A DNA stretch of 64,000 nucleotides from a virus (taxonomy: Duplodnaviria > Caudoviricetes): positions 14,778 through 78,777 of IMG/VR virus record IMGVR_UViG_3300010151_000010. One strand, given 5' to 3'. The position numbers and the translations under genes are program-made. Positions within the stretch are counted from its first letter, which is position 1. Each line of letters begins with the position of its first letter. Positions 1 to 64,000 of this stretch are shown here, one piece after another. A model generated the notes under the pieces. It searched no databases. It had not been told where the DNA came from and saw only the letters and a list, made by a program, of their open reading frames with translations.

Positions 1-1
1 A

Positions 2-3000
2 GTCAGAAGCGTTGCTGAGTTTGAGGAAGATAGTGTTCTTAGAGCAGTATCTGATACAGTAAGTGGAAAGAATCACAACACAATAAACAATGAATCTTTC
101 TCGCTCAAGGGTTCATCTTCCACACTTGTGAAAGGTCTCAGAGTTGGCAGTAGAGCAACCTCTCGTATCAATTTCGGAGGACTGGTAGCCAGTGGAGTGC
201 CCGGTTGGGCGCCAGATGCTGGGATTTGGGGCTTCGGAAAGATTGGAGATACCAAGTTCAATAAGCGATACGGTTCATCTTCGGTGACATCATACAGCAG
301 TCATGTGCCAACTGTAGATAAGTTGTCTGACGCAATAGGTAGCGGTCAATTATACGGTTTTAGACTCAAGGACAATGTTGGTTCTGAGTCTGGGCTAAGG
401 TTCGTATATCGGAAGATGGGTGATTCTTTCGCCAATGAGAACACCACCTTACCTTCAACAATAGAGGAGGAGGTCTGCGTTTTCTTTGATGATAGAGACG
501 TAGCACAAGGCGGATTTACTGTCGGTAATCACATGCACGGCACAGGAGACGCTACGGGTAGAATGGATTTTGGTGTATTGTCCATAGAATCGAGTTCGTG
601 GAAAGGAGCAAGATGGAGAGGAGTTCATGCTCCAAGTATTGCTGCTTACGTCGGCACGGCCGTATCGGGCACTAAAATGACGATAACGTTCCCTGCGCCT
701 TTCGATGCTGCATTTTCTGATGATAAATTAGGATATTTGGGCTTCCCAAGAGAAAACGGTCTGATACAGATTTCGGATATTGACGGCGATGGCGACGCTG
801 ATGTTGGTCTGACTCTCTCATACACAAGAAGGGATGGTAATGTATTCTACGGTATCACAGGTTTACCAAGTTGGACTGATACGAATTATCTCATCACTCC
901 TGTATTGAATTGGACTACTCTTGTCACTGACGAACTTATGGCTGCCGTAACTGCCGCCGCAATAAACGCTGGAAGGGAAGTAAATACCGAAGATGGGCAT
1001 ATCTTCGATTGTACTGAGATGTATGCGGCAGACGGGCGAACTTTCGGTGAATGGGGCGTCAGCGAAAATGCTGTGCGCATTCGGGCATACAATACTCAGA
1101 AGCCGGTAATTCCTCTAAATGAGGCGTTTTCTGCTACTCTTCATCGTGACTTTGGCATTCAAGCGGCTCATCTTGAGTTCGGAGAGGTCAAAAAGGTTAC
1201 AAGACCCACAGGTACTGCTGACTGGGACTTCGATACCGGGTCGAATTATGCCACATCTCGTGCAGTCACAGACGCATTGATAGATGATAGCAGAGGCATA
1301 GACTGCGGCTACATCCCCTATACCCTCTTGCAGATTCGTTCCTTTGCACGTGGTCCTCATGCTAATACTGCAACACCTAATTTGGTCGATTCTAAGAATA
1401 CTCCAGTCAATATCAATGAATGGAGAGAGAATCTCAAGGGTATACGATATACGAGGTCGTCCGGCGACCATATCTTACCGCATATTGATACTCCACATTC
1501 TGTGCTAAATATGGGTTGGACTGCTATTCCTACTACGCCTAATCTGGTAACAGATTACGCTGCTGGATATCCAATAGGTTGGACAGATGCAATAGCGATA
1601 GACACAGGAAATTCTGCCAATATAGCAGTAGGAGACATAGTCGCTACGAATAATGGTAAGGTGGTAGGAGAGGTCACTGTAGTAAACGGCACTGCTTCAT
1701 TCACAATAGGTGGAGGAACTCAGACGAGTTTGCCTGATGGCAGTATCATAAACAAGAGATTGACTGGTTCTGCTGGTGGAGTAGGTTGGCTTACAAGCGC
1801 AACACTCGGCGCTGCCATGTTCCACTTTATGATACCCGCTGGAAATGATTCGGGTAATATCCCATCATTCGGAGAGAAAAAGAAAGTATGGTTGAATGAG
1901 AAGGATTCTCTTTTCGCTGAGAGTAAGAGGGGAGCGACCAGTTCAACCGTGCTTTCTTGGGACATCGAAAACGCTGAAGGTAACATAACAAGAGACGCAC
2001 CATATTGGAATAATCTTCTATCACTTAGCAATAACAGAGATTTCGATGGACTGCGCTCCATAGGTAGTGTCTTCTCAGAACCGGTTGTATATTTCAGAGG
2101 GGGAAAAAGCAGCAGCGACCACAGCGTGCCTCTTTACTTCGGAGGCGGATTCAGTGGCGTTACGCTCGATGTGAATGACGGCACTAATAATGACTACTCC
2201 ACATTCTACACACATCCATACGCTAATGGTCCAACGGGAGTGGCTGGTATACAGAACGCTAACGAGATATCTACCAGTTTCGCTATGATGGACTGCAATG
2301 CTATGTTTGCCTTCTTCCCCGGTGCGGCTCTCTGCAACCAACACAGAGGTAGTATCAATCCACCAGCATTCAATCGAGACAACATACTCTCACCAGATTT
2401 GGGTAGAGGGGGCTCACTTTACGCCAGCACAGGGGAGATAAAGGCCAAACCAGTTCCTCTCGTATTACGATTCACTCATCCTACAGCACGTTATGAAGAC
2501 CATGTTGATGGAGTAGATATCGACAACAAGACGACATATATCATCTTTGGACCGGGGCAGGCATTCCCATTCACACAGGAAGTCGCAGATGCTGCTTCGG
2601 GCCACAACACACTGGAGCCTTTCTCTGGTAGAATCATCTATACTGGTAATTCTTGGGCAAGCGTGCCCTCTTTAGGCGGTTCTAACAATAAGTTCCCGAA
2701 CTCGATAGTCAATGACCAAGGAAAGTATAGACCGCACTCAAAATCATACTACAATGCTACTGCTGGCTTCCATTGGAAAGCGATGGTGAATTGGGAGACT
2801 CCTGCTGGATATTGTTGGAAGAACTCGGCTAACAGTGGTAGTGCGGGCCTGTTCCAGAGGCCGGAGCATGGTAGGATGTATGGTCAGTTATTGAATGACG
2901 ACTCAATACACAATGCAGAGGATTTCGAGCAAGTGCATCCTAAAATGCATGTTCCACTTATCGGTTACGGCATTACGATGGGTGCCGATACGGTATTCCA

Positions 3001-6000
3001 TATGGATGGGGGTTTCCACGCAGGTGGGTCTTGGTTAGATAATCAGTTTACGTTTAATCCAGTTCATCCAAAGAAGAATACTCGGATTACTGGTGGTAAT
3101 TCATCAAGCACATGGACAAGAGATAACCAGATTCATCCTACTGCTTTCAGAGTCGCTGGACCCTTGATGGCTACAATACAGGATTATATCGGTAGTAGCA
3201 CAGATTTCTCAATTGGAAACACCAAGAACGAATACATCCTGATAGATGGGACAAGATGTCAGAATGGAGAAGAACTCGCAACTGTAGTAGGAGCAGCCAT
3301 CAACGCTTTCCCCGGTGCTGGAGCACTCAAGAGTATGGGAGGCACTCACATGCCTTCTATGGGTAATGCAATGCGACAAGACCGCTATGGATGGGTAGAT
3401 TTAGGCACTGTTGGCTCTTACAATCATAGCACCTATCCGCAATATGTCGAAAGCGCCGTAAATGCCAGCCAAACACTATTGGAACAGATTCCCGCTTCGG
3501 GTTGGCTGAGAGTCAATACCGATGATGACAGTGAAGGGGATTCTGTGGACCCCGGTTGGGCGGTGTATCACTCTCGTGACGTAATTGCTTCAGGAGGTGA
3601 TTGGAAAGTAAGATTCCATCTTGCACCTAATGCGATAAGAGGCCAGACTGTATTTGAGTATGATACTACATGGGCTAATCACAAAGCAAGCAATGCAAAT
3701 AGCAATCCTACGACTTTGAGTGGTAATCTGTATGTTTGGAGTAAAGCCGGAATAATGCAATTCAACAACGAAGATGTAAGTGCACGAGACCACATGACGC
3801 AAGTTCACTTCTCAGGCATAGTTGATGCAATAGACAGGACGAGGCCAGTAGGTGTGGCCGGTTGGCATGGAGAGCGGTATTCATATCTCAATAGTCTCAA
3901 GATAAGCACCAGCGTAACGAAGAATGATTCGACTACTACAGCAACCGGATATGCTGCTGGATTAGGAGCATATCATTCAATGCTGGGATTCTCACCATAC
4001 GGCTCTGCTGGTTCCGTTATGAGCACATACGGCACAGTTCCAGTAGTTGCTCCTATGCGACATAGTCCCGAAAGCACTCCTACCATCAATGGCGCAGGAG
4101 ATAACCTTGATACTTACATCACGAAGGCAAGTCTGTATACAAATTATACATTAGATGCTAATGGGCGAACACCTGCTAATGGACAAGGCTACTTCAAGGA
4201 CACAGATACTACGGATAACTCAAACCAATGGGCAAAACCCACAAATTACGAGATATCAACCACTTTACCAAAGGAACTCTCATTGCCACAGGGATTGTAT
4301 AGTAATGCATTCCTTGTAGTCAGTTACAACTCTGAAAGTTCTTTGATAGCGAAGTTCGATAGAGATGCAATTACGGCCACAGGTGATTGGTTACATGTTA
4401 AGGGCGAAGGAACTGACCCCATCCATTATGCTGGAACTACACTATGGGATGAAAGATTCCACGGTCAAGACCGCTTTATTGCACCTGCAAACGCTGGTCC
4501 TAATGTCGAGGCTCTAATTGTAGATAACACAACTGTTCCAACGATAGCAAATGCTCTCGCAGACAATTCCTCTGATGCTCCATTTAATGGCGATGTCGGG
4601 ACATATTTCCACGGTGCAGTATCAGATGACCTCAATCTCAAGAACGCAACACCCGGACGTGCTAAGACTGGTGATTTACTCTTCGATTTAGACTACTCTG
4701 TTGGTTCTGTGCTTCTTGAAAGTGAAGATGCAGAACGTAATGTATCTGATAACCATCAAGATATGGACGGCACTGGATATTCCTATACTGCAAGCGGGAA
4801 CTATCCTAACGAGTATTGGATGGGTGACGTGAATGCATTTGACATGTATAAAAACTCAGCAGCAAAAAACTTCTCAGTCGAACACATAGTTTGGAAAAGA
4901 ATGGATGGCGGCAATCTCAGTTTACCCACTATCAACGCACGAGGCCTTGGTGCAGTGCCGTGGATGACGAGGGTGAAGAATAACACAGCCTACACTACAG
5001 GAGAAAAATTGTATGGGAATGTTAGATTTACTTTCGAGACAACAAATAGCGCTATGTTACCTGTGTTACAAGCGCAGGAACTTGCACACCCTGAGTTGAT
5101 GAGGAAACACCCATACAAGATGGGGAATGTGCTTACTATACCGAATGAAGAGATACAATTCCAGAGTATTACTGTAACAGATGATGCGGGGCAAACACAC
5201 AAGATAGAGGGTGGTAGTCCGCTGGGGACTATCATACGTGGCTTCCGCACGCCGGAAAATCGTGGCGTGGAAGGCAACGGACCAGCACTCGCTAACTCTG
5301 GAAAGACTCCTAATCTCAAAGTGCAACTACCGAATCCCGATTCCATACCGGGAAATATCGTAGTGCGCTCAGGATTCGACCCACTGCAAGCCTATCAGAA
5401 CGAAACTATGGGAACAGGAGGTATGATACACCCAGATTTAGGTGCCGACACAATAGGCCATCTTTTCGATAACAGTGTAGTGGGGCCAAGAAAAGGACCG
5501 ACATACGAAGACCATAATTGGGAGAGAATAGACCCCATAACATTCGATTCTGAAGTAGGAGCATGGGTAAATAACGAGCCACTACATACGTCCTACGAAT
5601 TACATGATAGGACTCTATTCTTCCATGTCTGTAAGATGGGACACAGTCACACTCATCGTTATCCGACTATTTACAGTCATACTAACGGTGTGGTAAACGA
5701 TAGTGTATCGGTTACACAAACACTTGGTGCAAATAATTGGAATGCTGAGACTGGCGTTCTTACAATAGACGGGGCACTGAATACTGAGGTTTTCAATGCA
5801 GGATTTGGAACGAAAGAGGCGAAGGACGGAAGAAAGTTCCTCAGAGTGTATAATCCCATAACGGATGAAGGAGTTGTTTGCTCATATCTTGCTGAAAATG
5901 ATACAACCATGGAGATTGTAGGAGATGTTGATTTTACTGCCTTTATGGCGGAAAACACAACTACTGCTCTGAAAGTTGTTCCATCTTACTATATACCCGG

Positions 6001-9000
6001 TGGAAGCACGCGTTTCTTTGCGTCAAGACGCTTACGTGACCATGCTGAAGTATCTGGAAATTCCCCAGATATGGCCCATACGCGCTATTTTGCCAGTGAT
6101 ACGATAGCATACAATGCATACAGTAAACCAAAGATGACGCCTATGCCATATCCCAGAATGGGACATCACTTCATCACGCCCACAATGCCTATGCTGCCCG
6201 GACACTGGGCTCATCCTGCATATCAGAGTCTGTATAATCGTCATCTTGCTGATTACAACATGAGTGTTGGATTCACAGATTCCGCTCGTTTCGACGAACA
6301 CACCACTGCAATTAACAAGAAATCGGGTATCAACAATTCTATGGTAACGCAATATGGCGGAACAGAAAGCACGTCACTGCAAGACAATACTCATCCAATG
6401 GATGCTGAAATCAACTTCAGTGGCATAAACGCAGCACCTTCTGGCCCAAGCGATATTCATGGTGGAGCATTCACTTTGATGTTTGAAACAGGCTTGAAGT
6501 ATGACGGTTACGGTGTTTTGGCCTCTGCTGGTTCATTAGCGGGCGCAGTGAACAAAGCGGGCGGACATAGCATCGTTCTCGAAGCCGCAGCCAACTACAC
6601 ACTCGCAAAGCACTTCCCCGACCCTGCTGAAGTTGGAGCCTATCAAATCATCATACAACCAAATCTGTTCAATAACCAACTTGTTGGTTTCCACAACAAC
6701 ATCACTACAGAACTTACCAGTCAGCAAGTAAACACGGTAATAGGCATCAATGAGAGCACTGCAAAAGGCGGGCTAACATTAGTTTTGGCAAAAGCCACAC
6801 AAGCAGATGTGCGTGGTTGTGAGGTATTCATCAACGAAGCCATGCTCGATGTTAATCCTGATTTCGGTAGTCAATTCACGAATACGCCTCCACTAATGCT
6901 TCATAATGCACATGGAATACAGATGACGGAGTCTCCCGCATTTACAAGAAGAGGGTTTCCTTACTCAACTATGTTCTCAGACTCTTCGCCGGGTCACACA
7001 TTACACATACCATGGTGGAGTATACTTCACAAGAACGGAGTGCCCGCGTCTAACTTCCGAAAACTATCGCAATATGCACCAGATGATTACTTCATGTATT
7101 CAAGAAATGGGTTTGGAAGTATAGGCAATCAACAAACTATCAATGGATATACCTCAACATACCTCGACATATACTCCAAACTACAACAAATTGTCAGTCT
7201 CAATCCAAAATGCATTGTTGAATCCTTCAATACAGGTGGGACAATTACCGTAGACAATGCAAATCTATTCCCATTAACCTCTCATTACGCTCAGGAGATT
7301 GAATACACGGCAAAGAATGGGGATATCTATTCTAAACCGTATACAAAGAGAAGCGGTAATGATGCTGCAAATGTGAATGTGCCTAATACCATCTATTTGG
7401 CTGCTAAATCAGGTGCAGATAATTTCTGGGATAACATATACGATGGTGCAGAACTACGATTGTCGCATTCATACAATACATTATCTGCAAGTAAACTACT
7501 TACAGATAGAAAGAAGAGTGTATTTGCGAATATACTACCAGATATAGTGAATGGTAATCGTGATACATATTCATCTCATATACCAGATGCTTTCTTATGT
7601 ATGTGGCATCCTAATTTAGGAAGGCCAAATACATATTTTTCAGATAGTCGAACTACTTGGGGAAGTGTTGCTGTGGATAAAGCATCATATAATTCAATGC
7701 CAGAACACTTTGAGACTATACATTATCATGATTTTACACATGCTATGAGTGCTGGACCATTTGACTTCCTAATTATGACACCTAACATATCGAAGACAGG
7801 AGAAACAGTTGCTGCTACAACTGGCACTGACCACCAAGCAGGAGGAACCGATGTAATGTTGAGCGGTTTCTGGCCTTGTGGGAGTCGTGGCGGCCCTCAT
7901 GTCAGCAAACTTGACCTTTTCAGTTATGCAAGCGCATCTTGGAATGTGCACAATCACAGCGATGGAAATCCCAATTTCACTTCCAGCGACCTTCGAGAAT
8001 GGGTAGATAGCGATGATGACGGCAGTTATTCTGTCTCTTCAGGCATTACAACGGCCGCTATGGGGTCTTCTCGAAGAAAACCGTATGGCTACCGTAACGC
8101 TATACGTCAAGCCTGTAACAGGCCTACATACGGTCTCAGTCCGACCAGAGCAGTCTATGAGGCAAGCCCAACAGGGTCGGGCATTAAAACCCTTGATTAT
8201 GACGCTGGACCACTGGTTCAGACTGAAACTGCGACATGGACTTATGCAGGCGGTTCGGGACTTTCCAATGCGACTCATCCTACCACATATGTTGGAATTA
8301 TGGAAAGACAGACCAATTTCACAGGAATGCTGGCTCAAGACCAAGCGGACTGGCAAGTGCGTTATAGCGACGGTAGAAGGATGACCAGACCCTTTGGGAC
8401 TCCTGTGAGAACACTAACCAATAACGCAGGAACTCAAAGAGACTGGTGGGGAGATGAAGTGGCTATGGACAAAACAAGCCTATCTGAGGCCTCTCAGTAT
8501 TATCTGGTGGATTGGTGGGGCAACGAGCGCGGAGAGGACGTAAGGCGTGCTCCAGTGCGTGGATTCGGCATCAGACCGGCATGGGACTGTGGTGACGCTT
8601 ATGAGAACGACAGAAGGAATAGCAGAAGCCCATATCGGAGAATCTGGAATAACGCTAAACCGATTTTCAATATGAAGGGCGTGGCTGACTTATCTAACGG
8701 CAATGTGAGCGTGACGACTACGATACCGAGATTTGGTGGCACAAACAACGATGTGAATCTACACGCAACTAATACAGGTCATGATTTGGTAGATGTATTT
8801 GCGCCAACTCACTCTATGCGTGTAGGAGATATGGGTAATGGTCGCGGTGTGCGTTATCCAACGCGATTTAATGAGGATGTGCTTACTGAACTTTCGGCTC
8901 CTATCCATAAAACGGGTGTAGTCTTGAGTCATAATACTGCTGAACCTCTCTTCGGAGATGGTTTGCTGAGACCCCGTAACGCTATACTGCAAGCCGATGA

Positions 9001-10090
9001 AGTCAAGAGGGGGATTAGTGCTAAATTAGCGATAGACAGTAATGGGTTACTGAAGCCAGAGGCTGTCGCAAGTGATAGAATTGAAGAGTTTGTAGGCGTT
9101 TCTCCTCACAAGGATGCAATATCGAGAACAAGTCCCAGAATTGGAATAGACGCCGAAGTGACTGAAGGAATAGAGCAAAACCACATTGCTATCAATACTG
9201 AGGCGCATAGTCTTCATACAGACAGAAATGTAGGTCAGCGGGTCATTCTACACGGTGGATTCCAAGTTGGCACTAACACGATAGCCGACGTTGATTATAC
9301 AGGTGGCGCATTTGGAAGGCAGAATAATGGCTCTCCAGTAAGTGCAGTGCATCGCTATTCTCACACTAATGCATTCAGACCCTATGGCGGTTCCTATGTG
9401 TTAGATGCAAGTAATTATGCTGGGTTATTTGATGATACGAATTGGGGAGTGGCTTCATTGACGGGAAGTAATGATACGAGCAATCCATATCAAGATGCAG
9501 ATGACTACACCTCAAAATCAGTGAGAAACAACGAAAAAGACAAGAATGTAAAGTTCTTACTTCGACCAATTAGAACCTTAGACTCTAAACATACAGAGGT
9601 ATATCGCATTCATAATTCAATTGTTACTGGCACTCCTCAATACGACCAGAATTACCTTTTTGCATCGTCTGGTGGAAAATATGGTCTCTTTACGTATGAA
9701 GTTAGTAATGGAAGAGCAGCCACTGGGAATCTGGCATCTGGAAGAAGCCTACCGGACGGCAATGGACCCTACTTGCCAGTATTCGTATTCGACCCCACAG
9801 GGGCTTTCACGACACCAACGAGTTTCGGTCCTAAACTACCCGGAACAGAAGTTTCTGGATTCGACAAGGAGAGTCTAAACTCAACAGTGAGTAGATTAGT
9901 CATTTCTGATAATACGCTACAACATCATCGTTCCGATGCTCCAAGAAGGCGGCAAGAAGAAGATACAGATGACGAAATGAAGCGAATGGACTTCTCTGTT
10001 AAGCCAAGATTTAGTCAAGCGTTGCATTCTAAGGGGCACAAAGGGGACATTTCATTTAGCATCACGGACCATAGTGGGGATGGAGCATGA
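2..10090 (+). CDS. Giant virion structural (tail-associated) protein, 5'-partial, >3360 aa
   Basis: The frame is open from base 2 to the stop at 10090 with no stop upstream of the track's GTG at 128. G/S/T/D/N-rich, and the first gene of a co-oriented tail/fibre cluster. Function inferred from context. Confidence 0.6.
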   Translation, partial: VRSVAEFEEDSVLRAVSDTVSGKNHNTINNESFSLKGSSSTLVKGLRVGSRATSRINFGGLVASGVPGWAPDAGIWGFGKIGDTKFNKRYGSSSVTSYSSHVPTVDKLSDAIGSGQLYGFRLKDNVGSESGLRFVYRKMGDSFANENTTLPSTIEEEVCVFFDDRDVAQGGFTVGNHMHGTGDATGRMDFGVLSIESSSWKGARWRGVHAPSIAAYVGTAVSGTKMTITFPAPFDAAFSDDKLGYLGFPRENGLIQISDIDGDGDADVGLTLSYTRRDGNVFYGITGLPSWTDTNYLITPVLNWTTLVTDELMAAVTAAAINAGREVNTEDGHIFDCTEMYAADGRTFGEWGVSENAVRIRAYNTQKPVIPLNEAFSATLHRDFGIQAAHLEFGEVKKVTRPTGTADWDFDTGSNYATSRAVTDALIDDSRGIDCGYIPYTLLQIRSFARGPHANTATPNLVDSKNTPVNINEWRENLKGIRYTRSSGDHILPHIDTPHSVLNMGWTAIPTTPNLVTDYAAGYPIGWTDAIAIDTGNSANIAVGDIVATNNGKVVGEVTVVNGTASFTIGGGTQTSLPDGSIINKRLTGSAGGVGWLTSATLGAAMFHFMIPAGNDSGNIPSFGEKKKVWLNEKDSLFAESKRGATSSTVLSWDIENAEGNITRDAPYWNNLLSLSNNRDFDGLRSIGSVFSEPVVYFRGGKSSSDHSVPLYFGGGFSGVTLDVNDGTNNDYSTFYTHPYANGPTGVAGIQNANEISTSFAMMDCNAMFAFFPGAALCNQHRGSINPPAFNRDNILSPDLGRGGSLYASTGEIKAKPVPLVLRFTHPTARYEDHVDGVDIDNKTTYIIFGPGQAFPFTQEVADAASGHNTLEPFSGRIIYTGNSWASVPSLGGSNNKFPNSIVNDQGKYRPHSKSYYNATAGFHWKAMVNWETPAGYCWKNSANSGSAGLFQRPEHGRMYGQLLNDDSIHNAEDFEQVHPKMHVPLIGYGITMGADTVFHMDGGFHAGGSWLDNQFTFNPVHPKKNTRITGGNSSSTWTRDNQIHPTAFRVAGPLMATIQDYIGSSTDFSIGNTKNEYILIDGTRCQNGEELATVVGAAINAFPGAGALKSMGGTHMPSMGNAMRQDRYGWVDLGTVGSYNHSTYPQYVESAVNASQTLLEQIPASGWLRVNTDDDSEGDSVDPGWAVYHSRDVIASGGDWKVRFHLAPNAIRGQTVFEYDTTWANHKASNANSNPTTLSGNLYVWSKAGIMQFNNEDVSARDHMTQVHFSGIVDAIDRTRPVGVAGWHGERYSYLNSLKISTSVTKNDSTTTATGYAAGLGAYHSMLGFSPYGSAGSVMSTYGTVPVVAPMRHSPESTPTINGAGDNLDTYITKASLYTNYTLDANGRTPANGQGYFKDTDTTDNSNQWAKPTNYEISTTLPKELSLPQGLYSNAFLVVSYNSESSLIAKFDRDAITATGDWLHVKGEGTDPIHYAGTTLWDERFHGQDRFIAPANAGPNVEALIVDNTTVPTIANALADNSSDAPFNGDVGTYFHGAVSDDLNLKNATPGRAKTGDLLFDLDYSVGSVLLESEDAERNVSDNHQDMDGTGYSYTASGNYPNEYWMGDVNAFDMYKNSAAKNFSVEHIVWKRMDGGNLSLPTINARGLGAVPWMTRVKNNTAYTTGEKLYGNVRFTFETTNSAMLPVLQAQELAHPELMRKHPYKMGNVLTIPNEEIQFQSITVTDDAGQTHKIEGGSPLGTIIRGFRTPENRGVEGNGPALANSGKTPNLKVQLPNPDSIPGNIVVRSGFDPLQAYQNETMGTGGMIHPDLGADTIGHLFDNSVVGPRKGPTYEDHNWERIDPITFDSEVGAWVNNEPLHTSYELHDRTLFFHVCKMGHSHTHRYPTIYSHTNGVVNDSVSVTQTLGANNWNAETGVLTIDGALNTEVFNAGFGTKEAKDGRKFLRVYNPITDEGVVCSYLAENDTTMEIVGDVDFTAFMAENTTTALKVVPSYYIPGGSTRFFASRRLRDHAEVSGNSPDMAHTRYFASDTIAYNAYSKPKMTPMPYPRMGHHFITPTMPMLPGHWAHPAYQSLYNRHLADYNMSVGFTDSARFDEHTTAINKKSGINNSMVTQYGGTESTSLQDNTHPMDAEINFSGINAAPSGPSDIHGGAFTLMFETGLKYDGYGVLASAGSLAGAVNKAGGHSIVLEAAANYTLAKHFPDPAEVGAYQIIIQPNLFNNQLVGFHNNITTELTSQQVNTVIGINESTAKGGLTLVLAKATQADVRGCEVFINEAMLDVNPDFGSQFTNTPPLMLHNAHGIQMTESPAFTRRGFPYSTMFSDSSPGHTLHIPWWSILHKNGVPASNFRKLSQYAPDDYFMYSRNGFGSIGNQQTINGYTSTYLDIYSKLQQIVSLNPKCIVESFNTGGTITVDNANLFPLTSHYAQEIEYTAKNGDIYSKPYTKRSGNDAANVNVPNTIYLAAKSGADNFWDNIYDGAELRLSHSYNTLSASKLLTDRKKSVFANILPDIVNGNRDTYSSHIPDAFLCMWHPNLGRPNTYFSDSRTTWGSVAVDKASYNSMPEHFETIHYHDFTHAMSAGPFDFLIMTPNISKTGETVAATTGTDHQAGGTDVMLSGFWPCGSRGGPHVSKLDLFSYASASWNVHNHSDGNPNFTSSDLREWVDSDDDGSYSVSSGITTAAMGSSRRKPYGYRNAIRQACNRPTYGLSPTRAVYEASPTGSGIKTLDYDAGPLVQTETATWTYAGGSGLSNATHPTTYVGIMERQTNFTGMLAQDQADWQVRYSDGRRMTRPFGTPVRTLTNNAGTQRDWWGDEVAMDKTSLSEASQYYLVDWWGNERGEDVRRAPVRGFGIRPAWDCGDAYENDRRNSRSPYRRIWNNAKPIFNMKGVADLSNGNVSVTTTIPRFGGTNNDVNLHATNTGHDLVDVFAPTHSMRVGDMGNGRGVRYPTRFNEDVLTELSAPIHKTGVVLSHNTAEPLFGDGLLRPRNAILQADEVKRGISAKLAIDSNGLLKPEAVASDRIEEFVGVSPHKDAISRTSPRIGIDAEVTEGIEQNHIAINTEAHSLHTDRNVGQRVILHGGFQVGTNTIADVDYTGGAFGRQNNGSPVSAVHRYSHTNAFRPYGGSYVLDASNYAGLFDDTNWGVASLTGSNDTSNPYQDADDYTSKSVRNNEKDKNVKFLLRPIRTLDSKHTEVYRIHNSIVTGTPQYDQNYLFASSGGKYGLFTYEVSNGRAATGNLASGRSLPDGNGPYLPVFVFDPTGAFTTPTSFGPKLPGTEVSGFDKESLNSTVSRLVISDNTLQHHRSDAPRRRQEEDTDDEMKRMDFSVKPRFSQALHSKGHKGDISFSITDHSGDGA

Positions 10091-11532
10091 CGCTAATACA
10101 ATCTTCCGTTGGTCGTTTCGATACCACTCTTACTTCAGTAATGAACGATGTTAGACAGCCCGTATTCGTAGATAACGCAGTTCATTATGCTAAGATTCAG
10201 CCTCAAAGTAGCAATAAGAGCAAAATTACAATTGAGACAAGGAATGCTCAGAACTACGATTTAGCGACAGAAAAGACCTACACATTTGTAGAATCAGAAT
10301 CTGGTATGCATATCACTCATAACGAAACAGATGGGCATTCATTGAAAGGCACTATCTGGACAGGAAAAGGGAAAGACACGCCTACATCTCTGATGTATGG
10401 TGTGAATAAGCCGTCGAATAGAATCATAGGAGGTAGTAATGAAAGTACGACTTCTGGAGTAAGGGTGAATGTAAGGAACCTGAAAGGTAACACATTGAAG
10501 GATTTAGGATTCAATGAAGAAACACTGCGCTTTGGTCAAATTATAGATGTGGGGTTGAGAACAACGGATTTGGCAATGAAACTGGGTAATTCTATCACTG
10601 GCACCGTCACTGCTGTGACGATAGGCGATTCGCCTACAATAGCGAACTTGGGTAAAAATAGAAGAAAGGTAAGCAATACGTATCTTGCTGCAGATTTCAA
10701 TGGTGTTAATCTGCTATCTGCATTGAGATTCATCTCTCGTCATGATAACAGGATTTCGATATTCAATCGCTATGGCGCGCTACAATACGTGCCATTCAAC
10801 TTTTCAAACGGAATTAAACAACTAAACCCGCAATTTAGAAGTGGAAGTGAAGATAAGAGTCCAGTGGAAAATACAGAGAATCGAATTACTGTTCAAGGCG
10901 AGGCCATTGCTCTGAATGAGAAATTGATACTCACTATGGACGATGGCGCAAGACAGCAGGGTAAGTTCGATACGGACATTCTCGAAAACACCACACCAAT
11001 ATACGATGCGTCGATAAGCAGTGTGCAGAGTGCAAAGAAGGTCGCAAGACAGATATTGAAGGCAAACTCAATTATGAGAGGGGCTATTGTAACAAATGGA
11101 CATCCAGATGCTTGGGATTTGAGACCGGGTAGTGTAGTTGAATACGGCAACAATATGTATGTAGTAATGGAATCAAAGCATAAGTTGAGCGATAGGATGA
11201 GTGATTTCACATTCTTAACATTAGATACTGGCATAGAGGGCGTATTGCAGAGTATCACGAAAGGCAGCATCTCAAGAGGCTCAATTGAGAATCCAGATAA
11301 GAGTAGTCAGATTGTGGATGAGAATCTTTCCTTCTTTGATTCATTGGATGTTTTCATAACGCCGATAATCACATTAAGACAAGTGTCGTCTTCTGGCCTC
11401 ATAATTGGAAAAAATGCAAATAGAAGAGGGGTTGGAGGCGCAAACACCATCAATGATGGCATTACAACATATACCATCAAGCCTACAGGCTTGAACAAGA
11501 GTGCCGTAGTAATCATGCGAGGTGAAAGTTAA
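10087..11532 (+). CDS. Putative tail/baseplate hub-like protein (481 aa)
   Basis: ATGA overlap with the giant ORF. The C-terminal 'DLRPGSVVEY..YVVMESKHKL' resembles phage tail hub proteins. Context-based call. Confidence 0.45.
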   Translation: MTLIQSSVGRFDTTLTSVMNDVRQPVFVDNAVHYAKIQPQSSNKSKITIETRNAQNYDLATEKTYTFVESESGMHITHNETDGHSLKGTIWTGKGKDTPTSLMYGVNKPSNRIIGGSNESTTSGVRVNVRNLKGNTLKDLGFNEETLRFGQIIDVGLRTTDLAMKLGNSITGTVTAVTIGDSPTIANLGKNRRKVSNTYLAADFNGVNLLSALRFISRHDNRISIFNRYGALQYVPFNFSNGIKQLNPQFRSGSEDKSPVENTENRITVQGEAIALNEKLILTMDDGARQQGKFDTDILENTTPIYDASISSVQSAKKVARQILKANSIMRGAIVTNGHPDAWDLRPGSVVEYGNNMYVVMESKHKLSDRMSDFTFLTLDTGIEGVLQSITKGSISRGSIENPDKSSQIVDENLSFFDSLDVFITPIITLRQVSSSGLIIGKNANRRGVGGANTINDGITTYTIKPTGLNKSAVVIMRGES

Positions 11533-11876
11533 TGCCAGCGAACGACCATTTGAAGAGATTGATGATTGATACGATTGCATCGAACATCAATGAGATGGTA
11601 ATAGGATTCGATGGTACTCCGGCAACATCCAGTGATGGCTCTGCAGGTCGTCCTGCCGTTACCATCATTCCAACGGTAAAAGTGATTGATAATGCGACGC
11701 TTCTTGTCGAAGGAACACTCAGCACAGCCGATACATTCGATGAGACTTTGAAGGAAGTCTATGTCCAGTTACGCGGAGCGAGCGGTTTCACACCCATCAC
11801 AAGGCATGTTTTCAGGCCAATAGTGAAAAGTGCAAATAACGAAATGAAGATTCAATTAGTAGTAGAGGTGAAGTGA
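11532..11876 (+). CDS. Small tail/baseplate protein (114 aa)
   Basis: TAATG-coupled, beta-rich, lies between the hub-like gene and the fibre genes. Confidence 0.4.
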   Translation: MPANDHLKRLMIDTIASNINEMVIGFDGTPATSSDGSAGRPAVTIIPTVKVIDNATLLVEGTLSTADTFDETLKEVYVQLRGASGFTPITRHVFRPIVKSANNEMKIQLVVEVK

Positions 11877-11880
11877 GTAA

Positions 11881-14316
11881 ATGGGCGATAATGCGAAATC
11901 TGGACATACAACGGGTCTAACAGATGGAGACTACATACTCTCTCCATCTTTTACTAATCTCTATGAGGGGCTTCATGGTAATGGAATCTTAGCATTAGAA
12001 GACGGGGCAGTAGGAGACGGTGATAGAAATACACCTGCGGATATGCCCGGCGCTATTTCTGCTTCAACCAATGTATTGACGATTAAGGGTGGGTATGCTG
12101 TCATTGATGGCATCGTAGTAGCATTCGGAGGAGGGTACGATAGCAATGCACCCGATGATTATACAGTAACGCTTGAAGATAGTCGTATAGAGGGGAACCA
12201 ATCTGCCTTAACAACTGGTCAGTCTGTCCTTTTGGTAGTCTATGTCTGCTCTGATGGAGGTAGTACGAAGAAGAACATCTATGTAGAAATGGGCACTCCT
12301 GTGTCAAGCGGTTATCCTGTAACTCCAGAAGGATTCCTTTCCGACCCCAATAGTTCACTCGTGTCTAAGCAAACTACGGTTCTTGGGATAGTGAAATGTG
12401 TTTATTCCAGTGGCACAGGCGATTTGGATATGACTACAGCCGGAGGAGAGATACTCGATAGGCGAACATTCCTTCGTCCATCGCCAATTTACATGACTCC
12501 CGTAAGCACAGGCGCAGTAGGAGCCACTGTTACGGATTCAAATCGCGTTGATATGCATACTGACTTAGATGGTATTCACGGAGGTGGAGATGAAAATGGC
12601 GCACTGACTAACAGCGAGTTAGGCGCTCTATGGATGTCTTACAGTAATGCTGGGGATAACGTGCTTTACTTCAGCGGTAAGCAGGGCGGTGCACGAAGGT
12701 CATACAGACTCGGTCCAGACAAACTCAGCACGAGCAATGCTTCGCAGACTTTCAGATTCGATGGGCCAAACTTCTTTCATGCTACGCCTACTGGTAACAT
12801 CACACTAACGCCAAGTGGCACATTTCCTCCAAGTCATACGGTGACAGTAAACAACGCTGCTTCTGCTACTCACAATATAGCATTCGACCCGTCTGGTATC
12901 AATTCCACCGTTGGTCCTGCGTCAGCAGCAGTATTTGCATACAACGGCAGCGCATGGGTCAAGATATTCGCATCAAGTAGTAGTTCGAGCGCTTCGGGTG
13001 GCTCTACTGGTGATGTTCAATATAATGATGGGTCAAGCGGATTCTCTGGCGAAGGGGTATTCACCTACAATGCTGGAACGAACACTCTTACTGTAGGCGT
13101 AGTATCAACAGCAGGCCTCATTAGTGCGCCTACGGGTGTGCAATTTGGCACTGGCACGGCTACTAATCCGGGTTCAGCAACTACGCTATGGCGCGATTCC
13201 GATGATTCAAGATTATACTTCAATACCTCAAAGGTGCTTCTTGATGGGGATTCCATAGCCACCAATTTGAATGCTCTTTCTGCTGCTGCTGTGGATGTCG
13301 CCGCCGATTCGATTGGATTCATTGACGCTAACGACTCAAATAATTCCAAGAAAGAATCTATCGCTGATTTGGCTACTGCTATGGCTGGCACAGGCATTTC
13401 AGCATCCAGTGGTGTTTTGAATCTCGATGCCGCCCAAACGGGCATTACGTCAATAGGTCCAGCGAGTGGAACGCTTACTGTAAGCGACGACCTCACAGTC
13501 ACTGGTGATTTAATTGTCAGTGGAGCGACTACTACATTGAACGTGGCTACGATAGACGTGGCGGATAAAAACATCAATCTCGGTAGTGGCTTAGGAAACG
13601 ACGCTGCCGTAGATGGAGGAGGTATCACTCTTGAATCATCGAGTGGCACTGGGGATAAGACGATAGCATGGGTTGATGCCAATGATGCTTGGACATTCAA
13701 TCAGCATATTTACCCAAGTGCAGATAGTGCGCTGAACTTAGGTTCTAACACCATCAGATTCGCCACTGGGTATCTCGATGCACTTACTACTGGCACCATC
13801 ACTGGAAGCGGAGATGTTACAATCGACACGAATGTGCTCAAAGTAGATACTGCCGGAGATAAAGTCGGTATACTCCAAGCCTCCCCAGAGGCCACATTCC
13901 AAGTAAAGGAGACTGGTTTTGGATACGGTAGTGGGACTCTTGCAGCAGGTTCTAACAATGGCTCCACAGTAGTCAATGATGGGACTTCATCTACTGGAAT
14001 CGTACTCTTTCATAGTCAGAAGTTCAGAGCAGGAAAACTGCTTGTCGAAGTGGCTAATGAGGGAGATGACCCTGATTTCTCTACTGGTAGAATATACGAA
14101 ACTGCAGAAATGGTCATCACACACAATGGGCGGTCAAATGCGGCTGCTACAGAAGCATATCTCACTACATATGGCGTAGTTACAAGCGGCGGAGGCACAC
14201 TCCAAGGCGCATATAACGTCGCTATCGTGAGTGGAAATGTTGAATTACAGGTTACACCTACGGTGAGCAGCGATGACATCACCGTGCGCGTCTCTTGGCA
14301 AGCAATGACAATATGA
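11881..14316 (+). CDS. Tail fibre-like protein 1 (811 aa)
   Basis: G/S/T-rich fibre repeats. Shares the 'GDLIVSG.TTT.N..TIDVAD.NI.LG.G.GNDAA.DGGGITLESS' module and the C-terminal domain with the next gene. Confidence 0.7.
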   Translation: MGDNAKSGHTTGLTDGDYILSPSFTNLYEGLHGNGILALEDGAVGDGDRNTPADMPGAISASTNVLTIKGGYAVIDGIVVAFGGGYDSNAPDDYTVTLEDSRIEGNQSALTTGQSVLLVVYVCSDGGSTKKNIYVEMGTPVSSGYPVTPEGFLSDPNSSLVSKQTTVLGIVKCVYSSGTGDLDMTTAGGEILDRRTFLRPSPIYMTPVSTGAVGATVTDSNRVDMHTDLDGIHGGGDENGALTNSELGALWMSYSNAGDNVLYFSGKQGGARRSYRLGPDKLSTSNASQTFRFDGPNFFHATPTGNITLTPSGTFPPSHTVTVNNAASATHNIAFDPSGINSTVGPASAAVFAYNGSAWVKIFASSSSSSASGGSTGDVQYNDGSSGFSGEGVFTYNAGTNTLTVGVVSTAGLISAPTGVQFGTGTATNPGSATTLWRDSDDSRLYFNTSKVLLDGDSIATNLNALSAAAVDVAADSIGFIDANDSNNSKKESIADLATAMAGTGISASSGVLNLDAAQTGITSIGPASGTLTVSDDLTVTGDLIVSGATTTLNVATIDVADKNINLGSGLGNDAAVDGGGITLESSSGTGDKTIAWVDANDAWTFNQHIYPSADSALNLGSNTIRFATGYLDALTTGTITGSGDVTIDTNVLKVDTAGDKVGILQASPEATFQVKETGFGYGSGTLAAGSNNGSTVVNDGTSSTGIVLFHSQKFRAGKLLVEVANEGDDPDFSTGRIYETAEMVITHNGRSNAAATEAYLTTYGVVTSGGGTLQGAYNVAIVSGNVELQVTPTVSSDDITVRVSWQAMTI

Positions 14317-14328
14317 GAGGGATAGAAA

Positions 14329-17300
14329 ATGGGCACGATAAAAGATTTCAGAGTAAAGCAAGGATTGGTAGTAGAAGACGGGGATGTGACGCTTGCGAGC
14401 GACCATACTGTAAAAGCGGGGATATTCGATACGAATGTCGCTGCAGCCGGTGTTACGCTTACAGGCACGACACTTGCAGCAGATGGCTCAAATACCAATA
14501 TCGACATCAATATCACCCCGAAAGGGTCTGGAGAAGTGAATATCACTAAGGTAGACATTGACGCTGGCACGATAGATGGTGCGACGATAGCCACATCGGA
14601 TGTTACAGTTGGCTCTGGAAAAACGCTCGATGTTTCCGGCGGAACTCTTACTCTGGCTAATAATCAGATTAGTGGTGATAAAGTCGAAGGAGGAACAATC
14701 GCTGCTACTACAATTACTGCACTTACAACTGCTGGGATTACAGCGACTTCTAACATAGATATCGGCGCTTACAATTTCAGAGCAGCGAGTATTACTGCAG
14801 ATGGATTGACTTCTGGTCGAGTTCCATTTGCTTCCACTAATGGTTTATTGACTGATGATGCCGATTTCGCTTTCGCTACTGATACGCTAACAGTCACTAA
14901 ACTCGGCGCTTACGAACAAGCGGGTGCAGTTGATTTCTCCGATGAAGCAATGACTAATGTGAACATCGACAGCGGTGCGATAGATGGCACGGCTATCGGT
15001 GCAAATAGTGCTTCTACGGCGGTATTCTCTTCAGTTGATATCAACGCTGGCACGATAGATGACACAGATATTGGGCAGTCGACTGCAAGGTCAGGAGCAT
15101 TCACGACACTCAGTGCGACCGGCGCTGTTACTACTGGCACTGCTGGCAGTGGCGTAGACGTCACATTCCATTCAGCCACTTCTGGCGACCACATGTTGTG
15201 GGATGCTAGTGAAGAGCAATTGAAAATTATCGGTACTTCAGGTCAAGTTGCACTGGATATTGATACAGGTAACTTCACAGTTGGTGCTTACGGATTAACT
15301 GATGGTGGTGCAGCAACTATCGCCTCAATGGCTGGTAATTGGACTAATGCAGGTAGAACTGTGGCCGATGCGGGCACTCTTACAACCGTAGATATCAATG
15401 GGGGCTCGATTGATAATACGTCAATTGGCACTTCTACAAGGGCTTCGGGTAAGTTTACTTCACTCCTTGCCACCAGCACTGCAAAGTTTACTGCGAGTCA
15501 ATCAATTACAACAACCGGAAAAGTCTCAGTTAAAAATGCTGATGAGGATAACCCCGCAATAGAAACCAACACTCAATTTCAAGTCAATGGGCCTGCTTTA
15601 TCTGGTTCCGATGCTACTACCAGCATGAATTATGCGGAAGCCCGTATTCATACAGATATTGGTAACGACGATGTTGCTGGAACTACTTACAACGGAATAG
15701 GTAATGCCTTGCTCTTAGACCAAGCAGAAAATATCCATGTTGGTCAAGGAATAGTATACACCCAAGGTCGAAGCGGCACAGGAAACTCTTGGGCTGTGGG
15801 AAGACAAGCCAACAGAGCGGGTGGAAATAGCGAAATTCAAACCAATGTATTCCATATCGGATATAAGGCTAAGGATTATGATAACGTCGCAAGCAGCACC
15901 GACAATCCTCTCAATGTTGGAAATTATCTAATGACTCTGGACACTAGCGGCACGGCTAAGTTCAAAGGAGATATTATTCTTGATGATGGTGGTAGTCTCA
16001 AAGAACGGAGCGGAACTGCGGCTCTTACTTTTGATGCTTCGGGGAATATAACCAAGATAGGTCAAGACTCTCCGAGCGATACCCATGTCTTGACTTGGGA
16101 CAACAGCGCTGGATATGCTGTTTGGTCTGCTTCTGCTTCAGGCGCAGACGGAATGGGTAGCGGATTTGTCTTAGAAGATGGGGACGGCACAGAAGTCACA
16201 ATTGATGAAGACAAAGAAGTGAAGTTCATTGATGGTAATGGATTAAAAATCAATTGGACTGATACATCAACAGGCTCTGACGGAGACCCATACGACCTAA
16301 CTTTCTCTTTGGACATTGACGGAATGACCGACATCGGTGCAGGACTTGCGAGTGGTGATTTATTCATAGTCGATGATGGCGCAGGTGGAACCAACCGAAA
16401 GACAACAGTGGACAGGATTGCTACGCTATTCGCTGGCGATGGTATTACTGCTTCCAGTGGCGTGATAAGCGTAGATGCCGCACAAACAAAGGCTACCAGT
16501 AGTATGACCAGTAGCACTTCACGCACAATTACGACTCCTTTACTGAGTATTGAGAGTAGCACGAGCACTAAACCTGTGGTTCAAATTAAGAATACTACTA
16601 ACGACCAAGATGGTCCTTCTGAACTGCGCTTTGTAAAGGATAAGGGAGCAGCAGGTGCCGCAGGAGATGTAGCAGGTGCAATTACCTTTTACTCCGACGA
16701 TGCTGCACAAAATAACCAAGCCTTTGGAAAGATACAGACAAAGACGACAGCAGCAACTGCTGGTTCAGAAACCGGCGAGATAGGTCTCAGTGTAGCGACA
16801 TCCACAAGTGGCGCTCTCGCTGAAGTGCTTGTAGTCACAGGTGGCGCAACTGCCGCAACATCGACTGTTGATGTGAAGGGTCATCTCATCGTGCGCGGGA
16901 CAACGACCACGGTGAACAGCACTACGATTGACGTAGCCGATACTAACATTACTCTTGGAAACGGTGTCGGAAATGATGCGGCAATAGATGGTGGTGGAAT
17001 TACTCTTGAATCAAGCGGAGATGATAAGACATTCATCTGGGTGGATGGAACCGACTCATGGACTTCTAACAATCACATGAACTTGACTTCCATCACCACT
17101 CCTGCATACAAGATTGCTGGCACATCAGTTCTCAACGCTACCACACTTGGCATAAATGTAGTTAATTCGACTCTTACCAAAGTGGCCGCACTTAATGAAG
17201 GTAGCATCACATCGGGCTTCGGCACAATTAACACAGGCTCGTCTAATATCACAACTTCGGGCACTCTTGCTGGAGGGGCAATTACAGGAACCAGTCTGGC

Positions 17301-17838
17301 GGTTTCGGGCACAATTACTGGAGATACTTCGCTTACTCTCGATTCTACTACACTCACAACCGCCGAGTTAGGAGTCTTAGATGGTCTTACAGTAGGGACT
17401 GTGGCAGCGAGTAAGGCTCTAACTGTAGACGCCAGCAGAGATGTAGCCACAATTAGAAATCTAACTTCCGATGGACAAGTGCAAGGTGCCACACTCAGCG
17501 CCGATGCAGTAGCCATCATTGATACAGCAAGAGGTAGTGGAGCATCAATTTCTGGCGAAACATCTCTCATGAACATCGCCAAGGCAACATACCGAGCGGC
17601 TAAAGTCTTGTATCATATTAAGAAGGACGATAGTGCAGATACAGATGCGGGTGAGATACTCATCACATACAACGGCACAGATGCCTTCCTAACTCACTAT
17701 GCGGAAATCAGCACAGGTTCTGCAGTAATCGGAACTTGGGATGCTACAGTCAATAGTGCTAATATCGAAGTGAGATTTACTCCTACTGCAGACGGGGCGC
17801 ATACATACAGTCTCTGCACAACACAACTCATAACCTGA
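14329..17838 (+). CDS. Tail fibre-like protein 2 (1169 aa)
   Basis: Repeated 'VDI.AG.IDGT.IG' fibre motifs, N-terminal 'KDFRVKQGLVV', C-terminal domain paralogous to fibre 1. Confidence 0.7.
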   Translation: MGTIKDFRVKQGLVVEDGDVTLASDHTVKAGIFDTNVAAAGVTLTGTTLAADGSNTNIDINITPKGSGEVNITKVDIDAGTIDGATIATSDVTVGSGKTLDVSGGTLTLANNQISGDKVEGGTIAATTITALTTAGITATSNIDIGAYNFRAASITADGLTSGRVPFASTNGLLTDDADFAFATDTLTVTKLGAYEQAGAVDFSDEAMTNVNIDSGAIDGTAIGANSASTAVFSSVDINAGTIDDTDIGQSTARSGAFTTLSATGAVTTGTAGSGVDVTFHSATSGDHMLWDASEEQLKIIGTSGQVALDIDTGNFTVGAYGLTDGGAATIASMAGNWTNAGRTVADAGTLTTVDINGGSIDNTSIGTSTRASGKFTSLLATSTAKFTASQSITTTGKVSVKNADEDNPAIETNTQFQVNGPALSGSDATTSMNYAEARIHTDIGNDDVAGTTYNGIGNALLLDQAENIHVGQGIVYTQGRSGTGNSWAVGRQANRAGGNSEIQTNVFHIGYKAKDYDNVASSTDNPLNVGNYLMTLDTSGTAKFKGDIILDDGGSLKERSGTAALTFDASGNITKIGQDSPSDTHVLTWDNSAGYAVWSASASGADGMGSGFVLEDGDGTEVTIDEDKEVKFIDGNGLKINWTDTSTGSDGDPYDLTFSLDIDGMTDIGAGLASGDLFIVDDGAGGTNRKTTVDRIATLFAGDGITASSGVISVDAAQTKATSSMTSSTSRTITTPLLSIESSTSTKPVVQIKNTTNDQDGPSELRFVKDKGAAGAAGDVAGAITFYSDDAAQNNQAFGKIQTKTTAATAGSETGEIGLSVATSTSGALAEVLVVTGGATAATSTVDVKGHLIVRGTTTTVNSTTIDVADTNITLGNGVGNDAAIDGGGITLESSGDDKTFIWVDGTDSWTSNNHMNLTSITTPAYKIAGTSVLNATTLGINVVNSTLTKVAALNEGSITSGFGTINTGSSNITTSGTLAGGAITGTSLAVSGTITGDTSLTLDSTTLTTAELGVLDGLTVGTVAASKALTVDASRDVATIRNLTSDGQVQGATLSADAVAIIDTARGSGASISGETSLMNIAKATYRAAKVLYHIKKDDSADTDAGEILITYNGTDAFLTHYAEISTGSAVIGTWDATVNSANIEVRFTPTADGAHTYSLCTTQLIT

Positions 17839-17863
17839 TGGACAGTGAAATTATGGTGATAAC

Positions 17864-20605
17864 TTGGGAACGAATAAGGATTTTGTAGTAAAGAAAGGAT
17901 TAGTAGTAACCGAAGACATTGAACTCGGTCATGCTACTGATACCACGATAGCGCGCTCCAGTGCTGGAGCAATAACCATTGAAGGGGTAGCAGTCCCCAC
18001 TGTATCATCCACTTCCACACTCACGAACAAGACACTTACAGCGCCCGTCATCAACATAGGTTCTGATGCAGAAGGGGACATTTACTACCGTACTTCTGGT
18101 GGCGCATTTACTCGTTTGGCAAGAGGGTCTGATAATCAGACTCTAATGATGAATGGTAATGTCCCTAATTGGGAAACAGTAAGTGGCGGTGGTAGTGGCG
18201 ATGTAGAGAAGGTAGGAACACCAGTAAATAACCAAGTTGGAGTTTGGACTGGTGATGGGACTATTGAAGGAGATGCCAAATTAACATGGGATGGAACAGA
18301 ACAACTTGAACTAACTGATTCTGATGCAGGTTCAGGATGGGGGCCAATTCTCAGTCTTTACCACGATTCAGCATCACCACTTGCTAATGACGGGCTTGGA
18401 AACATAAGATTCTATGGTAAGGACAGCGTAGGGAATAAAGAAGAATATGCTCGTATTCGGGCTAAGATAGCAGATGAATCATCGGGTACAGAAGATGTAC
18501 AGTTGAAGTTTGGAACAGTTAATGCGGGTACTTTCGATGAAGATATGCTTGTTCTTTCTGAGGGTGGAGTTTCAGGAACAGTAATCAAAGATGAAGACAA
18601 TTTGGCTTCCAATTCTGCTACTCATCTTGCTACTCAACAATCAATCAAAGCGTATGTTGATGCTAACGCAGGTGGCGGTGGTGCTTCTGCTCTTGATGGC
18701 CTGTCCGATGTGGCGGATAGTACCGATGCAAACTTAACAGAGAGCATAGTAGTGGGGAACGCTGTTGGTTCTGTTGCGAGTGGGACATGGGATAGGGTCT
18801 ATTACCTGACCGCACTTGGTTCAGGCGCGGCGGCGAATATCACCACAGGCGACGGTATAACAGCCATCGGAAGGAACGCAGGGAGAGCCATAACAACCGG
18901 CTCCGATTCTGTATTCATTGGCTCAGGGGCTGGGTCTAATTCGGATGGTACATCGGGTGTTACTACAGCAACTCACAATTATATTATCGGGAACGCAGGT
19001 TCAGGACCAATGACCGGCAGTAAGAATGTAATCATGGGTGCAACCGCAGGTTATGACCTAACCTCGGGTCATTCAAATGTGATGTTAGGATATAGAGCCG
19101 CCGCTAATCAGACAACGGGCAACTCTATGGTGGCTATCGGCCATGATGCACTTTACACAGGAACAGGTCAGAACTTTATGACCGCAGTAGGTCATAGTGC
19201 TGGATATAGCCATACAGGAACAGAAGGTGTCTTGATTGGTTCAGATGCAGGGAGAGAGTCAGGTAGTGGAAATGGTGCTGTTCATATCGGCAGACAAGCG
19301 GGCTACTACGCTACAGGAAACGACAATGTGTCGGTTGGCCGCACCGCTATGTTTGGGACAAATGGTTCGGCAACAGGGACTAACAATGTGGCGATGGGAA
19401 GAGGCGCACTTTACACCTACACTTCGGCATCAGGCTCAACAGCAATAGGACATAATACTCTGTATAACCTCACCTCGGGAGGATATAACGTCGCTGTAGG
19501 TTATCAGACCATGTATAATGCTTCGGATGGGGAGAAGAACACCTGCGTTGGGTATCAGGCCATGTATAATCACGGAGGAAACTATAACGTCGCACTTGGC
19601 TACAGGACGTTATACGGAGCCAGCGAAGCATCATCCACAGGTGGCTACAATGTCGCCATAGGCGAGGAAGCCATGAAGAACAACACATCAGGAGGGGCAA
19701 GTGTCTGCATCGGTTGGGAGGCTGGTAAGGCTATAACAAGCGGTGGCTCCAACATCGCAATAGGTCGTGCGGCAGGTTGGAGCATGACTGACCCAAACTA
19801 CAACATCTTCATTGGCGAGTTCGCAGGTAAGTTGGTGACTACCAATAATTACTGCGTCGCGGTGGGTCACTTCTCACAAGACGGTATGACAGGTAGTAAC
19901 AATGTGAGTATGGGAGTTAATACTCTTGGTGGTACTGGGGCTGGAGAACACAACACAGCAATTGGAAATCACGCTGGTCATGCAACGTCGAGTGGGACAA
20001 GAAATATCTTCCTCGGACAGTATGCCGGGAGTGGAGTCACTTCGGGTGATAACAATGTGGTTATAGGTAAAGCAGATGTGACGGCAGATGCAGACGACCA
20101 ACTCTCAATTTCTTCGGGTGATGGTAGCCCTATTTGGATTACAGGTGACTCAGCAGGTAAAGTCACAATGAATGATGTATCGCCAGCAGAATACAATACT
20201 TGGGCGCAATTCTTCTATCAACGAGATGATGTAGGAACAGGCACAGTCAATATAACTTTACCTACTCAATCAGGGGCTGATTCAACTGCGGCGGGTTATC
20301 CAATGCCGGTAGCAGGGGTAGTTAAAGCAATATCATTTCAGTCTTCGGGTGTTTCTCTTAGTGGTTCAGATGCACAAACATGGAGAGTTAGAGTAAATGG
20401 TTCAAGTAGTGCGGGTGATTATGAAGATTTTACTTTTTCTCCGGCAGACATGGCTAATCCAAGCGGGACTAATTTTGTTTATACTAAGACAAGATTAGAA
20501 TTAAGTGTGGATGCAAACGACTTATTACAAATTAGAAGACAGGCTGTTGCTGGTTCCGTATCATACGGAGATGTGAACTGTATAGTATATGTTGATTTTA
20601 GTTGA
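17864..20605 (+). CDS. Tail fibre/adhesin with YadA-head-like 'NxAxGxxA' beta-roll repeats (913 aa)
   Basis: TTG start after a GGTGA RBS, N-terminal 'KDFVVKKGLVV', many ~14-aa repeats such as NVAVGYQT, NVAIGEEA and NTAIGNHA. Confidence 0.7.
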   Translation: MGTNKDFVVKKGLVVTEDIELGHATDTTIARSSAGAITIEGVAVPTVSSTSTLTNKTLTAPVINIGSDAEGDIYYRTSGGAFTRLARGSDNQTLMMNGNVPNWETVSGGGSGDVEKVGTPVNNQVGVWTGDGTIEGDAKLTWDGTEQLELTDSDAGSGWGPILSLYHDSASPLANDGLGNIRFYGKDSVGNKEEYARIRAKIADESSGTEDVQLKFGTVNAGTFDEDMLVLSEGGVSGTVIKDEDNLASNSATHLATQQSIKAYVDANAGGGGASALDGLSDVADSTDANLTESIVVGNAVGSVASGTWDRVYYLTALGSGAAANITTGDGITAIGRNAGRAITTGSDSVFIGSGAGSNSDGTSGVTTATHNYIIGNAGSGPMTGSKNVIMGATAGYDLTSGHSNVMLGYRAAANQTTGNSMVAIGHDALYTGTGQNFMTAVGHSAGYSHTGTEGVLIGSDAGRESGSGNGAVHIGRQAGYYATGNDNVSVGRTAMFGTNGSATGTNNVAMGRGALYTYTSASGSTAIGHNTLYNLTSGGYNVAVGYQTMYNASDGEKNTCVGYQAMYNHGGNYNVALGYRTLYGASEASSTGGYNVAIGEEAMKNNTSGGASVCIGWEAGKAITSGGSNIAIGRAAGWSMTDPNYNIFIGEFAGKLVTTNNYCVAVGHFSQDGMTGSNNVSMGVNTLGGTGAGEHNTAIGNHAGHATSSGTRNIFLGQYAGSGVTSGDNNVVIGKADVTADADDQLSISSGDGSPIWITGDSAGKVTMNDVSPAEYNTWAQFFYQRDDVGTGTVNITLPTQSGADSTAAGYPMPVAGVVKAISFQSSGVSLSGSDAQTWRVRVNGSSSAGDYEDFTFSPADMANPSGTNFVYTKTRLELSVDANDLLQIRRQAVAGSVSYGDVNCIVYVDFS

Positions 20606-20615
20606 AGGTGATTAA

Positions 20616-20825
20616 ATGGAATGGGATGAATTAAGAGATATTAGAACACAAAAACTGTTGCGTATGGACAGGTATCAATTATCAATACGATACGATGCGC
20701 TTACAGACGCACAGAAAACAGAACTACAACAATATAGAACAGACCTTCTTACATTACCACAAAATTATAACACACCTCAAGAGGCGTATGATAACATTCC
20801 CACCAAACCCACTTGGTTTGATTAA
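20616..20825 (+). CDS. Tail fibre assembly chaperone-like protein (69 aa)
   Basis: 'W..LR..R...L...D...YR..LL.LPQ...P.KP' pattern typical of phage fibre chaperones, directly after the fibre gene. Confidence 0.7.
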   Translation: MEWDELRDIRTQKLLRMDRYQLSIRYDALTDAQKTELQQYRTDLLTLPQNYNTPQEAYDNIPTKPTWFD

Positions 20826-20837
20826 GGAGGAAAAGAA

Positions 20838-21164
20838 ATGGCACTAAGAATAGAATACGAAACAGCATACGGAATAACTTGTGAATACGCGCATTGTGTG
20901 GTAATTGACGCTAGATGTAATAGAGATACAAAACGCTCTATTGTTGACGGCGAAGATGTTGAGATAAAGACATTCCCAATAAATTACAGTGGAAAAATAT
21001 ACGCGAGTGAATCTGCGTATGGTGATGGGGCTTCACCCATTGGCGGATTTAATGGTCGCTTTGAATTAGATGCTACTGGTGCTAAGACACAATACAACAT
21101 AGTAAAACAATGCTACAATCACTTGAAGACCAAAGATGGTTTTACTGACGGTGTGGATTGCTGA
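20838..21164 (+). CDS. Fibre-associated hypothetical protein (108 aa)
   Basis: AGGAGG RBS, last + strand gene. Confidence 0.6.
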   Translation: MALRIEYETAYGITCEYAHCVVIDARCNRDTKRSIVDGEDVEIKTFPINYSGKIYASESAYGDGASPIGGFNGRFELDATGAKTQYNIVKQCYNHLKTKDGFTDGVDC

Positions 21165-21431
21165 TTACTCATCCATCAATTCGCGGGCTTTCTGCACGCT
21201 GAACCGAATCTTCTGCGTGCTTGGTAAATACCAAAATGTCTCCTTTTCTAAGCCGAAGGTTTCTTCCACTCTTTGACATAGTTCGTAGCGCGAGTTTACA
21301 CGCAAGTCATCGTCTATCTCAAGACCGAGAACGGTGCCTGTTTCCTCGTCTGTATATTGGATTTTCTTATCCAGCCAAACATAGACATTACCCATTAACG
21401 AGATAAGGCGGCGAGCCAACCACTGAAACAC
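21165..21431 (-). CDS. Hypothetical protein
   Basis: ORF abutting the + strand cluster end to end. Confidence 0.55.
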   Translation of the reverse strand: MFQWLARRLISLMGNVYVWLDKKIQYTDEETGTVLGLEIDDDLRVNSRYELCQRVEETFGLEKETFWYLPSTQKIRFSVQKARELMDE

Positions 21432-21457
21432 GGTGTGAAAAATACACCGCTTCTATA

Positions 21458-21640
21458 CTAACTTTTCTTCTTAAATGCAGTGTCTTGCCAAATATGACCG
21501 CATTCTTTGCACTGCCACAATTGGATTTGTTTTGCCCTACCTGTGGCTTGAGTATTGGAATAGCCCGAATATCGAGCCATGAGAGAGTGGGGGATATGCT
21601 TGTGTTCGCAATTGCGACAGTGGACTTTCAGTCTATCCAT
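21458..21640 (-). CDS. Zinc-ribbon protein
   Basis: CRNC...CKECGH. The start at 21640 is TAATG-coupled to the upstream small ORF. Confidence 0.6.
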   Translation of the reverse strand: MDRLKVHCRNCEHKHIPHSLMARYSGYSNTQATGRAKQIQLWQCKECGHIWQDTAFKKKS

Positions 21641-21771
21641 TAAACGGCCCAATCGTGCCACGCCCTAATTACTTCATGTGTAGGAATCCATTTTTTACAT
21701 TTCATACATCTTGAGTAATGAAAATCATCTATTCCCCAATCTTTCTTTATGCAATCACAATAATCACTCAT
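21640..21771 (-). CDS. Micro zinc-binding protein (43 aa, MSDYCDC...RCMKC)
   Basis: Translated by hand, below the ORF-track cutoff, overlaps both neighbours. Confidence 0.5.
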   Translation of the reverse strand: MSDYCDCIKKDWGIDDFHYSRCMKCKKWIPTHEVIRAWHDWAV

Positions 21772-21913
21772 TGTAATCCCACTCCCAATCTCTCATTCCA
21801 TATGCATAAGAAAATATCTTATCCATTGCGAGTCCTACATACCACATTCCGTAAACTAAGGCGAAAGATAACACTCCCAACAACGCAAGTTCTGTTATCC
21901 AATATAGCAACAT
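21764..21913 (-). CDS. Small membrane protein (49 aa, MLLYWITELALLGVLSFALVYGMWYV...)
   Basis: Translated by hand, hydrophobic N-terminal helix, fills the gap with coupled start and stop. Confidence 0.5.
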   Translation of the reverse strand: MLLYWITELALLGVLSFALVYGMWYVGLAMDKIFSYAYGMRDWEWDYNE

Positions 21914-22162
21914 TCACTCACTTTCCTTCAATTTTAGTAGCAATTTACGGGTTTCTTTCATGTATATTCTCGCTCTCTCGGTTATGACTCGGCGGGTGAT
22001 GTTATTCCACAAAGCACCACATTCATTACAACTAATAACTGTTGATTTGTATTCTTCTATATCTGAATCTTCAACAAGATATTCTTTAACCATTTCAGAA
22101 GCACAATTGAAACAATTATCCATGCCCTCATCAATGTTATTCTCAACATACAGATATTTCAT
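21914..22162 (-). CDS. Zinc-ribbon protein (82 aa)
   Basis: CFNC...CNECG, with its start inside a 47-bp direct repeat. Confidence 0.6.
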   Translation of the reverse strand: MKYLYVENNIDEGMDNCFNCASEMVKEYLVEDSDIEEYKSTVISCNECGALWNNITRRVITERARIYMKETRKLLLKLKESE

Positions 22163-22171
22163 TCACTCACC
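22125..22171. repeat. 47-bp exact direct repeat, copy 1
   Basis: ccctcatcaatgttattctcaacatacagatatttcattcactcacc, identical to 22477-22523. Confidence 0.95.
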
Positions 22172-22428
22172 TCCACGTATTCAGGTGGCTTTACACTCTT
22201 ACCAAAGCACCAACAGTTGTGTTTTTCGGTGTGGTCATCGTTATTGTCTTCCATCCAATGAGTTATCCCCATGAATTGATATGGTGCATTGAGATTATGA
22301 CCACAAGCAGGGCAAGGATGATAATTATGCAAAACCCAATGGCTTGTGGTAGGCTCGGTTACATGGCCGCACATACAACCATATACGATTATGTTGCTTC
22401 TTTCTTCTTCATCACTCATGCATACCAA
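22159..22428 (-). CDS. Cys/His-rich hypothetical protein
   Basis: CMCGH, CPACGH and CWC motifs, lying between the two 47-bp repeats. Confidence 0.6.
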   Translation of the reverse strand: MVCMSDEEERSNIIVYGCMCGHVTEPTTSHWVLHNYHPCPACGHNLNAPYQFMGITHWMEDNNDDHTEKHNCWCFGKSVKPPEYVEVSE

Positions 22429-22476
22429 CCTTCCTTAAATCTATTCAATTCCTTTAGCGAAGTGAAGGTTCGTATC

Positions 22477-22523
22477 CCCTCATCAATGTTATTCTCAACA
22501 TACAGATATTTCATTCACTCACC
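22477..22523. repeat. 47-bp exact direct repeat, copy 2
   Basis: Identical to 22125-22171. Covers the chaperonin stop, the RBS and the MKYLYVENNIDEG codons. Confidence 0.95.
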
Positions 22524-24047
22524 CCTCTTGGCAATCATGTCGTCAATCTTGAGGATTGAGGTTGTGACTTCGGTTGCGCTCAGAACTGCTTGTCTAACCA
22601 ACGATACAGGCTCCATCACGTTATTGTCTAACATCGAGACGATGCCCTCATGCTCTAAATCCGGCCCCATATCAGTCACCCCGTCTTGTATAGAGTGTCT
22701 GAGTGCAAGGATGCAGTCGAGGGGGTCTTGGCCCCCATTCTCCGCTATCGTGGCTGGAATTATCTCCAACGAGTCAGCAAATGCTTCTATCGCCATCTGC
22801 GCTCTTCCCGACACTGAAGCGGCTTCGGAACGAAGATGGGATGCCATAGCCGCGTATGTGCTACCGCCTCCCGGCACTACACTGTCGCCATTCTTCACCA
22901 ATGATACTACACCGAGCGCATCATCAAATCCTCGCTCTATCTCATCGAGTGTAGTGGTGGTTGCACCTCGCAATACAAGCGTGGATTGGTCTGAATCAAC
23001 CACTCCTTGCACGAAAATGTAATTCACATCATAATGTCGCTCTTTGTGGACCTTTGCCTGTGCGGCGCATTCTATGTCCGAAGGGGTCTGAGCCACTGAA
23101 AGGCCAAGAGTCGCTGAGAGCGCACGCATTGTGCTTTGTGGGAGGTTTCTGATAGTATGGACATTGTTCTTTCGCAGATAGTTTACTACGCTGTCTAACG
23201 CACCGTCTCTTACAAAGACCAAACCTCCTTCCGGTAAGTGTTCGCTTATCTGTTTCGCTTGCTCCAACACTCCTTCATTGGTGGATGATTTGAATTGTGT
23301 ATATCCCTGCATATCTAATTGGACAGTCACATTGTCTTCTGTCTTCTGTGGCTCAAGCCCTCCATTCAAAAGGACAATGTGTAAATCTCCATTTATCTCG
23401 TCTTCAATGACCAAATCTTTATTGATGATTGCTCCATTGAAGAGATACGAGTCTTTCAGGCTCCCGCCCGGAAGACATAGGACTCTTACTTTCTCGGCAT
23501 CTCCTGCCTTCTCCACCGCCGAGACGCACAGATGCGCTACGGTATCGAGCGCTGCATCAACAGTCTTTCCGGTTATCGCCGTCTTTGCGACTGCGTATTC
23601 GGCATGGCTGTTTGTTTCTAAGTGACTATCACTCACATACGAGTGTTCTGTATTCTTCAAAGCAATTTCATTCATTAGGTAATCCACTGCCATAGTAGCA
23701 GCATCGTTGTAGCCTTTACATACAACATTAGGGTGAAGCCCTTTATTCAGAAGCGCCGCACTGTTAGTCAACAATTCACCAGCAAGCACAACGGCTGTGG
23801 TAGTGCCGTCGTAGCACAGGCTTTCCTGTGTTTGCGAACACTCGATTATCATCTTCCCAGCGGGATGACTTACGTCGAGTTCACGGAGAATTGTTGCTCC
23901 GTCGTTGGTCACGATGGTGTTCCCACCATCGTCAACCAGCAATTTGTCGCGCCCAAGCGGCCCAAGCGTGGTCTTCACCGTTTTCACAATCGTCTTTACT
24001 GCCTCTATGTTGCTTCTTAATGTCGTTTCACTATCTCCTTCTGTCAT
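22515..24047 (-). CDS. ths: Group II chaperonin (thermosome subunit)
   Basis: TTLGPLGRDKLL, TNDGATIL, DGTTT, VPGGG, AFADSLEIIP and ILKIDD motifs. Confidence 0.95.
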   Translation of the reverse strand: MTEGDSETTLRSNIEAVKTIVKTVKTTLGPLGRDKLLVDDGGNTIVTNDGATILRELDVSHPAGKMIIECSQTQESLCYDGTTTAVVLAGELLTNSAALLNKGLHPNVVCKGYNDAATMAVDYLMNEIALKNTEHSYVSDSHLETNSHAEYAVAKTAITGKTVDAALDTVAHLCVSAVEKAGDAEKVRVLCLPGGSLKDSYLFNGAIINKDLVIEDEINGDLHIVLLNGGLEPQKTEDNVTVQLDMQGYTQFKSSTNEGVLEQAKQISEHLPEGGLVFVRDGALDSVVNYLRKNNVHTIRNLPQSTMRALSATLGLSVAQTPSDIECAAQAKVHKERHYDVNYIFVQGVVDSDQSTLVLRGATTTTLDEIERGFDDALGVVSLVKNGDSVVPGGGSTYAAMASHLRSEAASVSGRAQMAIEAFADSLEIIPATIAENGGQDPLDCILALRHSIQDGVTDMGPDLEHEGIVSMLDNNVMEPVSLVRQAVLSATEVTTSILKIDDMIAKRGE

Positions 24048-24217
24048 TTTTCTTCCCCCTGTAATCTTTCTAAGTCCTCTTCAAAGCACTCTTGAGTGCA
24101 ATATCCTACTGTAAATCCAATCTCACTATTTGATGGCTTGTCGCAAACCCAACAGAAAAACAATATGTTGGCTCCTTCGGGAATAACTTCGTGTAGTAGG
24201 AATCCTTCATCATCCAT
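24044..24217 (-). CDS. Micro zinc-binding protein (57 aa, CWVC...CTQEC)
   Basis: Translated by hand, coupled at both ends. Confidence 0.55.
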   Translation of the reverse strand: MDDEGFLLHEVIPEGANILFFCWVCDKPSNSEIGFTVGYCTQECFEEDLERLQGEEK

Positions 24218-24495
24218 TATTCCTCTTCCTCCGATGGGTAGTCTTTTTTGATGGGGTTGGCATCTTCCGCTTCGGCTAATATCTCATATGTCTCCTTCAA
24301 TGTAGCCGGTTTTCGCAAATACGGATAGCCTACTTCTTCTGCAAGTTTAGATGCTACCCTACTTATGTCGTATAGATTTCTTCCACCCTGTATCATGCTG
24401 AACAATATGTCTAATGCTCGCTTGAGTTTGTAGTTCTCGTCGTCTGTCGTATCGTCTATTTCGGGCAATTCGCCTCTTGGTTTGTATTCTACCAT
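24217..24495 (-). CDS. Hypothetical protein
   Basis: Coupled ORF with an acidic EEEE end. Confidence 0.6.
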   Translation of the reverse strand: MVEYKPRGELPEIDDTTDDENYKLKRALDILFSMIQGGRNLYDISRVASKLAEEVGYPYLRKPATLKETYEILAEAEDANPIKKDYPSEEEE

Positions 24496-25097
24496 CCTAT
24501 CTCAACCTCCACTATGTCTCCGGTCTCAAATGACCTTGACTTCAATACACCATTGTCTTTCCCATACTTGTATAGGTCATACGTTAGTTTGGCGTCTTTG
24601 AGGCAGTAATCACATACTTCCTCATATTTTCCTTCTCTCCAGCCTATGGGCGCATCAACGCTTTTCATGCTCTTGCTTTCTCCCAAATTGTGAGTGGAGA
24701 GTGATTGAAGAGATGACTCAAGTTTACCGTATGATAACGACGCCTTCTGAAAGAGTAGTTTAGTATCAATCACATTCTCAGATTTCTGCATTACATCTCC
24801 TATCGCCCAGCAGTCGAGTGACTGCTTGAGGACAGGAAAGTCGAATCCGATAATGTTGTGACCGAGCATTTTTCCGCCTTTCGTGACGTGGTCGCTTATG
24901 TGGTCGCCAAGAACCCTTGGATGAAGGTCATGTGTTTCACACCCGTCGAGAGTCACGTCTGCTTTCGTGAAGATGTGTCCTTCCGTTCCATTCCATGTGG
25001 CTACGACTGATGTGTCGAAGAGGGCTTTGTTATCCCAACCGCCAATCTCCCATGAGTAATTGCTCGTCTCTATGTCTAATGCCATTATGTCCGTCAT
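24489..25097 (-). CDS. DEDDy 3'-5' exonuclease (RNase H-like, YprB-like)
   Basis: ALDIET (ExoI), GHNIIGFDFPVL (ExoII), YCLKD (ExoIII). Alternative start at 25136. Confidence 0.85.
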   Translation of the reverse strand: MTDIMALDIETSNYSWEIGGWDNKALFDTSVVATWNGTEGHIFTKADVTLDGCETHDLHPRVLGDHISDHVTKGGKMLGHNIIGFDFPVLKQSLDCWAIGDVMQKSENVIDTKLLFQKASLSYGKLESSLQSLSTHNLGESKSMKSVDAPIGWREGKYEEVCDYCLKDAKLTYDLYKYGKDNGVLKSRSFETGDIVEVEIGW

Positions 25098-25208
25098 TCC
25101 TGCATCATCTCCCTTGGGTATGCTGCACACATACATAGTTCGAGTTCATACTCTCCATCAACATTTTGGTAGCATACTACACCGCGCCCTTTGCATTCGA
25201 CGCACTTC

Positions 25209-26621
25209 TTATGCTTTCTTACTGACATTCTTGAACTCCTCCTTCAGTCGCACATACCCTGTAGTGCCATCTTTAGCATTATCATACAATTTCACTGCCC
25301 ATTTCGCATAGTGAGCGTAGCCTGTGCCACGAGTGACTCCTGTTTGTGATAGGTAAGCGCCAATTACTCCGTTCTTTTTGCGCCATCCGTCGCCCTTGTT
25401 CCCAAGTTCCACAGACTCGGTGGCTTGGTAAGCCACTATCCACTTGTTCCTTTGTGTTGCTCTTTCAGCCACTTTCGGTCCAATCTCGACTTCACCTTCA
25501 AGCCACTGTATGAGATTCTTGAATAGGTCATACAGAATCTCCGTTGCCATATCCACGTGGTCGCCCGTCACAATCCATTCATTATCCAGCATAGCCATGT
25601 GCGTCGATAGGATAGCCGTGTAGTTCTCCATAGCGGGTATGAAGGATGCCACTACATCGCTGATGCCCGGTCCTAATCCATCCATCAATTCGTAGTAGTC
25701 GTCTATCGAACCAGCAAGTGCGGCATAGAATGTTCCCTCATCTGCACTGAACATCTCAGTCATACAATCCTGTAATATGGTTTCTTGCTCCGCTCTCGAC
25801 ATGGCATCCCATTCAACGAAGGAGGTTTCCGTGAGTTCAAGCACCTTGTCTCTTAATCTCTTTTCCAATGAGACGAAGTATTCCACTATCTCATCGTAAG
25901 ACACTTTCATTTTAGGCACGCTTTTGTAGCACTTTTCCGCTCTCATTTGACTGACGTTTTTCCTTCTATCCATGCTCCAATTCGACCAATATAGCAGAAC
26001 TCGTTGGAAGATTCCTTTCGTCAACACATATTCCTTGACGCCAGCAGGTGGATATGTGGTAATCCACAGTGATACCAGCGATTCAGTTTCGATTCGTCCT
26101 TGTTTAGTATGCTTGACGAGGACGTTATTGTTGCTTCCAACCGGATTACACGCCGATTGAAGATACAGAACCGTCTCTTGGCTATGCTTGTTTGGATTGA
26201 GGATGATTGAACCCTCATCGAAGTTCAACGCCTTTCGTCCGTTCAAGAAGCCTTCTTTTAATTCGACTTCCTTGTTTCCATCCACCAATGTTTCCTCGAA
26301 CCCGCCTATCAATCCTGCGTCAGTTCCTGTGGTATAGAGGTCGGTGGGAATCCCCACGTCCTTCAATACGTCACCTACAAACTCCCATGCGATTGACTTA
26401 CCCGTTCTGCTTGACTGAATCCAAAACGAATGCACACGTGGGTCCAAGTGGGTTGCCCCCCAAGGTATACGCACGTATGGCACTGCTAATTGGCCCTGCA
26501 CAAAGAAGAACGATAGCATCGCTGGTATATCGTTGTCCATTGATATGTTCCCAAAGTGCTTGACGTAGCCGTCAAACACGGAGAACTTCTTCACTGCTTC
26601 ATATTCACTTGCTTTCTTCAT
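25209..26621 (-). CDS. AAA+ ATPase, MCM-like putative replicative helicase
   Basis: Walker A SSRTGKS, 'TTGTDAGLIG', Walker B LNFDEG, arginine finger GIFQR, replication context. Confidence 0.65.
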   Translation of the reverse strand: MKKASEYEAVKKFSVFDGYVKHFGNISMDNDIPAMLSFFFVQGQLAVPYVRIPWGATHLDPRVHSFWIQSSRTGKSIAWEFVGDVLKDVGIPTDLYTTGTDAGLIGGFEETLVDGNKEVELKEGFLNGRKALNFDEGSIILNPNKHSQETVLYLQSACNPVGSNNNVLVKHTKQGRIETESLVSLWITTYPPAGVKEYVLTKGIFQRVLLYWSNWSMDRRKNVSQMRAEKCYKSVPKMKVSYDEIVEYFVSLEKRLRDKVLELTETSFVEWDAMSRAEQETILQDCMTEMFSADEGTFYAALAGSIDDYYELMDGLGPGISDVVASFIPAMENYTAILSTHMAMLDNEWIVTGDHVDMATEILYDLFKNLIQWLEGEVEIGPKVAERATQRNKWIVAYQATESVELGNKGDGWRKKNGVIGAYLSQTGVTRGTGYAHYAKWAVKLYDNAKDGTTGYVRLKEEFKNVSKKA

Positions 26622-26725
26622 TTTCTTTTCTCTCCCCTTTTCTCCTGTCCGAGTATTCCTTCGTCCCGTCTATACACTCGTATTTAATTCTCCCTGTTTA
26701 GACATTACTTCGGAATAATCGTATT

Positions 26726-26748
26726 TACTATCTTCGTTTAAATACCAA
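26726..26748 (-). promoter_or_regulatory. Conserved 23-nt viral promoter element TTGGTATTTAAACGAAGATAGTA (copy 1 of 7)
   Basis: Exact copy with a TTTAAA TATA-like core, upstream of the helicase gene. Confidence 0.85.
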
Positions 26749-26749
26749 A

Positions 26750-27430
26750 TCAATTGAACACCTTCCTTTCGACGTGAACAGGAGATTCGCTAGTTAATGC
26801 CTTGATGATTTTCTTTGCTGACTTGTCGCCCAACCCTTTCACCTTCTTGAGTGAGTCTAAGAAAAGCATCTCTTCAATAGAGCCACATTCCTTGAGTAAT
26901 CTATCAGCCATGACTGAACCTATGCCGGGTATGCACAGAAGTATGTCCTTCCGCACATCGTTTGTGCTGACCCTACGTATTCCCTGTGCGCCATGTTGAG
27001 ACGCTGGCTTGTGGAGTTTGTTGTGTAGTTTCACCACGAATGAGGCGGCTTCACTGACGTTTGGAGTAAACAAGACTTGGCAGTCAAAATCTGCCATAGT
27101 GCGCGCTATGAGTCCTACCATCTTACTTTGGATGCGGCTGTATGAATGCTTCTTGTTCATTTTGACGTAGGCTGATATACTGCCGTGTATCAATAAGAAG
27201 AAGCGTTCGTAATTAGCATCCATGTTATCCAATTGCTTCCACAGGTGTCCGGTGTCGCAAGAATGGAGGAAGTCGCTAACCGATTTGGCTTCGATGCACG
27301 CCGCACCTAACAGGTAGTCGCCAACCACAAGCGTCTTTCTTTCAACACACAAGCCTGCATTTTCGGCCTTGCGTATCACGGATTCGCATAATTTGCCTCT
27401 CTCGTTGGTGTCTATGAATAAGTCAGTCAT
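26750..27430 (-). CDS. ERCC4/XPF-family structure-specific nuclease with tandem HhH
   Basis: IDTNE, GDY, IEAKSVSDFLHS, and HhH motifs IPGIG and VKGLG. Confidence 0.9.
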   Translation of the reverse strand: MTDLFIDTNERGKLCESVIRKAENAGLCVERKTLVVGDYLLGAACIEAKSVSDFLHSCDTGHLWKQLDNMDANYERFFLLIHGSISAYVKMNKKHSYSRIQSKMVGLIARTMADFDCQVLFTPNVSEAASFVVKLHNKLHKPASQHGAQGIRRVSTNDVRKDILLCIPGIGSVMADRLLKECGSIEEMLFLDSLKKVKGLGDKSAKKIIKALTSESPVHVERKVFN

Positions 27431-27434
27431 CCGT

Positions 27435-27650
27435 TCACCTCCTGTGCATCGCACACATATTCTTTTTTGATTCGGGAAGACGTCTAAGTTTGCACCTCTT
27501 CCCTTTCGCAGTTAAGGCGATGCAACGGTCTTCATCCTTTGGATAATTGAAACAAGGCTGACATAATTTTCTGAATGAGTATTTTCCATTCACTTTTCTT
27601 TGGGGGTTCCTATGGCTTAACTTGGCGCCACATTCACTACACTCTCTCAT
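27435..27650 (-). CDS. Small zinc-binding protein
   Basis: CSEC, CQPC, 'CIALTAKGKRCK...C.MH'. Confidence 0.6.
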   Translation of the reverse strand: MRECSECGAKLSHRNPQRKVNGKYSFRKLCQPCFNYPKDEDRCIALTAKGKRCKLRRLPESKKNMCAMHRR

Positions 27651-28750
27651 AGCAAATCCTCCGCAGTTCCATCGTAATACTTGCATTTACCTGCACACAG
27701 GCCTTCTTGCATCAAAGTTTCACAACGTGCGTGAGCATAACCCTTGAACACTATGCTCTCGACTTGGGTTCTCGTTATGTTTTCGTTCCAATCGACCCAT
27801 CCTTGCTCCGAGCATATCTGCACAATCTGCTCAACGTGCTTCGGCAAGTCTTCTTTCGGCACATTATCAATCGGAAAGAACCAACGAAGCCTGTCTGCGA
27901 GATAGGACGCGAGATGGTATCTCGCTCTATGTGTTGGATTACCGGCTCCAAGAGCCGCTTGGACTATACAAGGCAGAACTTTGATTGAGCCTAACGAGAC
28001 TGTGGGTAAATCAGATACATTCTTTCGCTCTTTCTTGCTAAAGGCATTATTCTTCTTAGGCAGAATGAGTTTGAGTGGTTTGCTTCCTTGAGCGATGTAG
28101 CCACGTCTGTAATCCTGTGCTATTTCGTAAATAGTCTCGAAATCTAAGGACATGAGTTCATCACTTTCAATCGGTATAACCCAACACCCTCTCTTTGCGT
28201 TGTAGGAGTTAGGGATGCGTATCATTCCCGCAAGGTCGAATGCAACAGTAGGGTCGTTGCATGAGAGGTTGAGGTTATCATGCCAGCGCTTCATTAGCCT
28301 CCTTCCGGCACTTTTGATTCTCGTCACCTCCAATCCGTCTATTGGTAGGAATGTTTCAGATAAAGGAATATAGATGTGAAATCCACCTCCTGTGAAGAAG
28401 ATGTAGTGTTGGTAGCCATTGTCCAACAGATGTTTGTGAAGCCGTTGCACTTGTTCCTGCATGAAGGAGAAATCAACATCAACACCTCCATTCTTGAAGT
28501 CCTTGCAGTCGAAGTCCATTACAAAGTGTCTGACTATTGCAGTATTGTATTCGACTCTATGGTGCTTGGGTGCTTGGGTGCTTCGATACCCATATGCGGT
28601 ATGATACGCATTACCAGACCCGTTCTTTCCTTTCCAATACTTCTCCAACGCTTCCCAATCGCGGACGATATAACGCCCACCATGCTTACCGCTCGAACTC
28701 ACTTCGAGGACTTCTCTTGGGAAGTCGCGTATCAATGACGCAAACGCCAT
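27647..28750 (-). CDS. Archaeo-eukaryotic primase, PriS catalytic domain fused to a PriL-like Fe-S C-terminal domain
   Basis: MDFD, FTGGGFHIY and D...IRIPNSYN AEP motifs; C-terminal LPCI...H.AR...CETL..GLC..KC. Confidence 0.85.
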   Translation of the reverse strand: MAFASLIRDFPREVLEVSSSGKHGGRYIVRDWEALEKYWKGKNGSGNAYHTAYGYRSTQAPKHHRVEYNTAIVRHFVMDFDCKDFKNGGVDVDFSFMQEQVQRLHKHLLDNGYQHYIFFTGGGFHIYIPLSETFLPIDGLEVTRIKSAGRRLMKRWHDNLNLSCNDPTVAFDLAGMIRIPNSYNAKRGCWVIPIESDELMSLDFETIYEIAQDYRRGYIAQGSKPLKLILPKKNNAFSKKERKNVSDLPTVSLGSIKVLPCIVQAALGAGNPTHRARYHLASYLADRLRWFFPIDNVPKEDLPKHVEQIVQICSEQGWVDWNENITRTQVESIVFKGYAHARCETLMQEGLCAGKCKYYDGTAEDLL

Positions 28751-28751
28751 A

Positions 28752-29093
28752 TTACTCAGCCATATCCTTGTATCTTCGATGGATTTTTACTGCTAAGGAC
28801 GCTGGCCCTTCGGGAAACAAGTTCTTCTCAGTATACGTAAATGCGCGCTTGTCTATCACAACGTCAAGAACGTGAAAATACGGAACTTCTGCGTTCTCTT
28901 CGGTGTAATAATCAAGCGTCATCTGCTTGGTTAATTGGGCCTTGAAATCTCCCGTTCCCAACATACCGTAAGTTACATTCACTTCCATATTCTTATCCTC
29001 TCCCTTCAACATCTCAGACAAAATGTTTGCCGTTCTATTTACTTTTTCTTTCAGTTCACTCTTCTTCATTCTCATATTCGTTTCCTCCTTCAT
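28752..29093 (-). CDS. Hypothetical protein
   Basis: ORF within the replication operon. Confidence 0.55.
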   Translation of the reverse strand: MKEETNMRMKKSELKEKVNRTANILSEMLKGEDKNMEVNVTYGMLGTGDFKAQLTKQMTLDYYTEENAEVPYFHVLDVVIDKRAFTYTEKNLFPEGPASLAVKIHRRYKDMAE

Positions 29094-30162
29094 TCATTCC
29101 CCAAGCCGGACACAGTTCCATAAACGAACAGTAAGAGCAATTTGTCATTGTCTCTCCATTAGGTGTTCTCCATTCTCGTATTTTAGGTTCAAATGAATCA
29201 TATAGGTGCCCTTTCACAAGGTTCTGTATTTTTCTCATCGCAGTTCGAGGGGCGAATTGTGTCTTTCGTGTTCCGGTTTCTTCTAATTCCCATTCTGCTC
29301 TATCGCCTCCGTTCACATATCCTCTTGGGAACTCCCAAGCCCAATGTGTGATAGGAAGGAAATCACTGTATTCTCCTTCTTCAAGCATCATTCTGTAAAT
29401 CTGCATTTCCACTCTCATCTTAGTGGCAGTCTTCTTCTCTCGCCATTTACCTGTCTTAAGTTCCATCAGTATGAATCCGCCCTCTCCATCCGAGAAGATG
29501 GTATCAATGAATCCTCGGAGATGGACAGGATATTTTTCGCCATCCACTTCCACCATAACGACGCCGTGCGCTGATACTTCGTTTCCTACAGGCATCCAAT
29601 CCATCATATCCATATCAGGAGTGGAGCAGACGAGAAATCTATCCCACTGCCAATCAAACCATTTTCGTATGACTACTTCTTCTCCAAATTGATATGGGAG
29701 TGGAGGTGTAGGTATCACTTGCCACAGAATATCCTTCGCAAGCATTTTCTTCCCTTCTTTTAGCAAGGCGCTGGCGACCTCAAGCGGAGTGCTATCGTCC
29801 GTTTTCTGATTCTGCGGACACGTCTCGTCGTAGCGATTGTGGTTCAGATTGTTGCAGATACATTCTGGCTCATGGGGAGGCTCATCCACGTTATCCCAGA
29901 AATACTCGACTATGCTATGCACGTTCGTTCCACGAATCATATCGTCGTTTTCTGGCTCGGAGAGGCGATAGATGTGCTTGAGTTTGTATTGATGAGGACA
30001 CCAATCATAGTCGTTGATAGACGATTTACTTGCCCTCAGTATCATATCCTTCATGTCGGGTGTCCAATTATAGCACGACCTGTTGTATGATTCAAGCAGT
30101 TTCGGCGTATGCGCTTCAGTGCGCCGCTCGAAGAAAGCCTCTTCATTCGGATTAAACTTCAT
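29056..30162 (-). CDS. Cas4/RecB-like PD-(D/E)XK exonuclease
   Basis: WCP...GTNVH, GFIDTI, ELKTG, QIY, C-terminal CSYC...CP Fe-S cysteines. Confidence 0.85.
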   Translation of the reverse strand: MKFNPNEEAFFERRTEAHTPKLLESYNRSCYNWTPDMKDMILRASKSSINDYDWCPHQYKLKHIYRLSEPENDDMIRGTNVHSIVEYFWDNVDEPPHEPECICNNLNHNRYDETCPQNQKTDDSTPLEVASALLKEGKKMLAKDILWQVIPTPPLPYQFGEEVVIRKWFDWQWDRFLVCSTPDMDMMDWMPVGNEVSAHGVVMVEVDGEKYPVHLRGFIDTIFSDGEGGFILMELKTGKWREKKTATKMRVEMQIYRMMLEEGEYSDFLPITHWAWEFPRGYVNGGDRAEWELEETGTRKTQFAPRTAMRKIQNLVKGHLYDSFEPKIREWRTPNGETMTNCSYCSFMELCPAWGMNEGGNEYENEEE

Positions 30163-30293
30163 TCAGAACACCCCTCACATCTCATATTGGTGAATGGTTT
30201 TCGACAGTTTGGACAAGTAGGCGCTCCATTTACCATATAGGTCGTAGTAAACCCATGCCATCCACATACACATTGCGATAACATTTCAATCAC
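30159..30293 (-). CDS. Micro zinc-finger protein
   Basis: CVCG...CPNC...CEGC, start position uncertain. Confidence 0.45.
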   Translation of the reverse strand: MIEMLSQCVCGWHGFTTTYMVNGAPTCPNCRKPFTNMRCEGCSE

Positions 30294-32683
30294 CAATGGG
30301 TCTTGGGTTTTTGTCTCCCAATTGCCTCTCCAATATCCCAATCCAAAACCCGATATATGTTCTCAATTTTCTTTTCGATGAACTTCTGAACACACACGGC
30401 ATAATCAATTTGGAAATCCTTGACTTCATCTGCATCCCTAAATCCAACGACAAGAGTCGGAGGCATATCTTTGGGAGTTTGTAATACGTAGCACCACTGT
30501 GGGCTTTCTCCGACCCTAAAGGGATTTTTAGGGTTGATGTGGTCATTGTAGTAATATGCCCCTCTTACAGCCATAGGCGGCGTTCTCTTGTATTCTGCCT
30601 TGCCTATTTTTCCATACGGTGAAAGCGCATCCCACGTCCAATTTCCTGCAAGAACGTCAAGTGATATTTCTCTAATCATCTTCGTGACTTCTTCTTCGTC
30701 TGCTCCTGTTCCGACTAAATCGAATATCTTTCCTTGTATCGTCTTTGTGAGTGGAGATACGCTGGACGCTTTGTATGAGAATCCTGTCACCTTCAATTGC
30801 CCTTTCTTTTCGGGAGGCCAAATCATAAATCCGAAGTTTTGATTTTTCACATCAGCGGTTAGCCAATAGTCGAAGTAGGCTTCTAACTCAATTTCCATCA
30901 TGGGAAGTTCGTATCGAGTCCTAATGATTTTGTTGAGGTTCTTGAGGTGAGCGTCTATCTCATCGAATGGAATCTGAATATAACCGGAATCGGTGTGGCC
31001 TGCGAGAGCCGCATAACCAGCCTTCTCGCTTTCCAGCAGAAGGGTGTTGATACACTCTCTTCCGTAGTAGGTAATAGTGCGACCCACATCGGGGTCTATC
31101 CATCCACCACTCACTTTCTTCTGAGACATATAGCCATAGATTGCGTTGGTTGCGACTTTGACAGCAGTCTGCAATAAATCCCATTTGAGTTTCTCGTCTT
31201 CGCTCTTTGCCGCCTTCATCTTCTTCTTGTAGTCTTGTCGTAATTCAAGCATACCCCAAATGATTGCAGGAATGACGCCTATGCCCGATGCCTCCTTTCT
31301 CCAATGCGTTCCGTTTCCAACGCTTCGGATTCCGTCGCCACCATTTTTCTGCTTTGTTGTCGGGCATAGATTCGCGTTATACGCTATTAGCGGGTACATG
31401 GACTTGAAGTCAATACAAGCGACTCCTTCGTGTCGTCCACCAACGGTTTCCGGCACGTCTGCACCATCATATTGGTCGCGTTGGTGGTAGTGAGTGGTGA
31501 GAGCCTTTATGTCGGTATGGCGAGAGATACGCCCTCTTACAAAACGAGATACGTTACAGGTACTTTTGAAGACGACTCCACATTCTTTCTGCATAGCCAA
31601 ATGGTAAGGTATCGCATTCACCTTTTCAGCACAATGCCTCAATAGTGTAGTGTCGCGCACACAGTAATCAACGAACTCATCGAAGTTCTCAACCCACCAT
31701 GTAAATACATCAGCATCCATTTTCTTTCCCTGCTCACCTAACTCTTTGGCTAACTCTAAATCTTCTGCGATGGTTGCGAGTTTCTTGTTTCTGAATGTTC
31801 CACGTCCATTCTTCTGCCAAACTGCCTCCAATCCGCTTCCTGTATTCCACGCGAGCGCAGTGTCGTAAACGAGCCTTCCCAAAATTGGTTGAGCATTATC
31901 GTGGTAGCCATCCTTTTTACGCGGTCTTACTGTCTGCCCCAATGGACTGAGTTTGTCTGCTTTATTTCCTAAGCGTTCAACGAGTTTAGGCAAGTCGGCC
32001 CAATAGATGGCGTGGGCGATGAGAATGTCAGGGTTGCACTTATTCAAGTGCTTAAGAAAAGCGTCGAGCATTTTCTGTTCGCTTCCATAGAGGTATCTAT
32101 CATACCCTCCTTCTCTTTCGATGTAGTCTATGGTGCAACCTTTCTCTCCTTCTTTCCAAGCGAATATCAATGGGCGGTTTCCCATAGTGTCGTCAATCGC
32201 AATCATGGTGATTGCCCCTTCATGTTGACACCCTTCGGGTTGCCATTCCATATCGAAATACCAAATCCTCGGATGAAAGTCCGGTATGTCTTTGTTATCG
32301 GGGTAAGCATGAATCATCAATTGGTCTGCGTAAGGCATATCTGCCTCATAAGTCTGAATCTCACTCTTAATGTCGTAAAGGTGTATGGGATTAGGCACGT
32401 CGAGACGTATCAATGATGCTTTATCTATCCCTTTCGCCTTAATGTCCGAGCGTACCCTAACGCCCGGATAGCGTGCAGTCAAACGAGACAATTTCTTCGG
32501 ATGGGTGTTCTCCGCCACCCAACAATGTGGGGGAATCCAAAGCGGGTTGTCAATGTCGGAGTTTTCGTTGGGATTTATCGCGTGTTCGATTACTTCCCCA
32601 TCTGCTCTTCTATATCGGTAGTAAACGTGTGGATAACCAACGCCTTCCCACTCGTCATCGGGATAATAATAGTCGATTATCAT
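30290..32683 (-). CDS. polB: Family B DNA polymerase
   Basis: Exonuclease FDMEW, DFKSMYP, KVATNAIYG, AGHTDS (variant of YGDTDS). Likely ATG at 32683. Confidence 0.95.
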   Translation of the reverse strand: MIIDYYYPDDEWEGVGYPHVYYRYRRADGEVIEHAINPNENSDIDNPLWIPPHCWVAENTHPKKLSRLTARYPGVRVRSDIKAKGIDKASLIRLDVPNPIHLYDIKSEIQTYEADMPYADQLMIHAYPDNKDIPDFHPRIWYFDMEWQPEGCQHEGAITMIAIDDTMGNRPLIFAWKEGEKGCTIDYIEREGGYDRYLYGSEQKMLDAFLKHLNKCNPDILIAHAIYWADLPKLVERLGNKADKLSPLGQTVRPRKKDGYHDNAQPILGRLVYDTALAWNTGSGLEAVWQKNGRGTFRNKKLATIAEDLELAKELGEQGKKMDADVFTWWVENFDEFVDYCVRDTTLLRHCAEKVNAIPYHLAMQKECGVVFKSTCNVSRFVRGRISRHTDIKALTTHYHQRDQYDGADVPETVGGRHEGVACIDFKSMYPLIAYNANLCPTTKQKNGGDGIRSVGNGTHWRKEASGIGVIPAIIWGMLELRQDYKKKMKAAKSEDEKLKWDLLQTAVKVATNAIYGYMSQKKVSGGWIDPDVGRTITYYGRECINTLLLESEKAGYAALAGHTDSGYIQIPFDEIDAHLKNLNKIIRTRYELPMMEIELEAYFDYWLTADVKNQNFGFMIWPPEKKGQLKVTGFSYKASSVSPLTKTIQGKIFDLVGTGADEEEVTKMIREISLDVLAGNWTWDALSPYGKIGKAEYKRTPPMAVRGAYYYNDHINPKNPFRVGESPQWCYVLQTPKDMPPTLVVGFRDADEVKDFQIDYAVCVQKFIEKKIENIYRVLDWDIGEAIGRQKPKTHW

Positions 32684-32778
32684 TGAGCACACTTCCTACA
32701 CAATAGTATCTGATTTTTGTTAGACCACAAAGGCCCAAACTTGTGGCACTTACCACAACGTCCGATTTCCTTACTCAT
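32680..32778 (-). CDS. Micro zinc-ribbon protein (32 aa, MSKEIGRCGKC...CRKCAQ)
   Basis: Translated by hand, ATGA overlap with polB. Confidence 0.5.
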   Translation of the reverse strand: MSKEIGRCGKCHKFGPLWSNKNQILLCRKCAQ

Positions 32779-32784
32779 GCTGGC

Positions 32785-33564
32785 TCACTCCTGCTGGTCT
32801 ATGATTATCAGTAATCTCTTCAAGTTTGTTTCGGTCTGCTCTATCACAAGCCCACTCGCATCACCGAAGTGAAAACGACACGTAGTGCCGCCATCCACTA
32901 AGCCAAGGCAAGGGAGCAACCATGGACCGAAGTTAGACTTCACAGTCTTGATACCTTTCTTCTCAAGAGTCACATCAGTGACTGTGCTTGACGCGAATAT
33001 CTTAGCATCATGAGTCTTACCCGCAGACGCAGAAATCTCTTCGTTCTCAACGTCCATTGTGACACTATAATCGGCCCCATATTTCGTCACGATGTTCTTC
33101 AATGAAGCGAGTTTGAGTATCTCGCTCATCTTCGTTCTCCCATGCACCGTGTAGGTATCAGCGCCAAACGTCTTCCACTTATTCCCCTTAGCCTCCTTCA
33201 CGAGTTTGGCGTAGGTCTTGACCAATTGTTGGCTTTTGCTATCCGTCACAGGAAGCGACAGTTTGAATGAGCCGCTCGCCAAATATAGCGTGCTTCCGTT
33301 CTTCACTTGTTTTATCGTCACATCTCCACTGCACTTCTTCAAGAATGCACAGGCTTTAGTGAGGTCTGAGAAAGTAAGTGGGCCTGCCTTTGCTTTAGCG
33401 TCAGGGTAGGCGCGAGATACATTGAGGAAGAAGGTCTGATAGCCTGCGCTATAACCGATAGCGTTTGGCGTCTCAAAGACGTTGATTACTAAATCACTAA
33501 TCACGTCACTGAACTGCCCTACGTGGGCAAGCCACTCCTTGCTATCAAGCGTTATCTGCGCCAT
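32785..33564 (-). CDS. Putative DNA sliding clamp (PCNA-like)
   Basis: 259 aa with an alternating beta/alpha two-domain pattern, next to polB, with RFC nearby. No diagnostic motif. Confidence 0.45.
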   Translation of the reverse strand: MAQITLDSKEWLAHVGQFSDVISDLVINVFETPNAIGYSAGYQTFFLNVSRAYPDAKAKAGPLTFSDLTKACAFLKKCSGDVTIKQVKNGSTLYLASGSFKLSLPVTDSKSQQLVKTYAKLVKEAKGNKWKTFGADTYTVHGRTKMSEILKLASLKNIVTKYGADYSVTMDVENEEISASAGKTHDAKIFASSTVTDVTLEKKGIKTVKSNFGPWLLPCLGLVDGGTTCRFHFGDASGLVIEQTETNLKRLLIIIDQQE

Positions 33565-33865
33565 CTGCGTTCACCCCATGATATTCTTCAAGAAGCGCAT
33601 CGAGTTTAGGAGTAGTGCTACCCGACCTCGTCAGTCGTCTTCCACTACAATACTCAGACAGTTTTGATGCGAGCGTTTGCTCTCTCGTTCGTAGTCGCTG
33701 AATATAGATGACCGCATCCATGAGTTCGTGTTGCAGATGCTCCAACCACTCATCATGCGTGAGGTCATCACGCTCCATTGTGAGGCCACCGTATTTGTCG
33801 GTGGCTTGCACCTTCTTCGCTCTTGCTTGTATGATTGCGCACACTTCGTCTTCCACTTTGCTCAT
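33545..33865 (-). CDS. MazG-like / all-alpha NTP pyrophosphohydrolase-like protein
   Basis: 'KYG...R.DL...EWLEHLQHELMDAVIY' (ExxD-type helix). Confidence 0.55.
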   Translation of the reverse strand: MSKVEDEVCAIIQARAKKVQATDKYGGLTMERDDLTHDEWLEHLQHELMDAVIYIQRLRTREQTLASKLSEYCSGRRLTRSGSTTPKLDALLEEYHGVNADGADNA

Positions 33866-33881
33866 TCGTTCACCAACCAAT

Positions 33882-34598
33882 TCACAGCCGCTCAAGTTCC
33901 GGCAGACCCATGAAGTTAGGCTCCTCGCCCTGTCTCGTTGTTAGGATAGTTCTCCGTTGCCCTTGTAGCGTGGCGTCAGTCTTGCTCTTCTCAAAGGCGG
34001 CTGTGAATGTTTCGCCTACAACCTTCCCGTCCTCAACCTCGTCCTTGCGACGACAGTGAACAATTTGGAACATATATCCAGCACTGCTCTTCTCCCATGC
34101 AGGCGCGCCATCGCTCTCAACTATCTTACCGCCTTTACCGTATACGTCCTTCATGTGTGTCTCCCAAAAGACTCTCACGCCTCTCTTCACCAAAGCACGA
34201 CAGACGGCAGTTAATTGGTGGAATCGGGTGACTCTAATCGCCCAATCCCATTGTTGTTGCACTCTTTCGTTAGAGCCTGCACCACGATTGTCTGCGGCCT
34301 CTATACCATCCTTAGAGAGTCCTAAGTCCTGTATTCTCATACAGTTAGTTGCTACGCTATCCCATAGGTCTATGCCGGTAATTAGAACGCCCCACAAATC
34401 CTCGTGCTTCTCCATAGCGAACTGCATGATTTTCATCGTTCGGTCATGGGTAGCAGGGTAGTCGTAGGCAGTCCTCTCTCCCTTGAGATATACCCAAGGT
34501 TCCCAACACTTGATGCCCTCATTGTTTGGATAGTATGCTGACTTGGTAGCGGAGCCACCATTGTCGAAATCAACCACCCAAAACTGCTTCGCGCTCAT
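33882..34598 (-). CDS. RecA/Sak4 (AAA_24)-like ATPase, C-terminal part lacking Walker A
   Basis: VVDFDNG, VLITGID and VFWETHMK motifs in the expected order after a P-loop. Confidence 0.55.
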   Translation of the reverse strand: MSAKQFWVVDFDNGGSATKSAYYPNNEGIKCWEPWVYLKGERTAYDYPATHDRTMKIMQFAMEKHEDLWGVLITGIDLWDSVATNCMRIQDLGLSKDGIEAADNRGAGSNERVQQQWDWAIRVTRFHQLTAVCRALVKRGVRVFWETHMKDVYGKGGKIVESDGAPAWEKSSAGYMFQIVHCRRKDEVEDGKVVGETFTAAFEKSKTDATLQGQRRTILTTRQGEEPNFMGLPELERL

Positions 34599-34867
34599 GC
34601 CTTCACCTCATCAAACTCGACAAGAGTAGTTTGTCTGCCCTTCCCCTTATGCTTGTCGCAGTATCGCTGATAGAAGTCGAATATGATGGCACTCTTGCCC
34701 GTATTCTCCTTCCCCACTAACGCCATGAAGATGTGAGTCTTCGGTTTGTTAGCATTCACGTCTGCGAGTTCTGCACGTAGTTCCGCAAATGGGTCGGTGT
34801 TAGCAGCCTTGCTTGCCGACTTCTTCTCTTCCTGTGCTGCCTTTGTCTGTCCGAATCCCGCCATCAT
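34595..34867 (-). CDS. P-loop-containing N-terminal part of the same ATPase
   Basis: FMALVGKENTGKS Walker A, ATGA overlap with the downstream ORF. Confidence 0.6.
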   Translation of the reverse strand: MMAGFGQTKAAQEEKKSASKAANTDPFAELRAELADVNANKPKTHIFMALVGKENTGKSAIIFDFYQRYCDKHKGKGRQTTLVEFDEVKA

Positions 34868-35142
34868 TCACCACCATCCGTATCGTCTTCGACCGTTGAG
34901 AACATTCGATTCAGTTCTCCTATGTCTCCCTTTAATTGGGTCATTGTTTGGTCAATCGTGTTAGCGAATCGCTCAAACGAGCGTAGGTAAGCCAACCTAC
35001 GAGAATGCTCTTTCTCCATTAGGGTGGCTCGCGCAAATAGTTCATCATACCGAGCGATGGTGTCATTTAACTCCATCTTAAACTTGGTCAATTCTTCCTT
35101 CAATTCATCCTTAGTCATGTCTTTTTCTTTTTTCGTTGTCAT
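34864..35142 (-). CDS. Coiled-coil hypothetical protein
   Basis: Heptad-like helix, likely start at MTTKK. Confidence 0.55.
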   Translation of the reverse strand: MTTKKEKDMTKDELKEELTKFKMELNDTIARYDELFARATLMEKEHSRRLAYLRSFERFANTIDQTMTQLKGDIGELNRMFSTVEDDTDGGE

Positions 35143-35156
35143 TTTTTTCTCTCCAT

Positions 35157-36500
35157 TCAATCGAATTGCGTTAAGTCGGTGTCTCCACCGCCCACTCGTC
35201 TTGTGGACCTTCTGTTGTCTGCATAGACGCCCCATACTGTAATTTGTGGGAGTCTATTGCCGTCTTGCACCCTCATCTTTAATCTTCCATGAATGAGAAC
35301 TGTGCTTTTCTCCGCGAAGCCCCATAGTTCATCGTCCACGTCTATGAAGTGGAAGGGATGCGTTAAGTCGTGGCACGCGCCGCTTACCCAACATGGAATC
35401 TCGCCTCTATTCTTCGTTCCATAGGTGTCTTCGAGCGACCGTGATGTAATGGAGAGGCTAAAGTTCCTCCCCGTCTCATCCCACTCGGATTCCCTGCCCT
35501 CAGTGGACATTCTCGTGACTCTTCCCTTCACGATTATGTCTGGACCGATTGTGCCGTCGTTTCCATCTCGCCCTTTGAAGTGCCTCTTTCGTGAATCGAA
35601 GGCTTCTTCAAGTTCATGTAGCGGAACATACAAGTCATCTATTAGTTCCTCATCTGTCCATAATTTGAATGGGTTGAGAAGGCTTCTTTCGCTTTCTGGA
35701 CACCACTCGTTTGTGTATGTCATAGTTTCCGAGAAATTGAAGTTCGTTCCAAGCACGTCTTGGAATGCCTCGTTCTTCGATGTAGGTAGTCTCACCTGTA
35801 TCTCCACAGGCACGCCAACGTGTATTGGTAAGTGTGCGTTAGTGCCGGTCAAGTCCACTCGCCAAGGCTTTATCTCGCCTTGATTCAAGAATGCTCCCTT
35901 CTCGTTGCCCAAGAAGCGGTAATATCGCCCCATTCTTACACATGGATATGGTCGTCCTGCCTTCGATAATAGACATAGCCACTCATCTCCGACCTTGAAG
36001 CCCATAGTAGGCTCTTCCTCAGAAGTTTCCTCAGTCACTATCTGCTTGAGATTCGTGCTGATACACCATACGTCTCCTTCGACGTAGTAATGCCCCACGA
36101 GGCCAGACGAAAGTGCTTCGTTAGCGTCATCTGTCCATCTTTGTGTAGCGTTCCTAACTGCCCATCCGTTCCTGTCGTTCATCTTGTCTTCAACACCGAG
36201 CCATTCACCAACGAAGGTAAGCGTCTCTCCGCCTCCGCCGCTCACATTGGACTTTCGGTCCTCCATGAACATCATCTCGCTCCAATCAATCAGAAGGTCT
36301 GTGTCCTCTTTTTGCCAATCGTCGCAACCGTATGTTGTGGCTATGTGCTTAGTGTAGGCCGCTACGACCTTCTCGACGCTCTCGCCGGTCCTTTCGGCCT
36401 GCATTTTGAAGCGTTCCATGACCTCGGAAGGCCACTCCTTCTGTTCCTTCTCCGTTTTACTAAACGGATTCTTGCTATCTGTCTTCTTTTCTTCATTCAT
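35157..36500 (-). CDS. Putative OB-fold ssDNA-binding protein (RPA-like)
   Basis: C-terminal 'IIVKGRVTRM...VLIHGRLKM...ITVWGVYA' OB-like strands, acidic/aromatic tail DLTQFD, replication context. Confidence 0.5.
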   Translation of the reverse strand: MNEEKKTDSKNPFSKTEKEQKEWPSEVMERFKMQAERTGESVEKVVAAYTKHIATTYGCDDWQKEDTDLLIDWSEMMFMEDRKSNVSGGGGETLTFVGEWLGVEDKMNDRNGWAVRNATQRWTDDANEALSSGLVGHYYVEGDVWCISTNLKQIVTEETSEEEPTMGFKVGDEWLCLLSKAGRPYPCVRMGRYYRFLGNEKGAFLNQGEIKPWRVDLTGTNAHLPIHVGVPVEIQVRLPTSKNEAFQDVLGTNFNFSETMTYTNEWCPESERSLLNPFKLWTDEELIDDLYVPLHELEEAFDSRKRHFKGRDGNDGTIGPDIIVKGRVTRMSTEGRESEWDETGRNFSLSITSRSLEDTYGTKNRGEIPCWVSGACHDLTHPFHFIDVDDELWGFAEKSTVLIHGRLKMRVQDGNRLPQITVWGVYADNRRSTRRVGGGDTDLTQFD

Positions 36501-37473
36501 TTTTCTTCACCTTTTCTCTCATTTTAGCCACCGCATAATCGCAGTAGGAGTAGTCATCGCCGGGCCATGTGTATCTATGCGTCATCACGTCGCCGTATGC
36601 CGCCATTATATCCCATATAGAATCGAGGTTATCCTCTTCATCAAAGTAATCGTATATGTTCAGATAGAAGTTCCTCATTACTTGATGTAAGGAACGCCCG
36701 TTCTTGAGCATCTCATGGAAGTTATTGCGCACTTTCCACCACTCGTCTCCTATGGCGTGGGCAATCGCATCCTCACCCATTGTTTCCTCTAAGCGCGATA
36801 GTCTCTCTCCTAATTGCTCTATATCAATTGAATCGAGGAACATGATAGATGCACGCATATCACCGTTCATGAGTTCAATCAGATTCTGAAGTTTCTCGAC
36901 TAATTTCCTTCTTTCATCTGTCGAATACTCAGCACGAATCTCAAGCAGACATTCATGGGGTAGCACTGAGAGTAGTCTCATCGCTCCCGGTCCTGCTGGC
37001 ACAGGCGTAAACGCATACGCTTTGCATCGTGAGCGTATGGCTGGGCGTATCTTCTCTAATTCGTTGCACGTCATTATGACCATCGCATTGTGACTATACT
37101 TCTCTATCAATTGTCTCATAGCGTCTTGCGCGCTTGGTGTGAGGCCGTCTGCCTCATCGAGTAGGATGATTTTTCTCGGCGTTCCGAGAGGTTTGCTACG
37201 CATCGCAGACTTGAGTTCGTTGCGAATGAAGTCTATGCCCCTATCGTCGCTGGCGTTGCTCTCGATGAAGTTCATATCATTAAACCAATCATCGAGCAGT
37301 GTTCGCGCTATGACATGAGCCGAACTCGTCTTACCCGTTCCCGGAGGCCCATAGAAGAGAAGGGCTTGAGGCCAATCATATGTATCGGCCCACCCATTTA
37401 CGTCTGCAACGAGTTCGTCCAACCCAACCAATTCGGTCAGGGTTTTCGGTATCGCCATTTCTGCGAGGTCCAT
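36493..37473 (-). CDS. rfcS: Replication factor C small subunit (clamp loader)
   Basis: GPPGTGKT, ESNASDDRGID, LLDEADGLT..AQDAMR, IRSRC. Confidence 0.95.
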   Translation of the reverse strand: MDLAEMAIPKTLTELVGLDELVADVNGWADTYDWPQALLFYGPPGTGKTSSAHVIARTLLDDWFNDMNFIESNASDDRGIDFIRNELKSAMRSKPLGTPRKIILLDEADGLTPSAQDAMRQLIEKYSHNAMVIMTCNELEKIRPAIRSRCKAYAFTPVPAGPGAMRLLSVLPHECLLEIRAEYSTDERRKLVEKLQNLIELMNGDMRASIMFLDSIDIEQLGERLSRLEETMGEDAIAHAIGDEWWKVRNNFHEMLKNGRSLHQVMRNFYLNIYDYFDEEDNLDSIWDIMAAYGDVMTHRYTWPGDDYSYCDYAVAKMREKVKKNE

Positions 37474-37482
37474 GATTCTCTA

Positions 37483-37505
37483 TACTATCTTCGTTTAAAT
37501 ACCAA
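37483..37505 (-). promoter_or_regulatory. 23-nt promoter element (copy 2)
   Basis: Exact copy that also supplies the stop codon of the upstream ORF. Confidence 0.85.
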
Positions 37506-37923
37506 AGGCATTTTCAAGCATCTCTTTTTCATTATCGAATGACTCAATCCAATTAAGGAAATCCGCGTCATTTGCAGATTTGCGCGGAATGGGATTTGCA
37601 GTGACCCATTCCATCATATTCAATCCCGCCCTATCTGTTATCGCTTCGCTCCATTGGCGATTCAAGAGATGAAACCACTTCTCTATCTCTTCGCGCTCTT
37701 CGTATTTCTCCTTGAGTTCAATACCGAAAGGTGCGAGAAATATCTCCACACATTGTAATTGACTGCCCGTTCCCGTTTTGAATAAAGAGCGCCAGCATAT
37801 CCTTCTTCTCACACGATAACCCCATCGAGCGTCAGCCCTCTTTTCGACCCACGTTCTAAAGCGTATCTCCGTTAGGATGATGCCCAACCCCATCCATTCC
37901 TCGCGTCTGTCGTTAGTTTGCAT
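37495..37923 (-). CDS. Hypothetical protein, weak LAGLIDADG-like fold resemblance
   Basis: 'GLGIILTEIRF...RWGYRVRRRI' loosely resembles the LAGLIDADG helix and first strands. Confidence 0.35.
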   Translation of the reverse strand: MQTNDRREEWMGLGIILTEIRFRTWVEKRADARWGYRVRRRICWRSLFKTGTGSQLQCVEIFLAPFGIELKEKYEEREEIEKWFHLLNRQWSEAITDRAGLNMMEWVTANPIPRKSANDADFLNWIESFDNEKEMLENAFGI

Positions 37924-39172
37924 CTATGCCCACCAAATCCACATACTGCGTCAAGTCAGATATACCCATATCACTCATCACCTCAACGAGAGATGGCTCG
38001 CTCAGTGTGTTTGTCCTCCTATCCACAAAAGGAGAACTCACGCCTAAGACGATGCAAACATCATCGGAGATTTCTCGCCACGACTTTGCTTCTTCTGTAT
38101 TAGAGCCAATCATTCTTTCTATGTTGAATATCACTGCCGCTCGTTCTGAGGGTATTTGAACCGTGAGTAGTCCAACATCAATGTATTCGTCTCCATCAAG
38201 TGCGTGTAATTTCACGTATAGCGCATCGCCAGATTTGTATGATGCTATGCGTAGTTTACTGATATGTGATTGCCTTACGAGAATATACCCTCCATATTCC
38301 GTTGGAGAGAATGCTCCTGTATTTGGAAACCTTATCGTGCCTTCTCGCTTGACTATGCTTTCCCAAGAGGGTATCATCTCAGGCCACGCTATGTCTGCAT
38401 CTTCATGTGAGTCAGCATATTTGACGAGTCGCTCTTTGAGAGGAAGGGTTGGGTATTCGGGATATGCTATATCGGTAATTGTCTTTCCTACTTTTTCTAT
38501 AATTATGTTTTTATCTTCGTCGTATTCGACTGTGACTGTGCCGCTCGGTATCGCTTGAAATGTATCTAAGGCAACCGTTGTATATTCATTCCAAGCCTTC
38601 CATTTACGCTTACGTAATCCAGCAGTCGGCTTCTCATACCACCGTTTAGGGTCGAGAAGGGCATCTGTATTCCCATATAAGGAGGTGATTATTTCAGAAT
38701 CTGTGAGGAAAGACCGGCTGTTAGTTATCGTTTCGTGCGGCACTTTGGGATTGAGAGACTTGAGAAAACGCAAGGAAGAGATAGGCATTCGTTTGCCTAA
38801 GACGCTATCCCAAAATAGGTGCGCATCTATTCCATCCATCTGCTTGCTTAGGGAAAGGAACGAGAATGAGGTTGTGGTGGTCGCATTCCTAACGCGGAGT
38901 GCTTCTTCTAACGACCACTCGCTTGAATTAGAGGCACTGCTTTCAGACGCAAGTAAAATCGGTATACTGCTCGCCTCTAAGGACATAAGGACTTCGTATG
39001 GAACGCCTAATTCGTTAGCCACTTTGAAAACTAATTGTCTTTCGGTCAAGGTTTTATCGGGAAACAAAAGAGCATATGCTTGTCTTGCTTCAGCCTCGTT
39101 CAGCGTTAGCGTTAGTTTGGAATCGCCTAAGCGTATGCGTTCGCATACAATTGCTAACTCACTGAAGCGCAT
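37913..39172 (-). CDS. Degenerate ATP-dependent DNA ligase-like protein
   Basis: N-terminal MRFSELA..CERI (ligase DNA-binding domain start) and a C-terminal OB-like tail, but no KxDG or EG motifs. Confidence 0.5.
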   Translation of the reverse strand: MRFSELAIVCERIRLGDSKLTLTLNEAEARQAYALLFPDKTLTERQLVFKVANELGVPYEVLMSLEASSIPILLASESSASNSSEWSLEEALRVRNATTTTSFSFLSLSKQMDGIDAHLFWDSVLGKRMPISSLRFLKSLNPKVPHETITNSRSFLTDSEIITSLYGNTDALLDPKRWYEKPTAGLRKRKWKAWNEYTTVALDTFQAIPSGTVTVEYDEDKNIIIEKVGKTITDIAYPEYPTLPLKERLVKYADSHEDADIAWPEMIPSWESIVKREGTIRFPNTGAFSPTEYGGYILVRQSHISKLRIASYKSGDALYVKLHALDGDEYIDVGLLTVQIPSERAAVIFNIERMIGSNTEEAKSWREISDDVCIVLGVSSPFVDRRTNTLSEPSLVEVMSDMGISDLTQYVDLVGIDAN

Positions 39173-39479
39173 CGTCTATCAAATGCGGAACGGAAGACGC
39201 CCACTTATTGGGGTTTGGCTTTGTTTTTTCCCCGAATATCCTCATGGTTGCTTTCTCCACGTCCTTGATGCTTACCTTCGTGTTATGTTGCTTGCGCGTC
39301 ATTAGGAATATACAATCAATTAACAGGCATTTGTTTGTTCTCCTATTGGAGTAGTGAGAGTTATTTCGCACTTGGTTATACAATGTATACGCCGCATTGA
39401 CTTGAGAAGGCTTCAAGCCCAATTCCATACCTAACGAGTAAATCGAGGCTTCCATAAACTTAGACTCATGGATTTCCAT
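39159..39479 (-). CDS. TFB/TFIIB cyclin-fold single-repeat protein
   Basis: 'LGL...V..A..LY......RR....L..CIFL..R.....SIKDV' matches the TFIIB core repeat pattern. Confidence 0.6.
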   Translation of the reverse strand: MEIHESKFMEASIYSLGMELGLKPSQVNAAYTLYNQVRNNSHYSNRRTNKCLLIDCIFLMTRKQHNTKVSIKDVEKATMRIFGEKTKPNPNKWASSVPHLIDDALQ

Positions 39480-39483
39480 TTAA

Positions 39484-39798
39484 TCACCTATCGTTGATGA
39501 AGGTGTATGCTACGAGACTCCACATTTCGTTGTATAGTGCTTTCAATTGCTTATCCTTAACTGAGTTTTTGAAATTGGTATAACCTGTTTCTTTCAATCT
39601 ATTCTTCACTGCTTCTCCGACTTCTTCTCTCGGTATGTATGCCCTATATGGGTAATCTGCTAAGGAGTCCTTGAAGTAGTCGCATTTTGGAAATACGTTA
39701 GTAAGGTGAGTTAATTTTCTTGCTCTCACTAACAGTGTTTCATCATCATTGTAGTTCTTCACTATACTCAACCAACCATCATTCAATCCTATCCACAT
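39484..39798 (-). CDS. Conserved phage-type hypothetical protein
   Basis: MWI...GWLSIV..LLVRAR..ADYPYRA..YTNFK, first gene after the promoter. Confidence 0.65.
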   Translation of the reverse strand: MWIGLNDGWLSIVKNYNDDETLLVRARKLTHLTNVFPKCDYFKDSLADYPYRAYIPREEVGEAVKNRLKETGYTNFKNSVKDKQLKALYNEMWSLVAYTFINDR

Positions 39799-39823
39799 TC
39801 TTCTCTATCTCCTATACCCTCTA

Positions 39824-39846
39824 TACTATCTTCGTTTAAATACCAA
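39824..39846 (-). promoter_or_regulatory. 23-nt promoter element (copy 3)
   Basis: Exact copy, intergenic. Confidence 0.85.
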
Positions 39847-39870
39847 ACATCTGAGCGGCGGCGAAGCCAA

Positions 39871-40548
39871 TCAATCTAAGCGACGGTGGAGCGAGTCAAT
39901 TCGACGACCCATCACATCTCTTGTCTGTTTATCTCTCAAAACTGAAAGGGCTTGTTCCATAGCATCTGAGCCACCGTAAGCATCGTAAGACTGTCCAAGT
40001 TCTTTATCACCCATACTTCCAAACACGTCTTCTGTAAATGGTGGCTTCCAACGCATAGTGTCTAACTCACCTACTGTGTCTCCCCATGCTTGCCCCTTTT
40101 CGCCTCCCTGCGCTCTATATGGGCCAGAACCGCCCACGTCCACATAGGTAGGAGTACCATCGGGTCGCATTAACACATTATCCATATTCGCCCCTAATAC
40201 GTCCCAATTTGCTATGAGGGCTTGAGGAACAAAACCTTCCTGTAATACTCCAATATCCTTCCTGTTAGAGAGCGAGGGCTGTCTTGCCCCACTCTCAAAC
40301 TCAGTGAGCATTAACGGCATTCCTCTCTCATCTCTTTGCAGCGATGCTTTAGGTACACCCACTCCCAATTCGTGGAGATACCTATTGAAATCGAACTCGT
40401 TATCAATGTGTTTAGCGTGAGCGCCGCGCTTCACAACCACTTTCTCCCCCGAAGGGAGGGTCATTTGCACTGCTCCTGTGGAGCCGCCTAAGTATCGAGG
40501 GTCACTTGCTTGAAGATGTTCCCATGCCTTCGCTAAAGGGTCCATCAT
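39871..40548 (-). CDS. PI3/PI4-kinase/HipA-like protein-kinase-fold enzyme
   Basis: LGGSTGA Gly loop, VVKR, NE helix, LIANWDVLG..DNVL catalytic loop, YVDVGGS. Confidence 0.7.
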   Translation of the reverse strand: MMDPLAKAWEHLQASDPRYLGGSTGAVQMTLPSGEKVVVKRGAHAKHIDNEFDFNRYLHELGVGVPKASLQRDERGMPLMLTEFESGARQPSLSNRKDIGVLQEGFVPQALIANWDVLGANMDNVLMRPDGTPTYVDVGGSGPYRAQGGEKGQAWGDTVGELDTMRWKPPFTEDVFGSMGDKELGQSYDAYGGSDAMEQALSVLRDKQTRDVMGRRIDSLHRRLD

Positions 40549-41306
40549 TTATGCACCGTTGGGTTAATCGGAGTCTCGCCGTCATTATAGATATACTTGT
40601 CCTTAACTTCCGGCTTTTCCTCGCTGAATAATACATATTGATGCTCTCTTCTTCCTTTCTTACAATGGAAAGAAATTGCCGCTTTTTTGATGATTTTGAG
40701 TTCTTCACCCAACAACAACAATCTGCCAGCAGAACCTCTTGGCACGTCTTGCCATGCCCATTCGAGGATTTGTGCCTTAGTCGTCGGGGTTCCCCTCATC
40801 TCTAAGAACTTCGTGAGAGTTTTGAATCTCTTTTCCTGCATCGGCGTTAGAGGTTTTTTCGGCGTTTCGTCTATTAGACTTGAACTTGGTATAGGTATGT
40901 CTGCATTCTCGAATGCCTTGCTGATTCGAGAGTTCACGATAGCGAGTTTTTCTGAGAACTTCTTTTCCATGCTATCCACGAGAGCGATTTTCTCATCAAA
41001 AATCTGCTCCACCTTTTTCTCGACTGCTTCCGTAAGTAAATTAAGCGCGTGAGTTTCTATGTCTCTCACTATCGTATTTTGCTCTCCCTGTTGGATTTCA
41101 ACATTAAGTTCAATCGCTCCTATTTTGTCTTCTATTTCTCTCAATCTCTTGTATGCGTCTTTGCTCATATCATCACTTCTTTTCTTTATTTGTCTGTGTA
41201 GGTTCTTTACTCTCGGACTGCACTCATCGCACGTCCAGCGTTGAGACGTAAATGATATAGCACGAAATGGTTTCTCGCATTTTCGACACGTTCTTATATA
41301 TGACAT
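40545..41306 (-). CDS. Zn-finger + coiled-coil + putative winged-helix protein
   Basis: CRKC..CDEC, long heptads, C-terminal HTH-like segment. Confidence 0.55.
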   Translation of the reverse strand: MSYIRTCRKCEKPFRAISFTSQRWTCDECSPRVKNLHRQIKKRSDDMSKDAYKRLREIEDKIGAIELNVEIQQGEQNTIVRDIETHALNLLTEAVEKKVEQIFDEKIALVDSMEKKFSEKLAIVNSRISKAFENADIPIPSSSLIDETPKKPLTPMQEKRFKTLTKFLEMRGTPTTKAQILEWAWQDVPRGSAGRLLLLGEELKIIKKAAISFHCKKGRREHQYVLFSEEKPEVKDKYIYNDGETPINPTVHK

Positions 41307-41327
41307 ATATCCACCAACCTATTTTAA

Positions 41328-42044
41328 CTAATCATTCATAGAATCGAGTATTCCACTCCACATAGTATATCCAACGTCGTCATATTCGTCTTCCGCCTTC
41401 TGTATCATAGATTCGACTTTCTCAATCTGTTTTACTTGCTTCTTCTCAAGTAAAGACTCTAATTCATTCTTCGCATCTTTCTTCACCTTCTTGTTATTCA
41501 TGCAATCAGGGCAGGTCATGCGCAGTTTACCTCGTCCTTTCTGCTCTTTCTCTTGCTTACACTTCTTACAGGTATAAGCCCGTATAACAGGGTCGTAGTT
41601 CTTCAACGCCGAGACTCTTGCGATTTCGTTGCGTTGCTTCAATTGGCATACAGGGCATCTCGTAGCAAGTTTACCTCGTCCTTTCTTAGTTCCTAAAGCG
41701 GTTTCGCAATCAATGCAAGTGCCTTGTTCACGAATAATCGGTCTGAATGTCTTGACTCGATATTCAGCATTTTGCTTCTTCTTGAGTTTGGTCCGGCATT
41801 CTTCACACCGCTTGATTGTGCGCCCTTTTCCTTTCTGTGTAATTTCAGTATCGCAGTCTTCGTTCTCACAAATGCGCTTTCGCACTACGCGAGGTTTAGG
41901 CTTCCTCATTTGCTTCCTGTATTTCTTCAAGCATGATTCTTTGGCGCACATACTCGGTGCGCGTCCACGTTTCACTTCGTAAGTGAAGGATTCGTCGCAG
42001 ATTTTGCATGATAAACTCAACCCCCATACTGATTCCTTATCCAT
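41328..42044 (-). CDS. Four-repeat zinc-finger protein with basic (K/R)GRG loops
   Basis: Four CxxC-x-(K/R)G(R/K)G-x-CxxC-like units, very basic. Confidence 0.7.
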   Translation of the reverse strand: MDKESVWGLSLSCKICDESFTYEVKRGRAPSMCAKESCLKKYRKQMRKPKPRVVRKRICENEDCDTEITQKGKGRTIKRCEECRTKLKKKQNAEYRVKTFRPIIREQGTCIDCETALGTKKGRGKLATRCPVCQLKQRNEIARVSALKNYDPVIRAYTCKKCKQEKEQKGRGKLRMTCPDCMNNKKVKKDAKNELESLLEKKQVKQIEKVESMIQKAEDEYDDVGYTMWSGILDSMND

Positions 42045-42048
42045 ACAC

Positions 42049-42297
42049 TCACCGCCTCCGCTTTCTTATGTCGTCTATATATTCGAGTATCGCAGCCACT
42101 CCAGCAAAGCACCAAAACCAATCGCTATCAATATCTGAATAGCCTGTCACATTCGACAGGCTTCCAATTACTATGACTAAACCTGCTACGAGCATTCCTT
42201 CGTGTCGTATGATTCTCGGCGCTAACGCCTGTATATCTTCAACCGTTAATTCGCCATCATCATTAAAGTCGAGAAGGGCCGTAATTTTCTTTTTCAT
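42049..42297 (-). CDS. Small membrane protein with an EF-hand-like loop
   Basis: DFNDDGELTVED followed by two hydrophobic helices and a basic C-terminus. Confidence 0.6.
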   Translation of the reverse strand: MKKKITALLDFNDDGELTVEDIQALAPRIIRHEGMLVAGLVIVIGSLSNVTGYSDIDSDWFWCFAGVAAILEYIDDIRKRRR

Positions 42298-42298
42298 A

Positions 42299-42460
42299 TT
42301 ACTCTTCCTCCCCACAACTACATACAGCAATTTCATATTCACTATACCGATGACCTTCATCTATTATATCTCCACACTTATCACACTCTTCTGTACGAAA
42401 AACCCAATCAGGTAAATCATCTTCAGGATGCCATGTGCTTCTATCAGGAACTGAACGCAT
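42299..42460 (-). CDS. Small zinc-binding protein
   Basis: CDKC...CSC, GEEE end. Confidence 0.5.
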   Translation of the reverse strand: MRSVPDRSTWHPEDDLPDWVFRTEECDKCGDIIDEGHRYSEYEIAVCSCGEEE

Positions 42461-42465
42461 TATAC

Positions 42466-42759
42466 TCACTCCAACATTTCCATCAAGTCCTCGATATTGG
42501 ACTTCTGCCAACCTAATGTTCCACCTTCTGTTATGCACTCAGCACTACATCGGGTGCAAAGGAGGTGGACATTCCCAATCTCCCACATATCTGAGTTCAC
42601 TGTCGTTAGAGTCCATACGTGACCCTCGTCTCGACAGACTTCCAGATACTTCTGTATGTCTCTTTGCTTCATGAGGTCGCTTAATTTACTCGCAAGTGCT
42701 TGTCGTTCATCTGTTAGTTTTGCTATTTCTTCATCGTATTTTTTTGCCATGTTTCTCAT
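42466..42759 (-). CDS. Hypothetical protein (coiled coil + C/H motif)
   Basis: First ORF after promoter copy 4. Confidence 0.6.
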   Translation of the reverse strand: MRNMAKKYDEEIAKLTDERQALASKLSDLMKQRDIQKYLEVCRDEGHVWTLTTVNSDMWEIGNVHLLCTRCSAECITEGGTLGWQKSNIEDLMEMLE

Positions 42760-42767
42760 TCTCCTAT

Positions 42768-42790
42768 TACTATCTTCGTTTAAATACCAA
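42768..42790 (-). promoter_or_regulatory. 23-nt promoter element (copy 4)
   Basis: Exact copy. Identity extends to 38 bp (42753-42790) with copies 5 and 7. Supplies the upstream stop codon. Confidence 0.85.
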
Positions 42791-43157
42791 GATTGAGATA
42801 TGTTCTCAAATAGAGAGGACTATCATCACGTGCGCGAACGGGCGTGCGTTTTGTATAGATGCCGAGTTTCTTTGGTTTCGCTTTAACCTCGCTCGCTTTA
42901 TCCACGTTCTTATCAACATACCACTGCTCTCGCAGTTTATTTCTTCGCTCAAGTTCAGATGTGCAGTCCTCACATCTCGGTAATTTCTGATACAGACCTT
43001 GGGATTCACTCATGTAAGCGTCACTCCAGCCTGCTTCTTTCTTTGCATTTTTACATAGGCTGCCGCCTTCCCATAGAGGATGAAAACCCCCCATGTATAT
43101 GTGAATACGAGTCGGTGTCTTAGCCATATGCTCACCCTTAATCGTTTCCGCCACCAT
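42780..43157 (-). CDS. Hypothetical protein
   Basis: Coupled ORF ending inside the promoter element. Confidence 0.5.
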   Translation of the reverse strand: MVAETIKGEHMAKTPTRIHIYMGGFHPLWEGGSLCKNAKKEAGWSDAYMSESQGLYQKLPRCEDCTSELERRNKLREQWYVDKNVDKASEVKAKPKKLGIYTKRTPVRARDDSPLYLRTYLNLGI

Positions 43158-43824
43158 CTATTGTCTCATTTTCATCCTCAAACACTTCTTCATCGGCCAA
43201 GTCACTCTTTGAGAGGAACTGATTGTGGTTATACTTGTAGCCATACTTGTAGCCACGCTTGTTATTTGATTCATCTAAGACAGGCATATCATCCTCTTCT
43301 ATTGGTGAGGGTTCGACAAGCGTTGAATTGATTGGCTCAAACGTTCTGTTAATATGCGATTCTCCCGTTTCAAGTTCGCGTTCTATTCTTTCGAGGTAGT
43401 CTGATGGGGTGTGTTGTCCTTCACCGTTAGGCCATCGCTTTAGCACGAGCGAAAGAATGAAGACATTATTTTCCGACTTAGTCCTCCTGTTATTCCTCTC
43501 AAAGGTAGTAACTCTTCTTTCCGTTTTGTAATTATAACCCCACATATAGTTGCGGCTAACGTATACGTTGCCTTTTTGTTCCAAACGAAGACATATATGG
43601 AGTGATTTAGGATGCGTAGGTATCACGGGATGGCGTGGCAATTTCTTTCCATTGAGTGCGTTATTCACTTTGTGTATGTGTGATTCCTCATTCCCGAAGG
43701 CGGTCTGTTTTTGCGCCATAAGCCCTATGAACTCAGCGATTTCTTCTCGCGTTCCGCCAATACGAACTGAGTTGTGCATCTGCGGGTAGGCTATATGAGG
43801 AATGAAGTGATTATAGTGTTTCAT
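43138..43824 (-). CDS. Hypothetical protein
   Basis: 228-aa coupled ORF. Confidence 0.6.
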   Translation of the reverse strand: MKHYNHFIPHIAYPQMHNSVRIGGTREEIAEFIGLMAQKQTAFGNEESHIHKVNNALNGKKLPRHPVIPTHPKSLHICLRLEQKGNVYVSRNYMWGYNYKTERRVTTFERNNRRTKSENNVFILSLVLKRWPNGEGQHTPSDYLERIERELETGESHINRTFEPINSTLVEPSPIEEDDMPVLDESNNKRGYKYGYKYNHNQFLSKSDLADEEVFEDENETIDGGGND

Positions 43825-44051
43825 TTGCTCTTCTCCTTGTAATCAACGTGGTCTTTTGGTAATTTATGCGCTCTTCTATCCATCATGTTCTGTATCAATA
43901 CTGATACGGACTTAACCGCCTTATCAAATCTCTCGCTTGATACCTTGTCTGGACACATGGAAGAGTGTAGTTTCCGAAGGTTTATCTCGTCCGTTAAGAC
44001 GCGCAAGATTTCATACTCTGCATGACTAACGCTCGCCGCTCTTCCTCTCAT
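43821..44051 (-). CDS. Hypothetical protein
   Basis: Coupled ORF. Confidence 0.5.
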   Translation of the reverse strand: MRGRAASVSHAEYEILRVLTDEINLRKLHSSMCPDKVSSERFDKAVKSVSVLIQNMMDRRAHKLPKDHVDYKEKSK

Positions 44052-44307
44052 CCTTCTCCCTCTTCTCTTGCATGGCCTCAATCATCTCCTTCAATACCAC
44101 AATCATCTCCTTTGTTTGCGGTAGTGTGAGTCTAACTCCGTGTCGAGTGAAATGAGGTGGAGTCTTGGACATATTCATGATGCGCATATCTATCCAATCC
44201 TTGCCGTAGTATTCGATGGAGCGCAGGTGAATAACTCCCTTGTTGTCCTTCCACTTACCTTCCATGCTCGGACTCTTCCACGCTATCTCGTCACTCATGT
44301 TTCTCAC
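44026..44307 (-). CDS. PC4-like ssDNA-binding protein
   Basis: 'EYYGKDWIDMRI...FTRHGVRLT' matches the PC4 signature F/Y.GK..IDIR...T.KG..L. Confidence 0.7.
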   Translation of the reverse strand: MRNMSDEIAWKSPSMEGKWKDNKGVIHLRSIEYYGKDWIDMRIMNMSKTPPHFTRHGVRLTLPQTKEMIVVLKEMIEAMQEKREKDERKSGER

Positions 44308-44400
44308 TCCAAGTTACTCTCGTCACGTATACGCCTGTATCAATCTCAATCATATCTTCATGATACCACGCCTTTGCTTTCCAGCAGTATTTCCGTTCAC

Positions 44401-44610
44401 TCATCCCAACTTCCTCCAATCCGCTAGGTAGCAACTGCGCTTACAGTATTGATAGGTTTGGGGAATCGTGGGTGGAATCAGCCCCTTGTCGTGTAGCATA
44501 AGGGTAACGGATGAGTCATCAACAATCCTGTACCAAGCGGTGCTTTCATAGCCGCAGTGAGAACACTTTACATCGTCACTCATTTTATCTCCGCCTTCTT
44601 TATTAGTCAT
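44401..44610 (-). CDS. Small zinc-binding protein
   Basis: CSHC...YCKRSC. Confidence 0.5.
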   Translation of the reverse strand: MTNKEGGDKMSDDVKCSHCGYESTAWYRIVDDSSVTLMLHDKGLIPPTIPQTYQYCKRSCYLADWRKLG

Positions 44611-44913
44611 TCACATTTCCTCCCCTTTCAATAAACAAGCGATATATGATAATGCCTCATCCATTTCGATTGGCTCATGGTTACACCATTGGGCTTTATC
44701 CCATACCGTACACATGAGTTTACGCAATCGTTTGATTTCTGCTAAGAGAAGTGGTGCGTCTGCTATGAGTCGTGCGTCTGCACCAAACTTCAACTCAAGG
44801 TCAAGTCCTTGCTCTCCGAATCTCACCGCATGGTGTGGATTATCTGCACCCATCTTGTAAGTAGTCCACTGGTCGGCAGGTGTGTGTCCTGTATATTTGT
44901 CTGTATCAATCAT
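44611..44913 (-). CDS. MIDxDKY-family protein
   Basis: MIDTDKYTGHT...LIADAPLLLAEIKRLR. Confidence 0.7.
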   Translation of the reverse strand: MIDTDKYTGHTPADQWTTYKMGADNPHHAVRFGEQGLDLELKFGADARLIADAPLLLAEIKRLRKLMCTVWDKAQWCNHEPIEMDEALSYIACLLKGEEM

Positions 44914-45074
44914 TCCTCTTCACCTCCTTGACATTCTTCGCACAAGCCTTGCTTGTTCATGTCCTCCAATGGGTAAGCGAGGGAACACCCTAAGCAATAG
45001 CCCATGAGTATTCCTTTCTTTACTCCCTCGATGTAGTCTTCGTCGTGTCCTTCGTATTTGTCTAAGTCAATCAT
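44910..45074 (-). CDS. MIDxDKY-family protein fused to a Zn ribbon (54 aa)
   Basis: Translated by hand: MIDLDKYEGH...CLGC...CEECQGGEEE. Confidence 0.6.
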   Translation of the reverse strand: MIDLDKYEGHDEDYIEGVKKGILMGYCLGCSLAYPLEDMNKQGLCEECQGGEEE

Positions 45075-45076
45075 TC

Positions 45077-45394
45077 TCAACACCAACCCTCTTTTTCTAA
45101 TCTATCTATGTCAAGCACTTCGGATTTCTCTTCGCACTCCATACAACAGTCTGTTCCACCATAACCAGTGCGAGTGTGTTTAGGCTTCGCTCCATTCATT
45201 ATGGCTTGTTCTCTGTTACATATATCTCTAGGAGTAAAGAACCTACCCACATAGCCACCACAACCGCAAAAATATGGTTTCTCACAAAAGGGACACGATG
45301 ACATTTCTTCATCACATTTTATGCACCAATAGACTTTCTTAGGTTCTTCTTTAGGTTCTTCTTTAGGTTCTTCTTTCTTCTTCCAAAATCTCAT
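45077..45394 (-). CDS. Cys-rich hypothetical protein
   Basis: (KEEP)x3 N-terminus, multiple CxxC. Confidence 0.6.
   Translation of the reverse strand: MRFWKKKEEPKEEPKEEPKKVYWCIKCDEEMSSCPFCEKPYFCGCGGYVGRFFTPRDICNREQAIMNGAKPKHTRTGYGGTDCCMECEEKSEVLDIDRLEKEGWC
45339..45374. repeat. 3 x 12-bp in-frame tandem repeat (ttaggttcttct)
   Basis: Direct reading, encodes KEEP repeats. Confidence 0.9.
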
Positions 45395-45398
45395 TCAA

Positions 45399-45671
45399 TC
45401 ACCATTCCTCGCATAGAATTGTTGCCGAATCCTCGCCACCCTCGTTCTCATATATGAAATAGCGACCATATTCGTCACACCAATCATACCCAGCAGCACG
45501 AAGGACATGCCCACTCACAATAGTGACCCCTAACACATCAGCAATTTCTTGACATATTTTGTATTCTTTCTTAACCGACACCTCACCTAATTTGTCATCG
45601 CATCTAACCTCGTTGAGATATGATTGCGCGGTTATCTTCAACAACCGTATCAATTCACCCTTTGTCGCCAT
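45399..45671 (-). CDS. Hypothetical protein
   Basis: GGTGA RBS. Confidence 0.6.
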   Translation of the reverse strand: MATKGELIRLLKITAQSYLNEVRCDDKLGEVSVKKEYKICQEIADVLGVTIVSGHVLRAAGYDWCDEYGRYFIYENEGGEDSATILCEEW

Positions 45672-45675
45672 TCAA

Positions 45676-45990
45676 TCACCGTTCCTCAGTTGTCTTTTGT
45701 TGTTGAGGGCAACACTCATGATTACCACAACCACAACACTCATCCAAACAGCATTCGCGTTGTTTGCGTTCTTCTTCATCTCCTAGCATCTCTCTTATTT
45801 TCTCGATTACTTTGGTCAGGTAGTAAATCTGAACATACACTTTCTCATCTTGAAGTTGCCATAATGGGGTGTCTAACTCAGCGAGCAATTCCTCATAACC
45901 CTCATCGGTGAGAAGGTACTCTATGACTTGATTATCTTCAAAGCGGAAGCGTCTTGACCGACCGAACGAAGTTTCATCAGCCCTACTCAT
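45676..45990 (-). CDS. Hypothetical protein with a Cys-rich tail
   Basis: Coupled ORF. Confidence 0.55.
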   Translation of the reverse strand: MSRADETSFGRSRRFRFEDNQVIEYLLTDEGYEELLAELDTPLWQLQDEKVYVQIYYLTKVIEKIREMLGDEEERKQRECCLDECCGCGNHECCPQQQKTTEER

Positions 45991-47432
45991 TCCTCTTCCC
46001 CCTTCATCACAGCGTAGTCGAACGGAGCAAGGAGCGAGATAATCTCGTCCAATACTTCATCTCGTCTATCGTCGTTCAATAATTCCCCACCATCATCCCT
46101 ATGTGTTAAGGCCACTATATCACTCATTACCTTATGATAGGTTTCTAACTCAGTGAAAATCTTGGGGAGATTTCTCAACACGTGCCACGCTTGCGGCTCG
46201 GTATTTTCTTTGTGATACAACCTCACCTCCACTTCTGGTTTTGGGAACCACCTATGCAAATCTTGATGGTAATCATGGCCGACGCTGAACGCTCCGCTAT
46301 CGTATGTGTCTAAGGATGGTAAATCGAAGGAAAATCCATCAGCATTTTTCTCTATATCTAACTGACGCGAGTTAGATGATGATGAAAACCACACCTCTAT
46401 GATTAGAGAGTCGAGCAAATCACCAAATCCTTCATAATTGAGGTAGGCAATTGCTTCTGATTGGATTCGCTCGTATTCCCTCTTATACTCCTTGAACATT
46501 GGTGTCTTTCGATAGAGATTGTAAATCTGAGTGTGATTCATTTGGTCGATGCCGTATTTCTTCTTAACAGAATACATGGGATGGAGGTCGTTCCACCACG
46601 CTTGAAATATCCTATCCGGTGAGGTGTAATAATTTTGGAACTTCGTTTTGAATAAGACTGTTGTAATGTGTCTATCTTTCTTACTTTCACTTTCGTTAAT
46701 TTGAATTAACACGTTCCTTAAGTCATCGTGAGCCTTCACGACAAAATCAGAAGCGATAGTGTCTGCAATCATTTCTATTAGACCTACTACGCCGTCATTC
46801 AAATTATCCGCCGCCCATTGTTCGGCAGTAAAGAGGCCCGTCAGTAAATGCCCCGTATCTTCTGATGTTATGTTCTCATATCCACTTGCTCCAAGAGAGA
46901 TTGCCGCAGTATAGTGTGGGGAATTAACTTCTATTCCTACTTCTTCCAATTTACTAAGGGATATCTGCCTTCTTTTAGGGCGCACTATGTGGAGTTTATT
47001 GTCTTCTATGAATTGATTACTTGCGTTTAGTATTTCCAATGCACTGTATCTCCCTGTTCCTACATTCCCAAACGATAGGGCAGACGGGCATGTTACCTCA
47101 TCCATGTGAAGATTATTATGTGCAGATGGCAACAGGCTTACACCCTTCTCTCCATCCCATAGTCTCTCTTGCGTTTGATGCACGGCGTTGAACTTCTCCG
47201 CCAATATAGGAATCATATCAATGAACTTATTGAATCCACCTTCGCTATCGAAGTATAGACCAGCACGCCTGCCGGTAATTAGATTAAGTGGATGCAAAAC
47301 TACATCGTTGCATAAAGCCTTATTTCGAGGCTTAGAGCATGACTTATCGGTAAATGCTAATCCACTTGGAGCCACTGAAAGGAAGGCTCGTATGGCTTCC
47401 CATTCGTCATCGCTAAGAGTATTCATTTTCAT
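45987..47432 (-). CDS. Hypothetical protein (481 aa)
   Basis: Long ORF with no recognised motif. Confidence 0.7.
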   Translation of the reverse strand: MKMNTLSDDEWEAIRAFLSVAPSGLAFTDKSCSKPRNKALCNDVVLHPLNLITGRRAGLYFDSEGGFNKFIDMIPILAEKFNAVHQTQERLWDGEKGVSLLPSAHNNLHMDEVTCPSALSFGNVGTGRYSALEILNASNQFIEDNKLHIVRPKRRQISLSKLEEVGIEVNSPHYTAAISLGASGYENITSEDTGHLLTGLFTAEQWAADNLNDGVVGLIEMIADTIASDFVVKAHDDLRNVLIQINESESKKDRHITTVLFKTKFQNYYTSPDRIFQAWWNDLHPMYSVKKKYGIDQMNHTQIYNLYRKTPMFKEYKREYERIQSEAIAYLNYEGFGDLLDSLIIEVWFSSSSNSRQLDIEKNADGFSFDLPSLDTYDSGAFSVGHDYHQDLHRWFPKPEVEVRLYHKENTEPQAWHVLRNLPKIFTELETYHKVMSDIVALTHRDDGGELLNDDRRDEVLDEIISLLAPFDYAVMKGEEE

Positions 47433-47458
47433 TCCTCTTCATCTCCTTTATCCCTTCT

Positions 47459-47884
47459 TCATATCCGCGGACTGTAACCTAACACTTCTTCAATCAATTC
47501 TTCGTGAGTTAAGTTAATACATCTGTCAATAATTTGCTCACCCGTTGCAGGTGCAATTGATTGTCCTACAATCGCTTCCTTGAGTTCCATGTATTTCTCA
47601 CGGAACTCGGTCAGTTGCTTGACTTCTGCGTGTAGGTCTAAGCATTTACAATCTTCAAAAGCATACTCCAAGACTGAAAAAGTATTCTCCAAGACTGAAC
47701 GCAACCGCTTCACTTCTTCAAGGAGAAGTGGTGAGTCTGCTATGAGGGAAGAGTCATTACCGGAAATGTTGGTAGCCACGATTGTTTTACCCACTACAAC
47801 ATCAGTCGTGCGATAATCATTCGCTTTTGCTACAACCCTCCACGGCCCTTCCGTGTGTCCTTTGTATTTGTCTAAGTCAATCAT
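47459..47884 (-). CDS. MIDxDKY-family protein
   Basis: MIDLDKYKGHTEGPW...LIADSPLLLEEVKRLR. Confidence 0.7.
   Translation of the reverse strand: MIDLDKYKGHTEGPWRVVAKANDYRTTDVVVGKTIVATNISGNDSSLIADSPLLLEEVKRLRSVLENTFSVLEYAFEDCKCLDLHAEVKQLTEFREKYMELKEAIVGQSIAPATGEQIIDRCINLTHEELIEEVLGYSPRI
47840..47884. repeat. 45-bp exact repeat, copy 1 (copy 2 at 48466-48510)
   Basis: ccacggcccttccgtgtgtcctttgtatttgtctaagtcaatcat. Confidence 0.95.
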
Positions 47885-48144
47885 CCCGTCACCTCCACGC
47901 CATTGACGCTGAAACATTCCGTAATCTGCTCAATGGTTGGTAGGTCGTCGTCGTCGTCGCTAGAAGACCAACGTATAGCATGAATGTCCTCAATAAGTAT
48001 ATCAATATCCCCACTCTCTTGCGAACCTAACTCCCTGTAATTTGCACTAAACCAACCTATACGGCCATCACTCATAGTGAACTTGTATTGCCTGAAATAT
48101 GTGATGTCAATTATCTCATTGTACAAATCGTATTCTATTTTCAT
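47881..48144 (-). CDS. Hypothetical protein
   Basis: Coupled ORF between the two 45-bp repeats. Confidence 0.6.
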   Translation of the reverse strand: MKIEYDLYNEIIDITYFRQYKFTMSDGRIGWFSANYRELGSQESGDIDILIEDIHAIRWSSSDDDDDLPTIEQITECFSVNGVEVTG

Positions 48145-48516
48145 TCAATCACCATCTCCGTATTTGTATGGTTCATCTTCCCACCCAATATCTTCATCAA
48201 TTGCTTCATACATTTCTTTGTCATAGTGGGAAATGTAATCACCCAACCTGCACCAATCATCTTCCCACTTCTTGATTGCTTTACGCAATCGCTTGATTTC
48301 TGCAAGGAGAAGTGGTGCGTCTGCTATGAGTTTGAGGTCAGGGTTCATTGTGAGGTTAGGGTCGCCATTCGGCCTAGTTATTAACACTATGAACTCATCT
48401 CGGTCAGGGTCGTTCCGTTCATGGATAGCCGCAAGTGTCCAACCATCATCATCGGTATTGTATTCCCACGGCCCTTCCGTGTGTCCTTTGTATTTGTCTA
48501 AGTCAATCATTTTCAT
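48145..48516 (-). CDS. MIDxDKY-family protein
   Basis: MIDLDKYKGHTEGPW...LIADAPLLLAEIKRLRK. Confidence 0.7.
   Translation of the reverse strand: MKMIDLDKYKGHTEGPWEYNTDDDGWTLAAIHERNDPDRDEFIVLITRPNGDPNLTMNPDLKLIADAPLLLAEIKRLRKAIKKWEDDWCRLGDYISHYDKEMYEAIDEDIGWEDEPYKYGDGD
48466..48510. repeat. 45-bp exact repeat, copy 2
   Basis: Identical to 47840-47884. Confidence 0.95.
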
Positions 48517-49241
48517 TCCTCTTCATCTCTTGACTCTTCGCAGTAAGTTCCCCATAACCAAGGCGGAACTCTTACTTCATTGATTGAAGAGCCTACACCT
48601 ACGCCTATTTTGCCCGCATCCAAATATGCTACCATCTCTTCTCGGCTCAAGGCAATATAGCACCTTTCTTTGGCCCTAAACCGCATGAAGTATCTATCTC
48701 CCATCAGTAAGTGGTAGTCGTCGGGGTCAATCACTATCTGCTCGCCTGTGTTTGGGTTGAGTGCTTTGTAGCCCCATATTTCGATGGACTTAGTCTCGCC
48801 ATCATCGAGAAGAATCTCCCTATTTTCGATATATTCCGGCCACAGATTTTCCAGCCCCATATCCATAAGCAAAGTTCCATCCTTGTCGGCCCATCCTTTA
48901 GCGACCTCTCTCTTCATTGTGACCTCTTGGAGGTAAGCCTCTTCTGCCGTTTCCGGTAGCGGTAGTATAGCCACATCGTCATCCAATACGGTGACTCCCG
49001 CATCCCACATCAACGTCTTCATTCTATCGTGATTCTCTCTCACTTCATCGCTCTCTATCATGGATTGTAGTCGCCACTTGTTTTCTGTTTCCTTGATATA
49101 TGTCAGCCCACTTCCTTCGGGCATCCATAGACCGCCTACACTCATTTGTGCAAAGTGTTCCTTCGCCCATTCTATCAGTTCTTTCGTTGGTTTCCATTGT
49201 TCATTCATTTCATTCATCTCCTTGTAACCATCAATCCTCAA
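48513..49241 (-). CDS. Hypothetical protein
   Basis: Coupled ORF. Confidence 0.65.
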   Translation of the reverse strand: MRIDGYKEMNEMNEQWKPTKELIEWAKEHFAQMSVGGLWMPEGSGLTYIKETENKWRLQSMIESDEVRENHDRMKTLMWDAGVTVLDDDVAILPLPETAEEAYLQEVTMKREVAKGWADKDGTLLMDMGLENLWPEYIENREILLDDGETKSIEIWGYKALNPNTGEQIVIDPDDYHLLMGDRYFMRFRAKERCYIALSREEMVAYLDAGKIGVGVGSSINEVRVPPWLWGTYCEESRDEEE

Positions 49242-49552
49242 AACGACGGGTCTTGGTAATACCGCCTATGTCCTATCCCGATTCCTCCACCCGGAGAACG
49301 TAGGGGCCAGCCTTTCTGCTTGAATCTCCCTGTCTTCCGCATTGAGTAGTATACGATATTCCCTTTTGGGTTAGGGTGATACTCGTAATCGAGGTTAGGC
49401 CATTTTCCACCTATGGTTTTCGCACTATCCTCTTGGACCGCTATTGTCTTAACAAGTCCATCTGCATTGAACTCCACTTCAATGATGGTAGCGGGGTATC
49501 GGTCCGAGCCAACACACATGGTCGCGCCCATTCCTACTTCGGGGGTAATCAA
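49238..49552 (-). CDS. Conserved phage-type hypothetical protein
   Basis: P.VGMGAT...SDRYP.TI...G.R.YY.DPSF pattern. Confidence 0.65.
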   Translation of the reverse strand: MITPEVGMGATMCVGSDRYPATIIEVEFNADGLVKTIAVQEDSAKTIGGKWPNLDYEYHPNPKGNIVYYSMRKTGRFKQKGWPLRSPGGGIGIGHRRYYQDPSF

Positions 49553-51252
49553 GCGACCACCTTTTGTTCTTCTTCCACTTTCTTAATGACGGGTCGCTTG
49601 TAATTGGTTGCACACTTTTTGGTAATATATTCGATATGCTCATCATACTCTTGAGGTGTGCCAAAGAGGATTGCTTGCATTATCTCGGTAGGATTAGGTG
49701 TGTTTTCGGGGTCTATATCCATCCCCATCTCAAGGCTATGGGCGGTCCTCATGACCGTGAAGGCTTTGTCTCCATCAACCTCTTCTATGCCTGCATTTCC
49801 ATTCCATGTTCTGCCTTCTTTGTTTACAGCACCACACTTACCTGCCATCATAGAAAGGAAGTTCTTGAACTTGTAAGCCTCTTGCTTGCTCTTGAATCTA
49901 TACGGGAGTCCTTTTGAGTTCCAAGAGTTTCCACCTATGTTTACGTAGTAAGTGTAAATCTTGTCTTCGATTGCAGGCGGTGTGGTGTAAACCGACTCGT
50001 TCCCCACACCACTCTTGTGTTGTGCCTCGACATATTTTTCGTTCGCCTTACCCGGAATCCACTTGAACTTAGCAATTTCAAACCCGTAGGATTGTTTAGA
50101 ATCATACTTTGTCCATTTCCAGCCATTTACGAGGTCATGCTCTTTACGATTCTTCTTACTTGTCTGTGCTATCCAAGCCTTCAATTGAGCAAGCCACTCC
50201 CAATTCTTCCATCTATATGTGACTGTGGAGGGTAGTATTCTGCCCGAAGTTTCGCTACGTTCTCCATCTCTTGCTACGCAGTTTAAGTTCCTTGATTGCA
50301 TACGCCTCAATGATTCCTTAATGTTCTTGATAACAAACTTAGGGTCGTTCTCCCATATACTGTTGGAGAGGCTTCTCGCTACCTTATCCCATAACACGAC
50401 TCTCTTAACCGCTATTTGATTTGTTTGCCACTTTCGGGCAATCATATCGTTGTTCCATCCTCGATACACTGAACCTACACCTGCTCCCCTATCCCATAAT
50501 TTCACAAACCTGTTATCGTTGATTACACCGTTCTCGATTTGCTTGATGAGAACCCATCCGGTATATGCTGGCTGGTCGTGGTGAGCGCACAATCTTGGTT
50601 TACCCGCTTTTTCGTGGCCTTCAGGGTATACCTCTCCCTTCCATTTGCACTCTCCAAGAGTATGATTGTAATCGAAAGGTACACTCTCACAACCCCACTT
50701 AGTGCTTTTGAGTTTCTTCTCTATCTGTATTCGCAGTGGAGCGAACTTCGGACTCATCAAGATTCCGTGTGCTTGTTCAACACTGAAGTTTGGTGTTCCC
50801 CTACATACACGGAAATCCCACGACTTTTTCAGTGTCTCAAGCAATCCTATTCCGTTTTGTCTCTGGATGCGCCATTTGATGATTCCTCCATCAACGAAGG
50901 GTGTTCTCCACTTTACAAGGCGGGCATCAACCTCGTCATGCCCGCATGATTCAACTCTTGGGTCTGGCACAGTGCCATATCCAACCATCTGAGTCATCAT
51001 AGCCGCCGCCATTTTCGTGTATTGATTAACCAAATCTTCGGCTTTCAAACTCACGCCCGGCCCCTTAGATGCGAGGCTAAACGCCACTGCCGCATCCATA
51101 GGCCAACACTTACCAATCGTATCTTTCGTCTTACCAATAGTGTGTGCTATCTCAATCTTATCGTCAGTAAACATCATATCGTCACCGACGATACCTGCTT
51201 TCTCATATTTTGCCCATGTGGACCAACCTTGTCTTTCTCCGCTCATATTCAT
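49549..51252 (-). CDS. Hypothetical protein (567 aa, Trp/Lys-rich)
   Basis: Long coupled ORF. Confidence 0.7.
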   Translation of the reverse strand: MNMSGERQGWSTWAKYEKAGIVGDDMMFTDDKIEIAHTIGKTKDTIGKCWPMDAAVAFSLASKGPGVSLKAEDLVNQYTKMAAAMMTQMVGYGTVPDPRVESCGHDEVDARLVKWRTPFVDGGIIKWRIQRQNGIGLLETLKKSWDFRVCRGTPNFSVEQAHGILMSPKFAPLRIQIEKKLKSTKWGCESVPFDYNHTLGECKWKGEVYPEGHEKAGKPRLCAHHDQPAYTGWVLIKQIENGVINDNRFVKLWDRGAGVGSVYRGWNNDMIARKWQTNQIAVKRVVLWDKVARSLSNSIWENDPKFVIKNIKESLRRMQSRNLNCVARDGERSETSGRILPSTVTYRWKNWEWLAQLKAWIAQTSKKNRKEHDLVNGWKWTKYDSKQSYGFEIAKFKWIPGKANEKYVEAQHKSGVGNESVYTTPPAIEDKIYTYYVNIGGNSWNSKGLPYRFKSKQEAYKFKNFLSMMAGKCGAVNKEGRTWNGNAGIEEVDGDKAFTVMRTAHSLEMGMDIDPENTPNPTEIMQAILFGTPQEYDEHIEYITKKCATNYKRPVIKKVEEEQKVVA

Positions 51253-51800
51253 ACCTCCTTCACTTCTAGTGCAACAATCGCATTCTTCTTGATAACCTGC
51301 ACTTCGTCCTTATCTGAGGGGGTTAATGAGGTCTGCAAGACCACGATTTGTTGAATGTTTTGTGTGTCATCTCTTAGCATAGGTGATGGACCAGCCTCGT
51401 ATATGCGGTTTATTCCACCATACCCGTAATTGTATGGAACTCCCTTGTTTTCCTTCATGCTGAATGCAATAATCTCAAAGTCCTTCTCTTTCTTGCGATA
51501 CCGTTTTAGCAACAATTTAATGTCGGCGTTGAATCTTATTATAGTCCATATACCTTTGAGGTAGGTGGTGTTCGTCTCACTATCCCAATACGTCTGCGAT
51601 TCGCCTCGACAAAAATCGACGTAGTATACGCTCGGCACGTGTATCTCTCCTGTTTCCTTATTACGGATTCCATAGAATCCCACCTGTCTCCCTCCTAAAG
51701 CAGAAATCCCCTTTCTCGCATTCCTCGCATTCCTACCTGTTTGGGGCGAGTGGAAGGCAGTTCCATCAATCATTTTCATTGTTTTCGTCATATTTCTCAT
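51249..51800 (-). CDS. Hypothetical protein
   Basis: The true start is probably 51800 or 51791, downstream of promoter copy 5. Confidence 0.6.
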   Translation of the reverse strand: MRNMTKTMKMIDGTAFHSPQTGRNARNARKGISALGGRQVGFYGIRNKETGEIHVPSVYYVDFCRGESQTYWDSETNTTYLKGIWTIIRFNADIKLLLKRYRKKEKDFEIIAFSMKENKGVPYNYGYGGINRIYEAGPSPMLRDDTQNIQQIVVLQTSLTPSDKDEVQVIKKNAIVALEVKEV

Positions 51801-51808
51801 TCTCCTAT

Positions 51809-51831
51809 TACTATCTTCGTTTAAATACCAA
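51809..51831 (-). promoter_or_regulatory. 23-nt promoter element (copy 5)
   Basis: Exact copy with 38-bp extended identity (51794-51831). Confidence 0.85.
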
Positions 51832-51835
51832 ACCT

Positions 51836-52417
51836 TCATTCTAATGGTTTAACGAAGTAAATCTCCGCTCCCACTTGGGGTGTTTGTTCGGTAATCTTCA
51901 TCAGTGTCTCGACAGGCATATCTATGCACGAAGGGAGCATCATCACGTCCTCCATATCCCAAAATCCTGCTAATGCGCCATCCCACGCCGCTCTATGAAA
52001 TGCAGGCGTAGTCAGTTTTGCGTGCTTCTCTTCTAAGGTAGGTTGTCCATTCTTGTCGGTGAAGAAGACCCACACGCCTTGATTGTATACCTTCATAATG
52101 CCGGGGTCTGTTCGCATCTGTAATCCAAGTGCTGAGAAGAATGCCATAGGTAGGTCATGTATCTCCGCTAATTCTTCCCACAACATGAACATAGTCAATG
52201 GGTCCGTAAGTGTCTCAATTGGTGGCATATGTGTTATCCAACCAAAGTGCTGAAGGCGACTATCATCACACATACGCTGGAAGCGTCTAAAGGACTTACG
52301 TCTATCTGTAATCATTTTAGCAGTCTTCGGGGGTATGGGGAAGTCCTTACCTAACTCGTTGTTGAGTGTCTGCAAGGTGTCTGCAATCTTGGCTACTGTA
52401 TCATTCTCAAACTTCAT
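51836..52417 (-). CDS. Hypothetical protein
   Basis: Coupled ORF. Confidence 0.6.
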   Translation of the reverse strand: MKFENDTVAKIADTLQTLNNELGKDFPIPPKTAKMITDRRKSFRRFQRMCDDSRLQHFGWITHMPPIETLTDPLTMFMLWEELAEIHDLPMAFFSALGLQMRTDPGIMKVYNQGVWVFFTDKNGQPTLEEKHAKLTTPAFHRAAWDGALAGFWDMEDVMMLPSCIDMPVETLMKITEQTPQVGAEIYFVKPLE

Positions 52418-52656
52418 TCGTTCCCCTCCGCTTGAATTATGTTTTTCCATGCGTTCATGATTTCTTTGCGGTGAGCGTGGTTAGTATCAATCACGGTGAA
52501 TATGGTTCCATTCTTCATATGCACATCTATGTTGAAGTTCTCCCTATTAGGTAGGTGACAAACTATTGCACACACCTGCCTAAAATCAATCCATGATTCT
52601 CCACTTGAGGTATTTAAGCGATAGAGCATCCATGTCGGATAACCGGTATCGCTCAT
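52414..52656 (-). CDS. Hypothetical protein
   Basis: Coupled ORF. Confidence 0.55.
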   Translation of the reverse strand: MSDTGYPTWMLYRLNTSSGESWIDFRQVCAIVCHLPNRENFNIDVHMKNGTIFTVIDTNHAHRKEIMNAWKNIIQAEGNE

Positions 52657-53099
52657 TCCTCTTCCCCCTCTATAAATAGTCCAACATCTAGGTTAAGCGT
52701 TTCTTCCGGCACATACGGGTCAGTGTCTGTGTCTTGTATGAATCCAGCCTTCTTAGCGAAAGTCAGCACTCTCTTTACCCCCTCAGAAAGAGGGTGTAAT
52801 CCCAACATAGCACCTTGTGGGTGGTTGGCGGGCGTGCCGGGAATGAACATCTGCATCACTCCATTTGCATACCTGTATATGGTGAAAGGCGTGTATAGCA
52901 GTTCACCGGATGCCGCCGACTTGAGGACAGGAGGTTGCTCTCGCAACCACATACTGACCTCCATCGTAGTCCTCATTTTCTCCGCAATTCCATACTCTCT
53001 CCCCATTTGGGTATTCCCTGATACACCTTGTATGTGCATCAGTTCGTCGTCGTAATTGCACTTCACTTGCATTCTTTCTTCTTCCATCATTGTTTCCAT
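52653..53099 (-). CDS. Hypothetical protein
   Basis: Coupled ORF. Confidence 0.6.
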   Translation of the reverse strand: METMMEEERMQVKCNYDDELMHIQGVSGNTQMGREYGIAEKMRTTMEVSMWLREQPPVLKSAASGELLYTPFTIYRYANGVMQMFIPGTPANHPQGAMLGLHPLSEGVKRVLTFAKKAGFIQDTDTDPYVPEETLNLDVGLFIEGEEE

Positions 53100-53101
53100 T
53101 T

Positions 53102-54400
53102 TCAGTCCTCCGATTCTATTTCTTCGTTTGTTGCTCGCTCATACATGTCGTGGCCCATGAGTCTTTCAAAGTCATCTTCCACTTCGCCTCTCTTGCGCTT
53201 CTCTCTATATGCGTCGAGTTTTGTATCGTTAGGGTGGTGCTTCTTTGGCCCTCTATTTGTGTAATCATGTGGGGTATGCTTATTCTTCTTCTTGAACTTC
53301 CTCTCGGTCTTTCTCATCTGTCCGTATATTTTACTCACTGAGACGAGTTCATCCTTTTCATCAAGAGTTATCCACCATGTAGGTTGCCAAACTGTATTGA
53401 TTTTAATTTCAGTTCCGAGATGCTCGCCGTCGGCATCCTCCACATCTCTTACCTGCATGTGTCTATTCCGTGCGATTGCTTTGAGCGATATTTTATCATC
53501 ATACATTTCAATAGGATGCCACATCTGATTAGTGTGAGTGCATAGAGTGAGTTCATAACCTTCTAACAATTCTATATCTGCTTGCATGATTGCTGACGAG
53601 CCACAAGTTCGACAAGGTATGTTCATATCTTCTTCCGAGGTTCGTCTCCATTCATAGTCAAGGCAATCGTCGCACTTAGTGAGCGTCCAATTCTTCTTGA
53701 TTGGGTCATCGTAGTGTTCCCGCTTGCGCCCCTTACCTTTCTGGGGCTTCGGTTTACCCCGTCGCTTTCTTTCGTTCTCACGAATCTGAGCGTCCATTTC
53801 ATCGTCGGTCATAAGCGCAGAATCATCAAAATCCACTCCAGCCCATGTGTTTGTCTGCACCGAAGTCATCGCTTTGCCTTCAGTAAGGCCACAACAGTCT
53901 GCAACGTAGGTTTGTTGTTGCTTGGATTCGACTGCGTGTTTGCAGTATAATTCTCGGATAAACGCGATGAGTTCTGCCGCATCCTTCCACGTGTGGTCCT
54001 TTTCTGGTATCAATTTGTGCGCAAGAATAGCCAATTGAACTCCTGTCCTCCCATGTCCTCCCATGCACTGAGTGGAGATGGTGGTAATCTTCTTACTCTC
54101 TATGTCCTCCACCAACGCATCCCACCACGATGGTCCGAGGTTCTTTGGTATGCCGTAGTCGGGCCAATCAATTTCCATCACTACTGTTGGTATTTTTCCA
54201 ATGACGTTATCTGATGACTTCCATCCCTTCGGTAGCAGGTCTGCTGTTTTATTCGATGTAATCACGCCTAACGGACCCATCGCTAAATCGGGCTTGTTGG
54301 GCATTCTATGCCACCCACCTTCTCGATTTGTTCCACCTGCATATACCTTCACTGTGCCGGTGTTAAACACCAACGGATTTTTCTTATGGCAACCACTCAT
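53102..54400 (-). CDS. Cys-dependent (PTP/dual-specificity) phosphatase with a C-terminal Zn-finger extension
   Basis: WPD loop IDWPDYGIP, P-loop CMGGHGRTG (CX5R), Q loop AVESKQQ, later CDDC/CRTC. Confidence 0.9.
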   Translation of the reverse strand: MSGCHKKNPLVFNTGTVKVYAGGTNREGGWHRMPNKPDLAMGPLGVITSNKTADLLPKGWKSSDNVIGKIPTVVMEIDWPDYGIPKNLGPSWWDALVEDIESKKITTISTQCMGGHGRTGVQLAILAHKLIPEKDHTWKDAAELIAFIRELYCKHAVESKQQQTYVADCCGLTEGKAMTSVQTNTWAGVDFDDSALMTDDEMDAQIRENERKRRGKPKPQKGKGRKREHYDDPIKKNWTLTKCDDCLDYEWRRTSEEDMNIPCRTCGSSAIMQADIELLEGYELTLCTHTNQMWHPIEMYDDKISLKAIARNRHMQVRDVEDADGEHLGTEIKINTVWQPTWWITLDEKDELVSVSKIYGQMRKTERKFKKKNKHTPHDYTNRGPKKHHPNDTKLDAYREKRKRGEVEDDFERLMGHDMYERATNEEIESED

Positions 54401-56829
54401 TCTGTTTCCTCCTTCAATATCACTAATACCGCATCAGTCCATTCGGGGTTATCACCCATCTGATTCTTAGCGAACTTAGTTAGTAATTCTGAGAGCATGG
54501 GGTAGGTAGGGTCTTGATTGTTTAGTGCGTTCCATGCACCTACCCACATCTTCGGCGTCACCTCAGAATACTTCTTATCTCTCAGTAATTGAGACACTGC
54601 ATACGCATCTATACCGGATTTGTTGGTATCTGAATCAACCATGAATGCTTCGGGGAACATAGGAGTGAGAAGTATGGCGGTTGCATCCTTTCCGTATTTG
54701 AGTTTCATAACGAGAACGTCGTTATCTTTACAGTGTTTACACTCATCAATCCCACAGGGGATGAAATTGTTTGACTGAGTATATTTGTTTCCTAAGTGCA
54801 TGAGTTTAGGTCCACACTCTATGGCTGCATTTCGCAAGCCCGCCGGTATATTTGTGTCATAGGCTATGAAGTGTTGTCGCCAATAATTCGCACCCTTACC
54901 CTTGAGGAAATTGAACATAAGTAGCCAATCAGTAGGTGGAGGTGAACACTTGTCGTTTTGCGCTCCGTCCATGAATAGTCTCGCTAATTCATACGTTCGG
55001 AACATGGAACTAAGGCCGTGTGTATTGTGAGGGAATAGTCCATTCGTCTTGGGGTTGCCCTTAGAATCCTTACCCGGATGCGCACTTGAATAGTCAAATG
55101 CCCTTTGGTCGAGGAACTTCCCATAGAGGAACCCGTTGTTGTGTTCGGCATTCTTAGCGTTATTGACTACGCCCATGAGTTCTTGGAGGGATTCTTCGTC
55201 GGGTGATTTAGTGAACTCTATTACTGCGTTGCACACATTCACTCCGTGTTGAGCGCATTCACTCCATGCCTTACCACCATAAGCACCAGACCATCCTGTT
55301 TTGAAATTGACTACGCACCATTGTAGTGCAGCCTTCAATTCAAGGAAATCCACATTCATTCTCTCCATAGCCATGTAGTAGTGCTTTCTCTCGTTTCCAC
55401 TTGCTACGCCAAGTGAACCCTCTTTACCGTTGTAGTCTTCTTTAAGTTCCTTCCAATTGTGTGTGCCAACCATAGCAGTTAAGGTAGGCCACAGGTCCAC
55501 CATAGCGTTCTTCTTGAGTGACTTAGCATACCTCATTTCACCCAGACATAGTGCGAGTATACCTTTAGCCATCCAACCAACAAAACCACCGGCAAGGAAA
55601 GCACCTGCCTTCCCATTGTAATTCATACCAGCCCACTGATGGAAGAAGTGACCGAGCCAACCCTGCTGTCTTTGCCAATGAGTCTGGCTCCTACTCAATC
55701 CCGCCTTGAATGATTCCACATACTCCGGCGCACATGGGTCGTATGGTTGAGCCTCAATTGGGGTCATTCCTTCCAAGTAATATGCGCCCCAAGACGGAGA
55801 GCCTTCAACCCATATCTCTCCTTCATTTACCTCACCTACTATGTAGGGGATTCCATGTTGTCTTGCATGAGCGCAAACGTGAGACATAAGAGAGCCATCG
55901 GGGTGTGATATAACGAACCCTTCCGGCATGGTTTCCTTATTCACCTTCTCTTCTAACTCTTGCATTTCTTCTAATCCGGTAGCCACATACGCTTGCTTAA
56001 CTACGACTGTGCCGCCGGGTATAGCGACGTCCACCGTAGCGATTCTCGTGTTTCCATTAGCGTCCACGAAGGAGAACGGAGATGCTCTCGGTGCATGAGG
56101 TGGTGCGCCACGAATCTGTGTAATGTATGCTTGAGGGCCACTTGACTTTGCGACCTTGAAGTTTTCATCACGCTGATAAACAAACTCCATCTCATACTCT
56201 CCATGCTTATGGCCGATAGATGCCATGTGTTCAGTCATCAGTGTATCGTCGGGATTCAGTATGAAGTAAAGCACTCTTCCCCACCCCGCCGTGATACCGT
56301 CGTGTCCTTCGCTGATTGCTGCGTATTCCTGTGGTCCGAGAACTGAAGATGATGTAGCACTGACGAATGGTTGTAGTATCATACACCCATTGGGGTCATG
56401 CTCTAACATCTTATCACGCAAGTTTTTCCAATCTTCTCTTAGCGACTCTTCTTTTACTTGAATGGACTCAAGAACGCCATGCCTCGCAAACTCAGGACAG
56501 GCTCGCAAGAATGCTATACCTTTACCATCAAAGTCATGTGCCATGACACGCTTATACGATGCTTCGACTATATCGTAGTCATCATCCAATAGTATCACTT
56601 CAGTCATGGGGGCTTTCCACTTTGCCTTACCCTGTTTATATGATTGCACATACTTGAGGAACGACTTGGCCTTCTGAGATTTAGTCAATGCAAGACGAGC
56701 AGTTGTAACTGTTTCAGCAAGCGTCTTTCCACTCGCCTTCTCTTCTTGCACTTCGTCAGACATTTCATCCCAAATAGACGCAAACAGGTCCGTCGCATCC
56801 ATCTTTTCATACTTCTTTTCAATCGTCAT
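54397..56829 (-). CDS. PEP-synthase/PPDK-like dikinase: ATP-grasp-like domain + phospho-His swivel domain + unknown C-terminal domain
   Basis: GSLMSHVCAHARQHGIPYI matches the swivel-domain signature G..tSHaAi.ARe.GIP. Upstream FLRAC, ILQPFV..SSSV, EGHDGITAG and MEFVY..YITQIR parallel the PPDK nucleotide-binding motifs. Confidence 0.75.
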   Translation of the reverse strand: MTIEKKYEKMDATDLFASIWDEMSDEVQEEKASGKTLAETVTTARLALTKSQKAKSFLKYVQSYKQGKAKWKAPMTEVILLDDDYDIVEASYKRVMAHDFDGKGIAFLRACPEFARHGVLESIQVKEESLREDWKNLRDKMLEHDPNGCMILQPFVSATSSSVLGPQEYAAISEGHDGITAGWGRVLYFILNPDDTLMTEHMASIGHKHGEYEMEFVYQRDENFKVAKSSGPQAYITQIRGAPPHAPRASPFSFVDANGNTRIATVDVAIPGGTVVVKQAYVATGLEEMQELEEKVNKETMPEGFVISHPDGSLMSHVCAHARQHGIPYIVGEVNEGEIWVEGSPSWGAYYLEGMTPIEAQPYDPCAPEYVESFKAGLSRSQTHWQRQQGWLGHFFHQWAGMNYNGKAGAFLAGGFVGWMAKGILALCLGEMRYAKSLKKNAMVDLWPTLTAMVGTHNWKELKEDYNGKEGSLGVASGNERKHYYMAMERMNVDFLELKAALQWCVVNFKTGWSGAYGGKAWSECAQHGVNVCNAVIEFTKSPDEESLQELMGVVNNAKNAEHNNGFLYGKFLDQRAFDYSSAHPGKDSKGNPKTNGLFPHNTHGLSSMFRTYELARLFMDGAQNDKCSPPPTDWLLMFNFLKGKGANYWRQHFIAYDTNIPAGLRNAAIECGPKLMHLGNKYTQSNNFIPCGIDECKHCKDNDVLVMKLKYGKDATAILLTPMFPEAFMVDSDTNKSGIDAYAVSQLLRDKKYSEVTPKMWVGAWNALNNQDPTYPMLSELLTKFAKNQMGDNPEWTDAVLVILKEETE

Positions 56830-56854
56830 CTTTCCATCTCCACTGTTTTCACTA

Positions 56855-56877
56855 TACTATCTTCGTTTAAATACCAA
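56855..56877 (-). promoter_or_regulatory. 23-nt promoter element (copy 6)
   Basis: Exact copy directly upstream of the dikinase gene. Confidence 0.85.
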
Positions 56878-56906
56878 AGCCAATTATTCAGTTTATTTTT
56901 CAACAT

Positions 56907-57110
56907 TCATTCTTCCTCCCCTAGTCGTTTCTTTATGGCTGTCGTGCCAAAATAATAGGATTCCCCGTCTTGAAGTGTCGGAACGCTCTTTACTCTCGGC
57001 GGAGGATGTTCCGTTTCAACATCCTTAATTGGAATATCAGGGTGATTCACGCCCAACCATACCTTGAGTCCTTTGCAGGGCATACACCACGAAGCCGACC
57101 ACACAATCAT
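56907..57110 (-). CDS. Glutaredoxin/thioredoxin-like protein
   Basis: WCMPC active site and SVPTL cis-Pro motif. Confidence 0.85.
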   Translation of the reverse strand: MIVWSASWCMPCKGLKVWLGVNHPDIPIKDVETEHPPPRVKSVPTLQDGESYYFGTTAIKKRLGEEE

Positions 57111-57427
57111 TCTTCTTCACGCTCCCAATGTCCTGATTCGTATCGGACTAAGTGCATATCTTCCTCGCCTATATTCTTAACGGCCCACTCATACGCGGCG
57201 TTTTCATCTGCTTTATCTAATAGTCGCCATAGGTCTTTCACCCATGCCTCAAGTATCTCAATATCGTTCATCTGATTGATTATTTCCACCAAGTATGTAA
57301 CTACTTCACGATGTTCCTCATCGAATACTGCTATGGTTTCTGTACCTTCGTCTGTGGATTTGAATAAAGTCACCGCACCATCTAAGTCGTCTATTTGTAG
57401 TTCTTCGTATTTGTCTATGTCTATCAT
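57107..57427 (-). CDS. MIDxDKY-family protein
   Basis: MIDIDKYEEL..., C-terminal WAVKNIGEEDM. Confidence 0.65.
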   Translation of the reverse strand: MIDIDKYEELQIDDLDGAVTLFKSTDEGTETIAVFDEEHREVVTYLVEIINQMNDIEILEAWVKDLWRLLDKADENAAYEWAVKNIGEEDMHLVRYESGHWEREEE

Positions 57428-57643
57428 TCAATCATCTCCTTTTAGTATTGTTTTTATGCGGTTTAACATGCGCCACTTATCAGTTTTCTTTGTGTCAAAA
57501 TCACTTACTATCTCTTGTAGCCCTTCACGCAATCGTTTGATTTCTGCTTGTAGGTCTTTGTGTTCATTACAAACATCTTCCCAATCATGGTGATTCATCT
57601 TATACCAATCTTCAATCGTTAGTTCTTCGTATTTGTCAATCAT
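57428..57643 (-). CDS. MIDxDKY-family protein
   Basis: MIDKYEEL...LQAEIKRLR. Confidence 0.65.
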   Translation of the reverse strand: MIDKYEELTIEDWYKMNHHDWEDVCNEHKDLQAEIKRLREGLQEIVSDFDTKKTDKWRMLNRIKTILKGDD

Positions 57644-57975
57644 TCGGTTGCCTCCTGATTCCACCATATCATTTCCTGTTCGCCAATGTTATTGATTGCC
57701 CAATTGAAGCCATCATCTTCGTCCAACATAGCATGAAGTTGCTTCACCATACGTCGTGCATCAATCAGCAAGTCGAGCAGTAGTGGTGCGTCTGCCATGA
57801 GTTGTGCATCAGCGTATGTGTGTTCTCCTAACATCTTAGCAATCCTACCTTGCGCGCCGTATGGTGGGGCAACAATGTATATCCTGTAATCACCATCTTC
57901 CGTATCCGCTTCTCGTTTGTATTTCCACGGCCCTTCTGTGATTTTCGCCTTATGGTATTTGTCTATGTCAATCAT
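57640..57975 (-). CDS. MIDxDKY-family protein
   Basis: MIDIDKY..ITEGPW...LMADAPLLL...WAINNIGEQEM. Confidence 0.7.
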   Translation of the reverse strand: MIDIDKYHKAKITEGPWKYKREADTEDGDYRIYIVAPPYGAQGRIAKMLGEHTYADAQLMADAPLLLDLLIDARRMVKQLHAMLDEDDGFNWAINNIGEQEMIWWNQEATE

Positions 57976-58148
57976 TCTTCTTCTTCCTCCTTGTATTGAT
58001 GTAGTGTACCTATGTATCGTACACCATCAAGTGTCATGTCAATCATTAGAGTATCATCTTGCACTTCGCAATTACGTATGCGCCCCTTACCTATGCAGTT
58101 TGTTCTATCGCTCCACCTTGCGAAGTTAATCCATTTATCTATTTTCAT
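57972..58148 (-). CDS. Hypothetical protein (58 aa, MKIDKWINFARW...KEEEEE)
   Basis: Translated by hand, first ORF after promoter copy 7, ATGA-coupled. Confidence 0.55.
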   Translation of the reverse strand: MKIDKWINFARWSDRTNCIGKGRIRNCEVQDDTLMIDMTLDGVRYIGTLHQYKEEEEE

Positions 58149-58167
58149 ATTATTCTCATTCTCCTAT

Positions 58168-58190
58168 TACTATCTTCGTTTAAATACCAA
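58168..58190 (-). promoter_or_regulatory. 23-nt promoter element (copy 7)
   Basis: Exact copy with 38-bp extended identity (58153-58190). Confidence 0.85.
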
Positions 58191-58305
58191 AGGTTCTTCA
58201 ACACCAAAAAACGACTATCATCAAATACCATGCGCATACACAAGTATACACATAGACTACCGTAAGAGTATATGGTTATCACAACAATCACATCCGTAGT
58301 CTATA

Positions 58306-58677
58306 TCATATGGTGGCATTAACTCGATTAACCTTCTCAATATAGGCATTCGTATAACTCAAAGCATCCGCAAGCATACCCCAATAATCATACCATCCAT
58401 CGCTCATCTCGCCCACGACATTTTCATACTCAATATGCATTTCCCTTATTTCTTTCTCAAGGTATTCTTGGGCCTGTTTTACAAGTGAATACATGAAGTC
58501 CTCATTATCCATGTCGCCCAAAGCAATTCTAAAAGGTTGCTCGGAAGCCTCCTTTAGTGCCTTTTCATGCTCTTTATTTATTTCGGTTATAATTTTTCGT
58601 TGTGCGTCAAGCATATCTTTTATTAGATTAGTGACTTCTTTTTCTTTTTCCATTTTTCTCACCTTTTCTTTTTCCAT
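58306..58677 (-). CDS. Hypothetical helical protein
   Basis: ORF track. Confidence 0.6.
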   Translation of the reverse strand: MEKEKVRKMEKEKEVTNLIKDMLDAQRKIITEINKEHEKALKEASEQPFRIALGDMDNEDFMYSLVKQAQEYLEKEIREMHIEYENVVGEMSDGWYDYWGMLADALSYTNAYIEKVNRVNATI

Positions 58678-58682
58678 TCTTA

Positions 58683-58799
58683 TTATTTCATGCCCGCGAA
58701 CTTAGGCATAAGTAATCCACAGTGCTTACACTTGTTAGCACCATCAGCATATACCTCTTGATGCCACTCAGTAGGCCAACAGTCGCACAGTTTTATCAT
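58683..58799 (-). CDS. Micro zinc-binding protein (38 aa, CDC...CKHC)
   Basis: Translated by hand, ATGA overlap with the ligase stop. Confidence 0.45.
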   Translation of the reverse strand: MIKLCDCWPTEWHQEVYADGANKCKHCGLLMPKFAGMK

Positions 58800-59920
58800 T
58801 CGTAATCCCTCACAGATATGCCCACAGGGAAGCGGGGGATGCCGTCGTCAGTTAATTCTTGATACTTAACCGTGAGCATCTTATTGATGTATGAATTACC
58901 ATTGTTAAACCACACCCTTCTTTGTTCGCGTGTGCCTTTCGGTCTGACGTTGAAGGTATGGCTCGCAGTGCTGCACTTCCATATCACACAGCCTGTTTCT
59001 CCACCCTCACCTTGAGTGAATCCTACTATCCTATACTCACCATCGAGGAAGGTCTTGACCTTCTGAAGGTTGGCTGACCTCTTACCCAGCGCATACGCGC
59101 CGTGATGATTCCTAACCATAGCACCCTCGTAGCCTTCTTCGATAAACTGTTTCTGCAACCTGTATATCTCATCCTCATTGTTAGCAGTGAAGTTCTCCAC
59201 AATCTCCCAACCCTTCGGCATGGCTGTTCTGATTCGCAACACATTAGTTCCAATTATATTTTGAGATAGTATATCCTTAATCAGACAAGCACGAGTCTTG
59301 AAGGGGGTATCGGCGCGCCCCGCATCGTAACAGTCATACACTCGTAGTTTGATTTGCTTCATCCTCTCAGCATCTCCTTCCTTCAAGGTTTCACGCTTAA
59401 CCATACCAACTATCTCTTGGAAGGTCATCGTGTCTGAGTATAGTTCTCCATCAAACACTATGGGACGATTGTTAATCTTCGGCACTACTTTATGTGTGTG
59501 TCTAAGGTGATTGAGATGAGGAAACTCTTTGCCCTTACGAGAGAGCAGCCTACCATCCGGCATGGCGAAGCATCGCACACCATCGAACTTCCTCTGCACT
59601 ATGCAAGGGAAGGAGATGTTGTGACTTCTTTTCTTATATGAGTGAGCCAACATTGGTAGCATCACTACATGAGTCAAGGCTTTATCGTAGTCGTTGAGAT
59701 ACCCGTCGTCTTTCTTCTTGTTGAGTTTAGCATTCAATTGGAACTTCGCTTGCTCGCTATCACTACGCCCCTGTTTGCCTGTGCATACTACACCAACAGT
59801 GGTGGTTAGTTTACCACTGACCTGTCCACTGCGTACATAGAAGGTGTTTCCTTCAGTCCACCCCTCCCATTGTACCATCTTTCCTGTACTTCCTTTCTTG
59901 TACCATATCCCTGTGTTCAT
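58796..59920 (-). CDS. lig: ATP-dependent DNA ligase (compact viral type)
   Basis: PMLA, KFDGVRC (motif I), FDGELY, EGAMVR, LQKVK, PRFP. Confidence 0.95.
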   Translation of the reverse strand: MNTGIWYKKGSTGKMVQWEGWTEGNTFYVRSGQVSGKLTTTVGVVCTGKQGRSDSEQAKFQLNAKLNKKKDDGYLNDYDKALTHVVMLPMLAHSYKKRSHNISFPCIVQRKFDGVRCFAMPDGRLLSRKGKEFPHLNHLRHTHKVVPKINNRPIVFDGELYSDTMTFQEIVGMVKRETLKEGDAERMKQIKLRVYDCYDAGRADTPFKTRACLIKDILSQNIIGTNVLRIRTAMPKGWEIVENFTANNEDEIYRLQKQFIEEGYEGAMVRNHHGAYALGKRSANLQKVKTFLDGEYRIVGFTQGEGGETGCVIWKCSTASHTFNVRPKGTREQRRVWFNNGNSYINKMLTVKYQELTDDGIPRFPVGISVRDYE

Positions 59921-62583
59921 TCTTCTTCCTCCTTCTTGTTGTGTGTCTTTGGTTTGCTACCCATGTGTTTCAACATATCAGCAGGTATTTCTCCGGCATC
60001 AATCATCGCTTTGAGCAGGGCAATCGCAATACCTGCTCTATCTTCTCCTATATCTCCGCCGTCGAGGACAGCAGAAGTCACGCGCCTCTTGTCCTCCACT
60101 ATCGCATCGAACTTCTCGTCTATCGTGCCTATGACTGATAGGTAAATCGCCCACACTGTGTCGTTGTCCTGTCCTATCCTGTTGATTCTATCTTCGGCTT
60201 GTTCTTCCCATCCGGGAACCCACTCGCGCTCGATGAATACTACCGTGTCTGCGGCAGTGAGAGTAAGCCCCTCCTTCGCCGCTATCGTGGAGCAAAGTAA
60301 TCCATCTAACATACCTGCTTGGAACTGTTCAACATACTGTTGCCGCTTAATTGATGGCGTGCCGCCCGCTATTACTCTCCATTTCTTGTGGTTGTATCTC
60401 TTGTCGTTAGTCATCATGTCTAACAAGCCAGCCCCTACATCTTTGTGATGATAGAATATGATGATTGGCTTGTCTTCATTCTGTGCCTTGTAGTCAGCCA
60501 CCCAATCAATAGTCGCACCTACCTTGAGTGTTCCCGCATGATGACGTAAGTCAGTCAGCATATTGAGAACGAAGCCAAGAGGGATTCTCCCTTCTGCTTT
60601 GTAGTGAGCGTAGTCAGTCATCCATGTTCTATGCGCTCGCTTGTATGCAGCCATCTCTTTCTGATTAGGAACAACGGGGATAAACTGTCGCACCTTGTCT
60701 GGTAGTTCAGCCAACACTTCCTTCTTGAGCCTACGAATCATACAGTCACGTAGTTTCTCATGTAGTTCTTCGATGTTGGTTGCGCCTGTAAAATCCCATC
60801 CCCATCTATTCTGTTCAGCACCACAGTATCTCTTTGCATACTGAAAGAAGTTCCCCTTGTATTCAGCAGGTCTAATCATTTCCAGCGTAGTGAATAGTTC
60901 AACAGGTCTGTTGGTAATGGCTGTGCCGCTTAGACACAGCACCGAGTCAGCACCGTCAGCCAACGATACGCAAGCCTGTGTCCTTTGTGCCTTTGAGTTC
61001 TTGAGATAGTGTGACTCATCGAAGATGATAAGGTTGGCTCCAAGTGAGTGAAGGTTATCCTGTTGTCGCTTCGCTAAGTCGTAGTTAATGATGGTGAAGG
61101 TTGCGCATTCTATGTCCTCCTTCCCTGTCTTCACTGCTTGAACGTCCACGTGTGGAAGCCAAGTCTGTATCTCCTTGAGCCAATTGTATTTTACATTCGC
61201 AGGGCATACTATAAGGACAGGCCATAGTTCCTCATGCAGTGCAGCATAAGCGAGGGCTTGGATTGTTTTACCTACACCCATGTCGTCACCGATTAGACAA
61301 CGACCATCTGCTAACTCAGCAAAGCGCACGCCTGCATATTGGAATGGATAGAGTGTGTAGCCGGTTGGAAATATCTTAGTCAGCCTACTCTCCATCTCCT
61401 TGACTACCTTATCGTCAGTGAGTGTAGCAGCACTGCTGATTGCTATGCGTTCAGCCTTACCCTTTAGGTAGTCAGTCAGTGCATCTATCCCTTCTAATTC
61501 AGTGAGCAGGGAGGCAGGGCTGTTGCTCCATTCACTTGCTTCCTTGAGTTTCTTGATGAGGACAGTGGCCTCGCTTATTGGAACAGTCCATTGTTTCATA
61601 TCGGGAACCCACTTACGCCCGTTGAGTCCTTTGACTATATTCCTACAAGTGGTATCGTTGTAAGGTAGTTTGAGGAATAAAGCATCGCCCCTCAAACGCA
61701 CTGCATACCCACTGCTGTTAGTCTTAGGTTCAGTAGTCTTGATTGATGCACCGACGGCATCGAGTTTGCTTGTGTCGTAGCCATACTTGGATAGTATAGA
61801 AGATACTTTCTCGATAACCATGCTGTCGAGTGAGCAAGACATGGTATAGTCTTGATACTTGAACGAAGGAAAAGGCACTGCCCCCTTGAGGTCATAGTAT
61901 AATTGGGTGTTGCGCCCCTTCCATACAAGTTTCAATCTCTTACTCTTACGTGGGTATCTTTGTTGGTAGTCATTCTTACTATACCACACCTCATCGTATT
62001 CCTCCACGTCAAGAGAGAAGCGTGACTTGTAGTTTTCTAATTTACTCAACCCACTCTCGTTAGCACCATCCACTAACTCATTGACTGACGCTACATCTAT
62101 ACCCATGTCTAAGAGTTCATTCTTCAAGGACTTCAGTTCGCTATCAGATAGAGGTGTGAAGTATGACTCGCAACCCTTCTGGGTAATGAGGTCATCCACA
62201 TAACCACTCACCTTCCGCTTACCCTTGTTTAGTTTCTTTGCATACTCTCGCTCTATCCTCTCACGCTCAAGCCTCTTCTCTTTCGCTTCCTCACCTATCT
62301 GATGTAGTCCATCTAATGCTCTCCCCCAATCAGTAGTGGGTGCGTAGCCCGCTATCTCCATAATCTCAGGCAATTGAGTGCCGATGTATTTGCGGAAGCG
62401 TTGGCTCATCTCGATGTAGTCTTCCTCATCCATCTCATCCTTAGCAGCCACTCGCTTGAAGAAGGGAGCGTCCGGTGCGTTAGGCCCAATGTCATCCTTG
62501 ATGTGAATGCTATTCACTTCGTGATGGATAGACACGAACGCCTTTACCATCCTCATCATGTCGTCTTTGTTTGGTGTAATCAT
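59917..62583 (-). CDS. SNF2-family helicase, SMARCAL1/HARP-like
   Basis: DDMGVGKT, DESH, LSGT, EGLTLTAA, QAEDRINRIGQ, and HARP-like 'LPYN...KGLNGRKW....WTVP'. Confidence 0.9.
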   Translation of the reverse strand: MITPNKDDMMRMVKAFVSIHHEVNSIHIKDDIGPNAPDAPFFKRVAAKDEMDEEDYIEMSQRFRKYIGTQLPEIMEIAGYAPTTDWGRALDGLHQIGEEAKEKRLERERIEREYAKKLNKGKRKVSGYVDDLITQKGCESYFTPLSDSELKSLKNELLDMGIDVASVNELVDGANESGLSKLENYKSRFSLDVEEYDEVWYSKNDYQQRYPRKSKRLKLVWKGRNTQLYYDLKGAVPFPSFKYQDYTMSCSLDSMVIEKVSSILSKYGYDTSKLDAVGASIKTTEPKTNSSGYAVRLRGDALFLKLPYNDTTCRNIVKGLNGRKWVPDMKQWTVPISEATVLIKKLKEASEWSNSPASLLTELEGIDALTDYLKGKAERIAISSAATLTDDKVVKEMESRLTKIFPTGYTLYPFQYAGVRFAELADGRCLIGDDMGVGKTIQALAYAALHEELWPVLIVCPANVKYNWLKEIQTWLPHVDVQAVKTGKEDIECATFTIINYDLAKRQQDNLHSLGANLIIFDESHYLKNSKAQRTQACVSLADGADSVLCLSGTAITNRPVELFTTLEMIRPAEYKGNFFQYAKRYCGAEQNRWGWDFTGATNIEELHEKLRDCMIRRLKKEVLAELPDKVRQFIPVVPNQKEMAAYKRAHRTWMTDYAHYKAEGRIPLGFVLNMLTDLRHHAGTLKVGATIDWVADYKAQNEDKPIIIFYHHKDVGAGLLDMMTNDKRYNHKKWRVIAGGTPSIKRQQYVEQFQAGMLDGLLCSTIAAKEGLTLTAADTVVFIEREWVPGWEEQAEDRINRIGQDNDTVWAIYLSVIGTIDEKFDAIVEDKRRVTSAVLDGGDIGEDRAGIAIALLKAMIDAGEIPADMLKHMGSKPKTHNKKEEEE

Positions 62584-62852
62584 TCTTCTTCATCTCCTAT
62601 TTCCCACGCCATCAAGCAGTTAGAACTCGATTCCCATCCATGTGTAGCCACTTGGTAATAGTGATGTAGTTCCTTAGCAAACACATCAGTCGCTTGCTCA
62701 TAAATCTCCATCGCTTCTTCAAGTGTATCTATATTGTATGCCTCATCCATAGCGCCGAGTGATTCGCTTTCATCCCATGCGGCTTGGTCTTCGGGTGCAT
62801 ACCACACTAACACAGCATACTCTGTTGCTTTCTCAGGTAGTGGGTCACTCAT
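62580..62852 (-). CDS. Acidic hypothetical protein
   Basis: Coupled ORF. Confidence 0.6.
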   Translation of the reverse strand: MSDPLPEKATEYAVLVWYAPEDQAAWDESESLGAMDEAYNIDTLEEAMEIYEQATDVFAKELHHYYQVATHGWESSSNCLMAWEIGDEEE

Positions 62853-63025
62853 TCTTCCTCGCCTCCTATCATCGTAGGTAAATCAATCCAGCCCCATCCT
62901 GAACGCCCACATTTACTACACGTAATCGTTATTTGGAACTGTTCGTATGGTTCATCCCAAAACATATCACTCATCTCCCAATGGTGGTCTTTGATACTCA
63001 CTACCTCAGTTCTGCAATCGCTCAT
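62849..63025 (-). CDS. Small protein (58 aa, CSKC)
   Basis: Translated by hand, coupled at both ends, GEEE end. Confidence 0.5.
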   Translation of the reverse strand: MSDCRTEVVSIKDHHWEMSDMFWDEPYEQFQITITCSKCGRSGWGWIDLPTMIGGEEE

Positions 63026-63303
63026 ACATACACCTCATCAATCAGCCACTCACCATCTTCAGGAGTGAGTGTGCCTTCACGAGTCAAGTGCATAACCATC
63101 CTTGCGCCTGCCCTTGCCTCCATCACTTGCCTTCGTAGCCCATCTATTTCCTCGCATAACCTTATGACTTCTCTCTCATGTTCTTCTTTGTAATCATCAA
63201 TGCGCGTCGCGGCTACCTCCAGCCTAAGCCTAAGCGCGCTGTTCTCTTTCTTCAATCTCCAATATCCATGCTTCCATTTGTTGTGTTCATCTGTTTCATT
63301 CAT
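63022..63303 (-). CDS. Coiled-coil hypothetical protein
   Basis: ORF track. Confidence 0.55.
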   Translation of the reverse strand: MNETDEHNKWKHGYWRLKKENSALRLRLEVAATRIDDYKEEHEREVIRLCEEIDGLRRQVMEARAGARMVMHLTREGTLTPEDGEWLIDEVYV

Positions 63304-63309
63304 TCTTCC

Positions 63310-63780
63310 TCACCTCTTCGCACAATTATCATCTTCAGTAATAGGGTGGTGTTCTCCGCAAATCCTACATTTACCCTCACCATCGTAGTAATCCACTACT
63401 TTATCATAGCATCTATGTCTGCAAACTTCTTTCATGCCGTTTGGTACTAGGTAATCGTCTGATGAAAAACCGTTACCATCAAGGGAAACTCTCGCCATTT
63501 GTGAATCATCGTGTTCATGGATATATAACCCCTCATTACCGCAGTAATCACAAGTTACAAAATCACATTTTTCACAAGACATTTCAGACCATGTATGTTC
63601 TTCCATCTCCTTCCCACACTCAGAACAGTATAGACAGGATTTGCAGTAATGTGCGAGATTACCGTCTTCATCTTTAACCTCAACTTCTTCACATCCAAGA
63701 GTATGACATTCATCAGGCTCTCTATTCATTAGTCTTATATTTTGGTCTATGGCCCACTGTGGTAGTTTTTCAGAGTTCAT
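63310..63780 (-). CDS. Multi-CxxC zinc-binding protein
   Basis: At least six CxxC/CxxxC motifs. Confidence 0.6.
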   Translation of the reverse strand: MNSEKLPQWAIDQNIRLMNREPDECHTLGCEEVEVKDEDGNLAHYCKSCLYCSECGKEMEEHTWSEMSCEKCDFVTCDYCGNEGLYIHEHDDSQMARVSLDGNGFSSDDYLVPNGMKEVCRHRCYDKVVDYYDGEGKCRICGEHHPITEDDNCAKR

Positions 63781-63974
63781 TCTTCCTCACCTCGATGGAC
63801 CCAGCCTAACGAGTCAGCATGTGGGTCATGGAGAGTCAGTTCCACCCATGACTCATCCTCATGGAATACATGGCAACACTCATGGGCCACGCTAGTCAAG
63901 CAACCATCTGCTAAGTGATACCACACGATGGGCGTATCTAATTCACAGTCCTCTTTCTCTATGAGAAGACGCAT
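63777..63974 (-). CDS. Hypothetical protein, possibly 5'-partial
   Basis: GEEE end coupled to the next gene, at the window edge. Confidence 0.45.
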   Translation of the reverse strand: MRLLIEKEDCELDTPIVWYHLADGCLTSVAHECCHVFHEDESWVELTLHDPHADSLGWVHRGEEE

Positions 63975-64000
63975 CGTGTCTATGACCTCACGAATGGTGA

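Follow-up and report, generated by a model that had tools for sequence, protein, structure and literature searches.

The locus described here raises the question of what two adjoining viral genes, one for a dikinase-like protein and one for a Cys phosphatase, do together and on which substrate. They lie in a window of 64,000 nucleotides (positions 14,778 to 78,777 of IMG/VR record IMGVR_UViG_3300010151_000010) from an uncultured virus of archaeal type. A sequence-only reading had proposed a reversible phosphorylation switch with a glutaredoxin as a possible helper. The ORFs, motifs and positions proved to be as described there when the ORFs were checked, and the placement of the small CMPC gene was corrected. 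The main features are the following:

56907-57110, minus strand: 67-aa ORF with a WCMPC motif
56848-56885, minus strand: promoter-like element, a repeat copy with core TTTGGTATTTAAACGAAGATAGTA and a TTTAAA box
54397-56829, minus strand: 810-aa ORF of the ORF list, dikinase-like
53102-54400, minus strand: 432-aa ORF of the ORF list, Cys phosphatase

The two large ORFs share a 4-nt ATGA overlap at 54397-54400. The 23-nt promoter copy reported directly before the dikinase gene was found there, in the copy at 56848-56885, which stops 19 nt short of the dikinase ATG. The 23-nt motif has six matches at up to three mismatches, against none expected from 100 shuffles, and the 38-nt repeat that holds it occurs in seven copies, on the minus strand every time. 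Judging from the sequence, the repeated element is presumably a promoter. The CMPC gene is indeed located just upstream of the dikinase gene; the two do not share a promoter, however, because the CMPC gene lies upstream of the 56848-56885 copy and belongs to the unit that the 58161-58198 copy heads. Its proposed role as a glutaredoxin partner of the module was not borne out, as it belongs to this other promoter unit, its Pfam matches are sub-threshold only, and no homologue was found beside the module in any of 36 related loci, the 67-aa protein being a weak query.

The dikinase-like protein has 86 near homologues and 818 representative clusters at E<=1e-3, and was modelled with AF2 at a pLDDT of 88.6 and a pTM of 0.82. 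Three parts can be delimited:

56095-56712, minus strand: ATP-grasp nucleotide-binding domain, about residues 40-245
55765-56082, minus strand: phospho-His swivel domain, about residues 250-355, with the His317 codon at 55879-55881
54400-55749, minus strand: C-terminal all-helical domain, candidate acceptor domain, residues 361-810

By structure comparison the ATP-grasp fold is nearest to RPH and PPDK, with PPDK as the top Foldseek match, and HpeI, like RPH, is among the closest structures. A collinear profile alignment of 225 columns was obtained with hhalign against 13 PpsA sequences (P 3.9e-5), and another against 15 PPDK sequences (P 7.1e-4). In these, the ExE...QxR motif, which reads DIEW...QARP in PpsA and DIEF...QTR in PPDK, is matched by E213/E215 and Q238/R240. 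K53 is near-invariant, and R109, R116, E213, E215, Q238 and R240 are invariant or near-invariant. The earlier assignment of the N-terminus to a dikinase-type ATP-grasp domain thus gained structural and alignment evidence. The swivel signature that had also been recognized, GSLMSHVCAHARQHGIPYI, corresponds to residues 312-330 (55840-55896). His317 falls on the catalytic His of PpsA and PPDK in both profile alignments, and also on that of E. coli PpsA in the motif GGRTCH, and the modelled region consists of beta strands and a helix that begins at residue 317. The dikinase motifs are not due to chance, because His317 shows no variation in 61 close and 133 broader relatives.

Profile searches and alignments with the narrower alignment A1 gave no significant result. 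Pfam PPDK_N (PF01326) matched neither the window protein nor any of 73 distant relatives, and PEP-utilizers (PF00391) scored 13.5 bits on the window protein, below its cut-off of 23.1, with sub-threshold matches only in 4/73 distant relatives (5/74 with the window protein included). The order of the first two domains and the aligned ExE...QxR and G-x-x-x-S/C-H motifs are those of PPDK (PDB 1DIK) and E. coli PpsA, whereas the sequence is too diverged for PPDK_N and the TIM barrel for PEP/pyruvate is missing. By analogy with these enzymes, the folds and motifs point to a swivelling-histidine dikinase as the product of the first gene.

The model of the C-terminal part (residues 361-810, pLDDT 91.2) has 24 helices and two short strands. 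No TIM barrel is among the structural matches listed for this model, and the window protein has no Pfam PEP-utilizers_C match. Being all-helical and without a barrel match, the C-terminus is no PEP/pyruvate barrel, as had been suspected from its motifs GWSGAYGGKAW (residues 512-522) and EHNNG (residues 562-566). Residues ~365-585 are kept across the superfamily (E431, R433, R481, W513, G518, G519, N556, H563, N564, G566 and K571), and residues 585-810 are lineage-specific, with H678/C692/C697/C700. No solved relative was found by structure search. This helical domain may serve as the acceptor domain.

The 432-aa protein was divided as follows:

53876-54400, minus strand: PTP-fold Cys-phosphatase domain, with C4/H5, WPD at 79-81, C112x5R118, C153, E158 and Q162
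53102-53875, minus strand: C-terminal extension with zinc-ribbon-like CxxC...CxxC motifs and Lys/Arg-rich tails

Its motifs are WPD (79-81), C112-MGGHG-R118 and ESKQQQ (158-163); D81 we take to be the general acid of the WPD loop and Q162 the residue of the Q-loop. The CX5R phosphatase with WPD and Q loops recognized at first sight was confirmed at the residue level. D81, C112, R118, E158 and Q162 are each present in 52/52 diverse phosphatases, so that the motifs are not a chance occurrence, and W79 is present in 43/52. The window phosphatase did not reach the Pfam cut-offs for PTP-SAK (18.7 bits, E 0.0019; cut-off 27) or Y_phosphatase (17.5 bits, E 0.0034; cut-off 20.9). Among 49 diverse partner phosphatases, 24 are above the PTP-SAK cut-off, a likeness to the 'Swiss Army Knife' RNA-repair phosphatases, and 43 match at E<=1e-3. 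The best sequence matches in the PDB are classical PTPs, both receptor and non-receptor, with a best E of 0.008. The second gene is therefore predicted to encode a catalytically complete Cys phosphatase of PTP-SAK type. At least two CxxC motifs are found in the tail of 25/27 magrovirus-like phosphatases and 17/51 diverse partners, and a K/R-rich window in 24/27 and 18/51, respectively; such tails may bind nucleic acid.

The gene-neighbourhood survey extended the linkage noted in the window to near-universality. A phosphatase homologue adjoins the dikinase gene, on the same strand, in 34/36 close loci and 73/75 further viral loci, and the four loci without one are all at contig ends. The 4-nt overlap is found in 18/34 loci. 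The pair recurs in more than 100 very different viral contigs, and in 59 diverse loci the dikinase and the phosphatase are the only recurring families, with no third one and no regulator recurring beside them. We conclude that the two genes very probably form a real functional pair. Their distribution points to a virus-specific, self-contained enzyme unit and to a phosphate-transfer system not described before. As the pair occurs in a podovirus, in phage contigs bearing sigma-70 and in the present archaeal-type virus, its substrate would have to be universal, and it is likely that the two enzymes share such a substrate. The magrovirus-like version of the module includes a third gene:

52653-53099, minus strand: 148-aa ORF, with a homologue after the phosphatase gene in 33/36 loci

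Its product has ten invariant residues (Q11, H22, Q24, R34, Y36, G37, S61, Y69, G88 and G96) and no Pfam, PHROG or PADLOC match; outside the magrovirus-like subset, weak matches at most were obtained (E 2e-5 to 1e-12, 3 loci).

From the observed folds, motifs, conservation and linkage, we infer the chemistry, the substrate and the biological role as follows. If the protein works as PPDK, PEP synthase and rifampin phosphotransferase do, the ATP-grasp domain would bind ATP, His317 on the mobile domain would accept the beta-phosphate with release of AMP, and the gamma-phosphate would be transferred to water or Pi. The swivel domain would then move to the helical C-terminal domain, where E431, R433, R481, H563, N564 and K571 may hold an anionic acceptor, and the phosphate would pass to an acceptor hydroxyl. 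The phosphatase, its translation coupled to that of the dikinase, would act on the same target molecule, so that the pair would add a phosphate at one position and remove another elsewhere, toggling of a single phosphate being unlikely. Known Pnkp-type enzymes, in which kinase and phosphatase are always paired, act on two different positions of one substrate. A coupled dikinase and phosphatase working in this Pnkp-like manner is our preferred explanation of the locus as a whole, held tentatively and at less than an even chance.

With low confidence, we suggest that the universal substrate of this Pnkp-like action is probably nucleic-acid ends. Broken RNA or DNA ends left by host nucleases might be re-formatted for resealing by a ligase; that the pair heals nucleic-acid ends specifically is possible, although on the doubtful side. 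If true, viruses of archaea and bacteria would repair ends cut by host immune nucleases, and a viral or host ligase would reseal them. We know of no polynucleotide dikinase; that the present protein is the first, combining a phospho-His swivel with a new helical acceptor domain and coupled with a Cys phosphatase in archaeal and bacterial viruses, is a more speculative proposal still. Like Pnkp (T4; bacterial Pnkp/Hen1), the present viral pair joins a kinase obligately to a phosphatase, and an RNA ligase or HAD_SAK_2 gene is an occasional neighbour. In one locus (L129) there is an overlap between the dikinase start and a gene for a T4-type RNA ligase, and HAD_SAK_2 (L123), RapZ_C (L103 and L130) and PTH2 (L119) occur as RNA-related neighbours, such genes being found in only ~5/59 diverse loci (a raw count with no control set). 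An Rnl2-type ligase is encoded in 11/49 module-bearing records; it is missing from 17/21 records that are at least 90% complete, as is Rnl1 from 21/21, and the record of the window has no Rnl1, Rnl2 or RtcB. An ATP-dependent DNA ligase is encoded 2 kb upstream of the pair in the present virus. The ligase partner of Pnkp systems is thus mostly absent here, and Pnkp combines a P-loop kinase with a HAD phosphatase or metallophosphoesterase, whereas the present pair consists of an ATP-grasp dikinase and a Cys phosphatase, so the likeness is one of functional analogy only.

Small-molecule routes in which a kinase is followed by a phosphatase exist, such as the Cre pathway, as do RPH-like and two-component small-molecule dikinases. 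The helical domain could accordingly bind a metabolite, a nucleotide or an immune signalling molecule, which the dikinase would phosphorylate and the phosphatase trim or finish; this we consider rather unlikely. RPH and HpeI, the nearest to the ATP-grasp domain, are both small-molecule dikinases, and a self-contained two-gene module would suit a universal metabolite. The ESM features of residues 365-810 retrieved Rph_4th clusters first (0.87), which is a lead only; the 'fourth domain' of rifampin phosphotransferase binds a small molecule. However, the rifampin-binding domain of RPH does not appear among the best 50 structures matched to the C-terminal model, PTP-SAK phosphatases are tied to RNA repair in their Pfam description, basic and zinc-ribbon phosphatase tails would be unusual in a metabolite enzyme, and we know of no candidate ligand. 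E431-x-R433 resembles the Arg666/Glu667 pair that positions the phospho-His in RPH (PMC4844700). In RPH-Lm (PDB 5HV1/5FBS; PMC4844700) the domain order is ATP-grasp, acceptor and His, whereas here it is ATP-grasp, His and acceptor. The present protein also differs from RPH in being viral, in being always accompanied by a Cys phosphatase and in having an acceptor domain for which the structure search detected no likeness to the RIF-binding domain.

The switch proposed by the sequence-only reading, with a macromolecule of host or virus (protein, glycan or lipid) phosphorylated by the dikinase and dephosphorylated again by the phosphatase, appears improbable. It would agree with the constant co-inheritance of the two predicted activities, with WPD and Q loops like those of classical pTyr phosphatases and with the best PDB matches being PTPs, and the 148-aa protein, with its invariant Ser61 and Tyr69, could be a protein substrate in the magrovirus-like subset. 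Yet overlapping, co-translated genes cannot separate writing from erasing; with obligate, translationally coupled co-expression, a switch on one and the same phosphate would be a futile ATP-burning cycle with net ATP hydrolysis. The 148-aa gene is also absent from the diverse loci except for weak matches, and no regulator recurs beside the pair. Glucan water dikinase is a His-swivel dikinase the product of which is handled by the dual-specificity Cys phosphatases SEX4 and laforin. The present predicted His-swivel dikinase with its Cys phosphatase recalls that system; those enzymes, however, come from plants and animals and are regulated separately, whereas here a coupled two-gene operon is found. 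Pfam found no protein-interaction domain, and no carbohydrate-binding module in scans of the window proteins and 57 relatives, which a diverged module could escape.

A two-subunit enzyme in which the phosphatase acts on the dikinase itself, by resetting phospho-His317 or as a second carrier in a His-to-Cys relay as known from sugar phosphotransferase systems, is decidedly improbable. Strict adjacency and coupled translation would suit it. In the cultured Stenotrophomonas phage DLP5 (MG189906), a phosphatase of the same subfamily (Prob 97.6, E 3.7e-12) lies four genes downstream of a 'PPDK', with three small genes between. This 'PPDK' belongs to a quite different dikinase lineage, with canonical PPDK_N and PEP-utilizers domains and no TIM barrel, and matches the present family at the His motif only (P 0.005), and the association would thus fit a partner recognising the shared swivel domain. 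The DLP5 arrangement also speaks for the preferred Pnkp-like reading. On the other side, Cys-phosphate hydrolysis is promoted by the Q-loop Gln and the general-acid Asp, and since neither residue varies, a true hydrolase is favoured over a carrier.

That the gene is an ordinary auxiliary metabolic one, its PEP synthase or pyruvate phosphate dikinase product raising carbon metabolism in the host, can be set aside as extremely improbable: relatives in cultured phages (DLP5; phage G gp139), as well as that of phage J26 in the excerpted text of its description (PMC12038007), are annotated 'pyruvate phosphate dikinase', but PEP synthase or PPDK proper is contradicted by a C-terminus of 450 residues that is helical with few short strands, without a barrel or a PEP-utilizers_C match, and the DLP5 protein too is without the barrel domain. 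In Vibrio phage vB_VneS_J26, the 'PPDK' and 'tyrosine phosphatase' genes are ORF98 and ORF100, by the published description again a swivel dikinase without the barrel close to a phosphatase of this subfamily; in the excerpted text, the papers on these phages treat the two as unrelated metabolic genes (PMC12038007).

Downstream of the module, two further ORFs were noted:

51836-52656, minus strand: two small ORFs of 80 aa and 204 aa, before the promoter copy at 51802-51839

Their homologues are near the related loci often, not always (36 loci), and in the window both ORFs are probably in the same transcription unit as the dikinase-phosphatase pair.

The pair of genes under study and their neighbours occupy the following positions in the window:

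54397-56829, minus strand: predicted dikinase, 810 aa, with ATP-grasp region, swivel domain bearing His317 and all-helical C-terminal putative acceptor domain
53102-54400, minus strand: predicted Cys phosphatase, 432 aa
52653-53099, minus strand: orf148, 148 aa
56907-57110, minus strand: glutaredoxin-like CMPC protein, 67 aa

All ORFs and motifs listed in the sequence-only reading were recovered at their positions. The strongest result is the linkage of the dikinase to the phosphatase, which that reading had proposed as a pair. A gene-neighbourhood survey covered 36 viral loci recovered by the close dikinase alignment, several of which are near-duplicates. At 34 of them a phosphatase homologue is the next gene downstream, in the same orientation, and both remaining loci stop at a contig edge. 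The stop and start codons share 4 nt in 18 of these 34 pairs, and an orf148 homologue follows the phosphatase at 33 of the 36 loci. A second scan, based on an alignment of distant members, added 75 loci, of which 16 likewise resemble magroviruses, a group of viruses attributed to marine group II archaea. An adjoining same-strand match to the phosphatase-domain HMM was detected at 73 of the 75, both misses being at contig ends. Gene order could be established for 53 pairs, of which 50 have the phosphatase after the dikinase and 3 before it. When the 652 ORFs of the 59 non-magrovirus loci were clustered all-against-all, the dikinase, at 56 loci, and the phosphatase, at 55, were the sole families to exceed five loci. 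Phmmer found no fused phosphatase or orf148 parts in 230 collected dikinase-family proteins.

The dikinase loci were distributed as 110 on IMG/VR contigs versus one among 185,579 prokaryote genomes, the latter on a 30-kb MAG contig. The IMG/VR contigs bearing close dikinase relatives measure 35-115 kb. Carriers of the pair include contigs with sigma-70 genes, which are therefore bacteriophages, a 41-kb podovirus, a 448-kb contig and the archaeal-type virus of the window. A tblastn search of 50,697 phage records with three family members returned only four near-identical metagenomic podovirus genomes. The dikinase family is described here as a large virus-only branch, essentially always paired with one Cys-phosphatase subfamily, and the pairing occurs in archaeal as well as bacterial viruses. 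The wider class, that of His-swivel dikinases whose acceptor domain has been swapped, was already known but is largely unexplored. The pair was not described in the literature retrieved on dikinase, phage and dual specificity phosphatase, on PEP-utilizing, phage-encoded, phosphatase and anti-defense, or on Swiss Army Knife and RNA repair, and the main text of two magrovirus papers mentions neither enzyme. The literature searched likewise held no description of the virus-specific branch, of its acceptor domain or of the phosphatase as a near-obligate partner.

The dikinase sequence is very diverged. Pfam gave a lone sub-threshold PEP-utilizers match (residues 311-332, E 0.057), PHROGs gave none, NCBIfam and PADLOC returned nothing useful, and sequence searches of solved structures found no match for the single 810-aa protein or for the profile of the narrower family alignment (A1). 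All 86 near-full-length homologues are without Pfam annotation. An exhaustive search (E<=1e-3) extended the family to 818 representative clusters sharing residues ~100-585. Among 133 diverse members, R109, P112, G118, T180, R240, H317, E431 and R433 are invariant, and the near-invariant residues include K53, E215, Q238, R481, W513, G518 and G519, as well as N556, H563, N564, G566 and K571. Pfam detected PPDK_N in 0/73 distant members and sub-threshold PEP-utilizers in 4/73. Eight long members showed no informative extra Pfam domain; one long member has a hexapeptide-repeat N-terminus.

An AlphaFold2 model built from 61 sequences (pLDDT 88.6, pTM 0.82) was compared with solved structures using Foldseek, which gave PPDK as the top match (1dik, E 1.7e-4), with rifampin phosphotransferase next and many ATP-grasp enzymes after it. 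Alignments of the A1 profile by hhalign were not significant, either with the single E. coli PpsA (P 0.074) or with PpsA and PPDK alignments (P 0.04-0.46); significance was reached with the broader alignment (A2) cut to residues 95-350 only. This A2 profile was collinear with 13 PpsA sequences over 225 columns (P 3.9e-5, probability 70.6%) and matched 15 PPDK sequences at P 7.1e-4. In both alignments, His317 coincides with the catalytic His, and E213/E215 and Q238/R240 match the metal/phosphate motif ExE...QxR. The earlier assignment of ATP-grasp plus swivel His was therefore right on the evidence of model, Foldseek ranking and A2 alignments, and the dikinase represents a strongly diverged lineage within the His-swivel dikinase superfamily. 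No solved structure is related to its acceptor domain. The idea that the helical domain is an aGPT-Pplase-like DNA-base pyrophosphorylase was rejected, as no Pfam match supports it. Five badly bounded genomic regions, taken as possible templates resembling rifampin phosphotransferase, gave no significant alignment (P 0.11-0.22). The best BFVD match, Bacillus phage G gp139 (E 2.2e-6), was rejected as a family member, the similarity being confined to the His motif.

In the phosphatase, D81, C112, R118, E158 and Q162 are each present in 52/52 diverse homologues, and the N-terminal Cys4 and C153 each in 48/52; the protein carries the full classical Cys-phosphatase catalytic set. The window phosphatase itself stays under the Pfam thresholds. 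PTP-SAK is the Pfam family for the phosphatase part of 'Swiss Army Knife' RNA-repair proteins; it matches 43 of 49 partner phosphatases from diverse loci, 24 of the 49 above the cut-off. The C-terminal 250 residues are variable; this part contains zinc-ribbon-like CxxC pairs in 25/27 magrovirus-like phosphatases and Lys/Arg-rich tails in 24/27, and both features occur in about a third of the diverse set. The phosphatase also matches phrog_17568 (E 3.9e-13), whose label 'thymidylate synthase' looks like an annotation slip. A homologous phosphatase in Stenotrophomonas phage DLP5 is one gene from thyX (L156 38683-40996), and a link to nucleotide metabolism is conceivable. The orf148 product, which follows the phosphatase in magrovirus-like viruses, belongs to no detectable family; Q11, H22, Q24, R34, Y36, S61 and Y69 are invariant and N92 and H93 nearly so, which leaves it a possible third enzyme or a possible substrate.

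A sister version of the pair was found in cultured phages, beginning with DLP5 (MG189906, here L156):

L156 35584-37521: 'pyruvate phosphate dikinase', 645 aa, with Pfam domains

This protein scores with PPDK_N (1.6e-43) and PEP-utilizers (7.9e-25), has no pyruvate-binding barrel domain and leaves ~195 C-terminal residues unexplained. Beyond three intervening small genes lies a 156-aa phosphatase that belongs to the subfamily of the window phosphatase (probability 97.6%, E 3.7e-12). The DLP5 dikinase itself resembles the window family at the His motif only. In the text of the paper on Vibrio phage J26, 'PPDK' (ORF98) and PTP (ORF100) are treated as separate metabolic genes, and Table S2 of that paper, which lists viral 'PPDK' genes, may include further cultured phages with the pair (PMC12038007). 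Since DLP5 and J26 have the phosphatase near this other 'PPDK' lineage, one phosphatase subfamily occurs alongside two distinct lineages of dikinase without a barrel. The PPDK label in DLP5 and the carbon-metabolism reading of the similar vibriophage genes are probably wrong. These genes are now labelled as unrelated carbon-metabolism and signalling genes, and DLP5 and J26-like vibriophages open the sister pair to direct testing.

The 23-nt element proposed as a promoter is a genuine repeat, with 6 matches (<=3 mismatches) versus 0 expected. A 38-nt version occurs in seven copies, every one ahead of genes:

26719, 37476, 39817, 42761, 51802, 56848 and 58161, all minus strand: 38-nt element

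Its invariant core is TTTGGTATTTAAACGAAGATAGTA, and it includes a TTTAAA box, as in an archaeal TATA-type promoter. The copies split the replication block into units. One stops 19 nt short of the dikinase start codon, and the following copy is at 51802-51839; because these two bound them, the dikinase, the phosphatase, orf148 and the small ORFs orf80 and orf204 after it likely form one transcription unit. The CMPC gene, earlier suggested as a possible helper of the pair, lies outside, before the dikinase's promoter copy and in the unit starting at 58161-58198, and its product has a homologue at 0/36 close dikinase loci. Contigs from RNA libraries of two studies match window 52054-53257 and 55630-55928 at 95-99% identity, which shows presence in RNA libraries, short of proven transcription, and does not give start sites.

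From these folds, motifs, conservation and linkage we infer the possible chemistry. Archaeal and bacterial viruses alike have kept this self-contained pair, which implies that its substrate is universal, and because the two-gene module is so conserved and portable, it probably serves a general infection step or counter-defence. The obligate kinase-phosphatase pairs known so far are polynucleotide kinase-phosphatases, which heal broken nucleic-acid ends. By analogy, this pair may possibly heal nucleic-acid ends, a tentative reading in which the PTP-SAK affinity of the partner phosphatases (SAK RNA repair was reportedly treated by Burroughs and Aravind in 2016), their basic and zinc-ribbon tails, an RNA ligase gene that runs into the start of the dikinase gene at locus L129, HAD_SAK_2, RapZ_C and PTH2 neighbours at other loci and an Rnl2-type ligase in 11/49 carrier records (a raw count, in carriers alone) are set against the scarcity of ligases and the small-molecule relatives. 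Among 21 carrier records at least 90% complete, Rnl2 is absent from 17 and Rnl1 from all 21, and the record of the window itself is without RNA ligase. Small molecules are the substrates of the nearest characterised dikinases. A small-molecule or nucleotide route for the pair is slightly less probable than end healing. The writer/eraser switch put forward originally is improbable, as its timing is at odds with coupled co-expression, in which two enzymes acting on the same phosphate would merely burn ATP. That the phosphatase acts in self-regulation of, or a relay with, the dikinase is very doubtful. Identifying the substrate would establish a viral phosphotransfer reaction that is new and would put right the 'PPDK' labels of phage genes.

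The source record is a 78.8-kb linear virus with a CheckV completeness of 87%. The genes of its minus-strand block in the window are those of magroviruses: family-B DNA polymerase, RFC-like clamp loader, primase-like protein, PD-(D/E)XK nuclease, SNF2 helicase and ATP-dependent DNA ligase, together with:

22515-24047, minus strand: virus-encoded thermosome-type chaperonin (Cpn60_TCP1, E 9.6e-116)
26750-27454, minus strand: ERCC4/XPF nuclease with helix-hairpin-helix motifs

A giant plus-strand frame (2-10090, at least 3362 aa, open at the window start) has no PHROG match and a single, sub-threshold Pfam match, and is followed by large ORFs of 811, 1169 and 913 aa. Since the 913-aa ORF matches tail-spike or virion-protein PHROGs, these frames are probably a structural block. 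Small paralogous ORFs starting MIDIDKY... are scattered over 44893-63314 and carry the repeats D2, D4 and D5 in 4 to 8 copies, for example:

57107-57427: MIDIDKY-type ORF
57428-57667: MIDIDKY-type ORF
57640-57975: MIDIDKY-type ORF

Many window proteins terminate in Glu runs (…EEE), as at the gene ends 52653, 56907, 57107, 57972 and 59917. Read along the coding strand, repeats D10, D15 and D16 are GAGGAAGAATGA-like stop/start junctions, and the acidic tails may arise merely because ribosome-binding sequences lie inside the upstream gene.
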